The notes beneath the pieces were generated by a model. The model was not told the origin of the DNA. It did no database searches and saw only the letters and a list, made by a program, of their open reading frames with translations. 64,000 nucleotides of DNA from Phoronis australis (Eukaryota > Animalia > Phoronida): assembly GCA_002633005.1 (NCBI GenBank), contig NMRA01000183.1, positions 14,426-78,425 on the forward strand, read 5' to 3'. The position numbers and the translations under genes were made by a program. Shown piece after piece: positions 1 through 64,000 of this stretch. The first letter of the stretch is position 1; each line of letters starts with the position of its first letter.

Positions 1-258
1 GCTCCCCCCCCCCCCCCGCTTCCTACAGCCCTGAAATAAGATTCGATAATAATCCCAGACATACTGTTCAGTTATTTACAGCTTCTAGAAATGTAATTAA
101 TTACTCGTGCCATACTCCTTAAGTGACGTTTTTGCTGTCGAGAAGTATGTGCCTTTTCTTTTCATATATTTTGACTGTGAGCTGTCGAGTCAGCCATTGT
201 TATACCTCGGTTGTGATAAGTTCGGTCGTCGTTTGCTTTTGTTTACGAGTCAGTCAAC

Positions 259-530
259 ATGCACAGTTGCTGCGTACCATCGTCTCGCGCGCACTCGGGG
301 AGTTTCAGTACATCGCCTTCCGAAAGATGACACACTTCGCCGTAATTGCCTCGTTCGTGTGAAGAACGCAGCGCTACCCGTCCACCATGTCCGCAACGCA
401 CAAAGCAGTGGAGAAATACCGAGTGTATGGCAAGCATTTCCTTCCGTCGGATTGCGAAAGAGATGTGTACGCTAAAGGTCCTTGCAACATAACGCCTGAA
501 GAATGGTGCCATACCGTCGCTGTTGATTCC
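259..530 (+). pseudogene. Frameshifted THAP zinc-finger, N-terminus of a transposase (Kolobok-like)
   Basis: Across frames it reads MHSCCVPS / RGVSVHRLPKDDTLRRNCLVRVKN / RVYGKHFLPSDCERD / LKNGAIPSL. This matches the THAP pattern (CxVPxC, hrFP, W, RvCsxHF, AVPT) with decayed residues. Confidence 0.75.
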
Positions 531-769
531 CGCTACCCCCGAGAGGTGCATTTTGAAGCGAGAAGCTGTGGCCACTACAGTGACATCTACTGTCACCCTT
601 GCCTTCGAACGTACGCCAGAGCGTGCAGTCCGGGAACTAGCAGTGATTCACCCTTTGCTGTTGTTGGTAACCCAGAGGCTGTAAGCAGCCTTGCAGCGAT
701 GGTGAGTAGTGGGTGTGAATACACGCCCAGTTCTACACCCAGTGAGCATGAGCGCAACCAGCCTAAAAG

Positions 770-3578
770 ATGGGGCTCGAATTTTTGAGAATGTGGAACT
801 TTTACGTTCAGTGCTATGAATTGTGCATTCACCGAATTTTGGTAGTTCCTGCATTTTTAGTAAACCTTTGTGAACAGCACAGGCATTCCATTGAGGTCGG
901 CATAACAATGCACACCGTACATTTGTACCAAGACGTCCCACCACGTCTGTCCTCAGTCTCTGGCTCATTTCTTTCAACACCTAGCAGAGCTCGACATAAC
1001 GAGCTGCAGGTCGCATTTGCGACCTGAAATTTGGAGCTGACAAAAATCTCAGCTCGCATCAAGTCGCAAAATGCGACATGGAATTTCCAACGAATGCGAG
1101 CTGAGTGTTTACACTTTTCGGCAGATACCTGGCAAATATAAAGCAACTCTTGTTAATCCAACCGACACTAACCGAGAACAGCCCTCCCGATGATAAGCAA
1201 GTCGCGTGAACATGGGATATGCAGAATCGATCTTCGACGCGTTTCATTGGCTAACATTTTCGGCCACTTTTGCAAATTTCCGGATTTGCCGAAGAAAGTT
1301 TCCGGCCACATAACACGTGATAAAACCTTACAAAACAGCGGTGTTTCTATTAATTCTTAAGCGATCAACTTAAAAACTTTGTGATGGACAAATATGTTTG
1401 TTTTTCGCGTAAGATGTCCTTATTACCTTTACCAAATATCCACGACAATATCCCTGATATCGCACTGCGCCACTGGTCGGTCCCGTTGTTAGCGTGCAAG
1501 CGGTCCCGGCAAGACAATCGTGATTTAGATATGTGCGCCTCGTTTTTATCCCATAAGACAGCCAAAGTGAAAATGACAACCTATTAATCCCCAAACGACG
1601 ATCACATCTTTACTTTCAGTTGCCAAGAAATTCTCAAACCCCATTACTTGTTTCTGGGGCTACGCGCGCGAAATATGATTTGTCTTTCACACGTTGTTGC
1701 CAACGTAAAGTGTAGGCCTATTACAGCGATTCAAGTGCGTGAACTCACGCGTGCGCACCGTTTCAAAGCTGCACATTAAAAGAGAACAGCGACAGTCCTA
1801 AATGAAAAAGTATACCGGCTTAGCTCTGTTAAGCACCCGGGTGCCAATAGTTTATTTGAAAATGAACTCATAGATTTCCGGCGGTTATAATAGACCTGAT
1901 GCTTTACGATATTCCCCGTGACGGATGTAACCCGGAACTGATATTTTCCGGTTCCGATGTTTCTCGAGGTCGATGTTCTCTAAACCCTATATTCTATGCC
2001 CGTAGCCAGCTATTGCAACTAAACGGGTACTAGATGCGAAATTGTGGTTAGCAAATTTTTTATTCTTCTCTTCATACACCTCCCTCCCGCCCCCTGCCCA
2101 CTCCCCGGCAACTTTTCGCTCCCCGGACCACCGCCGCCGTAAAAATGTTCAGACTCCAATAGAAACAATGATGTTCCAGCTGAAGCGGGCAATTAAAAAC
2201 AAAATTATTCCGGGTGGCTAAAAAGGATACAGTGTAGGTGGTAACGATATGCAGAAAGTCACCTCTACTAGAAGGAGTTTGCCTTGCAAAATCGTATTAT
2301 TATAACGTTTCTTACTATTGTAGTCTTTTTTAAAATATCTTATTACCGCAAACACTCAGGTTAACGACTATGCTAACGCCCAAGCCTACTCCCTATCTTT
2401 GAAGTGTTTCACAATAAGCGCTCACTGTAAGCGTTTCCCCTCAACTTTTGAGAATTTCCAACAGTTTAGGCTAGTGCCCATCATATCGCACTACAAACGA
2501 CCGAGCGTGGTTTAAAATTGACTCGCAGCCTATATGGTGTGTCACTGTCATTTTACACAACAAATTCCGTTTTCAAAAAACGTCTTTTCTCAATATGTAA
2601 AAACCAAATCCCGGCTTTGTTTTATGCTTCCGAAAGAAAGTTTTAAAACACTAGTGACATGCGTGTCGTTTTATGACTGATCTATATTTCCCGTACCTGG
2701 AAGGTATTGAGCAAACTTGCCATTACGAGATGGAAACTCGCCCGGAGGGAGTCGGGAATCATTTGGAGGGTATTCACTTCATGGAAAACTAATTGTTGAG
2801 TACGTAAACAGCATAATTATCACATTTTTGTTGTGAAATTTGCACTGAATTGTTTATTCGGTTAAAGTATCGTTTCACGGATTTTTTGACAGACGTTTTT
2901 CAAACATGAGTTAAGTTGCAAAATCTGGGCTGCGAACAAAAAGTGGAGGGAATTTGCCCCTAGTTTGAATCTTTAACGACTTTGATAACAGCCAGTAGCA
3001 GGTCAGACCTAGCAAAATCCCGGATACTTTTTCAACGGGCATTTTCTCCCTTTTCAAATCGCAAACTTAGCTACTCGAATGCACGTGTCAGTTAGAGAGC
3101 ACTAATTCAACTTTCACGTCGGTAACTTGACTTGCGCTCTAGAGACTTTCAATGGCGGTCGTGAAGAACAGTAACGCCGTACCTATGAATGAAGTCAGTT
3201 TTGGGATCTGAAATTTGTGAGTATTTAACGCGGCAGGAAAGAGCATAATCTAAACATTTTCTCGATGATCTAAAATTCAATTTTGGCGCGTAAAAATGGC
3301 GGGAAATTTTTGCATCTGGCATTTATGAATGCGAGCTGGATTTTGGAAATGCGACCTGGGATTCTGGCTAGGTCGCAAAATGCGACCTGGCGATTTTAAT
3401 AGCGTCGAGCCCTGCCTGCCTGTGTCTGTGCGTACTCTGCCTCATTATACTCGGGCTCAAATATATACCCACCCACTGACTGTCCGTGAAAAAATTCCTC
3501 GTCACCACTGCTATGAACAATGTCTCCGTCACTTACGTCACTACTGTGATTTGGGTCGCTGACTTCAGCCATTTTCAC
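770..3578 (-). pseudogene. KolX / P2X7-ballast-like Cys-rich protein, split by a 2.4 kb insertion
   Basis: N-part 3578-3415 is acidic and ends GYIFEPEYNEAEYAQTQAG. It resumes at 984 with LGVERNEPETEDRRGGTSWYKCTVCIVMPTSMECLCC, matching the WCxCxxCxxMxTxxECxCC signature. Confidence 0.7.
985..3414. mobile_element. Non-autonomous TIR element (hAT-like termini)
   Basis: Ends CAGAGCTCGAC (985) and GTCGAGCCCTG (3414). Subterminal TGCGACCT/AGGTCGCA/TGCGAGCT repeats at both ends. It interrupts the KolX-like ORF. No clean TSD. Confidence 0.7.
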
Positions 3579-5853
3579 GTTACTACGAAATAAACGATCC
3601 CTAAATCCAGCGTAATTGAGTTCTTTAACAACCTAGCCTGTCGTAGAAAACTCGTCGATGGGAAGTGGTGACGACAATTTTAGAATAACAGCACGAAAAC
3701 AACAGTAGTGCAGATCCTCACAGTAACTCGAACGCAGAACCAAATTGGCGCGTAATTTTTGACTCCCTAAATGTAACGTCCGGACTATGGCACGAATAAT
3801 TAATTACATTACGAGAAGCCGTAATTAACTGAAAAATATGTCTGGGATAATCAGCGAACCTTATCTGAAAATGGCATGAAAAAAGGTTGCCTTCGCCTTT
3901 AAAGCAGTTTAGTCTGTCTGTCGCAATCCAGGCCTCTTTAAGGAAACAAAAAATCGTGCCCGCAGCCTGTTTCACGCTTAGGGAGACGACAAACAATCGT
4001 ATTCTTGTCCCTTCTACGATTTTCGTGTCCCTGGCCTTTATCTTGTGTTTTTCCTTTCTTTAATTTTTCGGGATGATTTTAATATCATTTAATTTTCCTG
4101 CAAGACAATATGACGGAGCCTTTTTCGTTCAACTGGAGCCAGTCTTGAAACGAAAACTCCCACTTTTCAGAGAGGTTCGACGTACAGTACTGTGCGCCAT
4201 TTCGTGGTCATTTTTATAATACTAACACCCTTAAAAGCTTACCCTTTGTGGTGCAGTCGTGGCAGGATTTCAATGGTTAGCGTTGTTCTTGTTATCGTTT
4301 TCAATGTATGAGTTCTTTGTTGCCTTTCAGCCTACCTTCCGGACTGGCTGAAGAATCGTGATGAAAAGTGACAGGAATGGTTAATATTGAGGAGAGAATC
4401 GATGACTTGATTTGCGGCCTCCGGAGGCTATCATTAAGTTCATTGCCATTAATTGCTCCCTTTACTAGGAATGATTATCCTTTGTAATTTGTTTCGGGAC
4501 TGTATGTGAGGCGCATGTTGGCCATAAACGCTCCACGTTACCAAGACAGTCTTTATTAGTAACCTTACATTATCAGACCATCTTCCCACTGTCGGTGACA
4601 TTTGTGTCCACATACGCTTTTAACAAGATAATGGGCGATTCAATTTAAACCTGTATACCCAATTAGACCATCGTGATCTATCGAACAATTTCTAATGAGT
4701 TGTCACATTTCTGTGAACAGTGAACATTTTTGTCAGGAAGATATGAAAGACGTTGTACTGAGACCGGAGGTCATTGACATGCGTGTGCTGCTTCGCTGTT
4801 CTTTGCTAGTTCTGGCAAAAACACACAAGGTAGTCACTGCAAGCAGAAAAAAAAAACAATTATTCAACTAGTATGCAAATTGCAAATTCGTCACCCGCAA
4901 AGCTGGAGTTACGAATCATGATCCTTGCCGCGGCAGTGCACAGCTCGCGGTAGACGGAATACTTTGATATCTGAGGGCACTGACCTAGCTTTTTTCTGTA
5001 GAGTTGGGCAATTACTGCGTACGAAGCATTGATTTCAGAGCAATAATATCTAAAAACGTCACAGTTGATTTTCCGATTGATTTGATTTCTGAACTTGACT
5101 TGCTCGTGAAATATTATGCTTGAATCGTTTAATTCAGAGCCGGTATTTCGTAACATATCTAAACATAAAGAAAAACTGTTTGAAGCTGAAAAAGTAGACG
5201 AAATCACTAAGAATAAGGATGATCCAAAACGTTATTAAAATTGATTAAGTCTACTATGGCTAAAAATAGTATTTCAAATTACCATTGAATCTGATAGTTG
5301 GTCTGACGAATGATAGACAACTACTAATAGAGACTTGGAGGCACTTGGAAGCTTGTGACGTTTCATGTAATTGATGTAACGGAAACACTCCGCGCGAACT
5401 GATAATCTCTTTTACTGCTAAGGAAATTGACGAGGCAACCCCAACTGTTCCAAATGGAACCTCCCCGCAGCTGAGTGGCCTACTTTTCACATGTTTTGGA
5501 ATAGTTTTAACCGCATGAGAACATAAAGCAATAATTTCTACAATATATCTATATATGGATGCATTCATGCATGAAAATATTTTGTATGTTTGTACGTATG
5601 TATGTGTATGATTGTGTGTACGTTTGCATGCATTTTAAATACTTAAGGAGAAATACGATAAAAATACAATAATTATACCAAGGACAGGAAAACGAAAGAC
5701 AAGTTGGGCTTGGCGAACGATAAGGTGAGCGAAGCCGAGAGACAAAATCAAACTTGATGAATATTTTGAAAGTGCCTGCGTCATTCTCTTGCAGATGTCA
5801 TGTATGTTTTGTGATATTCTTGTTTTTGTTAGAGAAATATAACATTTTAAAGC

Positions 5854-8170
5854 CAGGTCTTCATGGAATCCAATGTAAAAATTTGTTTGTTTGCCGTGTA
5901 CCCGTGTATTTCAGTAATGGTGATTTTCATTTAGTAAATTATATTGTTCATTTTACAATTACAACCTGATAAATGATACCAACACAATTGGGCTTATTGG
6001 TCATTTTGGCATTTTTTCCTAATTTGTAAGATGAACAAGGATACAGGGGCTTAGTTCATGAGCTAATCTAACATATTTTGCATATAATCTCGTATAAGAT
6101 TCATAAAACCAAGTTTCCCTAACTGGGTATCATGTGTGAATTCTGGAGAATGTTATATTTTACTCTTAGACCGGCCATCGCTTAGTGAGTTACGTAAATA
6201 ACAAACAAAAATAAAATGCACTTTATCTTCTACAATGTAAACACATTCTTTCTCAAGAGGTCTGTTTACATACTATTCCGTTGTATCCAACTACCAAGCG
6301 GAGGATGTATCCGTGCACGTAGCTGTACTAATAACGACGTTTAGGAGTGACACAAGTTTAAAGTACTACGCTACATGTATGTTCAGTACAATAATCTTGA
6401 GGCCTTCATACGTAAGCTGTAGTGTGTCTGTTCCCTAAACAAATTCGCAAACTAGTTTTTGTGAATGCGATTCTAAGGGACAACTTTGATTGAGTTACAA
6501 TCAAAAAATTCTCCATCGAAGTCCTGGTTTCTCTATCAAAAATTACGGATCCGATGAAACTTATTTTCTTTTGCGATATTTTAGTGCGCGCGTACAATAC
6601 GGCCCAATGACAGCCGAATTTTGGAACTATTTCGTATAGTGAAATAAGAATTAGCAGTATTTGTGTGTCTGCTAACCAAAATGTCACGAGCCACTGTTGT
6701 GTTGTACAATTCTCGCGAGATACATTATTACATGGCGAAGTCGTTATCCCACGTATTCAAGAGCCCGAGTGGATTTTAGAGAATTATCGCCCGAGGGGCG
6801 TCAGCGATAATTCTTCAAAATCCACGAGGGCTCTAGAAAAGGGGGATAACGACTGAGAAGGTATACCAATCCAACATTAAAACTTTCTTTGTTAACGCAA
6901 AAGGTTAGGTAAATAACAACGAGAAAACATTGTAGGCTAGAGGGGTAGGTTTCCGCTTCCTTTATTCAAGGTTGTAGGTTCGAGTCTTATTGAGGCACAC
7001 TGCTAGNCAGGTCTTCATGGAGCCCAATGTAAAAATTTGTTTGTTTGCCGTGTACCCGTGTATTTCAGTAATGGTGATTTTCATTTAGTAAATTATATTG
7101 TTCATTTTACAATTACAACCTGATAAATGATACCAACACAATTGGACTTATTGGTCGTTTTGGCATTTTTTCCTAATTTGTAAGATGAGCAAGGATACAG
7201 GGGCTTAGTTCATGAGCTAATCTAACATATTTTGCATATAATCTCGTATAAGATTTATAAAACCAAGTTTCCCTAACTGAGTATCATGTGTGAATTCTGG
7301 AGAATGTTATATTTTACTCTTAGACCGGCCATCGCTTAGTGAGTTACGTAAATAACAAACAAAAATAAAATGCACTTTATCTTCTACAATGTAAACATAT
7401 TCTTTCTCAAGAGGTCTGTTTACATACTATTCCGTTGTATCCAACTACCAAGCGGAGGATGTATCCGTGCACGTAGCTGTACTAATAACGACCTTTAGGA
7501 GTGACACAAGTTTAAAGTACTACGCTATGTTCAGTACAATAATCTTGAGGCCTTCATACGTAAGCTGTAGTGTGTCTGTTCCCTAAACAAATTCGCAAAC
7601 TATTTTTTGTGAATGCGATTCTAAGGGACAACTTTGGTTGAGTTACAATAAAAAAATTCTCCATCGAAGTCCTGGTTTCTCAATCAAAAATTACGGATCC
7701 GATGAAACTTATTTTCTTTTGCGATATTTTAGTGCGCGCGTACAATACGGCCCAATGACAGCCGAATTTTGGAACTATTTCGTATAGTGAAATACGAATT
7801 AGCAGTATTTGTGTGTCTGCTAACCAAAATGTCACGAGCCACTGTTGTGTTGTACAATTCTCGCGAGATACATTATTACATGGCGAAGTCGTTATCCCAC
7901 GTATTCAAGAGCCCGAGTGGATTTTAGAGAATTATCGCCCGAGGGGCGTCAGCGATAATTCTTCAAAATCCACGAGGGCTCTAGAAAAGGGGGATAACGA
8001 CTGAGAAGGTGTCTATAAGTATAAGTATACCAATCCAACATTAAAACTTTCTTTGTTAACGCAAAAGGTTAGGTAAATAACAACGAGAAAACATTGTAGG
8101 CTAGAGGGGTAGGTTTCCGCTTCCTTTATTCAAGGTTGTAGGTTCGAGTCTTATTGAGGCACACTGCTAG
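5854..8170. repeat. ~1.15 kb direct duplication flanking a single N (7007); probable haplotype/assembly artefact
   Basis: 5854-7006 and 7008-8170 are near-identical with scattered SNPs and small indels. The junction is exactly at the N. Confidence 0.85.
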
Positions 8171-9479
8171 ACTCTTGAGTCAGGTCTCTAGCTCCTCAGC
8201 TTAGTTGTAACTATGCATTATTAAAGCATAAAAGCGGTTTCAGGTGAGCAGTGTAATGGGCCCACCCGAGCGGCTTGCCCACGTCCGCTATAACGTGTAC
8301 GTTGAAAACTGCCTGAATTTTTAGGTAGACGTTCTATTCCAAATACAGAGCGTGAATACTGCCTTTTGTTATTTACTGTATTTCACACCACGTGGTGTCA
8401 TTAAAATTCACGGTTTTGACTATAAACGGCTCTCATATAAAACCACATATCTCAGTCTTCGACAGTTACTTTACATTAACACCAAACTCCAGAAGAGTAA
8501 TCTTAAGTAGTAGATACGCACGAGCTCAATAACGTTGTAATTTGTTGAAATTTAGATGCTTATTTCCACGGAAAACGGTATTTGCTTTCCCTAAAGCTCT
8601 ACTTACCGTCAGTATCTTCCTAGGAATATCTTCATTGAAAACCATACAGGGTATATTTGAGTTTTAGTAAAGTCTGTATAGTTATATGACGATTTATAAT
8701 TAATAACGTCAGTATCAAAATTAAAGCCAAAATTACTTGTTTCCTTGGACTTTGTGGTAATGTAAAACATGATTTTTGTAGCATGCTCCATTTTTGAACC
8801 GGTCAATTTATGACAAAGTGTCACCCGACCCACAACAAATTTCAACACTAGGTTTAACAACGGTTTTAGTTCCAACTGGGTATACTTATTAACAGGAAAA
8901 AGTCTACCAAAGTCTCGCCACCGGAAATGGGTTAAAACTGCGTCATTTCTAAGATGGTCGTCACGCCATTTCGAAATCACTAAAACAGATATAACGTCAT
9001 ATATAATTGTGATAGAGACATATTTTTTCTTTCTAGTCTATGGTTTAAGGGGTGAGCAACAGATTGGCGTGGGTAAAATTCAGATACGATCAGTATTGAA
9101 TATGAAATTCAAGGTGGCGGCTAAAATTCAAGAATTTCAAAGAAAAATCACTGATTTGTCCATTATATTAATATCTTATCCCCTATATCGAAAGTATGAT
9201 TGGATGTGACTGGTTTCTGATTAAATGATCTTAAAACACTTAGATGTGATTGCATTCTGCCTGAAGTATTTTGAAATAGGAACAGTGCATTTACATGTAT
9301 ATTTAAGCGGTCAAATATATAATTCAAAGCATTAGCTTGACGTAAAATTCACAAAAATGGTCTGGTGTATATTTATTTGCCATTGACTTTTGTTTAAAAA
9401 TCCACGCAACGAAACTGGAAACCCAGGGCAAAATGCCAAAATCAATGATCGAGACATTTAACAAACGCGTATGAGATCG

Positions 9480-11101
9480 CTAAAAAACGCAGTCGGTTTG
9501 TCTCATGACAGTAAGATGACAGAAGAGCAGCGAGCATTGAGGACAATGTCGGCCCCCACAAAGTCAGAAGTGAACTCAGCAAGCGAACACCACAAAGAAG
9601 AAAGTGGTGCCAGACTTGAATGATGCATACGACCTTGCCAAGATAAGCACACGACTTACCGCATTTTTACCCATCTAAGAGCCTGCGCTACGCAATATCA
9701 CCAATGGTGTTGTCGCCAGCAAAGACGTCAACGTGCATGAATATGAATCTTTTGGGAACAAAATCATTAAGAGAATGGTCGGAGAACCTCTGGTTTTCTT
9801 TCGCTTTTAAGAGGACAGAGAAAGCTCTGAGAAACGTAGCTGCTGTCCAGATGGGTCCTGACAGAACCTTCGATCCTAGCTTGCTCTTCCAGGACTCCTG
9901 GTGGTATCCCGGTAGATAGATTTGTTTCTTCATTAAGTGATCAGTTTTGAGCTCAGTGCATATCCACCGTCCTTTTCCTTGAGGACAACCGGATTTTGAG
10001 AAAGGCTGGCAAAACTCAACTGGCTCAAGCCGTCAATGACCACTGTTCCAAGTCTCATGCAAATGAAGGAGCACCAGACTCCACACCTTCAGTACACCTC
10101 CAGACTGAATGGCTTGTGCTTCATGGGAGATCCCTGGTGCACAAGTTCAAGAGGAAGAAGGGAGATACAAGGAAAAATTTACCAGAGCATAGGCTGACTT
10201 CACAGCAAAGAACTATGAGGCAGTCACTGTTGTCTTTGGTGGCTATAGTGCAGGTTCTTCGATAAAGGATAACGTTCAGCAGATACAGACACTGTGAACT
10301 TCACCGGAGAAACCAAATTGTCATCGGCAGTAACAAGCAACTACTGGTCCCCGTAATAAGTCACCAGCTGCAGAAAATAGGTCGTTCAGGAATAGGGATT
10401 GGCGCTGACGTGAACATTGCAAAAAGACAGTTGTTAACAGTACAATTATGCATTCCACTAACAGTAATGGGGGATGAGGACACTGACCTGTTGATGCCTT
10501 TGCTCCCTTACAGCATGGTTGGTGGGGGTAACCACTATTTTTCAGATCCCACAACCAGTCAAGAACCAATCTGAAACTATACGACATAAATTGGACGAAG
10601 TGTATGCTCGGTACTAAGTTGTGTACCTAGATATTAACCCTGTACTCCTTCATAGGATGTGACCCAACGTCTCGTGTGTATGTCGTTGGGAAGAAGTCAG
10701 TCTTTCGGAAACTTGAAACTCCAGACGTGCGGAGAAAGTGGGAGCCCCGCTGATAAAGAGGTATTTGGGAGTCAAGCGAAGGTCGCAATGTTTGGTAGAG
10801 GGAGAACGTGTTCTCTGGCAGCCATATGTTACAACATAATCATCAAGGAGGTTGCTGCTGTCTCCGAGTGTAATACAAGGTCATGGTTTGGATGGGTATT
10901 GCAAGTGACATGGATCCTCTAGACTGGGCCTGGAGACTTGAAGATAATCGATATATACCCATCATGACTGCCATGGATGCTGCAACAGACATTCTCCTGA
11001 AGATGATACATTGCAACTGCACCAAACTTGTAGTACTCCCCGCTATAGTTGCAGAGAGAATGGGCTTGCACGTACATCTAATTGTGCCAAGCGACATGTG
11101 A
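9480..11101 (+). pseudogene. Academ-type transposase C-terminal remnant (XPG/PIN-like domain plus Cys-rich CXC finger)
   Basis: Frameshifted motifs DPSLLFQ, FELSAYPPS, MRKAGKTQLA, VLHGRSLVH, VVFGGY, GEDTD, SFIGCDPTS..VGKKS, DPLDWAW..IPIMT..LLKMIHCNC. Confidence 0.65.
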
Positions 11102-11656
11102 CAATCCGCTAAATCAAGTAGTTGAGCAAACTTGTAGACAGTGGTGAGGATTGAACTGAGGCAGTACAAGTAATGAACATAACATTCTGGGAAGAAAATA
11201 TACATGTAACCTAACCGATCATGCGTCATGTCGACAAATAAATATTTTAGCGGCTGGCACCTGGTGTTCAGTCATTTTGATGCTGAGAGATACTTTTTAA
11301 GTAAAGGAATACTTCTGCAAGTTTAAATTATTGATTATAATACACCTATGCATGTACAACCTTGACATACATGTACAGCCTTGACATACATGTACAACTT
11401 TGACATACATGTACATTCTCTGTCAGCGCATTCCATTCATTAGTTTGCAGTCAGCAAAGTATGTTGTAATTAACCCCATTTAACACTTTCTCAGCACTCG
11501 AGATCACCATCTATTCTTTACTTCGCAAAATGTAGCACCCAACCGACAAAACATTTTTTTCCAACACAATCCAACACACTCCTGATTAAATTGATTGCTA
11601 AGTGCCACAATTCTCGACGATAGTTTGTATAATTATACAGACTATCATTCTATTTT

Positions 11657-11928
11657 ATATCTGTACTGACAACTCGGTGTATCATTATATTGTTTATCTG
11701 TACTGACAACTCGGTGTATCATTATATTTTTATCTGTACTGACAACTCGGTGTATCATTATATTGTTTATCTGTACTGACAACTCGGTGTATCATTATAT
11801 TTTTATCTGTACTGACAACTCGGTGTATCATTATATTGTTTATCTGTACTGACAACTCGGTGTATCATTATATTTTTATCTGTACTGACAACTCGGTGTA
11901 TCATTGTATTTTTTATCTGTACTGACAA
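11657..11928. repeat. 36/37-bp minisatellite, about 7.5 copies
   Basis: Unit TATCTGTACTGACAACTCGGTGTATCATTATATT(G)TT with alternating variants. No spacers. Confidence 0.95.
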
Positions 11929-13131
11929 TAGATAAGCACATGTGCAAATTTCGTGCAATTTCAATGAAGTTTTTTTGATCACCCGATATAATGGGCAAAT
12001 ACTGATTTTTCGTTCTTGAATTTTTAGTCGCCATCTTGAATTTCATATCAAATATTGACCATATCTGGATTTTAACCACACCAGTGAGTTTCGCGCCCAT
12101 TAAAACCATAGACTTAAACCAAAATTTATGTCTCTATCACAGTTATTCAAAAATTTATAGCTGTGTTAGTGATTTCGAAACGTCTTGGCGGCCATCTTGG
12201 AAATGACACAGTTTTAACCAATTTCCTGTGATTTTGGTAGGCTTTTTTCCTGTTTATAAGTTTACTCAGTAGGACATTAAAGCACTTTAAAATCTTTTGT
12301 TGCAATTTCTTGTGGGTAAGGTGGTATATTAATTTCTACACCACTTACCTATAATTGACCTCATACCTTGCAAAATCTGTTCATTTCCGAGAGAAAAGTT
12401 ATATAGTCAACGTACGATAAATACCGGTACCATAGTTTCCTGGCTTAAGAGCGTTTTCTGTACTGTTGAGTTCCATAACCAGACCACTAATATATGAAAG
12501 AAAAAGATGTCGCTTTGTCGAATGCTGTTTTGGAGATTAAACCAAGTAGTGTAATAACGTCTATGCCAATATATACAACTTATTAAAGGGTTTATATATA
12601 TTAAATTAAAAGCTTTAATCATATATTAATAGTCTATAAAATAGTAATTCGTGGGTTGTACAGTCAAAGGCCATTTTGAATCAACAAGCAGCCCCAAGGT
12701 TGTTGAACCTATTGATTTTCTAGCTCTAATGAATGTGGTCATAATACTGACACAAAAATCAGTACATGACCGTAAAATTAGCTATTATGCTCGTTCCTTA
12801 TTATGCTGTTATGCTCATCTGCTGTCAAAGTTTTGGTTATAAAACTGAATGATCGCATTATTCAATAATTGAACCAAAAATTTGGTTGATACACGTACTT
12901 GGTAATTGAGTACTTTCTTTATAATCAGCGGTACTCTTGGATAATCAGTCCAGGTTTATCAATTGCTGTTATTATTACCATTTTCTTCAATTGCGCAAAT
13001 TGCGAAGGCATTGTGTCATTTTGGAATACATTAAATAATTCAGCTAAAACTTGCATACTATTTTCAAATTCTAACATTTCTTATTTTTTGTTTTCAATGT
13101 TACATTTTTAACTTCGTCATACCGAACATTT

Positions 13132-14990
13132 AAAAAAAAAACAGTGCAGGTGGTCTGATGTCATTTGCGGTGCATCAGACGTGCCCAGGCCTCATGGTTG
13201 GGCCCATTGCACAAGACACCTGAGCAAAGGCACGAGACCCCAATTATGGCTCCTCGTGAAGAAAGTTTTCAAGTCTGCCAGTTTCCTTTAGGAAAACGGA
13301 CAGACGTTTCCATTTGTTGCCATGCACTATATGTTGTAGGCATGTAACAATGCCATCCAGTAGGTTGCTCCTTAGCCTATAAAAAGCTGGGCAAGACTCT
13401 ACCAGGTGTTTAGGAGATTCTACGTCAGTACCACACTCGGGACACACAGGGCTCCCCATATGCCCAGTAATGTGTCTGTGTCGGGCTAGGTTGCAGTGGC
13501 CCGTCAAAATTTGAATGACGTGTCTTATACCCAATCTATCTAGACTCAGAAGGCTTTTTGAACCTTTTGGTTCAATCACGTTGGGAAAATTCTCCTTGGT
13601 TTCTCTGCAGGAGTTAAGTGATGCCCACTGGGCTGCTGACTGGGTATGTACCCAGTTGCGTATACTCATCCTGCAACATCCGTAAGATACCGGGATAGCA
13701 GGTTCAGGCACAAAATGCAGAACGCTTGCTCCTATCTTTGCGAGTCTGTCTGCATTCTCATTGCCATCAATTCCCACATGGGCCCTGACCCAGCGTATAT
13801 TGACGGTTCTTTCAATTGCAAGCTTGTTAAGCTCATTAATACAAGCATTAACACAACGAGAGTTGACCCTTAGTTTCTTTAGGGCTTTTATTGCTGCCTG
13901 GCTATCTGAAAAGATGGTAATTGGCCGATTGCCAAGTTCAGTGTTATATTGTTGTGCCAGTTGAGCAGCTCTATTAATTGCAGTGATCTCAGCCTGAAAC
14001 ACCGTGGCAAGATTGCCCAACGATACCCAGTTTTCTGCATCTGCAACAGGAAGGCTTGGAAAGTAGACCCCAGCACCTGTCTGGCCATTTTCCAGTTTAG
14101 AGCCGTCCGTATAACAAACCACCTCATTCTTGTGTTCTGCGGTAGGCCATCCATCGCCAATTTCCGTGAAGAAATTGTTTGTATGATTTAAAGTTGTGAC
14201 CTGGACATCACTAGGCATGTTCCATAGTTGCCCAGTCTTGGCCATTAGCTTATTGCAAACATTCCTGTGGCTTCTGTGTGCAACGGAGTCAGGGATGTTA
14301 GTTTTCACCCACTGACCATTATATTTGAGACGAAGTGCAGCAGATGCAGCTTCACCCTCAAGGTATATGTTCAGTGGTGGTAGACCGATTAGCATTTCTA
14401 GGGCTGCAGAAGGCGTTCCTGGAAAAGCACAGGTTATGCACAAACAAGCTAGACGTTGCAGCTGCCTAAGTTTGTTGATAATTGTAATCTGTTTTAATGC
14501 CGTAACCCATATCGACGAAGCATAGGACATTATAGGTCGGATAACAGCAGTATAAATCCAGAACATATTCTTGGGAGACATTCCACAAGTTTTACCCACC
14601 GTACGACTGCATCTCACCAATGCAGATTTGGCTTTTGAGATTTTTTCTGTATTATGCGGGGTCCTGGAAAGACGATGGTGTAAAATGACGCCTAAGTAAG
14701 TCGCCTTGTCTACAAGATGAAGATGTTTACCATTCAGCGTTAAAGGCCGCATTGACCATTTAAGCTTCCAAGTGAACATAATCACCTTTGTTTTGCTACA
14801 ACTAATTTCTAAGCCGACTGACTTAGCCCATGTGGCTGTTGTATTCAGTGCTCTTTGAGCAAGATAGCGACATGTGTCAGGATCGATGCTAGACACACTG
14901 AGAACAATATCATCTGCATAGGCTTGAACATACAAGCTTGGACCCATTTCAGTAGATAATTGTTGAAGCAAACCATCCATAACCATGTTA
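13132..14990 (-). mobile_element. 5'-truncated non-LTR retrotransposon with RNase H (LOA/I-group-like)
   Basis: Flanked by direct repeat AACATTT (13125-13131 and 14991-14997). Contains an open RT C-half, RNase H and zinc knuckle. Confidence 0.85.
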
Positions 14991-14995
14991 AACAT
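13244..14995 (-). CDS. Truncated ORF2: RT C-terminal half + RNase H + Cys/His knuckle (583 aa open)
   Basis: AYADD and YLGV (RT). YTDGS, VFQAE, FSDSQAA and WVRAHVGIDGNENAD (RNase H). CPEC..ESPKHLVESCP. The ATG lies in the TSD, so it is not a native start. Confidence 0.85.
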   Translation of the reverse strand: MFNMVMDGLLQQLSTEMGPSLYVQAYADDIVLSVSSIDPDTCRYLAQRALNTTATWAKSVGLEISCSKTKVIMFTWKLKWSMRPLTLNGKHLHLVDKATYLGVILHHRLSRTPHNTEKISKAKSALVRCSRTVGKTCGMSPKNMFWIYTAVIRPIMSYASSIWVTALKQITIINKLRQLQRLACLCITCAFPGTPSAALEMLIGLPPLNIYLEGEAASAALRLKYNGQWVKTNIPDSVAHRSHRNVCNKLMAKTGQLWNMPSDVQVTTLNHTNNFFTEIGDGWPTAEHKNEVVCYTDGSKLENGQTGAGVYFPSLPVADAENWVSLGNLATVFQAEITAINRAAQLAQQYNTELGNRPITIFSDSQAAIKALKKLRVNSRCVNACINELNKLAIERTVNIRWVRAHVGIDGNENADRLAKIGASVLHFVPEPAIPVSYGCCRMSIRNWVHTQSAAQWASLNSCRETKENFPNVIEPKGSKSLLSLDRLGIRHVIQILTGHCNLARHRHITGHMGSPVCPECGTDVESPKHLVESCPAFYRLRSNLLDGIVTCLQHIVHGNKWKRLSVFLKETGRLENFLHEEP

Positions 14996-16167
14996 TTGAA
15001 CTTAGAATTAAATTATCAGAATCATATTTTCTTCTAAACATTATCGAGAATCAAAAATGTTTTGATAAACCGTGTCAAATTCCATATATTTTGCGTCTTA
15101 TCTTTAAATTGAATATTAACTTGTTAAATGTATTTTTCGTCAATATTTTGACAATTGTCACTTTTATATTTATATCAGCCCTCAGCGTTTATTTTGCATT
15201 ACTCGTTGTATTTTTATCCTCCGGGTTTTATTTTTGTATCCATACACCTCGCTACTCGACACCTGATTGGTCACTCATCTTTCCTTTGTTTAGTATAGCT
15301 TGGTCTCGTTCATTCAGCCAAGCAAGTATATTAAGTAAAATGTTTATTTTACATTTGTATGGAACAGGTTAACAGCAAAACAGTAGCACAAGTGTTAATG
15401 GTCGATATAAAATGAGAAATTAATATGTACAAAAGAGGTAGAAGGGCTATGTACATGTACATAATGTATAAAAACATACATGACTTATCAAGCATCAAAA
15501 TACAGTATTTGACAGCGTAGGCAAAGTTGGCATTCACAAGCTTGGCGTATATGGCGACTTACCTCATTTATAAAGGTACTGATATCTTGGCAACATCGAT
15601 ACATTTTGGAAACTTGTTCCATAAAGATATCCCCTGGTGCTCAATAGAGGTAAGCCAATATGATGTAGTGGCGAACCTAACAACACACACTGTTTTTTCC
15701 TCGTACCTCATAGGGCAGATGTCTGAGAGCGAAACATTGGAGAGGGCAAGGGCTTATCTGATTCATATGCTTGAAAACAGCCTCCCCAAGACATCGCAGC
15801 CTTTGAACAAAAAGTGGAGTGGAGTTTGATTTAGACAGTAAGATGGAATAGGACGACTGGGGGTCATTGAAAACAAATTTTAAGGCCCAATCTTTTCCAC
15901 TTTCGGGTTTTCCGAACACAACAAAAGTGCCAAACAAGAGGACAATAATTAAAATGTGACCGAATAAATGCATCATCAATCTTCAACTTCGTGTCTGTGT
16001 CCAAAACATGACGCAGACGGAACAAGGCAGATACATACATGTATTTTGATGCTTTGGCACTTGTTCATGGAAGTTTAATTTAAGTAAGTGTGCAAACCCA
16101 ACAGTTTAACAGAATTCTCATACTTAATAATATTCGATCCAACATTAAGAGTTTTTTTGGAATTGCT

Positions 16168-16336
16168 GAGATCAAGAGGACGGCCCCAAGCCAGATGGAG
16201 AGATGACATCGTGAAGACGAGAGGCGCAACGTGGATGAGAGCGGCAAGAGACAGGACAAATTGGAAGGCATTGTCGGATGGCTACATCCTGCAGTGGATG
16301 GACAATTCCTAGAGTCAGAGTCAGAGTCAGGGTCAG
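16168..16336 (+). mobile_element. 3' end of an RTE-clade LINE with (AGAGTC)n tail
   Basis: RSRGRPQARWRDDIVK..WMRAARDRTNWKAL..YILQW* followed immediately by AGAGTC repeats. Confidence 0.8.
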
Positions 16337-16339
16337 TCT

Positions 16340-17440
16340 CTACTAAAAGTGACAGCTTTGACTCATAGCCTCATTTGCGCGTTTTTCAGAACAAGTTTGA
16401 CTCTATCCATAGAGTGGTTTATTGTCATCTGCGTAATTGTAAAGCTTGCACAAGCCTTCACGTATATAGAAAATATCATTTATGAAAACATTGAATAATA
16501 GAGGACCCACGATAGAACCTTGGGGCACACCCTTAGAGGCAGGGTGCCAATTGCTTTAATCACTTTCAATTTTAACTCTCATTGAGCGCTCAGACAAATA
16601 GGAGAGTAGAAAAGAACATGATTTCTGAGAACAACTATAGGCACCAAGTTTCTAACCCAGTAAGGTAGACGAATGCTTTTGATAAATCAATTAAAAGGCA
16701 GCCTCCATGAAGTCCGCGGTCCATGGCTGATCCGAGGTCCTCAGTGAGCCTCAAGAGACCATCTTCACTACTAAAACCCTTTCTAAAGGCACAGAGGTTT
16801 TTGTTGAGAATTTCGTCAAAATAAACATTTAATTGTTTATACAGAAGTCTATCAAAAACTTAATTTGCAGTGGATAAAACACTAAGAGGCCTGTAACATG
16901 CTATGTCCAATTTGTCACCTTTTTGAAAGCCGGAGTTATCTGGCTGAGCTTGAGAGAGGATGGATATGTAGACATCTTAATACAATTACTATAAATAGGG
17001 ATGAGGTGAGTGGCCAGTACGTCTGCACCAAACTTATAAAACTTGGGTAGTAGGTTGTCATATCCCGTAGCCTTGTGAGGACTCAGCCTTCTGAGCTCGT
17101 GCAAGACATCTGACTCGTTAAGAAATTCGAAGTCAAATAATAGGTTACCATGAAGGCTGGCCCTAGATTGGAAAATCTCAAAAATACTTGGGTGGTCAGA
17201 AAAACTCTCTTGGTCCTGGGCCAAGTTCGATGAACTCTGACTCAAGCAATGAGTGAAATAATTAGCAAAATTTTGGACAGTCGCAACAGGACGAGTTTTG
17301 ACCTGATGGTGTACCTCCTCACCTCCGAAACAAATGGCTTAATTATAGACCACATCGATTTTGAATTTTGATTAGAGAAACATTTTGACTGAAAGTAGTC
17401 TCAAGGATTTCCCTTTCATGTCCGTAACAGAGTTTCGGCC
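16340..17440 (-). mobile_element. Decayed CR1/L2-group LINE RT fragment
   Basis: Minus strand reads LSPHKATGYD, ITPAFKK, GVPQGSIVGPLLFNVFIND and NYADDN, with stops and frameshifts. Confidence 0.85.
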
Positions 17441-19004
17441 AAGTTTTAGTAATATTATTAGAAGATGTCAGTAATCAAAAAAGAGCTCATAATCAAGTTA
17501 AAATGATAGAAAAATATTGCATATGTAAGTTCATAAAGACACAAATACACAAAAAGACTTAGGGACCTTAGTTGAGTCCCTATTTGGGACTGTTTCATGC
17601 AACTTGCCACTGGAACCCCGATTGGCCAACCATTATAATAATGTTATGGTAAACAAGATTTATTCGTTGATGCGATCTGAATTTAGAACGCAGTAATATT
17701 GTGAGAAAAGGATGGTTAACTAATGACTGTAACTTAAAATAGAAATAATATGACAAAACACAAACAAGCCTTTTGCCAAAACCATAATGTGACAAAATAC
17801 AAACAAACAAACTTAGAAGGTGGATGTAAAACTGTCCGTGGTAAAATGCACACATACGTCCAAGATGGGTGCAAATCTGCCCACTGTGAGGAAGAAAAAC
17901 GTTATAATGAGACGCATTATGGAGTTAGGTAGAAAGTGAGTAGGAAGTTGAGACAAGCAATACTAGAATGGTGTATAGGTAGAAACAATTGTGGAGAGAG
18001 TGAAAACAAGCTATCTGAACTACACGGTTAACGGACTCATAAACACGGTCACGGACTCACAAAACACGATCCATTCACCCAAATACACGGGACACGGACT
18101 CACATTCACAAAGAAACACCGTTAACGGACCGCCAAACGCGGGTCACGGACTCATCGGCTACCTGGGTCAGCTGACATCTACATTTTGTACATAAAAGGA
18201 AGTTGAGACAAACAATATAACAAAACCAATGGACGTGTGACTAGGTTTCCTACACTGTACGCGGACACGGGAAAACAAATAGATTTTACACTTTAAGACA
18301 AAACAAAAAAATAAATTCTAATGAATTCTTTGAAATGCTTTGGACATTTTGTGTGTATTTGTTATTTACACCCAACACGTGACGCCCATAACCAGTTTCA
18401 TCTCCTCCGTCAAGCGACAGACCAAATCCAAACTCATGCGGCTGAAGAAAAATCCACACTTCTTGAAATCCCATGCTAGTCCATTTGGCTGTCCAATGTT
18501 CACATAGCAAGTTTCCCGGGACGAAAAGAGATGAAATTCTGGTGTGAGGGAAGAAACCTTACCAGCCTTTGAGTTCCACAAAACATCTCAATTGTTGCCG
18601 CCGCTCGCCTGCTCTCGATTCTACAAATGCACACCTGACGCTCTCGTTTAAATCGGCTTGCATTTCACAAATCTATAATTAAAGAAAAATTATACTCTTC
18701 AAATGGATTACAACACAGTATACTTACTAAAAATCTTCTAGCCCTCAGGAGCATGCCGCTCCCTTCTAGAGGGGATCGGACCGCTCCCGAATTAGGCTTC
18801 AGGATTTTTAGTATGTAGTTGAGCAGATTTAATAATGAACTTTCCGGGACCGATAAAGACTTGCAGTTCAAGCAACACCTAGATGTAATAACTCACGGAT
18901 ATCATCACGTCTAATCAGCGTGATTTTCTTTCTATTTGTGTGAACATGTTATGTATTAGGGGGAAAGTCAGAGCAGAGGCAATCGACCACGTTTTTGAAA
19001 CCAG

Positions 19005-19159
19005 GCGTGCGTTCAGTAACGCTCGGACCTAAGCTAGGACCTAGATAAAATCTAGCTTTTAAAAGTCGGGTGTTCTCAATTAAGATACACGGCAATGTTT
19101 CACGTAATCTCTCGAAGTCTTGGCATTTTAGCGAGGGCCTAGCGTTACTGAACGAGAGG
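19005..19159. mobile_element. Small MITE (Harbinger-like); related copy at 52421-52575
   Basis: TIR core CGTTCAGTAACGCT / AGCGTTACTGAACG. Flanks are CAG and CTG. Confidence 0.6.
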
Positions 19160-20966
19160 CTGTACACCGTAACCTCTGACACAGCGCCACCTATACTGAA
19201 AAGTTGCCCTCAATGTGGAAACATGATGAACGACACACGGAATTCGTGTGTGGGCATCAATGCGCATGCTTGGTCGGAAGTTTACCGATCACATGACCAC
19301 AACTTTCACGCGTCTTCTATGAGTTGATGTTGACGGATTTTGTATGTGATAAAATAAACACAGTCTTAGACGGAAGCCATCTTTATTCCAACTCCCTCCA
19401 CTAGCGCCACCTAACAGTTACATAACTAACTACTCAACATATGCACTGTACTTGTTTGGGCTTAAGCCACAGGATCTGGGTTTTCTTAATTTTGTTTACT
19501 TCGATCGCTGCCCGTTTTAATGAATCGCAACTAAGGTGGTCGCCATATTACGTAACAGTAAACTGAAAGCTGTCTCCTAGAATTAAAGCCTATCTTCAAC
19601 GATAACACCTGTAAATTTGGTTCCTACAGTATGTTAAGAGCATTCCTCTGAGCCCACTAGTGCCATAAATTGCCAAATGTAACGAAGTGTTAGGTGTATT
19701 GACATGCTTTTGTCTACGTCACCGCCAGAATCACCCTTTAATTCAAGGCAGATACGAATAACACCCGAACGCAATGGAGTTGATCCATTCAGACCCCCAT
19801 TCAATACAATCTTTTGTTGTTTGTGCTGGGATATCGCGGTGACGCAACATGACACGAAAAGGCAACTTCACTTATCATTTGACGGGCTTACATTTGCGTG
19901 ACTGAACTCGCGTTTTCTTATTTTACTAAGGCTTACTTTGCTAGGACTATTGATCTGGTTAGCCCAATACATCTAAACTAACAAAATTCCGTTGAAGTTA
20001 GGCTTTAAACCAACGAGAATGGCTGAATGTTATGACGTCGGCTTCATTAATTTAACCAGTGAGAAGACATGTTCACAACATTCCTCAGTGCTACCTTTTG
20101 TAGCTACCTTTCGTAGCACTATGAAAGAGTACACCGTTGATCACTATACTCAATGGGCAACACTAGGAGGCGCTTTAGTATCTGGCCTTTCGTAACCTTC
20201 CACATTCCCTTTCACCAGACAGAGTCTCTTTAAAGTGATCTGCTACTCTGCATCTAACTGACTTCTGAGTCCTCGAGAGAAGCATCTAATTGCTGTTACG
20301 TTAGGCTTGGTTGTCGTGCTTGAGCAGTTGCGGAAATATTGATCGGTTCCGTCTGCACGATTCCTTGTTTTCGTGACCACCGTCCAATAAGGAGAGGTGC
20401 GTGAAATACTGTCGCGTTCAGCAATACGGTCATTCTTTGAGCTCATTAGCTACTCATCAAACTTGGAAACTGACGGTTGAAAGACTGAGAATTTCACGGT
20501 TGCTTGTTTAAAGACGTAAGTTTTTTTTAAGTTTCAATACAAAATTGTTATGTGACAACTGTAAGAATTGAAAATAATGGCATAACCGTGTACAGCGCAT
20601 ATTGATGCATTGAACAGCAACAAGTAGATCTAAGTTGCCTGTTATATCGCAGTGCGCGCAACCAAACCAAAGTTCGACATACATCGATGCACTGTCAACC
20701 GAACACGACATCTTTGTTTACAATGTACGCCAACGTATCTGCATTCCAGGCTGTTCGCCAGCTGGCTGAAATTCCTAGTATGCAATTTACGTATTGATTA
20801 CAGAAAAACTGGAATGGTTTAGGAACATTTAAAAAGACAAATTTGTTGAACCCGCGTTGTACATCTATTGAGGCCAATGCGTTCTCATGACAAAGATTGT
20901 AAGACGTTTATTACACAGAGAAAAAATTCAATTTTGAGGACGATAAAAAAGATTACCACAGAGCCT

Positions 20967-21860
20967 CTAATCACTCCAGGGCCCGGAGTCTAACCTGATC
21001 ACTCCAGGGCCCGGAGTCTAACCTGATCACTCCAGAGCCCGGAGTCTAACTTGGTCACTCCAGAGCCCGGAGTCTAACTTGATCACTCCAGGTCCCGGAG
21101 TCTAACCTGATCACTCCAGGGCCCGGAGTCTAATCTAATCACTCCAGGGCCCTTTCTCCAATCTTTTTACTCGGAATGAAACTCGAAATTAGGTTTGGCA
21201 TTTTCTACTCTACTTTTGGGCGAACTCAAGATAAGCGTCTATTATTCTATGCTCGAGTACACAATAACTTACGTAGATAATTTTTTGCCCTTAGTTCACA
21301 GTTTGTAAACCCAATATTAAAGCAATAAGTTCGAGTTTGAACTCGAAATTTCGAGTTTTTACTCGAGTTTGTAGCACGAATATAACGGTCTTCAAGGGCA
21401 AACTTGAACTAGAAACTCCTATGCATAAACTATAATGTATTCGAGCACAGTCTGATAACCAATTATCTTAAGTTCGCACAAAAGCAGCAGAGAAATTGCC
21501 AAAAATAGTTTCGAGTTCGTTTCGAGTACAAAGATTAGAGACCGGGCCCAGGTCCGGGGGTCTAACCTGATCACCGACTCCAAGGCCTGGAATCTAATCT
21601 AATCACTCCAGGGCCCGGGGTCTAATCTAATCACTCCAGGTCCCGGAGTCTAACTTGATCACTCCAGGGCCCGGTGTCTAACCTGATCACTCCAGGGCCC
21701 GGAGTCTAAGCTGACCACTCCAGGTCCCGGCTGGAGTCTAATCTAATCACTTCAGGTCATGGAGTATATATCCTGATCAGTCTAGGGCCGGAGTCTAACT
21801 TGATGTCTCCAGAGACCGGCGTCTAACCTGATCGCTCCAGAGCCCGGACTCTAACCTGTT
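20967..21860. repeat. ~28-29 bp minisatellite interrupted by a MITE
   Basis: Unit TCACTCCAGGGCCCGGAGTCTAACCTGA repeated on both sides of 21148-21548. Confidence 0.9.
21148..21548. mobile_element. PIF/Harbinger-type MITE, copy 1 (TSD CAG)
   Basis: TIRs GGCCC..TCTCCAATCTTT / AAAGATTAGAGACCGGGCC with CAG on both sides. Highly similar to 33902-34287. Confidence 0.85.
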
Positions 21861-22245
21861 TACTCGAAATCCAATTCCAATTACATTTGTTATTTTCCAC
21901 TCAACTTTTGTACGACTCAAGACAAGTGTCTATTATTCTATGCTCGACTACATTGTCTTACGTGGATCACTTTTTAAGTCAAAGTTGGCACGTGATGGCC
22001 AAAACATTGAAGCTAAAGGTAGAGTGTGAACTCGGAATTACGAGTTTCTATTCGAAATGCGGGCTTTTTACTCTAGTTTGTAGCACGAATATATGGATCA
22101 CAAAGTAAAAGCTCGGACTAAAATCCCGTAGACGTAAACCATGATGTACTCGACCAGAGAAAAATAACTGGTTATTCAGTGTTCGCACAAAAGTAGAACG
22201 CAAAATTGGAAAAATAATTTCGAGTTTAATTCTGAGTAAAAAGAC
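21840..22245. mobile_element. Older diverged relative of the same MITE family
   Basis: Colinear similarity to 21148-21548, e.g. AAGTGTCTATTATTCTATGCTCGA, GTTTGTAGCACGAATATA, GTTCGCACAAAAG. Confidence 0.7.
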
Positions 22246-23238
22246 AGTACAATTGACATGAATTCAGATATTCATTCCTTAGATTAATTATTTGTGACGA
22301 ATTAGTTTACGCTGTAAACAACAATTTAATTTACGCAGGTACTTCACGTGCGTACCGTTCGTCCAGTGGCTTTAGTTCAAAATCATATTTTCTTCTTGTG
22401 AAGCGAAAATCAACGATCCAAGTTTTGCTTAAAATCCCATTTCCAATTTGTGAAACAAAAATTGGAAATTTAATACACGTTCGTGTCTCGCCGTTTGCGA
22501 TTTAAGTTTCAAAATCTGGTATTCAAATTCATAGTCGTTAGTGACTCTGTTGATTTTATAGGCGGTCGGCGTTTGAAAATGTACTGCTCCCTGTCACATG
22601 GATATTAATTAGCATCACTGAGGTCTACATGTACTTGTACAGTAGGTAGAGTGAGTAAACCGATTGTTACATTGCGCTCTATGCCATACCAGTAGCCTGC
22701 ATCTGAAGCCGATGGAAGCGGACAAAACTCGGCCGGACTGTAAGGATGGTGTCAATCGTTGGTGTACATAACTACCCTCGTCACCATTCTTTACACGCCG
22801 TTAGGGTGCGTTTTTATTATGCATTGGCCAATCACTGGAAACGAGCAAAAAAGGAAAACAAATTCACCAATTTTTGCGGATGTGGTTAGTGGCAGTGTTC
22901 AAAGTGCTACACTCATTTCAATGTTGCCTTCACATACAAGGTTATTTTTACGAGTCTACGGATCGCCAAATCGTAAATAATCCTTAAATAACTTGTCAAA
23001 ACGCAGCAACTCGTAAAAACTCGTACCTTAGCGATTGGAGATCGCCATTGGATGGATTTGTTACTGTGCGCGTACCAGCGCAGTCTTGTTATTCTTGATG
23101 TTTATCTTTTTTCTTTTCTTTCTTATTATTGTACTTTGCGACCTTTTCTAGAGCTTAATAACTCTCAAACGTCTCAACATTCCAAGTAGATCTGAACCAT
23201 CCATAAATTTTGTGAAATATACTTTTGACACATAATGT

Positions 23239-25240
23239 ACCGGAAGTGGTCAAGAACTGCAAAGGTCATCTAATTTCCAAACCGTTATTTCTCCTACATT
23301 TTTCAATGAATTCTTTTCAATTTCAGTGTACAGGTGTATGTCTCTATGCCAACCGAATGCAGCAATCGGGCCATCCAATGAAAATAGGTCATTGAGTGCA
23401 AACTAAAATTTTGAGCTAGACACCTCAAATTCGCAAATCTGATTAATACATATAACTGGACTCTAGTTCCAAAGATTTGAGTCATTTGGTGCAACCATGG
23501 TGTCGCTAGGTGAATTTTTCTTCCGAAATTTTGAGCTTTTCATTCAACACGCAAAGATGTATTCTGATGTCGACAGTTAGACAACTCTAATTCTCAGCAG
23601 TAAACATACTTATTCGTATGTGACAACTACAATTCTGTGGTTCTCAGAGTAAAGGACACTTTTTAAGGACATTGCAATAATTCTACTACAAAGGCATACA
23701 ATCCACCGGAAGGGGTCAGTTAGTGCAAACGTCATCTGATTTTCAAAATGTTATTTCTCCTACATTTTTTAATGAATTCTTTTCAATTTCACTGTACAGG
23801 AGTAAGGTTACATGTCAATAAAATGCTGTACTTTTCTAAGCAATCAATTTATCCAATCAGATTAAATAGATCAAAGGTCATTGAGTGCAAACTTTAAGCC
23901 AAACACTTTAAATACACATATCTGATTGGAACATGTAATTGACTTCTAATTCCAAAGTTTCAACTCATTTGGTGCAATCATAGGGTCATTAGATGCATTT
24001 TTCTTCTTACATTTTGTCGTATTCATTCAACACGTATTCTCATATGTAAACAGACTGACAACACCGATTTTCAGCAGTAAATGCACGTTTTACGGATTTA
24101 CAATAATTTGCTTACATGCCAATCAAAACCTCACCTTTCTAAGCAATCACATAAAGAGGTCAAAGGTCAGTGAGTGCAAACTTGAATTTTCAGCTTAACA
24201 CTGCAAATTCGTATATCTGATGGGTACAGGCAAATTGAGTTCAAAATCCAAAATTTCAGATCATTTGGTGTAACTATGGGGTCATTAGGTGCATTTTTTC
24301 TTCTGAAATTTTGTCTTTTTCATTCAACGTATACTCTGATGTATCAACAGTTAACTTCGATTGGCAGCCCTTATCACACTTATCACAGACTTTAAGTTTA
24401 CTAAAAGGCATATAGTGCACCGGAAAGGGTCGACAGGTGCAAACGTCATCAAATTTTCAAGACGCTATTTCTCCTACTCTACGTTTTCAAGGAATTCTTT
24501 CCAATTTCAATGTACTGATGCAAGTCTACATGTACATGCCAATCGGGACATCCAATCAGATATATTAGGTCAAATATCATTTAGTTGGAAATTAAATTTT
24601 GAACTAGACACTTCAAATTCACATATCTCATTGGCACATATAATTGAGTTCTAGTTCTGAAGATTCAGGTCATTTGGTGAAGTCAACATTCATTACGTGC
24701 ATTGCTTTTTGTGAAATTTTGACGTATTCATTAAGCTCGTTTTCTGCTGTATCAACAGTTATTAGCAGCATTAATTACCCTTTACACATTCTTTACAGTA
24801 ATTCTACCAAAAGGGCTAAAAATGCTCCGAGAAGGGTCAATTGGTGCAAAAGTGATTTAAATTTCCAAATTGCTATTGATCCTACATTTTTCAAGCAATG
24901 TCCTTCAGGTTCAACACACAGGTGTAATCGTATATGTCAATAAAATTCCATAATTTTCTTAGTAACCAGACCATCCAATCAGGTAAAAAAAGGTCAAAGG
25001 TCATTGAGTGCAGACTTCAATTTTGATAAAATAATTTAAATTTACACACGTGATTGATACAGTTGAATTGCAATTCCAAAGTGTCAGGTCATTTGGTGCA
25101 ATCATGGGGTTCATTAAGTGCATTTTCCTTCTGAAAACTTGACCTTTTCATTCAACATGCATTCTGACGTGTCAACACTAAGACACTGTGATTCTCAGCA
25201 TTAAGATCACCTTTATGGAGTTGACATTTATTTCACTACT
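23239..25240. repeat. Diverged tandem array of ~300-470 bp units (about 5 units), possibly inside a Helentron/HINE-like element
   Basis: Recurring blocks CCGGAAG.GGTC..TGCAAA.GTCATC..ATTTCTCCTAC (23239, 23705, 24420, 24826), AAAGGTCATTGAGTGCAAACT and TCATTTGGTGCAA. Confidence 0.7.
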
Positions 25241-25905
25241 GAGGATCGTGATGCACTAGATATTGCCAATTATTTCAATGGCTATCAAATTTCATTCAAC
25301 GTGTACTCTTTTTATACTATTTCTATTCTGGTGTCATTCAGCATTATCCACACTTGTATTTTCTTACATAGTTCTGTTACGGTGCACAACGGACTCAACA
25401 ACAATGAAAATGGCCACCAGGTAGAGTATTATAAATCGATCTCTTCAAAAATCTTTTTGTTTACCGAATTTCAGGAAAATCCGATAAGGAAATCTAATAC
25501 AGAGGCAAAGGTAAAAATCTAAAATGTCCACTAGGAGGCACGCAGGTAGTAAAATCCATCCGACAATTCGCTCAAGCCATTATATATGAAGGGAAAATAG
25601 TATATCGAGGGGCTTCATTCGAGATACAGCAGCGGACGTCGGACGAACGGAAGCGGATGATGGCAAAGTGCGCGTGCATATAAATACGTGGGTGCATAAA
25701 AATTTATAAAGATGTCATTTTTGTTATTAGTTTACTATACTTCTATTCTGCCTATAAAGATCGAGTCTGGTTAGAGTGTTATATGTGATGTGTAACCCAG
25801 TGCTCTTTTCAGATTCTTTTGCGTTTCTTTAAGTTATTTGAAACCATTCTAAAGTACTATTTCTTTCCCCCACTTAAGGTTGTAAGTGTCTGTCGTCCAT
25901 CAACC

Positions 25906-28074
25906 ATGACGGTGATCGAAGCATTTGGACTCCGTCTGTACCTTGCAGCGATGCTGGGAATGACTACTTGCACAATGGTCAGTCGCGAGGTGCATCTCGT
26001 CTTAGTGAAAAAAGATGTTAACAGTTACAACCCAGTGAATGATCACGCTATGCGCCAAAGAAGGCAGGTTGAACACCAACGTATTCCTAAACCAACAATA
26101 ACTAAGTTGCATGCAATAACCAATATCCAGTCTAGGTTCGCCACAACCGTGGTGACCATCGAACTAGAAAACAAAATGAAATCAACGAATGTAGAAACAT
26201 CTGTTTATGTTCTGTTTCCTGAAAATGCGTTCATATCAAATTTCACTATGGTGATCGGAGGTAAATACTTTATTGCTAAAGTACAGGGTAAGGAAGAAGC
26301 TCATAATACTTTTACTCGAGCGCAGAACAGCAACGAGACGGCTGGAATTGTGAGTTTCCATAACAGCGCTGAGGCTGAGCCAGGAATGGACAAGTTTTCG
26401 ATTAGAACAACCATCTCTGCCCATGCCAAAGCTCATTTTGAGCTAACATATCAAGAACTGCTTAAGCTAAAATTTTATTATCTCCATTATGTTCACGTAG
26501 ACCCACACCAGGACGTAACTGACTTCATACTTAAGGTTGAACTTAACGAGCCGCAGGGGATAAGGTATTTGCATGCCACGGGAACTGACGGGACAGAAAT
26601 AACTGCTATACGCGACGGCAGCTCTAAAGTTCGGATTGATTATAGTCCTAACTCAGTCTTAAAAGGTTTACGTCATAAGGGCAGGATGCAAGTAAAGTAT
26701 GCAGTTAACTATTCGTGTGACGCCGGAGTGTTCAAAACATGCAAATCCTTTTTTGTTCATTACTTCTCTACTCCGAAAAGTGATTGTTCCTTGGACGTGC
26801 TAAATCGTCAGATTTACTTTGTTATTGATAAAAGTGGTTCAATGAATGGTTACAAAATGGAGAAAACAAGGTCTGCCATGGAGATCATCTTGAAACTTTT
26901 GACACCTGGCGACTTATTCGACATTGTCTTGTTTGACAGTACTGTCACCAGCTGGAGGTCTATGCTATCTAGTGCTTCACCGGACAACGTAGACGACGCC
27001 TTGCGATTTTGTAGGGAAAATCTGATGGCCTTTGGAAGCACCAACCTATATGATGCTCTTGAAAGGGCAGTTCTCCGCATGACTCCCTCGGTGTCGACGA
27101 GTAGTGCTTTGGCACCCTATGTAATTTTGCTGACCGACGGTCAGCCCACCGTAGGCAAGCTCGTCAACTCATTAGCTATACAGAAGGCTATTAAAAGGCT
27201 GAACACCCAACAAATACCCATTTATTCCATTGCTTTTGGCTCTGGGGCAAGCTTTGAATTCCTTAACGCCTTGTCAAACGGAAATAACGGATACGCCATC
27301 AAAATATTTGACGGTAGTTATAACAAGCAAGACATGTCCCAGCAGCTACAGTTTTTCTACAGTCGTATTGCCTCGCCAGTCCTGAAAAACATAGACATTG
27401 TTTATCCAAAAGACGTTATCTCTAGCACCGAGGTTACCAATTCTGACATTCCCCAATACTTTGACGGTTCCGAAATTGTGATTGTGGGCAAAATTTTAGC
27501 AAATGCACCGCAGGTTTTTGATATTAAAGTCACCGGCTTCTGCACGACAGGGGTGAAAGAGTTTACAAAATCAGTGACGAGATTGTTGGATGGGGATTGT
27601 GGTTTGGTGGAACGTATTTTCGCATACAAGTGGATGAAAACATTACTAGCAAGAGCGTCAGTGGAGTGGAGAGAAAGCAAAAGAAGGGAAATTGAAAGTG
27701 AGGCCTTGTCAATGTCACTCCAGTATAATTTTGTGACACCCCTTACATCGATGGTCGTGGTGCAGGGGATTAAATCGACGCAAAGTGATGATGCTGAAAG
27801 ATCTGGTTTAGCTATGGCAATGCCAAGAAACTTTGACCCACAAACCGACGACAACTTTGGAAGGACCAATGTCTCCAACACCACAGTGACTGTTCCGGAC
27901 GTTTCCAACACCAGTGAAGCCGACATCCGAGATTCGGTATCAACCTCTAAAGCCGACATCCGAGATTCGGTATCAACCTCTCACTGGACAGGTGGTGCCA
28001 GCAATGTCTACGCCGGCTTTCACAGGGCCGCCTTCATAATCATTGCTAGTATGCTTCTCCAGAACTGGGTCTGA
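25906..28074 (+). CDS. Inter-alpha-trypsin inhibitor heavy chain-like protein (VIT + vWA), single coding exon, putative GPI anchor
   Basis: Kozak ACCATGA, signal peptide, RQRR, VIT motifs (SRFATTVV, PENAFISNF, FELTYQELL), MIDAS DKSGSM..GSTNL..LTDGQPT, YFDGSEIVIVGK, YNFVTPLTSMVVV. Then an S/T-rich stalk and a terminal hydrophobic segment. Confidence 0.9.
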   Translation: MTVIEAFGLRLYLAAMLGMTTCTMVSREVHLVLVKKDVNSYNPVNDHAMRQRRQVEHQRIPKPTITKLHAITNIQSRFATTVVTIELENKMKSTNVETSVYVLFPENAFISNFTMVIGGKYFIAKVQGKEEAHNTFTRAQNSNETAGIVSFHNSAEAEPGMDKFSIRTTISAHAKAHFELTYQELLKLKFYYLHYVHVDPHQDVTDFILKVELNEPQGIRYLHATGTDGTEITAIRDGSSKVRIDYSPNSVLKGLRHKGRMQVKYAVNYSCDAGVFKTCKSFFVHYFSTPKSDCSLDVLNRQIYFVIDKSGSMNGYKMEKTRSAMEIILKLLTPGDLFDIVLFDSTVTSWRSMLSSASPDNVDDALRFCRENLMAFGSTNLYDALERAVLRMTPSVSTSSALAPYVILLTDGQPTVGKLVNSLAIQKAIKRLNTQQIPIYSIAFGSGASFEFLNALSNGNNGYAIKIFDGSYNKQDMSQQLQFFYSRIASPVLKNIDIVYPKDVISSTEVTNSDIPQYFDGSEIVIVGKILANAPQVFDIKVTGFCTTGVKEFTKSVTRLLDGDCGLVERIFAYKWMKTLLARASVEWRESKRREIESEALSMSLQYNFVTPLTSMVVVQGIKSTQSDDAERSGLAMAMPRNFDPQTDDNFGRTNVSNTTVTVPDVSNTSEADIRDSVSTSKADIRDSVSTSHWTGGASNVYAGFHRAAFIIIASMLLQNWV

Positions 28075-28680
28075 ACGGAAGCGGCAATGTTTTGGGGATT
28101 ATTTGGTAAAATTCAAAATCAGCAGTTTGCTTAGACGTATTTCAACATCACTTACTGCTAACCATGCGTGAAAAATTCAAGATATGATATAAGTGACGCA
28201 CAATAACAATCATTTGCAATATTGCCAGGCCGAATATTATTCCTTCCTAAGTAAACACTTACATGTAAGAAAAACCCTACCTTCAATTGAGCCTTTGTTC
28301 AACAGTTAGTCAACTCGTGTTTCTAATTTGAAAAAACTTTCTGTTCTCAAAATTCTCTGACTTCGTAAACGTTGTTGCCAAAGCTCAGTATGAGACCAAA
28401 ACGATACATGGGCGTTTTAAAATTAGCAGAAATGTTTCGATTGTGCTGATTTACAACAAAAACCGATTGTGCCAGCAATGAAAAATACTTATAAGTACGA
28501 CGTGTCACTTATGTTGCGTGGGTAAAAACAGTCCATTGCGATTTACGTTGAAATATCTCTCACGTAACTGTTGATTTCTGCTTCTATCAAACCAATACCG
28601 AAAACGATCTTTCAAATGACGAGGTGCGTAGAATTGTGACACGGTTGTGTTTCCATTGTAGTAGTTGTTGGCTTCACCAG

Positions 28681-28830
28681 GGCTGAGTTGCATAAAACTT
28701 CAAAAGATATCCGCTGGATAAGTTTGATTGTTGCATGACGTCATGAGCATTGTTCATCAATAACAACGTGACGCCTGATCATGCGACGTCATTGTTGCTA
28801 TACGGCGTATAACTTTTATGCAACTGAGCC
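28681..28830. mobile_element. 150-bp Harbinger-type MITE (TSD CAG)
   Basis: TIR GGCTGAGTTGCATAAAA / TTTTATGCAACTGAGCC (1 mismatch). CAG at 28678-28680 and 28831-28833. Confidence 0.85.
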
Positions 28831-28865
28831 CAGATGAGCAGGATTTTATGTTAGTGTTACTTTGC

Positions 28866-28869
28866 ATAT

Positions 28870-28932
<63 letters not shown>

Positions 28933-29010
28933 TGTATGTATGTATGTATGTATGTATGTATGTATATGTATATGTATATACCTATACATGTATACATATA
29001 TATACCTATA
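28866..29010. repeat. Compound microsatellite (CA)n(TA)n(TATG)n
   Basis: Directly visible. Confidence 0.97.
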
Positions 29011-30217
29011 CCTGCGAGGACAGAATTTACGTGCATTAGGAGTATCCGATGGTTGGGGAAGAGCAGGGCAATGTGAATCCCGGTGGCATATTTTCTGGTC
29101 TAACACTGATGATGCATTTGTTTGGAGAAAATTTGTGAAAGACTTCCTAGACGAACATTTGTTACGAACGAATTAGGCGTAAAGGATGCGGCTTCCGCTG
29201 GATCTTGATTCATAATCCTGGGACGAAAATTCAATTATTAAGAAGTGGTTCATTAAACTAAAAAAAAATGCCACCATAAACCTCTCCATTGTTTGATTAG
29301 GTTAAGTCAACACATTCATTTTTGCTATTTTACATCGAGTGGCATCGATATGCTCCCGCTTTATCAGTGGCAGCCACTGACTATTCAACCGTGGATTCTC
29401 CTTAGCCTTGGAATTGTATGGCGCAGGATGTGTTTCATCAATGGATATAGTGAAAGAGGTTTTGCCTTTTCCGTTGGCCATAAGTACATGCCACCGCACT
29501 TCAGTGAACATTTGCCGGCATTATGCTCTCAGGAAAGGTGTGAAAGGTTGTGTGTACCTATAGGTTGAAACCTCCCGTCAATGAACGGCAATGAACGCCT
29601 TTCCACCGTAGACCTGATCGCCTTTTGGCGGGAAAGAGAATTTCAATTTAGCGTGGCTTCTTCAAAAATCAGGTACACGTATTATTACGTGTCTGTAAGT
29701 GCCATTACAATTTGAAAAGTTTAGCATTTTAGATAGTGCTGGGGGCGAGATTTTGTGTGCATGTGGTTGTTTTCGTTGTTTTCTCTCATCGGTTTCTTGC
29801 ATTCAGTGTTGTCAATAAATTAATCTCTGAAAACTGCTAGTTACTTGTACACGTGATATGCAATTTAGTTCTTTAAAAGATACATGCGATTATTTAGAAG
29901 TATGTTTGAAAATGTAGAAAATTTTCAACATCAGGCATAAACAGAAACTAAAACAGGTGGATAACTTCATATAAGCAGCTTCTTGCACAGTCGAAGAAAA
30001 ATTTCAACAGCACACGGTTGGCATGCTGAAGATCTACTCATGACTAGTTGAAACAGAGGGCGACACCAAAATCCATTACCCTTTACTTTAAAGAGTGTAA
30101 AAAAACTAATTCCGAAATTTTGCGGACGCTAGAAATAATACCAGCGCAGACGGCCGTTTTATGAATGAAAGGAGATCCTCCAAAGAAAAATCTAGAGAAA
30201 CGGGAAGTTGAATACGC

Positions 30218-30740
30218 AGTGGCGTAGCGAGGTTTTTTGGTGCACGTGGACAACAGTACCTAAATGCGTCCCTGGTATGTCTTTATCAATGAGAATACAA
30301 ATTTTGATTAAGAAATACCTACATACGTGAACACGGTTTTCTTGAAACCATTTTCTTGTCATAGAAGCTTTGGAGAAATGAACAAATTAAACAAAAGTGA
30401 AGAAAAACGTTTACTGAGCGACCCGTATACTGATATGATGTTAAAAATTCCATTTTACGAGTCCTCTCCTCTGCAAATATATCGATGATGTCATCACAGA
30501 AAATAGAATCAACTGCTATTTTTCTCAACTGGCAGAATGCCAAGTCTTGTGAGGCGATCTGAACTCATCGTTGAACTTGAGTAATTTTTAACTAAATGAA
30601 TGCTCTGAAAGAACTTTCGGAAGTTAACACAGAGTCTGACATGGTCAACAATAGCAGCAACGCCGATCTCAGGTTTGGAAACACATCCTTTCCCTATTGT
30701 ATAGTGGCATTTAGAAGGTATTCTGGTGTGGAAGGAGTTT
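30218..30740 (-). mobile_element. hAT transposon remnant (dimerisation-domain fragment), with hAT-like MITE ends nearby up to ~32385
   Basis: Terminus CAGTGGCGTAGC at 30218. Minus strand reads HLVKNYSSSTMSSDRLTRLGIL and DDIIDIFAEERTRK. GGCGGAT../..ATCCGCC-type ends at ~30747, 31603, 32229-32385. Confidence 0.65.
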
Positions 30741-32517
30741 GTGCAAAGGCGGATGTAGGATATCACAAGGGGGGCCCAACATTTTGTCTGTAAACATTTG
30801 CGCAAAGCACGATTGTAGATGCGCATAGCACCGAATGGGGGGAGGTCGGAAGGGGGAAATTCTTCTGTTTTTCCTCTAAAAATCAAGCGTTTTCCTTGAT
30901 TCCTGAATATTATCCAAGAAAAAATAATAACACGGACAACGTGTCAAACTCGAAAAACTGCAATCAGCACAGACTCGAAGTCACGACCTGGCGGATAGAG
31001 AGCGCGTGCTTTAGCACTGCACCACCACGACTAGTCACTCGCAATTTTATACTTAGAGACTTATTTGTTTATGGTTCACAGCGTTTGCGCACGAAACCTA
31101 CTTCTTTTTGTAATGCTTATTACACTTTTTATATTTTGTGCAATCAGTTCGTAACATATTTGTTGTATTTAAAATAGTATTCAAGACCAAATCCGTATTT
31201 TGTGTTGGCATTAATGAATAATGCGATTGCTTTGGAAATCGTCTTAAGTTAAGGTTTGACAAAGACAGAATTATGAGTTTCTGAGTGATTCACAAAGGCT
31301 TCGATTAAAATTCACATCTTAATTTTCTTCATTGCACAATTAAGCAGACGACGGAAACACAGTCGTAATGCGCAGCGCCACTGTCGGTAGCGTGGGATAT
31401 CGCGGGAGAGCCTATACTTAGCCATAGTTCCGGATCTGAGCCCCCCCACCCCCAACACACTAAAACTGCGCACATTGAAATCTTGTTTCAGCAGTATAAT
31501 GTTAATTACCGGGATTAATTAATAAGCTTAACATTTCCCTACGCTCTTGCTGTTTTATTTTTTGCGGCAGCCAAGGGGGGCAGGAGGCCCCCTAAATCCG
31601 CCTATGTGTGTGCAGACGTTTTTCGAAAAGCATTCGTCAGTCGATAACCTTTTCATGAAGCGAGTTTCCGTTGAAGCTCTGTTCAAATGCGCCACCAAAG
31701 ACGGCACAATGTTGCAGCACATCTGATTCCGTGCTAACAATACACCAGAGACCGGACGTCCAACAGAAAGCCCATTTGAAAGTTCACAGATAGAATCCTA
31801 TTTTTGCGTACCTGAAGTTCAGTTGCCAACGTGCTCACCGTACGCGTCACCACTCAGACGATTTCGTCGGTCATGAACAGTCCCACATTTGCTTCTACCT
31901 CACCAGGCCTGTTTAGTTTTCGCCTCAAACTACGCCTCTGTGTGCCTTTTGAAATCTCGAAACGCTACAGAAAAAATGCTGCAAACACTTTGAAGCTTTT
32001 TAAGATTGCTCTTTCTAATCACTCCTTCAAAAAGATGACATAACTTGTATAACCAGGAACGCCTATAGACATTTCTTTCGGAAAATTCACTGGTGACAAA
32101 CAAAAGGGCGAGAAACTGCGGAGTTTGTTTATTTACATGTAGGATGTCCAAAGTGGGACACATCCACAACTTTTAAAGGAACTGTGTTCACCTAAACTCT
32201 AATGTGTGTCTGGCAGGGATTGGCTGCTGGGGCGGATCCAAGATTTTGAGTTAAGGGGGGTCAGGGCAGAATATTAGCCAGGAATTTGCTCGTCAGACAT
32301 TCGCACTCCCGAACTGCTAAATGGAATCTGGGAGGATTTTAGGGGGGGGCATGGCCCCCTTGACCCCCCTCTAAATCCGCTACTGGGATGAACCACCCCC
32401 CTCGCCCACTGACTTAGCCACAATCATTCAACAGGGGTGGAGGCAAACGATAAATTATTGGCGACCTGTGGGAGGGGGAAGGGGCGTTGAAATAAATGGT
32501 ATCAATGCGACACTTTG

Positions 32518-33264
32518 CAGTGAACAGGAGACATGTGCTTTTGAAGCTAGTACTCTCGCCATAAATCCTCCTGGGCGGAGGAGGGTGTGCGCTAACATTT
32601 TTACCCGCATTGTAAAGAAAGTCTTTATTCATGTCCAGTTTATATTTTCGGGTGTCTCACGACACCCCATTCGTGTTGGCTCTCGAGGGCAATGCAGTTG
32701 TCAAGCTGAACTCGAAGAAATCAAGCGTGTTTAAATCTTCTGCTGAGGCAGTCAAACATCTCAGTCGATTCTCGGTTTAATCATGCACATACGCTACATT
32801 ACCGTACAAAACAAACGTGCAAAACTAGAACCAAACAATGGTCTACTTTTATGAAAATTGCATTGGTGTTTGACTACCCAATAATGCGTGNCAGTGAACA
32901 GGAGACATGTGCTTTTGAAGCTAGTACTCTCGCCATAAATCCTCCTGGGCGGAGGAGGGTGTGCGCTAACATTTTTACCTGCATTGTAAACAAAGTCTTT
33001 ATTCATGTCCAGTTTATATTTTCGGGTGTCTCACGACACCCCATTCGTGTTGGCTCTCGAGGGCAATGCAGTTGTCAAGCTGAACTCGAAGAAATCAAGC
33101 GTGTTTAAATCTTCTGCTGAGGCAGTCAAACATCTCAGTCGATTCTCGGTTTAATCATGCACATACGCTACATTACCGTACAAAACAAACGTGCAAAACT
33201 AGAACCAAACAATGGTCTACTTTTATGAAAATTGCATTGGTGTTTGACTACCCAATAATGCGTG
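32518..33264. repeat. 373-bp direct duplication flanking a single N (32891); probable assembly artefact
   Basis: 32518-32890 and 32892-33264 are nearly identical, with the junction at the N. Confidence 0.85.
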
Positions 33265-33901
33265 TAGGCCTAAGTAAACGCATGGGCTAAACTTTGACCA
33301 AGAACACATTGAGTAGTTGAGGTCGATGTGAGAGGGGGTCAGATACGCAGATTCAAAGTTCGAGTAAGAGGTGCGACCGAAAGTTGGAGGCGCTTGAGAG
33401 GGGGTGGGGGTTGCTTGAGTGGACACTCCTACCAGCCCTAACAATTAGTTTCTTTTTACTTTGGGTTGTTGTAAAATTTTTCATATACTATACCAGTTAA
33501 AGTTACATGTACACTGTAGGTAGAATTCCATCAAAATGATAATATGCTATATGCGCTGTTCTCAAAATTCACCTGTGTGTTCCCCCTTTGAAGGTAAGTA
33601 AATACTGCGAGCGCGCTGTTTACTGTAACTCTTCACCTAATTAACACATAATATGACGGACATGTGGATTGTCATTTGTTAAATTTGTGAAAGAAAAATA
33701 AAAATTAAAGAGTTGTAGTCTATTGATAGTTTAGTTTGTACTGTGGAGATGTCATAAACCAACCTTTGGCAAAATTTACAATATCTGCAGCAAGGTAATC
33801 AGGATTTAAAAAGTAAAATAGGATACAGTTGGCAATTATTTTTGTGCGAAATAAGTAAAGAACTAATTACCTTGGGACATCCCGAGTTGCACAGTCACCA
33901 G

Positions 33902-34287
33902 GGCCCGGTCTCCAATCTTTTTACTCGAAATGGAACTCGAAATTAGGTTTGGCATTTTCTACTCTACTTTTGGGCGAGCTCAAGATAAGTGTCTATTATT
34001 CTATGCTCGAGCACACAATAACTTACGTAGATATTTTATTGTCCTTAGTTCACAGTTTGTAAACCCGATATTAAAGCAATAAGTTAGAGTTTGAACTCGA
34101 AATTTCGAGTTTTTGCTCGAGTTTGTAGCACAAATATAAGGGTCTTCAAGGGCAAACTTGACCTAGAAACTATAATGTATTCGAGCACAGTCTCATAACC
34201 AATTATCTTAAGTTCGCACAAAAGGAGCAGAGAAATTGCCAAAATAGTTTCGAGTTCGTTTCCAGTATAAAGATTAGAGACCGGGCC
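33902..34287. mobile_element. PIF/Harbinger-type MITE, copy 2 (TSD CAG)
   Basis: GGCCCGGTCTCCAATCTTT...AAAGATTAGAGACCGGGCC. CAG at 33899-33901 and 34288-34290. Confidence 0.9.
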
Positions 34288-34949
34288 CAGGAGTTTCGAA
34301 TGTATTTGATTTAACTTGGTTACAAAAGTTGAGTTTTGAAATTAGACACGTTAACGGTTTGTTTTCTTTTGCAACATTGCAGTCGGAAAGGAGGCTACGG
34401 TAGGTGTGATTTTCATTTTCATTAAATTTTATCTTACATTTGGTTAGCCCATGTAACGCTCAGAGTACAGCCAAGTAGATGATCACTTCGTAAACACAGA
34501 AACACACGGGTTTTGGGAAATAATCTTGAAGTAAGTTTCAAGTCGTTCCCAAACAAGAGCTGATTTCATTTTTGGTAGATTCACGCTAAAATCAGTTTTG
34601 AGAAAGTCAGAGTTGAAGACACTTCAAATATTATGCCCTTAAAGAGGTGTTAAAACCGTGCTTTCTGGCAAAACGTTTTGGTTACGTTTACTTACGGTTA
34701 CAGAATACTCCTTGATGGGTTTGTGGTCTGAAGAGCTTAAAGTACCTGTGCTTCCCGAGGCAAGACCGAATTCACTTCTAATCTGTGTAAGGGGTAAGAT
34801 CTGATCAGTTCATTACACTTGACCTAAATCAAAACTTAGTTTCTTTACAGAATCCACGGGTTTAACGCCTCTATAAATAACACCGAGTTCCGTTGCCAGA
34901 GGAAGAAAGCGTATTTTTTTTCACATTTATTTTACAGCATAAGTATACA

Positions 34950-37900
34950 ATGCCTTAACATTTTCATATAGCAAAGACGAAAATTAAAGGAATGTCAAGC
35001 AACGAGTATTATTCCTTATCAACACGTATTTTATACAAAAAATATACCTTGACCAATCAGAGCTACATGTAATTTACAGCTCATTCGCTGTCTAAAATGA
35101 CAAGGAAAGATGCTTCAGTCAAAGCCACCTCCTTGATTGGACAATATCATTTCGGAGCCATATCTTTGCAACCAATTCCTGATGAATGGAGTCCAATTCT
35201 ATTGACCTCGTCCATGTGCTTGTTATCACTTTCCTTTAATCATTACTGCGTGAATTGTAAATGTTTCAACCTTTCCAACGCCTCTCCTCAACAACACGAT
35301 GTGAGCTACTTCCCATTATCAACTTGTGAATTGATTGGAACCTTAAAACCCTCTGTGTTTCAACAACACTCAGATACTTGGAGCATTTTGAAGCTCTACA
35401 GCTAAGTGTCAATAAGTATTAGTCCTAGGAATGTGAGTTGCAATGAAAGTGACCATTTACAGCCTCCGTGACTGAAGGACGATTTGGAGAGTGTAGTTTG
35501 TGAACCTGTGAACAAATACAAGTAAAGCCACCGTAGGGTCACATTGATACAATCGAAACAAAATAGTACACGCATGAAAGTTCTGCTAATTAAGTCTTAT
35601 TTTCACATCGCTAGTTCCATTGAAACACGAAACTCTTTTGCATTTACATGCTAGGGGCGTGTTTCACATTCACCTCAACATGAGCCATGTAGTGTTTCCC
35701 TTTAATAAACCGGATCCCACGAGATAGCCTCTTCTTCATGATACGATGCAGCAGGTTGACGCAATACTTTTCATATTCCAAAGCCACGTCGAGCTGATGA
35801 AGGTGTACAACCATTTCTCTGCGTTGGGACAATCGTCCGACCGCTTCCGACATTAAGGCGATCAAGAAGTTGAACATCATTACTGGAATTACCAGTACGA
35901 AGCCAACGTGGACAAACATGGGAGATAACTTGTCGCTGGTCTGAACTGAAACCATATTGAGCGTGAGAAGGAAAGTACTGTATAGACTACTGTCCATAGC
36001 AACAAATGCGGGATTAATTCCAATCAAAATTATATGGAACACGAGAGCAAAAGAGAAAACTAAAAACAGAAGGATTATAAAAAACTTCACCACAACTGTA
36101 ACCATTCTTTGAAAAGCTATAACGTAAAAACTTATGAAGCTAATGGGCTGCACGTAGTACATGAATGACCAAACACTCGTTATACACCACATAATTGTGA
36201 GAATTTCAATTTGAGGCAAAAAGCACATCGAGTAACCCAACAGAGTAATCCATGCTATAAAGGCATCAAATTGAATACAGTACTTTAGGACGTCATTCCG
36301 CACCACACGATTAGGTTTCCCGGATAATCGAAAAAAATCTCGATTTTCAAATTTTCTGGAAAATGCCATATCATGTCCTAGCAAAATACCGTTCTGAACA
36401 AGCCCGTTGTAAATTGATATGAAAACAGACAACACAATGTTAATGGCTTCGTTATTTACAATCCTAGTTGAACTCCTCTTAGATGAACAGCTTAAGGATT
36501 CAAGACTAGCTTCGGTGTGATTGTACGTTAGAGAAGCGTTGTCCCTAACGTCTGTGCGGTTATACATTAAAGTAGCGTTGTTTGATGAGACATTGTCTTC
36601 GTGAACAAGATATGGAATGTAATAAACGAACATCATAAAAAGATATACGGCACACATAGCTAGACGAACTGCTAGTGCTATCAAATATACAGGAAATGTT
36701 TGCTTAGTGACACACTCTGCAGCCGGTTTAAGGAACTTTAAGTACTCATCATTGTAATCATCATTGTCTAAACTGTCAAAACCAACACGTTTAACAACTA
36801 ATCTCAGTGGTGAACGATGAATTCGAGTTGCATTTGCCCCATAATAGTCTGTCACGTCGTGCAAATACGTCATTTCGAGACCATGTTCTTCCGTCATACG
36901 GTAGACATTTTCTGTGTTGTAAATGGAACTAAAAAGCTTAAAACATCCAAGCCGCGCCGCTAATTCCAAAGGCCGAAAGTCTTCCAAGTTCTCTTTTAAC
37001 AACATGTTTTTCAAAGATAGTCCGTTGTCTTGTCGGATATAAAAGGACTTGATAGTCTCGTATACGCCGCTGAAATAATGTTCAGATTCAGGCCAAGCAC
37101 TTCCGAAAACAGCAATCATGTGAAAGATGTTGTTACCCCCGTCTTCCAATTCGTCAGACAAGTCGACACCAAATTCAAGCAAAGCCATCACGAGCTCAGT
37201 AGACTTGGACATGACAGCTAGCGTGAAAGGACACGTTATAACGTCAGGAAACGCTCGTAGAAGGAAGCGCCTGTCGTACGAGTTGTGAGAAAGATTCAGT
37301 TTCCCGTTGGCAATGTTTGTCTCATCTGCTGACAGTTTGAGATGTAGAAGGCCTTTACGAGCAGGTGAATCTAGTTTATTCAGTATCACTCTAGCCTGAA
37401 CGTGGTCTCCATCTCTCAAAGCGCGAAACCAGACTTTGTGCAAAGGTTCCCAATCTTCCAATTGCTCAAAATTCACCTCATCGGACTTGTCGACGACCGT
37501 ATCCGCTGGTATTGGGACCACAGCGTTGTGGAAACCTCTAAAACGTGACATTTCCATTAGTTGATTCACGGTCGGACCGTGCTTGCGATCCCGCATCAAC
37601 AGGTTTAGCAATGTTAGTTCGCAAACATGCGCACGTTTATTTATTGGCCAATGCAAATGTGTTTGATTAGTAAACGATGGTGTCTTTTTCACTGTTTAAA
37701 CAGTATCGAAGGTCAACGGTCACCCGCCAACTAATGGCGCTGCGCAGGTCGATGAAAAGAAGCAATAGCCCTGGCCTTGAATTGCCACGAATAAAAACAT
37801 TCTCACATTATTACAGTTAATATCGTTGTGATTGTTTATTATCAAAACATACTTGTTTTCGGGTTGTCAACTTAACGTCTTTGGTACAAATTTAGATAGT

Positions 37901-40500
37901 AGAAGAGTTGACATACAATATCATGGATTTACAGTATTTAGTCATGATCAATACGTGTATGTGCTACAATAAAGCATTTCCTCCATTTCAATAGCTTAAA
38001 ATGGGGGTGCCGTTTGAAGGCCAAATAATGCAACTGTTTCAAGTTTGTTAAAGATAGCTCTTTACTTCACATTAGCTAACAGCGGATTGTAGCGCAGTTT
38101 AGTTCAGTTGAACAACAAGCTCAAATAATTTCCATTATGTAACGCTCCAATTATTTTCAAACTTAAATGAATTCAACATGATTTTTTACTTTACTTTTTC
38201 TAAATGGTCGCCGCATGGAGTGGCACCTGATTACTGCATGATGGGTACTAGCTCATCTGACATCATACGTAATCAGGTTTCTGCTTAGGACATTTTTTTA
38301 ATTTAGTAGTAAAACCAGGCAAACACAAGCAGTTTTGAAAGTTACGTAATATAAATAATTAAGTTATTTATTTCGACTAACGAAACTCATCTGGTGTTCT
38401 AAGTTAGAGAGTGCAAAAAATAGTGACATTAACTGAAACACAAACCACTTCTAAGTGGCAAAGTTTCAATTTCGTACATATAGCAAAAATTGATGATGAA
38501 TTTAATTTCACTATCGGTGATCATTCTTTGATTAACCACAGTCGTTTTGGAACTGAATCAATGATCTAAATACAACGTGGGTATTATTTATCCTTAGCAA
38601 CATTTGACTTAAATTAGATGCCATAGAAATATATTCTAATCAAGTAAAATCTTGTTTCTTTAACTAAAACTCGTTGTTTCAACAATTACCCATTCAAAAT
38701 CTGCTTGCTAATTAAGTCACTGCACAGACCGAATAGTCGTAGGATGTCTTTGTTTTTGTTTGTTGTCCTTTACTCCCAATTTTGTTGATATAAATTAATG
38801 TCAAGTCGATGATAAATCATAGCGTCGTTCCTTGAAATTTCTTTATTTTGCATTGATCATTCCGCAAAGATGAGAAAATATCACAAGTTATATCACTTGA
38901 TAAAAGCTTTAATGAAAAAATATCAACCGTTAGAACTGCTTAAGACGAGTCATAACTTATACCCAGCCAAAATTTCCGTAACTTATGAACGTAGCATTCC
39001 ATTCAATATACGGGGACTCACTTGCCTTTAAACCCTGTTCATTAAACCGCAAACACGTACTCATAAATCCGGGCTCACGTATCCAAAATGTTGTTTAACA
39101 GACTCACAGCCACGATACACGCCTCAAGCACCATACTACGACTTTGGCTCATGTAAATGCGATCCAAGTACCCCAAGAAAGAAACTAGAGTTACGTGCAT
39201 GTTTTGGCATGGCTCGACAAACAATCTGTTTTCTACAAAATTGGAAATCCTCTACCTACTGGAGCAGCCGAAACAAAACGTACCTGGGTTATGAAACAAT
39301 CATCCTCTATTCTACTCACGTGACCTTCGCAAGAATTCACGATCCCATATTAAAAAATCGTTGTTCAAAAAGGCCCATAGCCTGTGGTATTGAACAGTTT
39401 GTGTCCTGACAATAGCAAAGGAGATGTCAATTGAGATCGAGTGGGTCAACAAAAAAGACGAGTGAGTAAAAAACGTTTTAAGAGAAAAGACCTTACAGTA
39501 GTTTTCAACATCACATGGACAACTTCAATATCCGAGGACATTTTAACTTTCAGAACCATGACAAAATAATTATTCATTTCTGTTGGAGAAGAAACCGCTT
39601 TAACTTCGGCTAAATTTCGAAAAGTGTTGCTCCACGCATTTTCTCGAAATTGCGATAACTGGACTTAGAAATCCATAAGCAAATGAAAGATTAGCCGCCA
39701 ACATCAGTTTAACTCTGATCAAAATTGACTTTTAAATTATATAAATGATCAACTAAATTACCAAATAATTCTGGCACAGTGTCCGTCATCAAAGTTGGTC
39801 ATAATCTGACAAAGTTCTCAATTGGTATGCTTAGCTAATTTGGGGAAACTACTGTGCCGAGTTGATGATCGGATTGCAGATCGCAATTTGAGAGATAAAC
39901 TGAACGTGGAAACGAATAGCAAAATTTCCAATGTTTTATTGGAGCACTAATAAACCTGTGGACTTGTAATTGCATACCGCGCGTTTTGGCTATCCATTGG
40001 ATTGCGACATACTGTATGTACCTCGTACAAATCGAGCTTCACGAGACCTTTTCCAATTGTTTATTTTAATGGATGCATGATAGGCCTTGCATTCTTCGTG
40101 GCATGTACATCTCAACATTTGTTTAACCAGTTGGCAACGCTGTACTGTGATTTCATTGAGAAGGGAAGTAATTGTATGAATCAACGGATATCGCTTAATT
40201 TAGCGAAATGGCAAACGTCCAAGTTTTTTACAGTCTGATAGTTATTCTGTGTTAACTTCAATTAGAGTTTAATTGATGAAACTCTCCATGATACCTCAAT
40301 CGCTTTACAAATATTTGAAGACAATGTTCGTCCCGGTCTCAAACAAATGTTTATTTAACTCGAACGGGTTCACCACTTATTAACATAATTGTGCTGATTA
40401 CATCGATGATGCTGAACGATCTTGTTAATGGTAAGGTACTCTAGATATGGACGAAAGAGATGAAGATGACTATGATGACGACGGTGATGGTGATTGTGAT
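34950..40500. repeat. Tandem segmental duplication, unit A (TRPV-like gene plus flanks); unit B is ~41170-41566 + ~51881-57100
   Basis: Colinear noncoding similarity: 34975-35210 with 41172-41566; 35211-35645 with 51881-52318; 37700-40480 with 54470-57080. Confidence 0.85.
35644..37557 (-). CDS. Divergent TRPV-like ion channel (ankyrin remnants + multi-TM + pore), single coding exon
   Basis: Ankyrin-like PFTLAV..ALLEFGVD, GNNIFHMI and RPLELAARLG. YLHDVTDY linker, several TM helices, S4-S5 FYVIAFQRMV, pore SLYSTFLLTLNM, S6 MFNFLIALMSEAV. ATG 37557 is conserved in the paralog; alternative ATG at 37596. Confidence 0.85.
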   Translation of the reverse strand: MEMSRFRGFHNAVVPIPADTVVDKSDEVNFEQLEDWEPLHKVWFRALRDGDHVQARVILNKLDSPARKGLLHLKLSADETNIANGKLNLSHNSYDRRFLLRAFPDVITCPFTLAVMSKSTELVMALLEFGVDLSDELEDGGNNIFHMIAVFGSAWPESEHYFSGVYETIKSFYIRQDNGLSLKNMLLKENLEDFRPLELAARLGCFKLFSSIYNTENVYRMTEEHGLEMTYLHDVTDYYGANATRIHRSPLRLVVKRVGFDSLDNDDYNDEYLKFLKPAAECVTKQTFPVYLIALAVRLAMCAVYLFMMFVYYIPYLVHEDNVSSNNATLMYNRTDVRDNASLTYNHTEASLESLSCSSKRSSTRIVNNEAINIVLSVFISIYNGLVQNGILLGHDMAFSRKFENRDFFRLSGKPNRVVRNDVLKYCIQFDAFIAWITLLGYSMCFLPQIEILTIMWCITSVWSFMYYVQPISFISFYVIAFQRMVTVVVKFFIILLFLVFSFALVFHIILIGINPAFVAMDSSLYSTFLLTLNMVSVQTSDKLSPMFVHVGFVLVIPVMMFNFLIALMSEAVGRLSQRREMVVHLHQLDVALEYEKYCVNLLHRIMKKRLSRGIRFIKGKHYMAHVEVNVKHAPSM

Positions 40501-41210
40501 CCGATGAAGAACTCCAAGAAATATACACCTTTAAGGCTCGATGCTTAGTATTACGTCAATGGGTATTTTTTCGAATTTATTTCACATTATAATTATACAA
40601 CATCTTGACATTATCAGATATGTTACGGTTTTATACAGTACAGACAATAACAAAGCAGAATAGAATATCATGGCAGTTACAGTCGTTGACCTGGAAAGAC
40701 ACTTAATCTAATTTTAGTCATTTTACGACATATGATCTTCTTTTTTGTCAACCAATCAATTTATTTACAAATAAGGTCTTGTCCTATACTCTAGTTAACT
40801 TACAATAATAAAGGAGACATGTCCACTTGTTCCCTGTGGATAGTGGCAAGGAACAACAAACGTCAAAAGCTGAGTTTGAACCGTTGGCTCCAATATTTTC
40901 ATTAATGGTTCTTGAAAGGTCCAGGTTGTTTTTAATACACACTTGTGTTCATAGACTTAAGATATTAAACATGCACGTGCATACATGTAGGCCTAGTCTC
41001 GTATCATACCGCTTTCTCGCGTGTTTCTCGGGTCAATGTTGCGCATTCTAGTTCTTAGTGTACACAATGATTACACTCAAACAAATTGACGTTCATTTCC
41101 AATTTGTGACAGGCAACAGCATGTTCTTATTTCTGACGTTTCTACATCTCTGAACCATCACGTGAGAAACATAAGACTAAAATTAAAAGAATATATGGAG
41201 CAACGAGTAA

Positions 41211-41364
41211 GATTCCTTACCGAGATATATTTGATTCCTTACCGAGATATATTTGATTCCTTACCGAGATATATTTGATTCCTTACCGAGATATATTTGA
41301 TTCCTTACCGAGATATATTTGATTCCTTACCGAGATATATTTGATTCCTTACCGAGATATATTT
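41211..41364. repeat. Perfect 22-bp tandem repeat x7
   Basis: GATTCCTTACCGAGATATATTT repeated. A single diverged counterpart lies at ~35010. Confidence 0.95.
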
Positions 41365-41566
41365 CATACAAAGAATATTGCTTAATGAACCTTAGCTATC
41401 ATTAACGACTAAGTTTCAACATTGCAAAACATGTCTCACTTGCTGTCAAATTGACAAAAGGCGATGCTTCAGTCAAAGTCTTGGTTGCGCAATATCATTT
41501 CGAAATAATGACTTTGCAATCTATACCTGACAGATTAACGTCAGTTTATATACCTTACCGACCTCG

Positions 41567-42326
41567 TGTGATATAATGAGTCACTGCAGTAAACGTGCAT
41601 GCAAACATGTCTTAGTCTATTCCCAGGGGATGTGTATACTTCTGTGGTAGTTGAGATTCCTAAGGGATGTACATACCTCTAGAGTGGAAATTATACGGAG
41701 ATTCCTCAGAGGATAGGCATATCCCTGGTGTAGCAAATCTGAGAAGAGTGGCAGTTATGCAAGAATTTTCTATAGGATAGTTAATTAGCTGGTTGTAAGA
41801 GAGATGTACTAAAAGAGGTGGGACCATCACGTGATGGCTCCAAAGGTGTTGTATAAGGCACTGACAGAGCAGACCGACCAGACCGAACCGAACAGGCCAA
41901 CTCGGATTTTCGAAAACTGCGAAGACACGATCTCCGAACAGTGAACGGCAAAGACGAGAGCCAGGACCAGACGAAAAACCACGTATCAAGTCGAAAGTGT
42001 GTAACTGAGGTATAGATGTTTAACACAAGTGTTGGTCTCAGCCTGTTAGTGAATTCGAACCAGTCTAGTGATTGTTCTAGAGGGTTAGTTTTGTTGCGAC
42101 TTGTAATGTGTTTACGTGTGCGGTTGCTACTGGTAACTAGTGGCATTGTTGTTTAGTACTTTCTCTAGCAGTGATATCTCGTCTCAATCAGTTAGTCGTC
42201 AGTCTCGCAACTTATTGTAACTAATTGTTTGTAAATCACAACGCTTCAAATTAATAGACGTATTTTATTGGTTGAGGTATTTGTGTGTTGTTTTAATTAC
42301 TACCACGTGCGCGCCATCTGTAGGCC
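41567..42326 (+). repeat. LTR copy A (5'-LTR-like; terminal ~23 nt missing)
   Basis: Starts TGTGATATAA. It is the reverse complement of 42497-43258 with scattered substitutions. Followed by TTTT-TGGTGTCGCT. Confidence 0.9.
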
Positions 42327-42330
42327 TTTT

Positions 42331-42351
42331 TGGTGTCGCTCCGGCCCGGAT
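42331..42351 (+). promoter_or_regulatory. Candidate primer-binding site
   Basis: TGGTGTCGCTCCGGCCCGGAT directly after LTR A. The cognate tRNA was not identified. Confidence 0.45.
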
Positions 42352-42473
42352 TTTATCCGGTGTGTGGGTTTTGAGACTGACTTTATCGTGAACGAGACGA
42401 AATATCTAAATAGGTCAGAAGTTAGCATAATCTGATCACTGAGCAGTATGGCACATCAGCAACAAGCTACTCG

Positions 42474-43258
42474 TGTGGTGTAATGATTGGTGTTGCGGCC
42501 GACAGATGGCGCGCACGTGGTAGTACTTAAAACAACACACGAATACCTCAACCAATAAAATACGTCTATTAATTTGAAGCGTTGTGATTTACAAACAATT
42601 AGTTACAATAAGTTGCGAGACTGACGACTATAACTGCTTGAGACGAGATATCACTGCTAGAGAAAGTACTAAACAACAATGCCACTAGTTACCAGTAGCA
42701 ACCGCACACGTAAACACATTACAAGTCGCAACAGATCTAACCCTCTAGAACAATCGCTAGACTGGTTCAAATTGACTAAAAGGCTGAGACCAACACCTGT
42801 GATAAACATCTATACCTCAGTTACACACTTTCGACTTGATACGTGGTTTTTCGTCTGGTCCTGGCTCTCGTCTCTGCCGTTCACTGTTCGGAGATCGTGT
42901 CTTCGCAGTTTCCGAAGATTCGAGTTGGCCTGTTCGGTTCGGTCTGGTCGGTCTGCTCTGTCAGTGCCTTATACAACACCTTTGGAGCCATCACGTGATG
43001 GTCCCACCTCTTTTAGTACATCTCTCTTATAACCAGCTAATTAACTGTCCTATAGAAAATTCTTGCATAACTGCCACTCTTCTCAGATTTGCTAAACCAG
43101 GGATGTGCCTATCCTCTGAGGAATCTCCGTTTAATTGCCACTCTAGAGGTATGTACATCCCTTAGGAATCTCAACTACCACAGAAGTATACACTTCCCCT
43201 GGGAATAGACTAAGACATGTTTGCATGCACGTGGAGGGCAGTGCCTTTTTATATCACA
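42474..43258 (-). repeat. LTR copy B (3' LTR, 785 bp)
   Basis: Minus strand runs TGTGATATAA...TCATTACACCACA (TG..CA, imperfect terminal IR) and is preceded by the PPT. Confidence 0.9.
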
Positions 43259-43272
43259 CTCCCCCCTTTTTT
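43259..43272 (-). promoter_or_regulatory. Polypurine tract
   Basis: AAAAAAGGGGGGAG on the minus strand, abutting the LTR B TG. Confidence 0.9.
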
Positions 43273-43716
43273 AAGCCAAAAATTTACATAATAAATTTTT
43301 GGGAAGTCGTAGATTTCTCGACAATATAAAGTGTCACCCAGTTGATCGCCATACAACTGCAATAGATTCAAATAAAGTGAATGATAAGACAAGGGAAGTC
43401 ATCAGCCTCCAGATGATCGTTAAACAGGTTAACAAACAGCATTTCACAACGAAATATCAACCACACTAAACTATCCCAACAATTAACATAATAGGAACAC
43501 ACACATATGCTTATGTCACCAACCCCTCATTACATAATCAAATATACCTTATATTTTTTAAAATTATAATTATGTTACAGTTCCCCTCAAACCAAACCTA
43601 CCAAAAATATTTCATATCATTACTAACTAACTAAAACGTGAATGTTTCACCCCAAACTAAACTAACTGGAGGGGTGTACCTGTGGCGTCTGATAGAAGTC
43701 TGCTGCCAACAGACTT

Positions 43717-44170
43717 TCAGGGACGTCCGCTTCTGCTATGGGCATGTTTTGGAGGACGTCCCCCCAGCTCTGTTTCCAAACAGAATATGCCAACCACGTC
43801 AGCCGTACGACTTTGGTTAGCATACCTCACCTGGGCGTACTCCACACCCATTGCGCGCGGGCCGCCCCACGCCTGACTGTCGCACGAGAGCCCCTCGTAC
43901 GTACGGCCCCTTGCGTACTGGACCCCGGCGAAGTCTCTTATCGATAAAATAGTCATGTCAGCGGTCGGGTCCGCTCGAAACATAACCCACTGGCCGTCCA
44001 CCGAGGCATCAAGCCGTAACTTCGGCAGAGTTTTAAACACCACTTCCTGCTGTTGGGCTGTCATTGTTTGTGTACCGGGTAATCGTGTTCCTGTAATAGT
44101 TCCATATTTCTTACATATGTTACGTATATCTTGTGACGATTTGGAATGTTAATAACCACCACCTTCCTGA
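43717..44170 (-). pseudogene. Accessory ORF between env and 3' LTR, unknown function
   Basis: 115-aa ORF (44064-43717) with the frame open upstream (QDIRNICKKYGTITGTRL). An adjacent frame reads RKVVVINIP. Confidence 0.45.
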
Positions 44171-44252
44171 CGACTATCTAGCGCACTGTAAGACCTCTAT
44201 TGTAAGGATCGGTAGTAGGCCTACTACTACGGTGTATACTGACTGCTCGAAG

Positions 44253-46604
44253 TCACATGGAGGTTTCCTTCTGGTCCTCTCCAGTTTCCGGATCCAAGGT
44301 AGGATACATACGTCGGACGAATTGCTTCATCTCGATTGGTTTGCCATTCCACTGGGCCGATACGGTCTGGTGTTCGTCAGCACTGGGTTTCTCCCCAGCC
44401 GGTGACGTCTGTCGGGCATCGTTCGGTGCGCTCATGAATGCGAACGCTGGCGGTGCACTGGCAACTGGGCGGCTACCATCCGTTAACACAGGCTGATACT
44501 GTTTACGTATGGCACGTGCAATTTGTCTACGTCTCAACAAAACAATTAACCCCAAAATTAATAGCGATGCTGCTATTCCTAGAGCGACATATAACCAAAA
44601 TTCATTATCGGGGGCCCATGGTTTTGGAATTTCCAAGTCTCGTAAATCAGTGACTAATGTTGATGATTGGTGAGACATTGCGCACAAACTGGACTTAATG
44701 GTCAGGATGATATGCCGGTTAACAAAAGAACACTATGATTCTGTACAAGAAACTATCTTTAGACTGTTTTATTATATGATCGCATTAATATATATACACA
44801 AGTAGCGTGCCCATATAAGGCAAGATATAGCAAAACTGCATTCCAAGACTATAGCATTCCACTAATTAACTCTTATACAACTATTTCTTATGCAATTCTT
44901 ATACAACAATCTCTTATGCAATTCTTATACAATTTCTTATGTAATTTATAATACATCATGGAGATCATCCTCCAACAACTAAACCGTCAAGGGGAATTTC
45001 GGGTAAGTGAGCGAGACGTGGGGGTATTTTTACTTCCACGTGTTTAGGAAAAGCTGCTATATAAGGAGACCACATCGTGAAGGTTCCGAATTCTCAAAAC
45101 TCGAGCGAAGCTATCCGGATGATCGTATCTAGATTCCCTGTGAAAAGTTCCCAGGAGGGTCATAGCTGGGTGTGTGGCCTGGCATCCGTAATCGACGTGT
45201 ATCATATTTACCCCAATGTCCACCGTAACTGATTTAGTGTTAGTGCGACTGCGGTTGCACAGAAGGGCAAACCTTGTAATCTGGTTACTAACTACAGCGT
45301 ACCAGCCAGATCTCAAATATATGGCCTGTGGTAAAGATGTATTTGTTTTAATAAAAACACGACAGGACCTTTTGATAGCATAGCCAAAATTCATGAACAG
45401 AGCCACCACACAATCTTTGCTTAAATTGACAGGGCGTAAAGGTTGTCGGGTCTCACAAAAACTAAGCGACGAGCACGCCTTCATGATGGTATAATCTAGT
45501 AAGGCATACAGTAGGACGTTCGTTCTGGGTTTATGGCTAACGCTGTGGCCTCCAATGAATACTTTGCCAAAATGTGAGAGCGGTTGGAATTAGGGAAGGG
45601 AGCTGGTAGATGAATTTGAAATAATTCCATCCGTGCGTAAGTGTCAATTAATGATATCCGAAATGTGACCAAGATTCGTCCATTTTCCCACGCAGTATGA
45701 CACGGGAGAGACTTATAATATTGGAACAACTCCGTGTCAGGATCAAAAGGTAATTTTAAATGGCGTTGAATATTCGTTCGTATGTCCTTTAATATTTTGC
45801 GTAGTGCTTCTGGCTGAACCACCGCTGGAGTAACTTGTCCCGCAGACACTATTCCTATTTGACTTTCAATGTGAGCTAAATAGCCTAAGGCTTTTTTCCC
45901 TGCCAATTCCAAGTGGTTTAAAATAAGTTCTAAATATATGTAACTTTGGGTGAAGACAGACAAATCCTGTATTTCATCGTGTAGCATATCAGTCACGTTA
46001 TTAAGACGTTGTGCTATTTCATAAGTCGAAAGAATCAAGTCATTCAAGGTCTCTCGGTTTTTATTCACTTCGGTTCTAGTGGCTTTCATTACGGTTATCC
46101 GTTTCAATGCGTTAGTGACGATCCTCTTTTGGTTCCTTACTATCATATCGATTGTTTCCCTAATAGCTTTAACATCATCATCAGTGGCTGTGCCAAATAG
46201 CCAATGACTGATTTTCCCCATAAAAGGCAGGAGACTCCGTTTGCTTCTGTTACCTCGAAATTGGGCCAAAGTGTTATAGCCAGTCAACAACTGGTCTGTG
46301 TCCTCTTTCGTGAATCTGATATCATCAATTTGTTTTCTTAATCTGGAAAAATATTCCAAGAAATTGACATCTTGGGATCAGCGTACTTTTTCTCTATTTG
46401 GGTATACGTATAGTAAGCACGTTCTATGTTCCGTGAAAACTTGGACATGAACTCAGAGAATTCTCCGAGGTCAATGAAACTCGTCACCCACCAGTGTCCC
46501 CACGGACTATAAAATAAATTAATTTTCTCAAAAACTACCCCATTTTTGACAACGACGCATTGCACGATACCAGCCAACAACAGCAAACCTGTCAATCGTT
46601 GCAT
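44253..46604 (-). pseudogene. env: Envelope glycoprotein, class I fusion (F-type / errantivirus Env-like), frameshifted and interrupted
   Basis: Signal peptide MQRLTGLLLLAGIVQC. Furin site and fusion peptide RSKR|SLLPFMGKISHWLFGTATDDDV. Heptad region, Cys-rich region, TM FWLYVALGIAASLLILGLIVLL-RRR, cytoplasmic tail. Confidence 0.88.
44658..44977. mobile_element. Nested 320-bp solo LTR of a different family (5-bp TSD; BEL/Pao- or Copia-like ends)
   Basis: TGTTG...CAACA termini. ACTAA at 44653-44657 and 44978-44982. Confidence 0.88.
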
Positions 46605-46611
46605 TGTCTCT

Positions 46612-46630
46612 CTGAAACAACAATAATCAC
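46612..46630 (-). promoter_or_regulatory. Candidate env splice acceptor
   Basis: Minus strand TTATTGTTGTTTCAG|AGAGACA-ATG, 7 nt before the env start. Confidence 0.6.
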
Positions 46631-46890
46631 TTACTTAACTCACTCCTCATACTACTTAAAGTACTTGCCATGCCGAGAACTGACTCGGATATCCTTAGAT
46701 CAGTTACGTTACGTATGAGTGCCCATGGCTATATCGTTTTCGGGAAACAGTCCCGTCCTTAATATTCAAATAAAAGTATGCTATTAAAGTAGATGGTTCT
46801 GCTGAAATCTGAAACCTTGATTACTTATCGACCATTCTTAAGTGTTTCTAACATCATGCGACACAAATCCAAATAAGCCGCGGGGGAATT

Positions 46891-49800
46891 TTAGGTCATT
46901 TTTCTACACTTTCGGCCTCTTCTTTTGTCCAATCGCGCGAGGACGTTCACATCCATGGCTTCATCATCTGGTCGTGGTCCCATTGCGACGACCATATTCG
47001 TCTCTTCTGACGGCATAAACTGCTCGTCGTTTGGTGCGGAGAGGTCCGTCATCGGATCCGACTCAGCTTTGGACTCGGGTTCTTCGCTTTCAGATGATGG
47101 GGTCTCTGGATCCTCCATCTGTGGCACTGTCTTCGTCTGAGCCAACGTCTTCACTTGCCCCCTCTGTTGGAGCCTTCTTTGAAGTTCCGCTAAGGGTACG
47201 TCAGAGTCATCGGAGGATGAATCCCACTTCATTTGGAGGAAATGATCCTGCAGACCTTGCTGTGGTTCGTCGTCAGACACATTGCTTCCTTCGCTAGAAC
47301 TGGGAAGGACGGCGTAGCGCGCTCTCCTCATTTGTGGATAATCGTCGTCATTCACCTTCCAGTCGTCGATTTGTGCCCATCTCAAGTTGTCAATGTGTGA
47401 CTTGGTGACTGTCCCATCTAACTGATTCCGGATGACATTTCAGACAGTCGTTCTAGGACGCGCCAATAATCTGTCCACTTAGGGTCCAGTTTGCTGGTTT
47501 TAGAATTATTTTTAGGGTACACGGGATCGCCAACTTCCTAATTCAACCAAAACTCTACCCTTATTCGCGGTAGCTAGTCTTTTGTTCTGATGGTGTTTTA
47601 TAACCCGATAAACTGTCCTAAAAACTCTATGTTGGTTTTATAGAATAACCATTATGTTCTCCCTCGCCCACGTACTTAGCACGTGGGCGCATTATGTTAT
47701 GTACAGGAAGTTTAGGGTCTCTACCGAACATAAGAAAATAACTGCTATACCCAGTATAATTGGTATGAAAATTTAAACAAGACTCTGCTTGACTGAGATG
47801 AACATCCTATTGTTCGGGGTTTTCACGGCATAATTTACTCAAAACGTCACCAAGTACTTTGTGTGATCGTTCGACTCGGCCATTTGCTTTTGGATTGTAA
47901 AAACTTGTGGTAACATGCCGAATGTTAAATGATTCCAAACCATCTTTCACTGTTTTGTTTGCAAATTCAGAGCCGTTGTCTGAGACCAAAATGTTCGTTA
48001 TACCAAATCTACAAAAGGTATCAGTGGTTAGGATTCGTGCGATTGTGGCAGCACTCTTATCCGGCATCGGATACAACAACGTATAATTTGAAAACCAGTC
48101 AGAGTCAAAATATATCGGTTACCACTGGGTGAAGGTTTCATAGGACCGACACAATCTATTGCTACTTGTTGCCCGGGGCCGTTCACAACATTAGACGCCA
48201 CCAGCGGAGATTTAACTGCTTTTAGATTTCGTTCCTGGCATGTAACGCATGCTGAAACATACTTCTCAATGTCTTTGAACATTCTAGGCCAGAAATAACT
48301 GTTTCTAGACGACTGATAGGTTCGATCTATCCCTGCATGTCAGTTGATCGTGATATTGTTCGATGACTAGCGACTGCAAATGTTCAGGGATGTACAGACG
48401 AATCTTGACGTCGCCGTGATCGTCGGAAACATAATATAGGACATTTTCTTTGAGTAAATACTTGTTTCCAATTCTTTTGCTAGGCTTAGGAAACGACAGT
48501 TCATCGATTATTGCCCTACACTCTTGATGTTTCTTTTGTTCCTCTTGCATATTCAGTTCTAACTTAGGCATTTGCAATTCAGAGGTAAAATTAGGTATAG
48601 GAGGACTCTCCATTTCATGAGACTTAGGATCAATTCTGCTGATATCTACTACGTTAACCTGTGCTATCGAAGCCTGAACCTCAAAGGTCCTATCGTCTAC
48701 ATCAAGAGTTTCCTCGTCAATCGCATTATCGTCGTTGGAGGGCGCTCTGCTCAGCAAGTCAGCTATCGTGTTATCCTTGCCGGGAATATGTTTAATTTCA
48801 ACATCATAAGCCGAAATGAGTACCGACCATTGCGCCACTTTCTAATTTTGTATGTCGCTTTTAAGCAAATAAATGAGGGGCATATGGTCCGTGAAAAGCG
48901 TGATTTTGGAATTGTAAATGCAGTGTTCGAATTTCTTAAGGGCCATCAATACCGCGAAACATTCCTTTTCTATGGTTGCCCAACGCTTTTGTGTGTCAGT
49001 CAGTTCTTGCGACATAAAGTAGATAGATTTTTCAACTACATCTTCGTCTTTACACTTTTGTACCAAACAGGCCCCAATTGCAAAATCACTCGCATCGGTG
49101 TATATGATATAACTCAATTTGGGATCAGGATTATTTAGCATCGGAACGGCGGAAAGGTGTTCTTTGATAAATTTGAAAGCGTTTTCGCATTCGGGTGTCC
49201 ATTTAAATCTGGCATACTTCTTGGTCAGTTCAGTCAATGGAGTCATAATGCCCGCCAAATTAGGAATAAACCTTCGATAGTATGACAGAATTCCTTGCAG
49301 TGCCCTTACTTCTATTACCGTGGCTGGTCGTTTCATTGATCTAATAGCCGAAATTTTGGCTGGACCAGGGCGGATCCCTTCTTTATCTACTATGAAGCCC
49401 AGACAGTTCGTTTGAGGCTTAAGAAATTGGCGTTTGGACAATTTCAACTTCAAATTATGTTCTCTGAGGCGCTGGAAAACGATTTTCAAATGTTCGACGT
49501 GTTCAGTGACACTTTTACTATAAATAATGCAATCATCGATATAGGCCCGAGCAAAAGGGAGTCCTTCTAAAACGATGACATGAGTTCTTGCAAGAAACTG
49601 GGACTATTGCAAAGTTCGAATGGCATAACTTGAAATTGGTAAAGATTTGACAAGTTAAAAATCCAGGATAGAAAGCGGTCTTTTCTTTGTCATCAGGGTG
49701 CATTTGAATCTGCCAAACACCACTACGTACGTCCAATGAACTACATGTATAAATACTTGAACCCCTAAGATCGTTCAATATGTCATCAATTTTCGGTAGA

Positions 49801-50930
49801 AAGAACGAATAACCTTTAGTTACACTGTTTAGTTTCCTATAGTCTACACAAAACCTTACGCTACCATCCTTTTTGGTTACTAATACTATAGGTGCGCAAA
49901 AGTTGGATCTAGAGGGTTAATATAACTTTCGCAGAAAGCATTTTATTCACCGCTTCTTTAGCTATTTGCTGCTTCGCTATCGGAAGTCGATATGGCCTCT
50001 GCTTGACAACTGTGCCGTCCGGCACGTCTATGCGCATTTGTATCGTGCTCGTTTTCCCTAAATCGAGATCGGTTGCTGCGAAAACATCGCCATTTTGCTT
50101 CACTAAGCTAACATACTCATCAGGTGTATCAATCTCGGATAAGTCCAACGTTTGTTTACTAACCGACTGGGCCGATGTTGATTTATCTAATACATTCATA
50201 ATGTTTGCATTACTTAGCTCTTCAACCTTTCCTACTGCAACTCCTCGTTTTATCTTGATATATCGGCCAGAATTATTGATTATTTCTACCGGAAAATTTC
50301 CGGCCTTGCCCGGCTTTATTACTGCGTTTGAAATTGACAAGCCAGGTTCTGAATTTAGGAATCCGGTTGTTAAAGGTGACGCCTGGAATATTTGTTGTCT
50401 TTTGCTACCCCTGGCGGCGCAACTTCTGGAGCGACATACAACCTTGGAATAAGGTCTAACTATAATTTCTTTGATTACTCTAACATAAGACTTAACCAGC
50501 GAATCTTGAATTAAGGGTGTGTAAAGTTCTTTTATTCGTAACATTCTGAGATCAAAGTAGACACAATTATTCTTATGAAGAAAGTCTTCCCAATTATCAT
50601 TCTTCAGTTTGCATGTACATCTCGAATCACTACAAATTCATGATTGAGAATATTGTTTCCGATTTTTAAGCTTAACAGGACACAAGCGAGGACATTCAAA
50701 CGTTGATTATCTGCTGTCTGAACTACAGGTTTTCGATTAACTATTTCTACCAAGTCTTTTCGTTTAAGCTCTTCAAATGTAACTTCCGAAATAACGGATA
50801 TTGCAGCACCCGAGTCAATTAGCGCTCTGACTCGCGTCTATCCTACCTGTACTTGAATACTATCCTCGCTTCCCAAAAAACATAAAGTTACAACATCATC
50901 CTGACTCGTGGAAGCTCTCGAGTCAGTGCA
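46891..50930 (-). pseudogene. pol: Gypsy pol (PR-RT-RNase H-IN), many frameshifts and stops
   Basis: ALIDSGAAISVI (PR). QRPYRLP, RFCVDYRKLN, LDVRSGVWQI, AYIDDCII (RT). YTDASDFAIG..EKECFA (RH). CVTCQ, IDCVGP, SDNGSEF, NGRVERSH (IN). Acidic C-terminal tail. Confidence 0.93.
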
Positions 50931-50942
50931 CATTAGTTTCCC
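50901..50942 (-). promoter_or_regulatory. -1 programmed ribosomal frameshift signal (gag-pol)
   Basis: Slippery GGGAAAC (50942-50936) directly before TAA, 9-nt spacer, then stem CTGACTCG/CGAGTCAG (50926-50901). Confidence 0.8.
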
Positions 50943-51860
50943 TGGGGGTTAACGTCATGTGGCGTGGTATCAGCAGGGCTTGGGTTGGCAGAGTAATTAA
51001 CTGGCTTCTGATTCGGTTGGGCGGCCAAAAATCTTTTAAAACTGAAACAGTCACGTTTCATGTGGCCAAGTTTTTTACAAAAGAAACATCTGATTTGTTC
51101 TTTGTCTAGAGCGGAGCGTTAACAGTGCTGGGCGCCCGACAGTCCCTCGTCCTATGATTTGTTCTGTTGCAAATTCTGCATCTTTGAGGAGGGGATATTT
51201 TGTCAATGCCCATAGGACTGATTTCCCGGTTATCTCCCGGTTTTAAATTCATTAGCGCCCATAGGTGTATTTCCAGAACAGCAACTTTAAGGTTGTCCCT
51301 GAGAGTTGTTGGACCTGAACGTAGGACGTGCTCTCATATTCTCGCGTCCTGGAGCCCATCCACAAAAAACCCAATTAATTGTTCTTGTAGAACGTCCAAT
51401 GCCGCCTGGTCGTCAAACGCTTCTCGCGCTGCCGACAACAGTCGCTCGCCATACATTTCGTTTGGTCGTTGCTTAATTGATTTTAATCGACCAAATGTCA
51501 AAATTTTGTCAGTGATAGGGGCAAAGCGCAATTAAATTCTGCTTTAAACTGCTCATACATGCGTTGTGTGTGGTCTGCCGTATAACGTTTAATGAATGCC
51601 GAAACTTCACCCCCCGATCTTTGATATGCAATTAAGATTTGTTTCCTGGAATCCATACTGAAAAAAATTACGGCCATCTTTTCTATCTCGCTCACCCAAG
51701 CTCGAAACCCATGAACATCTCCTGAGAAAACGGGGATATTTGACGCCAGTGACGTTTCGCTCATGGAATTCGTAGCATCGGTAACATCTCTGGTGAAATT
51801 GCCTGCAAGTCCCGTAAAAATTCGGCTAAGTCTACTCGTCCACTTTGGCAAACGTGTCAC
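50933..51860 (-). pseudogene. gag: Gypsy gag, decayed
   Basis: IPVFSGD..FRAWVSEIE, IKQRPNE, LIGFFVDGL, and zinc knuckle CFFCKKLGHMKRDC (~51085-51045). Confidence 0.88.
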
Positions 51861-52315
51861 AAAACAATCTCAGACTGCAATACATCGGTGATTTTTATCA
51901 CTTTCCTTTAACCAATATTTAATGAATTGTACATTTTTCAAGCATTCCAGCAATACTCCCCAACAGCATGCTTTGAGTTCTTCCCACACGTGTGAACTGA
52001 ATATGAACCTTAAAACTCTCAGATATTTCGATCATTTTTGAAATCCCTACAGCTTTATATATAAGTTTCACTATCCACTAGTCCCAGGAATGTAAGTTGC
52101 AATAAAAGTGTCCGTCTACACACTCAGTAACTAAACTTTGAGGACGGTTTGGAGGTGGAGTGTCGTTTGTGAACCTGTAAACGAGTATTGTAAAACAACT
52201 CTAGGGACACATTGATACAATCGAAATAAAGACATAATACACGTATAAAAATCTCTGCTAAATGAGTCATGTTTTTATATCGCAAGCTCCACAGAAACAC
52301 GAAACTCTTTTGTAA

Positions 52316-54361
52316 TTACATGCTGGAGGAATGTTTCACATTCACCTCAACATAAGGTATGTAGTATTTCCCGTTGATAAACCGGAACCCACGTGATAGC
52401 CTCTTCTTTATAACACAATGAGTCTCCCGTTCAGTAGCGCTAGGACCTCACTAAAACGCAAGACTTCGCGAGTTTCGTGAGACATTCCCGTATATTTTAA
52501 ATTAGAACACATGACTTTGACTAGATTTTAGCTAAGTCCAAGCGTAGGTCCTAGCCTTCCTGAACGCACCCCGGCACGGCAATATAAACCGGAACCTACG
52601 TATTAGCCTCTTCTTTATAACACAATGCAGCACGGCGACGCAATACTTTTCATATTCCAAAGCCATGTAGAGTTGATGAATGTGTAAAACCATTTCTTTG
52701 TGCTGGGACAATCGTCCGCCCGCTTCCGACATTAAGGCGATCAAAATGTTGAACATCATATTTACAGGAATGACGAGTACGAACGTAAAGTGGACAAACA
52801 TGGGAGATAATTGATTGCTGGTCTGAACTGAAACCATATTGAGCGTGAAAAGGAAAGTATTGTATAGACTACTGCCCATAGCAACAAATGCGGGATTAAT
52901 TCCAATCAAAATTGTATGGAACACGAGAGCAAAAGAGAAAACTAAAAACAGAAGGTTTATAAACAACTTCACCATAACTGTAACCGATTTTTGAAAAGCC
53001 ACAGTGTCAGTAAAAACTTATGAAGCTAATAGGCTGCACGTAGTATATGAAAGACCAAACACTAGTAATGGATCAGGACCACATAATTGTGAGAACATCA
53101 ATCTCAGGAAAAATGCACTTCGAGTAACCTAATAGAATATCCCATGCTATACAGGCATCAAATTGAATACAGTACTTTAGGACGTCGTTGCACACCACAT
53201 AATTAGGTTTCCCGAATCCTCGAAAAAATTTCGTTTTTCAAATTTTCTGGAAAAGCTGATATCAAATCTTAACAAAACACCGTTCTGTACACACTCATCG
53301 TAAATTGATATGAGCGCAGAAAATACCATACTCACGACTTCGTTCAATTGACGAGATTAAACAAAGTTTAATTTAACAGTTTAAGGATTCAACGCTGCTT
53401 GTTGTGTGGTTGTATATTAGAGAACAGTTGTCTATAACGCTTTGTGGTTGTACATGTACATTAAAGCAGTTTTGTGTGAGGAGATAATGTCCTCGTGAAC
53501 AAGGTATGAAATGTAGTACGCGAACATCATGAAAAGATATACGGCACACATAGCCAGACGAACTGCTAGTGCTATGAAATATACAACAAATGTTTGCTTA
53601 ATGACATACTCTGCAACCAGTTTAAGGAATTTTAAATACTCATCATTGTAATCATCATTGTCTAAACTGTCAAAACCAACATGTTTAACATCTAATCTCA
53701 ATAATGAACGATAAATTCGAGTTGCATTTGCCCCATAATAGTCTGTGACGTCCTGCAAATGCGTCATTTCGAGACCATGTTCTTCCGTGTTCCGGTAGAC
53801 ATTTTCTGTGTTGTAAATGGAACTAAAAAGTTTAAAACATCCAAGCCGCGCCGCTTATTTCAAAGAACAAAACTCTTCCGAGATCTCCTTTAGTGACATG
53901 TTTTTCAAGGACAGTCCGTCGTCTTGTCGGATAGAAAATGACTTGATAGTCTCGTACACAACGTTGAAACAATGTTCAGATTCAAGCCAAGCACTTCCGA
54001 AAACAGCAATCATGTGAAAGATGTTGTAAGCAAGCGTAAAAGAACGCGTTATTGTGTCAGGAAGTACTCGTAGAAGGAAGCCCCTGTCGTACGAGTTGTG
54101 AGAAAGATTCAGTTTCCCGTTGGCAATGTTTGTTTCGTCTGCTGACAGTTTGAGATGTAGAAGGCCTTTACGAGCAGGTGAATCTAGTTTATTAAGTATC
54201 GCTTTAGCCTGAACGTGGCCTCTATCCCTCAAAGCTCGAATTCAGACTTTGTGCAAAGGATTCCAAGCTTCCAAGTGCTCTTCATTGCATGGGTTGACTA
54301 GTATATCCGCTTGTACCGAGAAGACAGCGTTGTGGAAACCTCAAAAACACGCCGTTTCCAT
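52316..54361 (-). pseudogene. Disabled paralog of the TRPV-like gene
   Basis: High colinear similarity to 35644-37557. Deletion of the VMSKS..EDGG ankyrin segment, stop at 53855, frameshifts, and an insertion at 52421-52583. Confidence 0.92.
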
Positions 54362-57300
54362 TAGTTGACTGACGGTCGGACAGTGCTTGTGACGCTGCAA
54401 TAAGAGGTTTAGCAACGTAAGCTCACATGTTTACTGATTGGCCAATAAAATACGTTTTTCACTATGTAAACAATATCGGAGGCTTTAGGTCACCCGCCGC
54501 AGTTGGTAAAAAGTGGTCGATCAAAAGAAGCAAAATTTGGGCTGGAATTGCTACGAATAAAAACATTCTCACATTATTATAATTTATATCACTGTGAATA
54601 TTTATTATCAAAAGGTACTTGTTTTGTTTTATATCGGGGTGTTACGTCTTTTGTGCAGATATAGATAATGGAATGGTTGAAATTCCATTGATTTACAATA
54701 TGCAGTCATGATAAGCATTTACTTCAATAAGGCATTTCCTCCATTTCAACAGCTTAAAATGATCCTGTAGTTTGAAAGCCAAGTAATGCAACTGTTTCAA
54801 GTTTGTTAAAGATACTTTTTTCACTTCACATTAGTTAAGAACGGCTTTTAGCGCAAGATAGTTCAGCCGAACAACAAGCCCAAATAATGTTCATTTTATA
54901 AAGCTCCAAACATTTTGAAACGTTATCGAATTTATTGTAATTTTTTACTATACTTTCTGTATTTTGTAGTGCATCTCCACCTAAAATAGCCGCCGCATGG
55001 AGTGGCAGGTGATTACTGGGTTATCGGTTCTCGCTCAACTGCATCATATGTAATAAGGTTTCCTCGGACACCCTGTGTACTTTTAAAAGGATTATTTCAT
55101 TTTGGTAGTAAAATCAGGTAATCAAAAGCAGTGCTGAAAGCCAGTATCAGTTTCGTACATGAAGTAAAAATCGATAAGGTATCCGTGATTGATATTTGAT
55201 TAATCACAGACGAACTGGAACTCAATCAATAATCTACATGTACATGTAGATACTACATGGAAATTTAATTATCCACAGCGACATTTGACTTCATGTAGCT
55301 CCCATAGGAAGATATCCTAATTACGTTAAACCTTGTTACTTTAACTAGAGCTCGTTCTTTCAACCATTGCCTATTAGAATATAACTGTTTGCGCAGATTG
55401 AATAGTCGTAAGATGTTGTTAAATTTTTCTTGTTGTTTTACATCCCGTTTTGATTGTTATGAATTAATAGCAGGCTGCTAATAATTCAATCACAGCATCA
55501 TTCCTGGAAATCTCCTTTGCTCATTCATCATTCCTCAGAGATAAGAAAGTATCATAAGTTATAACGATTGACGACAAACCTTGAAGGAAAAATAACAACC
55601 CTTGAAAATGGTTGATATGGGTTAATAAAAAGATATTTTCACATAAAGTATATCCAACTCAAATTTCCTCCACTTATCAACGTAACATTGCATTCAACAT
55701 ACGGAGGCTCAGTGGTCTGTAAACTGTGTTCACTGACCACAAACACGCACTAACAAATCATGGCTTACGCATCCAAAAGTTTGTCTCACAGACTCACAGC
55801 CACAATACACGGCGCAAGGACCACACTACGACCAAGACCCATGTAAAAGGCGATCCACAGACTCCAACACAGAAACCAGAATTTCGCGCATGAGTTGGTA
55901 CGGCTCGACAAGCATTGGTTTTCTACAAAATTTGAAATGTTCTTCCTTCTTGAGCAGCTGATACAAAACGTACATGGATTAGAAAATAATGAACCTCTGT
56001 TCTGCTCACTTGGCCTCTGCAAGAATTCGCGATCCCAAATTAAAAAGGCACGCGGCCTGCAGTATTGGACTGTTTGTGTCCTGACAAAAGCAAAGGAGAC
56101 GTCAACTATGATCGAGGAAGTCAACGAGTGAAAGAATTTCGTAACAGAAAGACATTACAGCAGTTTACAAGGCCAACTGCACAAAATCGCGACAGAATAC
56201 CCATTTCTGTTGGAGTAGAAACTGTTTAGATTTTACCTAAATTTTGACAAATGTTACCATACGCATTTTATCGAAATTGCGATAACTTGCCATATGCAAA
56301 TCAAAGATGAGCAGCTAACACCACTTTAAACTCTGTGAAAATCGACATTTTATTGACACAATTGTTGAACTAAATTCTGACAAAATGTTTGTCCAAGTTG
56401 GGAACGATCTGACAGTTTTGGAGCAGTCTGCCTAGCTAAGTTTTTGGAAATTAAAGTGCTGAGGTGTAGATCGTATCGCATATCGCAAGGTAGAATGCCT
56501 TGCGAGAAAGACTGGACGTGGAAACGAACAGCAAATAGCCAAGGTTTCATTGAAGCTTTAATGAACGGGAAGGATTGCAAGATGTGTCGCTCATGCATGT
56601 ACAATGTCGGGCTTCATGGCACCTTTTCCAATTGTTTATTTAACTAATTGCATGATACAGAAATAGGCCATACCTACTGTGTGGCATTTACATGTCAACA
56701 TTATTTTGTTTGACCATTGGCAACACTTTGCTGTAATTCCAATGGGAAGGGAAGTGATTATATGAATCAACGGAGATAGCTTAATTTAACGAAATGGCGA
56801 CCGTCAAAGTTGTTACACTCTAATGGTAATTCTGTGTTGGCATTCAACTTCCATTAGCGTTTAATTGGTGAAACACTCAATAGAATCTCGATCTCTTTAC
56901 AAACATTTGAAAGCGAAGGAAATTTACCCCAGTCTCAAACAAATGCTTAACGTAACTTGAACGGGTTCACCACTTATCATGAATAATTGTGCTGATGACA
57001 TCGACGATACTGCACCATCTTGTCAATGGTTGGGTAAATGCAGACGAGGATAATGAATATGACCATCATGATGATGACGTCCGGCGGTGATGATGATGCG
57101 TGCTAGTGGTGTTGATATGATGATGTTGATAATAATATTGATTTTGATAACACGGATGGTGATGACTGATGTGGTAGTCGAATCCCCTTTTGAGTGTTAG
57201 AGAAACAGAAACAAAAAACTTATTTTGCAGAAACAAGACCTCTGAATCTGGGAGAAAATGTTGACTTAAAGTTTTACAAGTTTCTTGCGAGTGGGGAACA

Positions 57301-58339
57301 GACTAGTTGGTCCCATCCCGGCGAAAGATTGTCCAGTACCACCCCAAAGCCTGTGGATACCGGCAGTCTAATTCTAGAACACTGTGCCCGACAATCTTTC
57401 TCACCCGTACAAAGCGATTAATACGAGAAAAAAAAAAACACTGTTATTCACCGCTCTTAGCAATTCAGGTGGAACAAGCAGCGGAGAATAAAAGACTGCT
57501 TCGTTTTATACAATTTTGATTGCTCTTTATAGTTGTTTAGAACTGAAGGTAGATACGAGGTTCAGGGTTTTCGTAAAATTTTGAAAATTTTTCAAAAAAT
57601 AAGTCCAATATTAATTGATAAACTTTACTTTGATAAAAGTGACCTTACGATCACAGCTTTTCTAGGGACACGGATTAAAGTTGTCTTCAATAATTACTCA
57701 AGCCATGCAAAGAGAGCCGAGATGTTTTGTATTCGCGTTCGTTTTCTCATATGTGACGAGATTTTCTGAAGTTATCCGACAGCCTTCTGAAAACCCAGAC
57801 CCCTTGTTGTACTGCCTCTTGAATTGGTCTATTGTGTGTGGATATTGTTGGACTGCATTCAATGTCGTCGAAACGTAATTAGCAGTCAGGAGGCAAAGTA
57901 TTTTGGGTGAGAATTAAACTTATTTGTTATTTCAGTTTATAATTCACCGATTTCCAAAAATTGCAATTTGCGATCTCGATCCGGAGAAGTTAACATATAC
58001 ATGTAACTTAAAGATGTGTCATGGACAATGAGAAGAGTAGCTCTAATATAATGAACAAGAGGATATTCCAGCAACAAGTACACAGTGTTCAGTTTGAACA
58101 GCACCGCAATTACAGAGACACTCCGATCTTGGGATTATGGACCAGCTACCAGATTATATTTTAAATTAATGAAATGATGACATTATTTGTCATAGACATG
58201 TGCGTTGATGTTCACAATAAAACCAGCAAGCCGAGATTTGCGAATTTATATCTACATGTCAATATGCTCATGAAGTCCATTTCAGCTGGCCTAGTGGGGC
58301 GCCTATTCCAGAACCCTACGAACCGAAAAACTATTCAGT

Positions 58340-58740
58340 AAATAGTCTGATTGTATCGCCAGTTTTGTATGGCGAGCTGAAGACTGGGAGACGGAAGCAA
58401 GGACGCCCTCGCCTTCGCTACAAAGACACCGTCAAAGCCAACCTGAAGTGGTGCAACATCAAACCCAAGGAGCTGAAAGCTGTTGCAGGAGAGAGACCAA
58501 AGGGGCGAGCCACGATTCGAAAAGCAGCTGCCAGTTTTGAGGATGACCGCTGTAAGAGACTCGAAGCTGCTCGAGAGAAACGCCACTCAGCCGCATCCAC
58601 CACTGTTACCACGACGGAGTTCTAATGCCCCACCTGTGCTCAACTCTGCGCGTCAAGACTGGGACTGCAGAGCCATCTTCGTGTACATAGACGATGAGAC
58701 ACACAACCTACGTCATCTTCGGACCCGAAGGACTACCAGC
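58340..58740 (+). mobile_element. 3' fragment of an RTE-clade LINE with C2H2 finger
   Basis: YGELKTGRRKQGRPRLRYKDTVKANLK...*CPTCAQLCASRLGLQSHLRVH. Confidence 0.85.
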
Positions 58741-59340
58741 ACCGCTAAAAAACAACCAACAAACACTTAATAAACTTCTTCCTCGCTGCGCCGCCAATTT
58801 AGACATGTGATTAACAGTTCTGGTGGTAAGTGAGAGTTTCACGACTCAGTAACTTAGATGAGTAAGACACAAAGTGGAGAAGGAACCTATTCCAGAAGAA
58901 AGAACGTGAACTCTTAAACCTATTGCAAAATTCCCCAAAGAACGTCATGTCATTATGGTCGAAATATTGCATTTTCTGGTAATATTGAAATAAAAGACAC
59001 TAGTAAGGTTGTATGCGACTTCAAGGCCATGTCACTTACACTAAGGCCACGCCTTCTTTCAATCAACCATGCTCTATTCTACATGTAAGTATCACCTGAC
59101 ATAAACCATTCCAAGAGAGAACTGAATTAAATAACAAAAGAACACATCACTGACTTGAATAATAAAAGAACACGTCAATGACGTTTTGCAAAGATTATTT
59201 TGGAAGGCATAGGCCTAAACAATGTATTTCCTCAGGACATTTAAGAGCATACTAAACGATGTTTTGATGATTTCCAGCAATCCTGGTTTTATCACCAGTT
59301 AATTCATCACTGGCGTTCATCTTCGAAGTTAAAAGCAGGA

Positions 59341-61600
59341 ATTATACTCATACTTCCTGTGTCACTGATTAATCATAATCATACTCCCTGTGTCACAGAT
59401 TGATCATACTCACACTCTCTGTGTCACAGATTGATCATACTCATACTCCCTCTGTCATAGATTGACCATACACATACTCCCTGTGTCACAGATTGATCAT
59501 ACTCACACTCCCTGTGTCACAGATTGATCATAATCATACTCCTTGTGTCACAGATTGATCATAATCATACTCCCTGTGTCACAGATTGATCATAATCATT
59601 CTCCCTGCGTCACAGATTGATCATACTCATACTCCCTATGTCGCAGATTGATCATACTCATACTTCCTGTGTCACAGACTGATCATATTCTAACTCCCCG
59701 TGTCACAGATTGATCGTAATCATACTCCCTGTGTCACAGATTGTACTCACACTCCCTATGTCACAAACTGGTCATACTCATACTCCCTATGTCGCAGATT
59801 GATCTTACTCATACTTCCTGTGTCACAGATTGATCATAATCATAATCCCTGTGTCACAGAGTGATCATACTCATACTCACTGCGTCACAGATTGATCATA
59901 TTGATACTCCCTGTGTCACAGATTGATCATACTCACACTCCCTGTGTCACAGATTGATCATAATCATACTCCGTGTGTCACAGATTGGTCATACTCACAC
60001 TCCCTGCGTCACAGATTGATCATACTCACACTCCCGGTGTCAGATTGATCATACATATACTCCNNNNNNNNNNNNNNNNNNNNNNNNNNNNNNNNNNNNN
60101 NNNNNNNNNNNNNNNNNNNNNNNNNNNNNNNNNNNNNNNNNNNNNNNNNNNNNNNNNNNNNNNNNNNNNNNNNNNNNNNNNNNNNNNNNNNNNNNNNNNN
60201 NNNNNNNNNNNNNNNNNNNNNNNNNNNNNNNNNNNNNNNNNNNNNNNNNNNNNNNNNNNNNNNNNNNNNNNNNNNNNNNNNNNNNNNNNNNNNNNNNNNN
60301 NNNNNNNNNNNNNNNNNNNNNNNNNNNNNNNNNNNNNNNNNNNNNNNNNNNNNNNNNNNNNNNNNNNNNNNNNNNNNNNNNNNNNNNNNNNNNNNNNNNN
60401 NNNNNNNNNNNNNNNNNNNNNNNNNNNNNNNNNNNNNNNNNNNNNNNNNNNNNNNNNNNNNNNNNNNNNNNNNNNNNNNNNNNNNNNNNNNNNNNNNNNN
60501 NNNNNNNNNNNNNNNNNNNNTGTGTCACAGATTGATCATACTCAGACTCCCTGTGTCACAGATTGATCATACTCACACTCACTGTGTCACAGATTGATCA
60601 TACTCACACTCCCCGTGTCACAGATTGATCATACTCATACTACCTGTGTCGCAGATTGATCATACTCAGACTCCCTGTGTCAGAGATTGATCATACTCAT
60701 ACTCCCGGTGTCACAGATTGGTCATACTCATAATTCCTGTATCACAGATTGATCATACTCTAACTCCCCGTGTCACAGATTGATCATAATCATAATCCCT
60801 GTGTCACAGATTGTACTCACACTCCCTATGTCACAAACTGGTCATACTCATACTCCCTGTGTCACAGATTGATCATACTCCCACTCCCAGTGTCACAGAT
60901 TGATCATACTCATACTTAATGTGTCAGAGATTGCTGATACTAACACTCCCTGTGTCAGAGATTGATCATAATCATACTCCGTGTGTCACAGATTGATCAT
61001 ACTTATACTCCCTGTGTCACAGATTGATCGTACACTCCCTGTGTCACAGATTGATCATACTCATACTCCCTGCGTCACATATTGCTCATACTCATACTCC
61101 CTGCGCCACAAATTGATCATACTCATACTCCCTGGGTCACAGATTGATCATACTCACACTCCCTATGTCACAAATTGATCATATTCATACTCCCTGTGTC
61201 ACAGATTGAACATACTCACACTCCCTGTGTCACAGATTGATCATACTCATACTCCCTGTGTCAAAGATTGATCATATTCATACTCCCTGTGTCACAGATT
61301 GATCATACTCATAGTCCCTGTGTCACAGACTGATCATAATCACACTCCCTGCGTCACATATTGGTTATACTCATACAACATGTGTCACAGATTGATCATA
61401 CTCATACTACCTGTGTCACAGATTGGTCAAACTCACACTCCCATCCCTGTGTCACAGATTGATCATACTCATACTCCCTGTGTCACAGATTGATCATATT
61501 CACACTCCTTGTGTCACAAATTGATCATACTCATACTCCCTGTGTCACAGATTGATCATACTCACACTCCTTGTGTCACAAATTGGTCATTCTCATACTC
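59341..61600. repeat. 31-bp satellite array spanning an assembly gap
   Basis: Unit ACTCCCTGTGTCACAGATTGATCATACTCAT, dozens of diverged copies. Confidence 0.97.
60064..60520. other. Assembly gap (N run)
   Basis: Ns inside the satellite. Confidence 1.
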
Positions 61601-64000
61601 CGGCCCTGTACGGTCACAGATTGGACGGTGGTCTATTTTAACTGTTGCCGCGTAATTTTTTAAAAGCGTAGGTCACGCTTACTCGTTTAACATACTTAAG
61701 AGTTTTTAATGAAATTTCCTACAAAGTTTTTAGGTATGTCGAGGGTAATACAAAGCATTGTTTTGTTTTAGATAACTGGGTGGGAGAGTCGTTTTTATCA
61801 CCTGTTGATAGGAAAAAACCGGGATTTTGTTTTCTTTTAAAATCAGACGTCCCTTTATTCAAATATAAGGCCTTATAAAGGGAAATTTAAGTGCGTAACG
61901 CACTGTTGTTTTAAATTCATAAGGGCAGTGAGAAGTCAAGTCATCACTACTAGACACTGGTACGGTGGTCTGTACAGGACATTTTTAAAAACGTTTTTGG
62001 TACTTTCCACCCAGACGAAAAATACTTTCTACTTGGGTAAAAGTTAGATGCAGAAAATCGTAAACAAGGATTTCTGAAGTGCAAGTTTAAATCCAGTCAG
62101 TTATAATTTCTAACAAATTATACTTCGGGAACGAATTGGAATTCACCGTAACACGAATGTTCTAAAAGAGTCTTGGGGGAGTCCTTCTAAATCCCCCTTG
62201 GGTTGTCTCGCTTTCCGTAGGCTCCAGGGAGCATATATCTGCGCGAGAGCCAAGAAATTATATGTAGTGTATTGCGGATTTCTTAAGCTTTTCAACTATT
62301 TGATGAGGTATGTTCTTTGCTTTTCATTTATGTAGTACTGTAAAGCAGCCCTTCATTAGCCCCCCCCCCCTGGGTTGAAAACAACCGTACTATATGTTCG
62401 ACAGCTTGGTAGTCGCACATATTCTTTGTAGATTAGTTCGTTCCCATATTCCAACCGACATTACAAACAAGCTATATGTCGAAAGCACATGTCTCATCCT
62501 CGGGTATATGGTAAAATGAACATGGTGGAAGGGAAATAAAAAGTGTAATGAATCGTGACAGCAGGTAAGCAAAGGCATACAAGTACAGAATGTGAGTGTA
62601 ACATACGGTAGGAAGTATAACGGAACAGAACCAGCGTGTGGTAAACACTTACGACTTGCTCACTTAGGCTAGCTCAGACTTTTTCATAGATGATTAACAG
62701 AGGCTTCAAAATGTTTGACAGAACTGGGACATTTTCTATATAACGTATAGTGGTTACATCGACAATTGTTTTCCAATTTTCGGCCATGTTGGTGTAGAAA
62801 ATGGTACTGCTTTATTGATTGCACAAACCCCGCAAAGGAAAGATTGCGACCAGTACGTAAGTGGCCAGATGTAACGTTGAATTCAAATGTCATACGTATA
62901 GAGGAATGAGCTGGTCTGATTACATGTATGTTCCCATTTATGCGTATTGACTGTGCAGCGTAACTCGGCGGGAAAACCACTTTTTTACGTGCATAATCTT
63001 CAGCTACCTCTTCTTGAGAAAAGAGCTTTTTGGAAAAGTGAAATTTGATGAAAAACTGGGTTTCCTAATCCTTCCACCATCAATGTAGTAAGCGGTGCAA
63101 ATAATATTGCGAATGTATCGAAGCCTCACTGCTTTAGTTCTGTTCCTAGTTTCAATTTTTGGTCTTTTTATTGTGATGATTGTTTTGCCAATGATATTAA
63201 AGTATTAAAACAGGAAGTGGCTCATGTTGTCAGTCAATTGGATAAAAATAAATCTTATGTCATAAAAGATGGTATTTAGGCTATAATGACTATTTGATAT
63301 TTGCTTCTCCTGTCGTAAATGATTTAAATTATTGAGCTATTGCTTTACAACTTTTTTCGTTCATTGTTTATGTTGTGACACCTTATTTATCCTCTTATAG
63401 TCGGTACAATCCGAACTACCGGCGTCGTTAATTGTGACACAGCTTGGTTTGAACTATGGTGATATTCCTTCCGCTGCCCATAGTCATGTATAGTTTGTTC
63501 AACAAATGGCCAACTTTGGCACATCTCAGAACTGGCTCATTGGATTTACATGACATTTTCACATAACATGCATACGCTGTAAGTAATATTGTTTTTAACT
63601 TGCCGCGTTCCATTTAGGGCAATCAAAATATAAGTCACTTTGCGATTAAGAAAAAGAAAAAAAAAACAAAAACAAAAGTAGCATAAAACGAAAAACAAAA
63701 TGGTAATTAGGAAAACTGCCAACAACTATTTTTGAGATTTCATCATGATCGAACATAGGCTATATACCGAAGGACATGTGGTTTAATTGAGTTAGGATAT
63801 GCCTGTCTTAAATTTTACTGAAAAGGGACACGGCCACGTGATCCAAATAATAGCAGATTAAAATGAAGTCAAAGATCTAATTCTACAGGACTTATACTTA
63901 CACAAATATGTACTTATACTTTGTAGGTACTTGGCTAATTAGCACCGACAACTGAGTTGATAAGCTAGGTCCTACAAAACGTTCAGTGACTCGAAGTCTG

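What the first reader, a model, noticed from the sequence alone, without database searches (positions are those of the whole stretch)
44253..46630. Gypsy element with a complete, reconstructable F-type envelope gene in an apparently non-insect invertebrate
Seen: four ORF fragments join into one env. It has a signal peptide, an RSKR furin site followed by SLLPFMGKISHWLFGT, long heptad helices, a Cys-rich region, a TM anchor and a cytoplasmic tail, with a splice acceptor 7 nt upstream. Known: insect errantivirus Env and baculovirus F share the RxxR-GxxxxxLFG architecture, and gypsy env is made from a spliced RNA. Inference: this is an endogenous, once potentially infectious retrovirus-like lineage in a lophotrochozoan-type host, possibly undescribed.
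Basis: partly seen in the sequence, partly recalled or inferred. Interest (0 to 1): 0.85.

Follow-up and report, generated by a model that had tools for sequence, protein, structure and literature searches.

The report
Broken envelope-carrying gypsy retroelement, known class
This is a broken copy of a gypsy retrotransposon whose envelope gene belongs to the baculovirus-F fusion-protein family, a kind already catalogued in many non-insect animals; what looks new is that the envelope tails of this family carry motifs predicted to recruit the host's budding machinery.

Summary
On the minus strand lies a decayed gag–pol–env Ty3/gypsy element with polypurine tract and 3' LTR but no 5' LTR. The env pieces match Pfam Baculo_F above cut-off and an intact natural 666-aa protein at 55–59% in its three main pieces. 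Signal peptide, RSKR furin site, fusion peptide, six conserved cysteines, anchor and tail are present. Env is in five pieces, not four, and is not an intact gene; a 320-bp solo-LTR-like insert with a 5-bp target duplication interrupts it.

'Possibly undescribed' fails: Chary and Hayashi (eLife 2026, PMC13524379) list 1,512 env-carrying gypsy elements, with F-type env in annelids, molluscs, nemerteans and a hemichordate. The host phylum could not be fixed, and splicing at the acceptor could not be tested.

Two leads were not in the finding. First, env tails of the family carry a (L/I/M/V)YPx(L/I/M/V) motif (46 of 111; shuffles 0.7) and P(S/T)AP (22 of 111; shuffles 0.5), the ALIX and TSG101 late-domain patterns, suggesting envelope-assisted budding. 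Second, a 115-codon ORF between env and the LTR weakly resembles a retroviral protease; this is unproven. Verdict: new member of a known kind.

The parts
50930..51869 (-). gag remnant (capsid-like N-terminal piece and two CCHC zinc knuckles in different frames); left end approximate
   Evidence: ORF 51498-51869; two CX2CX4HX4C motifs; no Pfam hit for the N-terminal piece
50577..50891 (-). aspartic protease of pol (LIDSGA), with two in-frame stops
   Evidence: tblastn with the L001 protease, E=2e-10
48875..49913 (-). reverse transcriptase (YIDD) and RNase H, broken into several frames
   Evidence: Pfam RVT_1, RT_RNaseH, RT_RNaseH_2; 46-60% identity to L001
48347..48841 (-). [quoted passage not shown]
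   Evidence: likeness to the 'mini' domain of PMC13524379 is inferred, not folded
46891..48339 (-). integrase (H2C2, core) and acidic C-terminal tail of pol, broken
   Evidence: Pfam Integrase_H2C2, rve; tblastn with L001
46612..46626 (-). splice-acceptor-like pyrimidine tract and CAG, 7 nt before the env ATG
   Evidence: sequence; similar site 22-24 nt before the env ATG in L001 and L002, background 15-18% of ATGs; no junction reads, depth under 1x
46368..46604 (-). env piece 1: signal peptide and start of ectodomain
   Evidence: 59% to P0001 residues 1-79
45505..46353 (-). env piece 2: furin site RSKR (46248-46237), fusion peptide (46236-46189), long helical region
   Evidence: 55% to P0001 residues 85-366; Pfam Baculo_F above cut-off
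45083..45508 (-). env piece 3: cysteine-rich region, six conserved Cys
   Evidence: 58% to P0001 residues 364-505
   Evidence: 40% to P0001 residues 493-542
44658..44977 (.). 320-bp insert with TGTTG...CAACA ends and a 5-bp TTAGT target duplication (44982-44978, 44657-44653); likely a solo LTR of another element
   Evidence: RNA reads of sister copies skip it
44253..44657 (-). env piece 5: transmembrane anchor (from 44591) and cytoplasmic tail with SAP (44459-44451) and MYPTL (44309-44295)
43717..44064 (-). extra 115-codon ORF between env and the 3' LTR; retropepsin-like by language-model features only, DPTA where D(T/S)GA is usual
   Evidence: no Pfam, PDB or database homologue
43259..43272 (-). 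polypurine tract
   Evidence: sequence directly upstream of TGTG
42497..43258 (-). 3' LTR, about 760 bp; exact 3' end uncertain
41567..42348 (+). sister LTR in inverted orientation (30 mismatches in 760) followed by a primer-binding-site-like TGG tract at 42331
   Evidence: the tRNA was not identified

Best explanation
This is a 5'-truncated, decayed gag-pol-env Ty3/gypsy insertion whose env belongs to the baculovirus-F family, and whose intact ancestor likely made a spliced env RNA, a furin-cleaved trimeric fusogen and enveloped particles that would pass from cell to cell as Drosophila gypsy does. Shown: gene order, family match, motifs, breaks, and sister copies present in DNA and RNA runs. 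Inferred: splicing from a leader exon to the acceptor at 46612, cleavage after RSKR to free the fusion peptide, class I refolding, and soma-to-germline spread. Also inferred, and less sure: the tail motif YPxL (with P(S/T)AP in relatives) docks ALIX and TSG101, so that Env helps the particle bud. This copy is dead: env, pol and gag are all broken and the 5' LTR is absent from the window.
For: Pfam Baculo_F on two env pieces and on 7 of 8 closest intact relatives tested. A profile of 120 relatives finds two PDB 'fusion protein' chains, 9w4d and 9w4c, at E=1.7e-19 and 2.2e-17, aligned across the furin site and fusion peptide; the next hit is E=0.0026. The representative search found 2,326 relatives at E<=0.001 and 229 at E<=1e-30. 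Furin plus fusion-peptide pattern in 81 of 120 aligned relatives. L001 shows the same PR-RT-RNaseH-bridge-IN-acidic tail-env layout with an open 740-codon env frame. Acceptor-like site before env in the window, L001 and L002. PMC13524379 describes this architecture and its host range; PMC12992720 describes spliced env-F with the same parts in Drosophila (passages). Tail motifs.
Against: No usable structure model: both folds were single-sequence and failed. No pol tree against named elements was built, as reference sequences were not to hand. No splice junction seen; depth under 1x at the acceptor. Only 57 of 111 tails carry either late-domain pattern, and the window's own tail has ASAP, not P(S/T)AP. 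PMC13524379 states that the mode of transmission is unknown outside Drosophila. No intact copy in this genome was shown: no assembly is held and no contig spans the stretch laid.
Confidence: 0.85

Rival explanations
1. The family had already reverted to an intracellular retrotransposon, and env was a passenger decaying in all copies of this genome.
For: Env is broken in four places here. Env loss happened repeatedly in Drosophila lineages (PMC12992720 passages). No intact copy from this genome was seen.
Against: Pol is as broken as env: 9 aligned pieces with 10 in-frame stops, 6 of them in the last, poorly aligned piece, so decay is not env-specific. 18 of 20 family-conserved env positions survive. 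Sister copies lack the insert.
Confidence: 0.2
2. The tail motif is an ordinary tyrosine sorting signal (YxxPhi, adaptor-mediated endocytosis or polarised targeting) and has nothing to do with ESCRT budding.
For: YPxL also fits YxxPhi, a signal common in viral glycoprotein tails (own knowledge). Generic YxxPhi is also enriched, 64 of 111 against 42.5 in shuffles. YP-x-L-like strings also occur in the broken gag region, frame uncertain.
Against: The fixed Pro and preceding hydrophobic residue are not needed for YxxPhi. The independent P(S/T)AP pattern is enriched in the same tails (22 of 111 against 0.5), absent from 61,478 ectodomain residues, and [ST]AP precedes YPxL in 23 of 25 tails that have both.
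Confidence: 0.4
3. The host is an arthropod (even an insect) and the element belongs with the insect errantiviruses.
For: Host not identified. PMC13524379 finds some insect elements inside the ancient group.
Against: No insect protein is named among the 120 listed of 281 hits for the neighbouring ITIH-like gene. All three env relatives named with an organism, of 20 looked up, are molluscan. The env piece scores higher on Baculo_F than on the Pfam Gypsy env model, which stays under its cut-off. The RNase H-integrase bridge is short, 114 aa.
Confidence: 0.07
4. The 115-codon ORF after env is a chance open frame, not an accessory gene.
For: No homologue. L002 carries unrelated ORFs after env. Differences in sister copies are 12 synonymous of 32, against 8.35 expected, P=0.10. 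Two 2-nt insertions occur in some sister copies. The atlas hits share only 117-126 of 256 features, and a third of shuffled proteins also get ten concordant hits.
Against: An open frame this long arose in 33-34 of 2,000 shuffles in an otherwise broken element. All ten best atlas hits with a family share the retropepsin clan at 0.90-0.92. The four listed differences at codons 30-34 (R, D, P, T) are all synonymous (noticed after the fact; codon 35 changes).
Confidence: 0.5

Closest known systems
'Ancient errantiviruses' with F-type Env (Chary and Hayashi, eLife 2026, PMC13524379)
   Same: gag-pol-env order, Ty3/gypsy pol, F-type env with signal peptide, furin site, fusion peptide and anchor; reported in annelids, molluscs, nemerteans and a hemichordate.
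   Different: This copy is broken and would fail that paper's intactness filter. The main text has no occurrence of 'late domain', 'ESCRT', 'ALIX', 'cytoplasmic', 'budding', 'accessory' or 'splic'.
Drosophila errantiviruses (gypsy, ZAM, Idefix) and their Env-F
   Same: Spliced env-F with signal peptide, furin site, fusion peptide, conserved Cys, anchor and tail (PMC12992720 passages).
   Different: Only a sub-threshold match to the Pfam Gypsy env model (22.2 bits, cut-off 27.5). Insect elements carry a pseudo-RNase H in the bridge; the bridge here is 114 aa.
Baculovirus F protein family (Pfam PF12259; PDB 9w4c and 9w4d 'fusion protein')
   Same: RxxR followed by a G...LFG fusion peptide, helical region and Cys-rich region align by profile.
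   Different: Encoded by a retroelement, not a DNA virus; the link is profile-level only. That the two PDB chains are baculoviral is my reading of their motif from recall; the call names them only 'fusion protein'.
Bdelloid rotifer LTR elements with extra ORFs (PMC5408684, abstract read) and lokiretroviruses (PMC7947760, search listing only)
   Same: Precedents for paramyxovirus-like F env on non-insect LTR elements and for captured extra ORFs.
   Different: The rotifer abstract lists GDSL esterase, DEDDy exonuclease and dUTPase, not a protease-like ORF after env; lokiretroviruses are vertebrate retroviruses.

Membership tests
Ty3/gypsy (Metaviridae-type) LTR retroelement | pol order protease-RT-RNase H-integrase | tested here: met
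Ty3/gypsy (Metaviridae-type) LTR retroelement | LTRs, polypurine tract, primer-binding site | tested here: inconclusive
   3' LTR and tract present; 5' LTR absent from the window; a PBS-like tract follows only the inverted sister LTR
Ty3/gypsy (Metaviridae-type) LTR retroelement | RT groups with Ty3/gypsy against Bel/Pao, Copia and Retroviridae in a tree or clade-profile test | not tested
   no named reference sequences at hand; gypsy-type Pfam RNase H and H2C2 models hit strongly, the Pao model only at E=0.1
Errantivirus in the operational sense of PMC13524379 | env-like fusogen gene downstream of Ty3/gypsy pol | tested here: met
   env ATG 287 nt after the pol stop; Baculo_F
Errantivirus in the operational sense of PMC13524379 | intact gag, pol and env frames (the paper's inclusion filter) | tested here: not met
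   env in five pieces; pol in 9 pieces with 10 stops. This concerns the copy, not the family
'Ancient errantivirus' group | RNase H plus 'mini' domain in the bridge | tested here: inconclusive
   114-aa bridge homologous to L001; not folded
'Ancient errantivirus' group | position in the published pol tree | not testable with these tools
   the paper's sequences are not in the supplements listed
F-type class I fusogen | signal peptide, furin site, adjacent fusion peptide, conserved Cys, anchor | tested here: met
F-type class I fusogen | trimeric class I fold | tested here: inconclusive
   single-sequence model pLDDT 39; profile match to solved fusion proteins
Retropepsin (for ORF 44064-43717) | D(T/S)G catalytic motif | tested here: not met
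   DPTA in the window; D, P and T codons differ only synonymously in transcribed sister copies
Retropepsin (for ORF 44064-43717) | profile or fold match | tested here: inconclusive
   no Pfam hit at E<=10; atlas 0.90-0.92; fold pLDDT 36

The most novel reading that the evidence does not exclude
In this large invertebrate env family the envelope tail, not only Gag, carries the ESCRT late domains (ALIX-type YPxL, TSG101-type P(S/T)AP), so Env drives particle budding; and this lineage also carries, after env, a divergent protease-fold accessory gene. The probability given is for the tail part; I put the accessory gene being real and protease-fold at about 0.3.
Probability: 0.4. Interest if true: 0.7.

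Novelty: new member of a known kind. Interest (0 to 1): 0.36.

Why it matters
The finding as posed adds one more decayed example to a published class, so it matters little. The tail motifs could matter. How env-carrying gypsy elements leave cells outside Drosophila is stated to be unknown (PMC13524379), and retroviral late domains are described in Gag proteins such as HIV-1 p6 (PMC7995964 passages). If the envelope tail recruits ESCRT in these elements, gain and loss of env would switch budding on and off together with fusion, which would help explain how an intracellular retrotransposon becomes a virus in one step. It can be tested with short peptides.

Tried and rejected
Whole-genome search: no assembly held. 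Single-sequence PDB search with the env piece: nothing better than E=0.57. AlphaFold on the env piece and on the extra ORF without alignments: pLDDT 39 and 36, not used, so no fold search was run. Homodimer prediction for the extra ORF: no answer, score 0.00, not evidence either way. Viral-contig scans: none of 138 pattern matches for env; one 23-residue match for the extra ORF, L006, rejected as chance. Extra ORF against the L001 protease: no similarity, E=3. Run search: no RNA holder listed; RNA runs came in by species label. Splice junction at the env acceptor: none listed, depth under 1x, uninformative. Library orientation was not controlled, so sense or antisense transcription is open. 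Env tree (quick method, 65 rows): the window groups only with P0001, deeper nodes unresolved. Host tree from the ITIH-like gene (25 of 120 listed hits used): long branch, unplaced. TRPV-like gene in the atlas: chordate and mollusc clusters score alike. PPxY in tails: not enriched, 3 of 111 against 1.4. No tRNA gene in the window. Four look-ups of earlier findings returned nothing. Literature searches for env-tail late domains or a protease-like ORF after env in invertebrate gypsy elements listed no such paper; I saw listings only, apart from passages of PMC8220671 and PMC7995964, and the library lacks most subscription journals.

Full report
What is there. On the minus strand, from about 51869 to 42497, lies a gag-pol-env LTR element. 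Gag shows a capsid-like start and two CCHC knuckles in different frames. Pol has the order protease, RT, RNase H, integrase (Pfam RVT_1, RT_RNaseH, Integrase_H2C2, rve). Against the nearly intact relative L001 it falls into 9 aligned pieces with 10 in-frame stops, 6 of them in the last and weakest piece. Env starts 287 nt after the pol stop. After env come a 115-codon ORF, a polypurine tract at 43272-43259 and a 3' LTR from 43258. There is no 5' LTR in the window: just upstream of gag begins a broken duplicate of a TRPV-like host gene.

The env gene. The 293-aa piece hits Pfam Baculo_F at E=1.6e-8, above the curated cut-off, and the next piece at E=0.0017. A database protein, P0001 (666 aa, intact), aligns in five pieces from residue 1 to 651 at 59, 55, 58, 40 and 26% identity. 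The insertion is 320 bp with TGTTG...CAACA ends and a TTAGT duplication, the marks of a solo LTR. Reads from sister copies skip it: 6 reads over three runs at one joint and 3 at a nearby one. RSKR sits at 46248-46237 and the fusion peptide follows; the anchor begins at 44591. Of 20 positions conserved in at least 90% of 120 aligned relatives, the window keeps 18, all six Cys among them. A profile of those 120 finds two solved 'fusion protein' chains (9w4d, 9w4c) at E=1.7e-19 and 2.2e-17, aligned across the furin site, fusion peptide and Cys region; the next hit is at E=0.0026. My own folds were single-sequence and failed, so the class I fold is inferred from these profile matches.

The family is large. 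P0001 finds 2,326 representatives at E<=0.001; 7 of 8 top ones tested pass the Baculo_F cut-off. Of 20 looked up, three are named with an organism, all molluscs (bay scallop, black abalone, blue mussel), at about 30% identity. L001 and L002, 2 of 5 loci from the metagenome scan, show the same env behind a gypsy-type pol or integrase end. In a quick tree the window groups only with P0001.

Splicing and expression. The acceptor-like site ends 7 nt before the env ATG. L001 and L002 have a similar site 22 and 24 nt before theirs, where 15-18% of all ATGs in these sequences pass the same loose test; the two loci are close kin, so this is about two independent cases. In three RNA runs 910, 904 and 877 reads were laid, of which only 3, 7 and 9 were 99% or more alike, so they come from sister copies or another individual. 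Depth is 7-22x on one strand over 43235-44702 and 0-7x over the rest of env, pol and gag; at the acceptor it is under 1x and no junction is listed. The library's orientation was not controlled, so the direction of transcription is open.

Host. Not determined. No assembly is held. The ITIH-like neighbour has best hits near 36% in fish, hemichordate, mollusc and unnamed records, with no insect named among the 120 listed of 281, and is unplaced in a tree. The TRPV-like gene scores alike with chordate and mollusc clusters. A non-insect invertebrate is likely; 'lophotrochozoan' is plausible but not shown.

What is known. PMC13524379 (abstract, Results sections 5 part 1, 6, 7 and 8, Discussion part 1, Methods section 14, the list of files, and parts of Supplementary file 1 read) catalogues 1,512 env-carrying gypsy elements. 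All but one of the annelid rows in part 1 of 34, all 15 mollusc rows shown, both nemertean rows and the one hemichordate row are F-type; the words Brachiopoda, Phoronida and Cephalochordata do not occur in that table, and the text reports none in echinoderms or sponges. It separates an ancient group with a short 'mini' bridge from the insect group; the bridge here is 114 aa, like L001's 115, which fits the ancient group but was not folded. I could not compare sequences with the paper's set. PMC12992720 (passages) gives the spliced env-F anatomy in Drosophila and repeated env loss.

How it likely worked. Shown: the parts and their order. Inferred from the Drosophila and viral relatives: a spliced env RNA, entry into the secretory path, furin cleavage that frees the fusion peptide, trimer refolding, and passage of enveloped particles between cells. 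This copy cannot do so, since all three genes are broken.

Lead 1, the tail. The alignment showed a shared YPxL near the C-terminus. Of 150 proteins examined, 111 had a clear anchor and a tail of 30 aa or more (39 dropped). (L/I/M/V)YPx(L/I/M/V) occurs in 46 of 111 tails (shuffles: mean 0.7, maximum 3) and P(S/T)AP in 22 (mean 0.5, maximum 3); PPxY is not enriched. In 61,478 ectodomain residues the two patterns occur 4 and 0 times, against 46 and 22 in 9,365 tail residues; 57 of 111 tails have one or both, and 54 neither. The window has MYPTL and ASAP; L001 has IYPKL. These are the YPXnL and PTAP/PSAP late-domain patterns (PMC7995964 passages); their partners ALIX and TSG101 are from my own knowledge. 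Cautions: the patterns were picked after looking at 8 rows, the proteins are kin, most have no genomic context, and YPxL also fits an endocytosis signal. The main text of PMC13524379 does not use these terms, and searches listed no paper on it.

Lead 2, the extra ORF. The frame 44064-43717 is open for 115 codons from Met; shuffles reach this in 33 of 2,000. The atlas gives retropepsin clusters at 0.90-0.92, with low shared-feature counts. No Pfam, PDB or database match was found, nor any likeness to the L001 protease. Among the 40 listed of 95 differences in sister copies, 32 fall in the ORF: 12 synonymous against 8.35 expected, P=0.10; two apparent stops each share a codon with a second change; the four changes at codons 30-34 are all synonymous. 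Two 2-nt insertions occur in minority copies. I rate it about even that the ORF is a real gene.

Verdict. A real feature, correctly read in outline, and a new member of a known kind. Interest 0.36, most of it from the tail motifs.

Noticed in passing
window 44253-44535 (-) and env relatives P0001-P0152: Env tails carry (L/I/M/V)YPx(L/I/M/V) a median 7 residues from the C-terminus (46 of 111) and P(S/T)AP (22 of 111); 39 of 150 proteins were dropped for lacking a clear anchor or tail. The patterns were chosen after seeing the 8-row alignment, and the proteins are kin.
   Followed up: partly
window 43717-44064 (-): Open 115-codon frame between env and the 3' LTR, retropepsin-like by language-model features, DPTA motif, covered by RNA reads of sister copies at about 4-22x.
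   Followed up: partly
window 41567-42496: A 96%-identical sister LTR in inverted orientation, followed by a PBS-like tract and about 170 nt, abuts the end of the 3' LTR; likely a nested insertion followed by a deletion.
   Followed up: partly
window 42550-44122: A recurring RNA joint skips 1,571 nt (3 reads in X7, one contig in X8, two studies), removing the extra ORF and most of the LTR. On the minus strand it can be read GT...TG in the window; either a splice in a variant copy or a deleted copy.
   Followed up: no
window 44341 and 50470: An opposite-strand joint in all four runs laid points to a transcribed, rearranged sister copy elsewhere.
   Followed up: no
window 35644-37695 (-) and 51888-54956 (-): Single-exon TRPV-like channel ORF (683 codons) and a broken duplicate, about 85% identical, that abuts the truncated 5' end of the element.
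   Followed up: partly
window 25789-28074 (+): Single-exon inter-alpha-trypsin-inhibitor heavy-chain-like gene (VIT and vWA domains in its relatives) with a hydrophobic C-terminus; best hit about 36%.
   Followed up: partly
window 13244-15001 (-): Non-LTR retrotransposon fragment with RT and RNase H.
   Followed up: no
window 59236-61000 and 20917-21872: Tandem arrays of 31 nt (across an N gap at 60064-60520) and 28 nt.
   Followed up: no
L002 4384-5084 (+): A related element also has open frames after env (131 and 223 codons), unrelated in sequence to the window's extra ORF.
   Followed up: partly
P0002, P0003: More distant F-like proteins (819-901 aa) with the same furin and fusion-peptide pattern, two hydrophobic stretches and a long C-terminal extension.
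   Followed up: no
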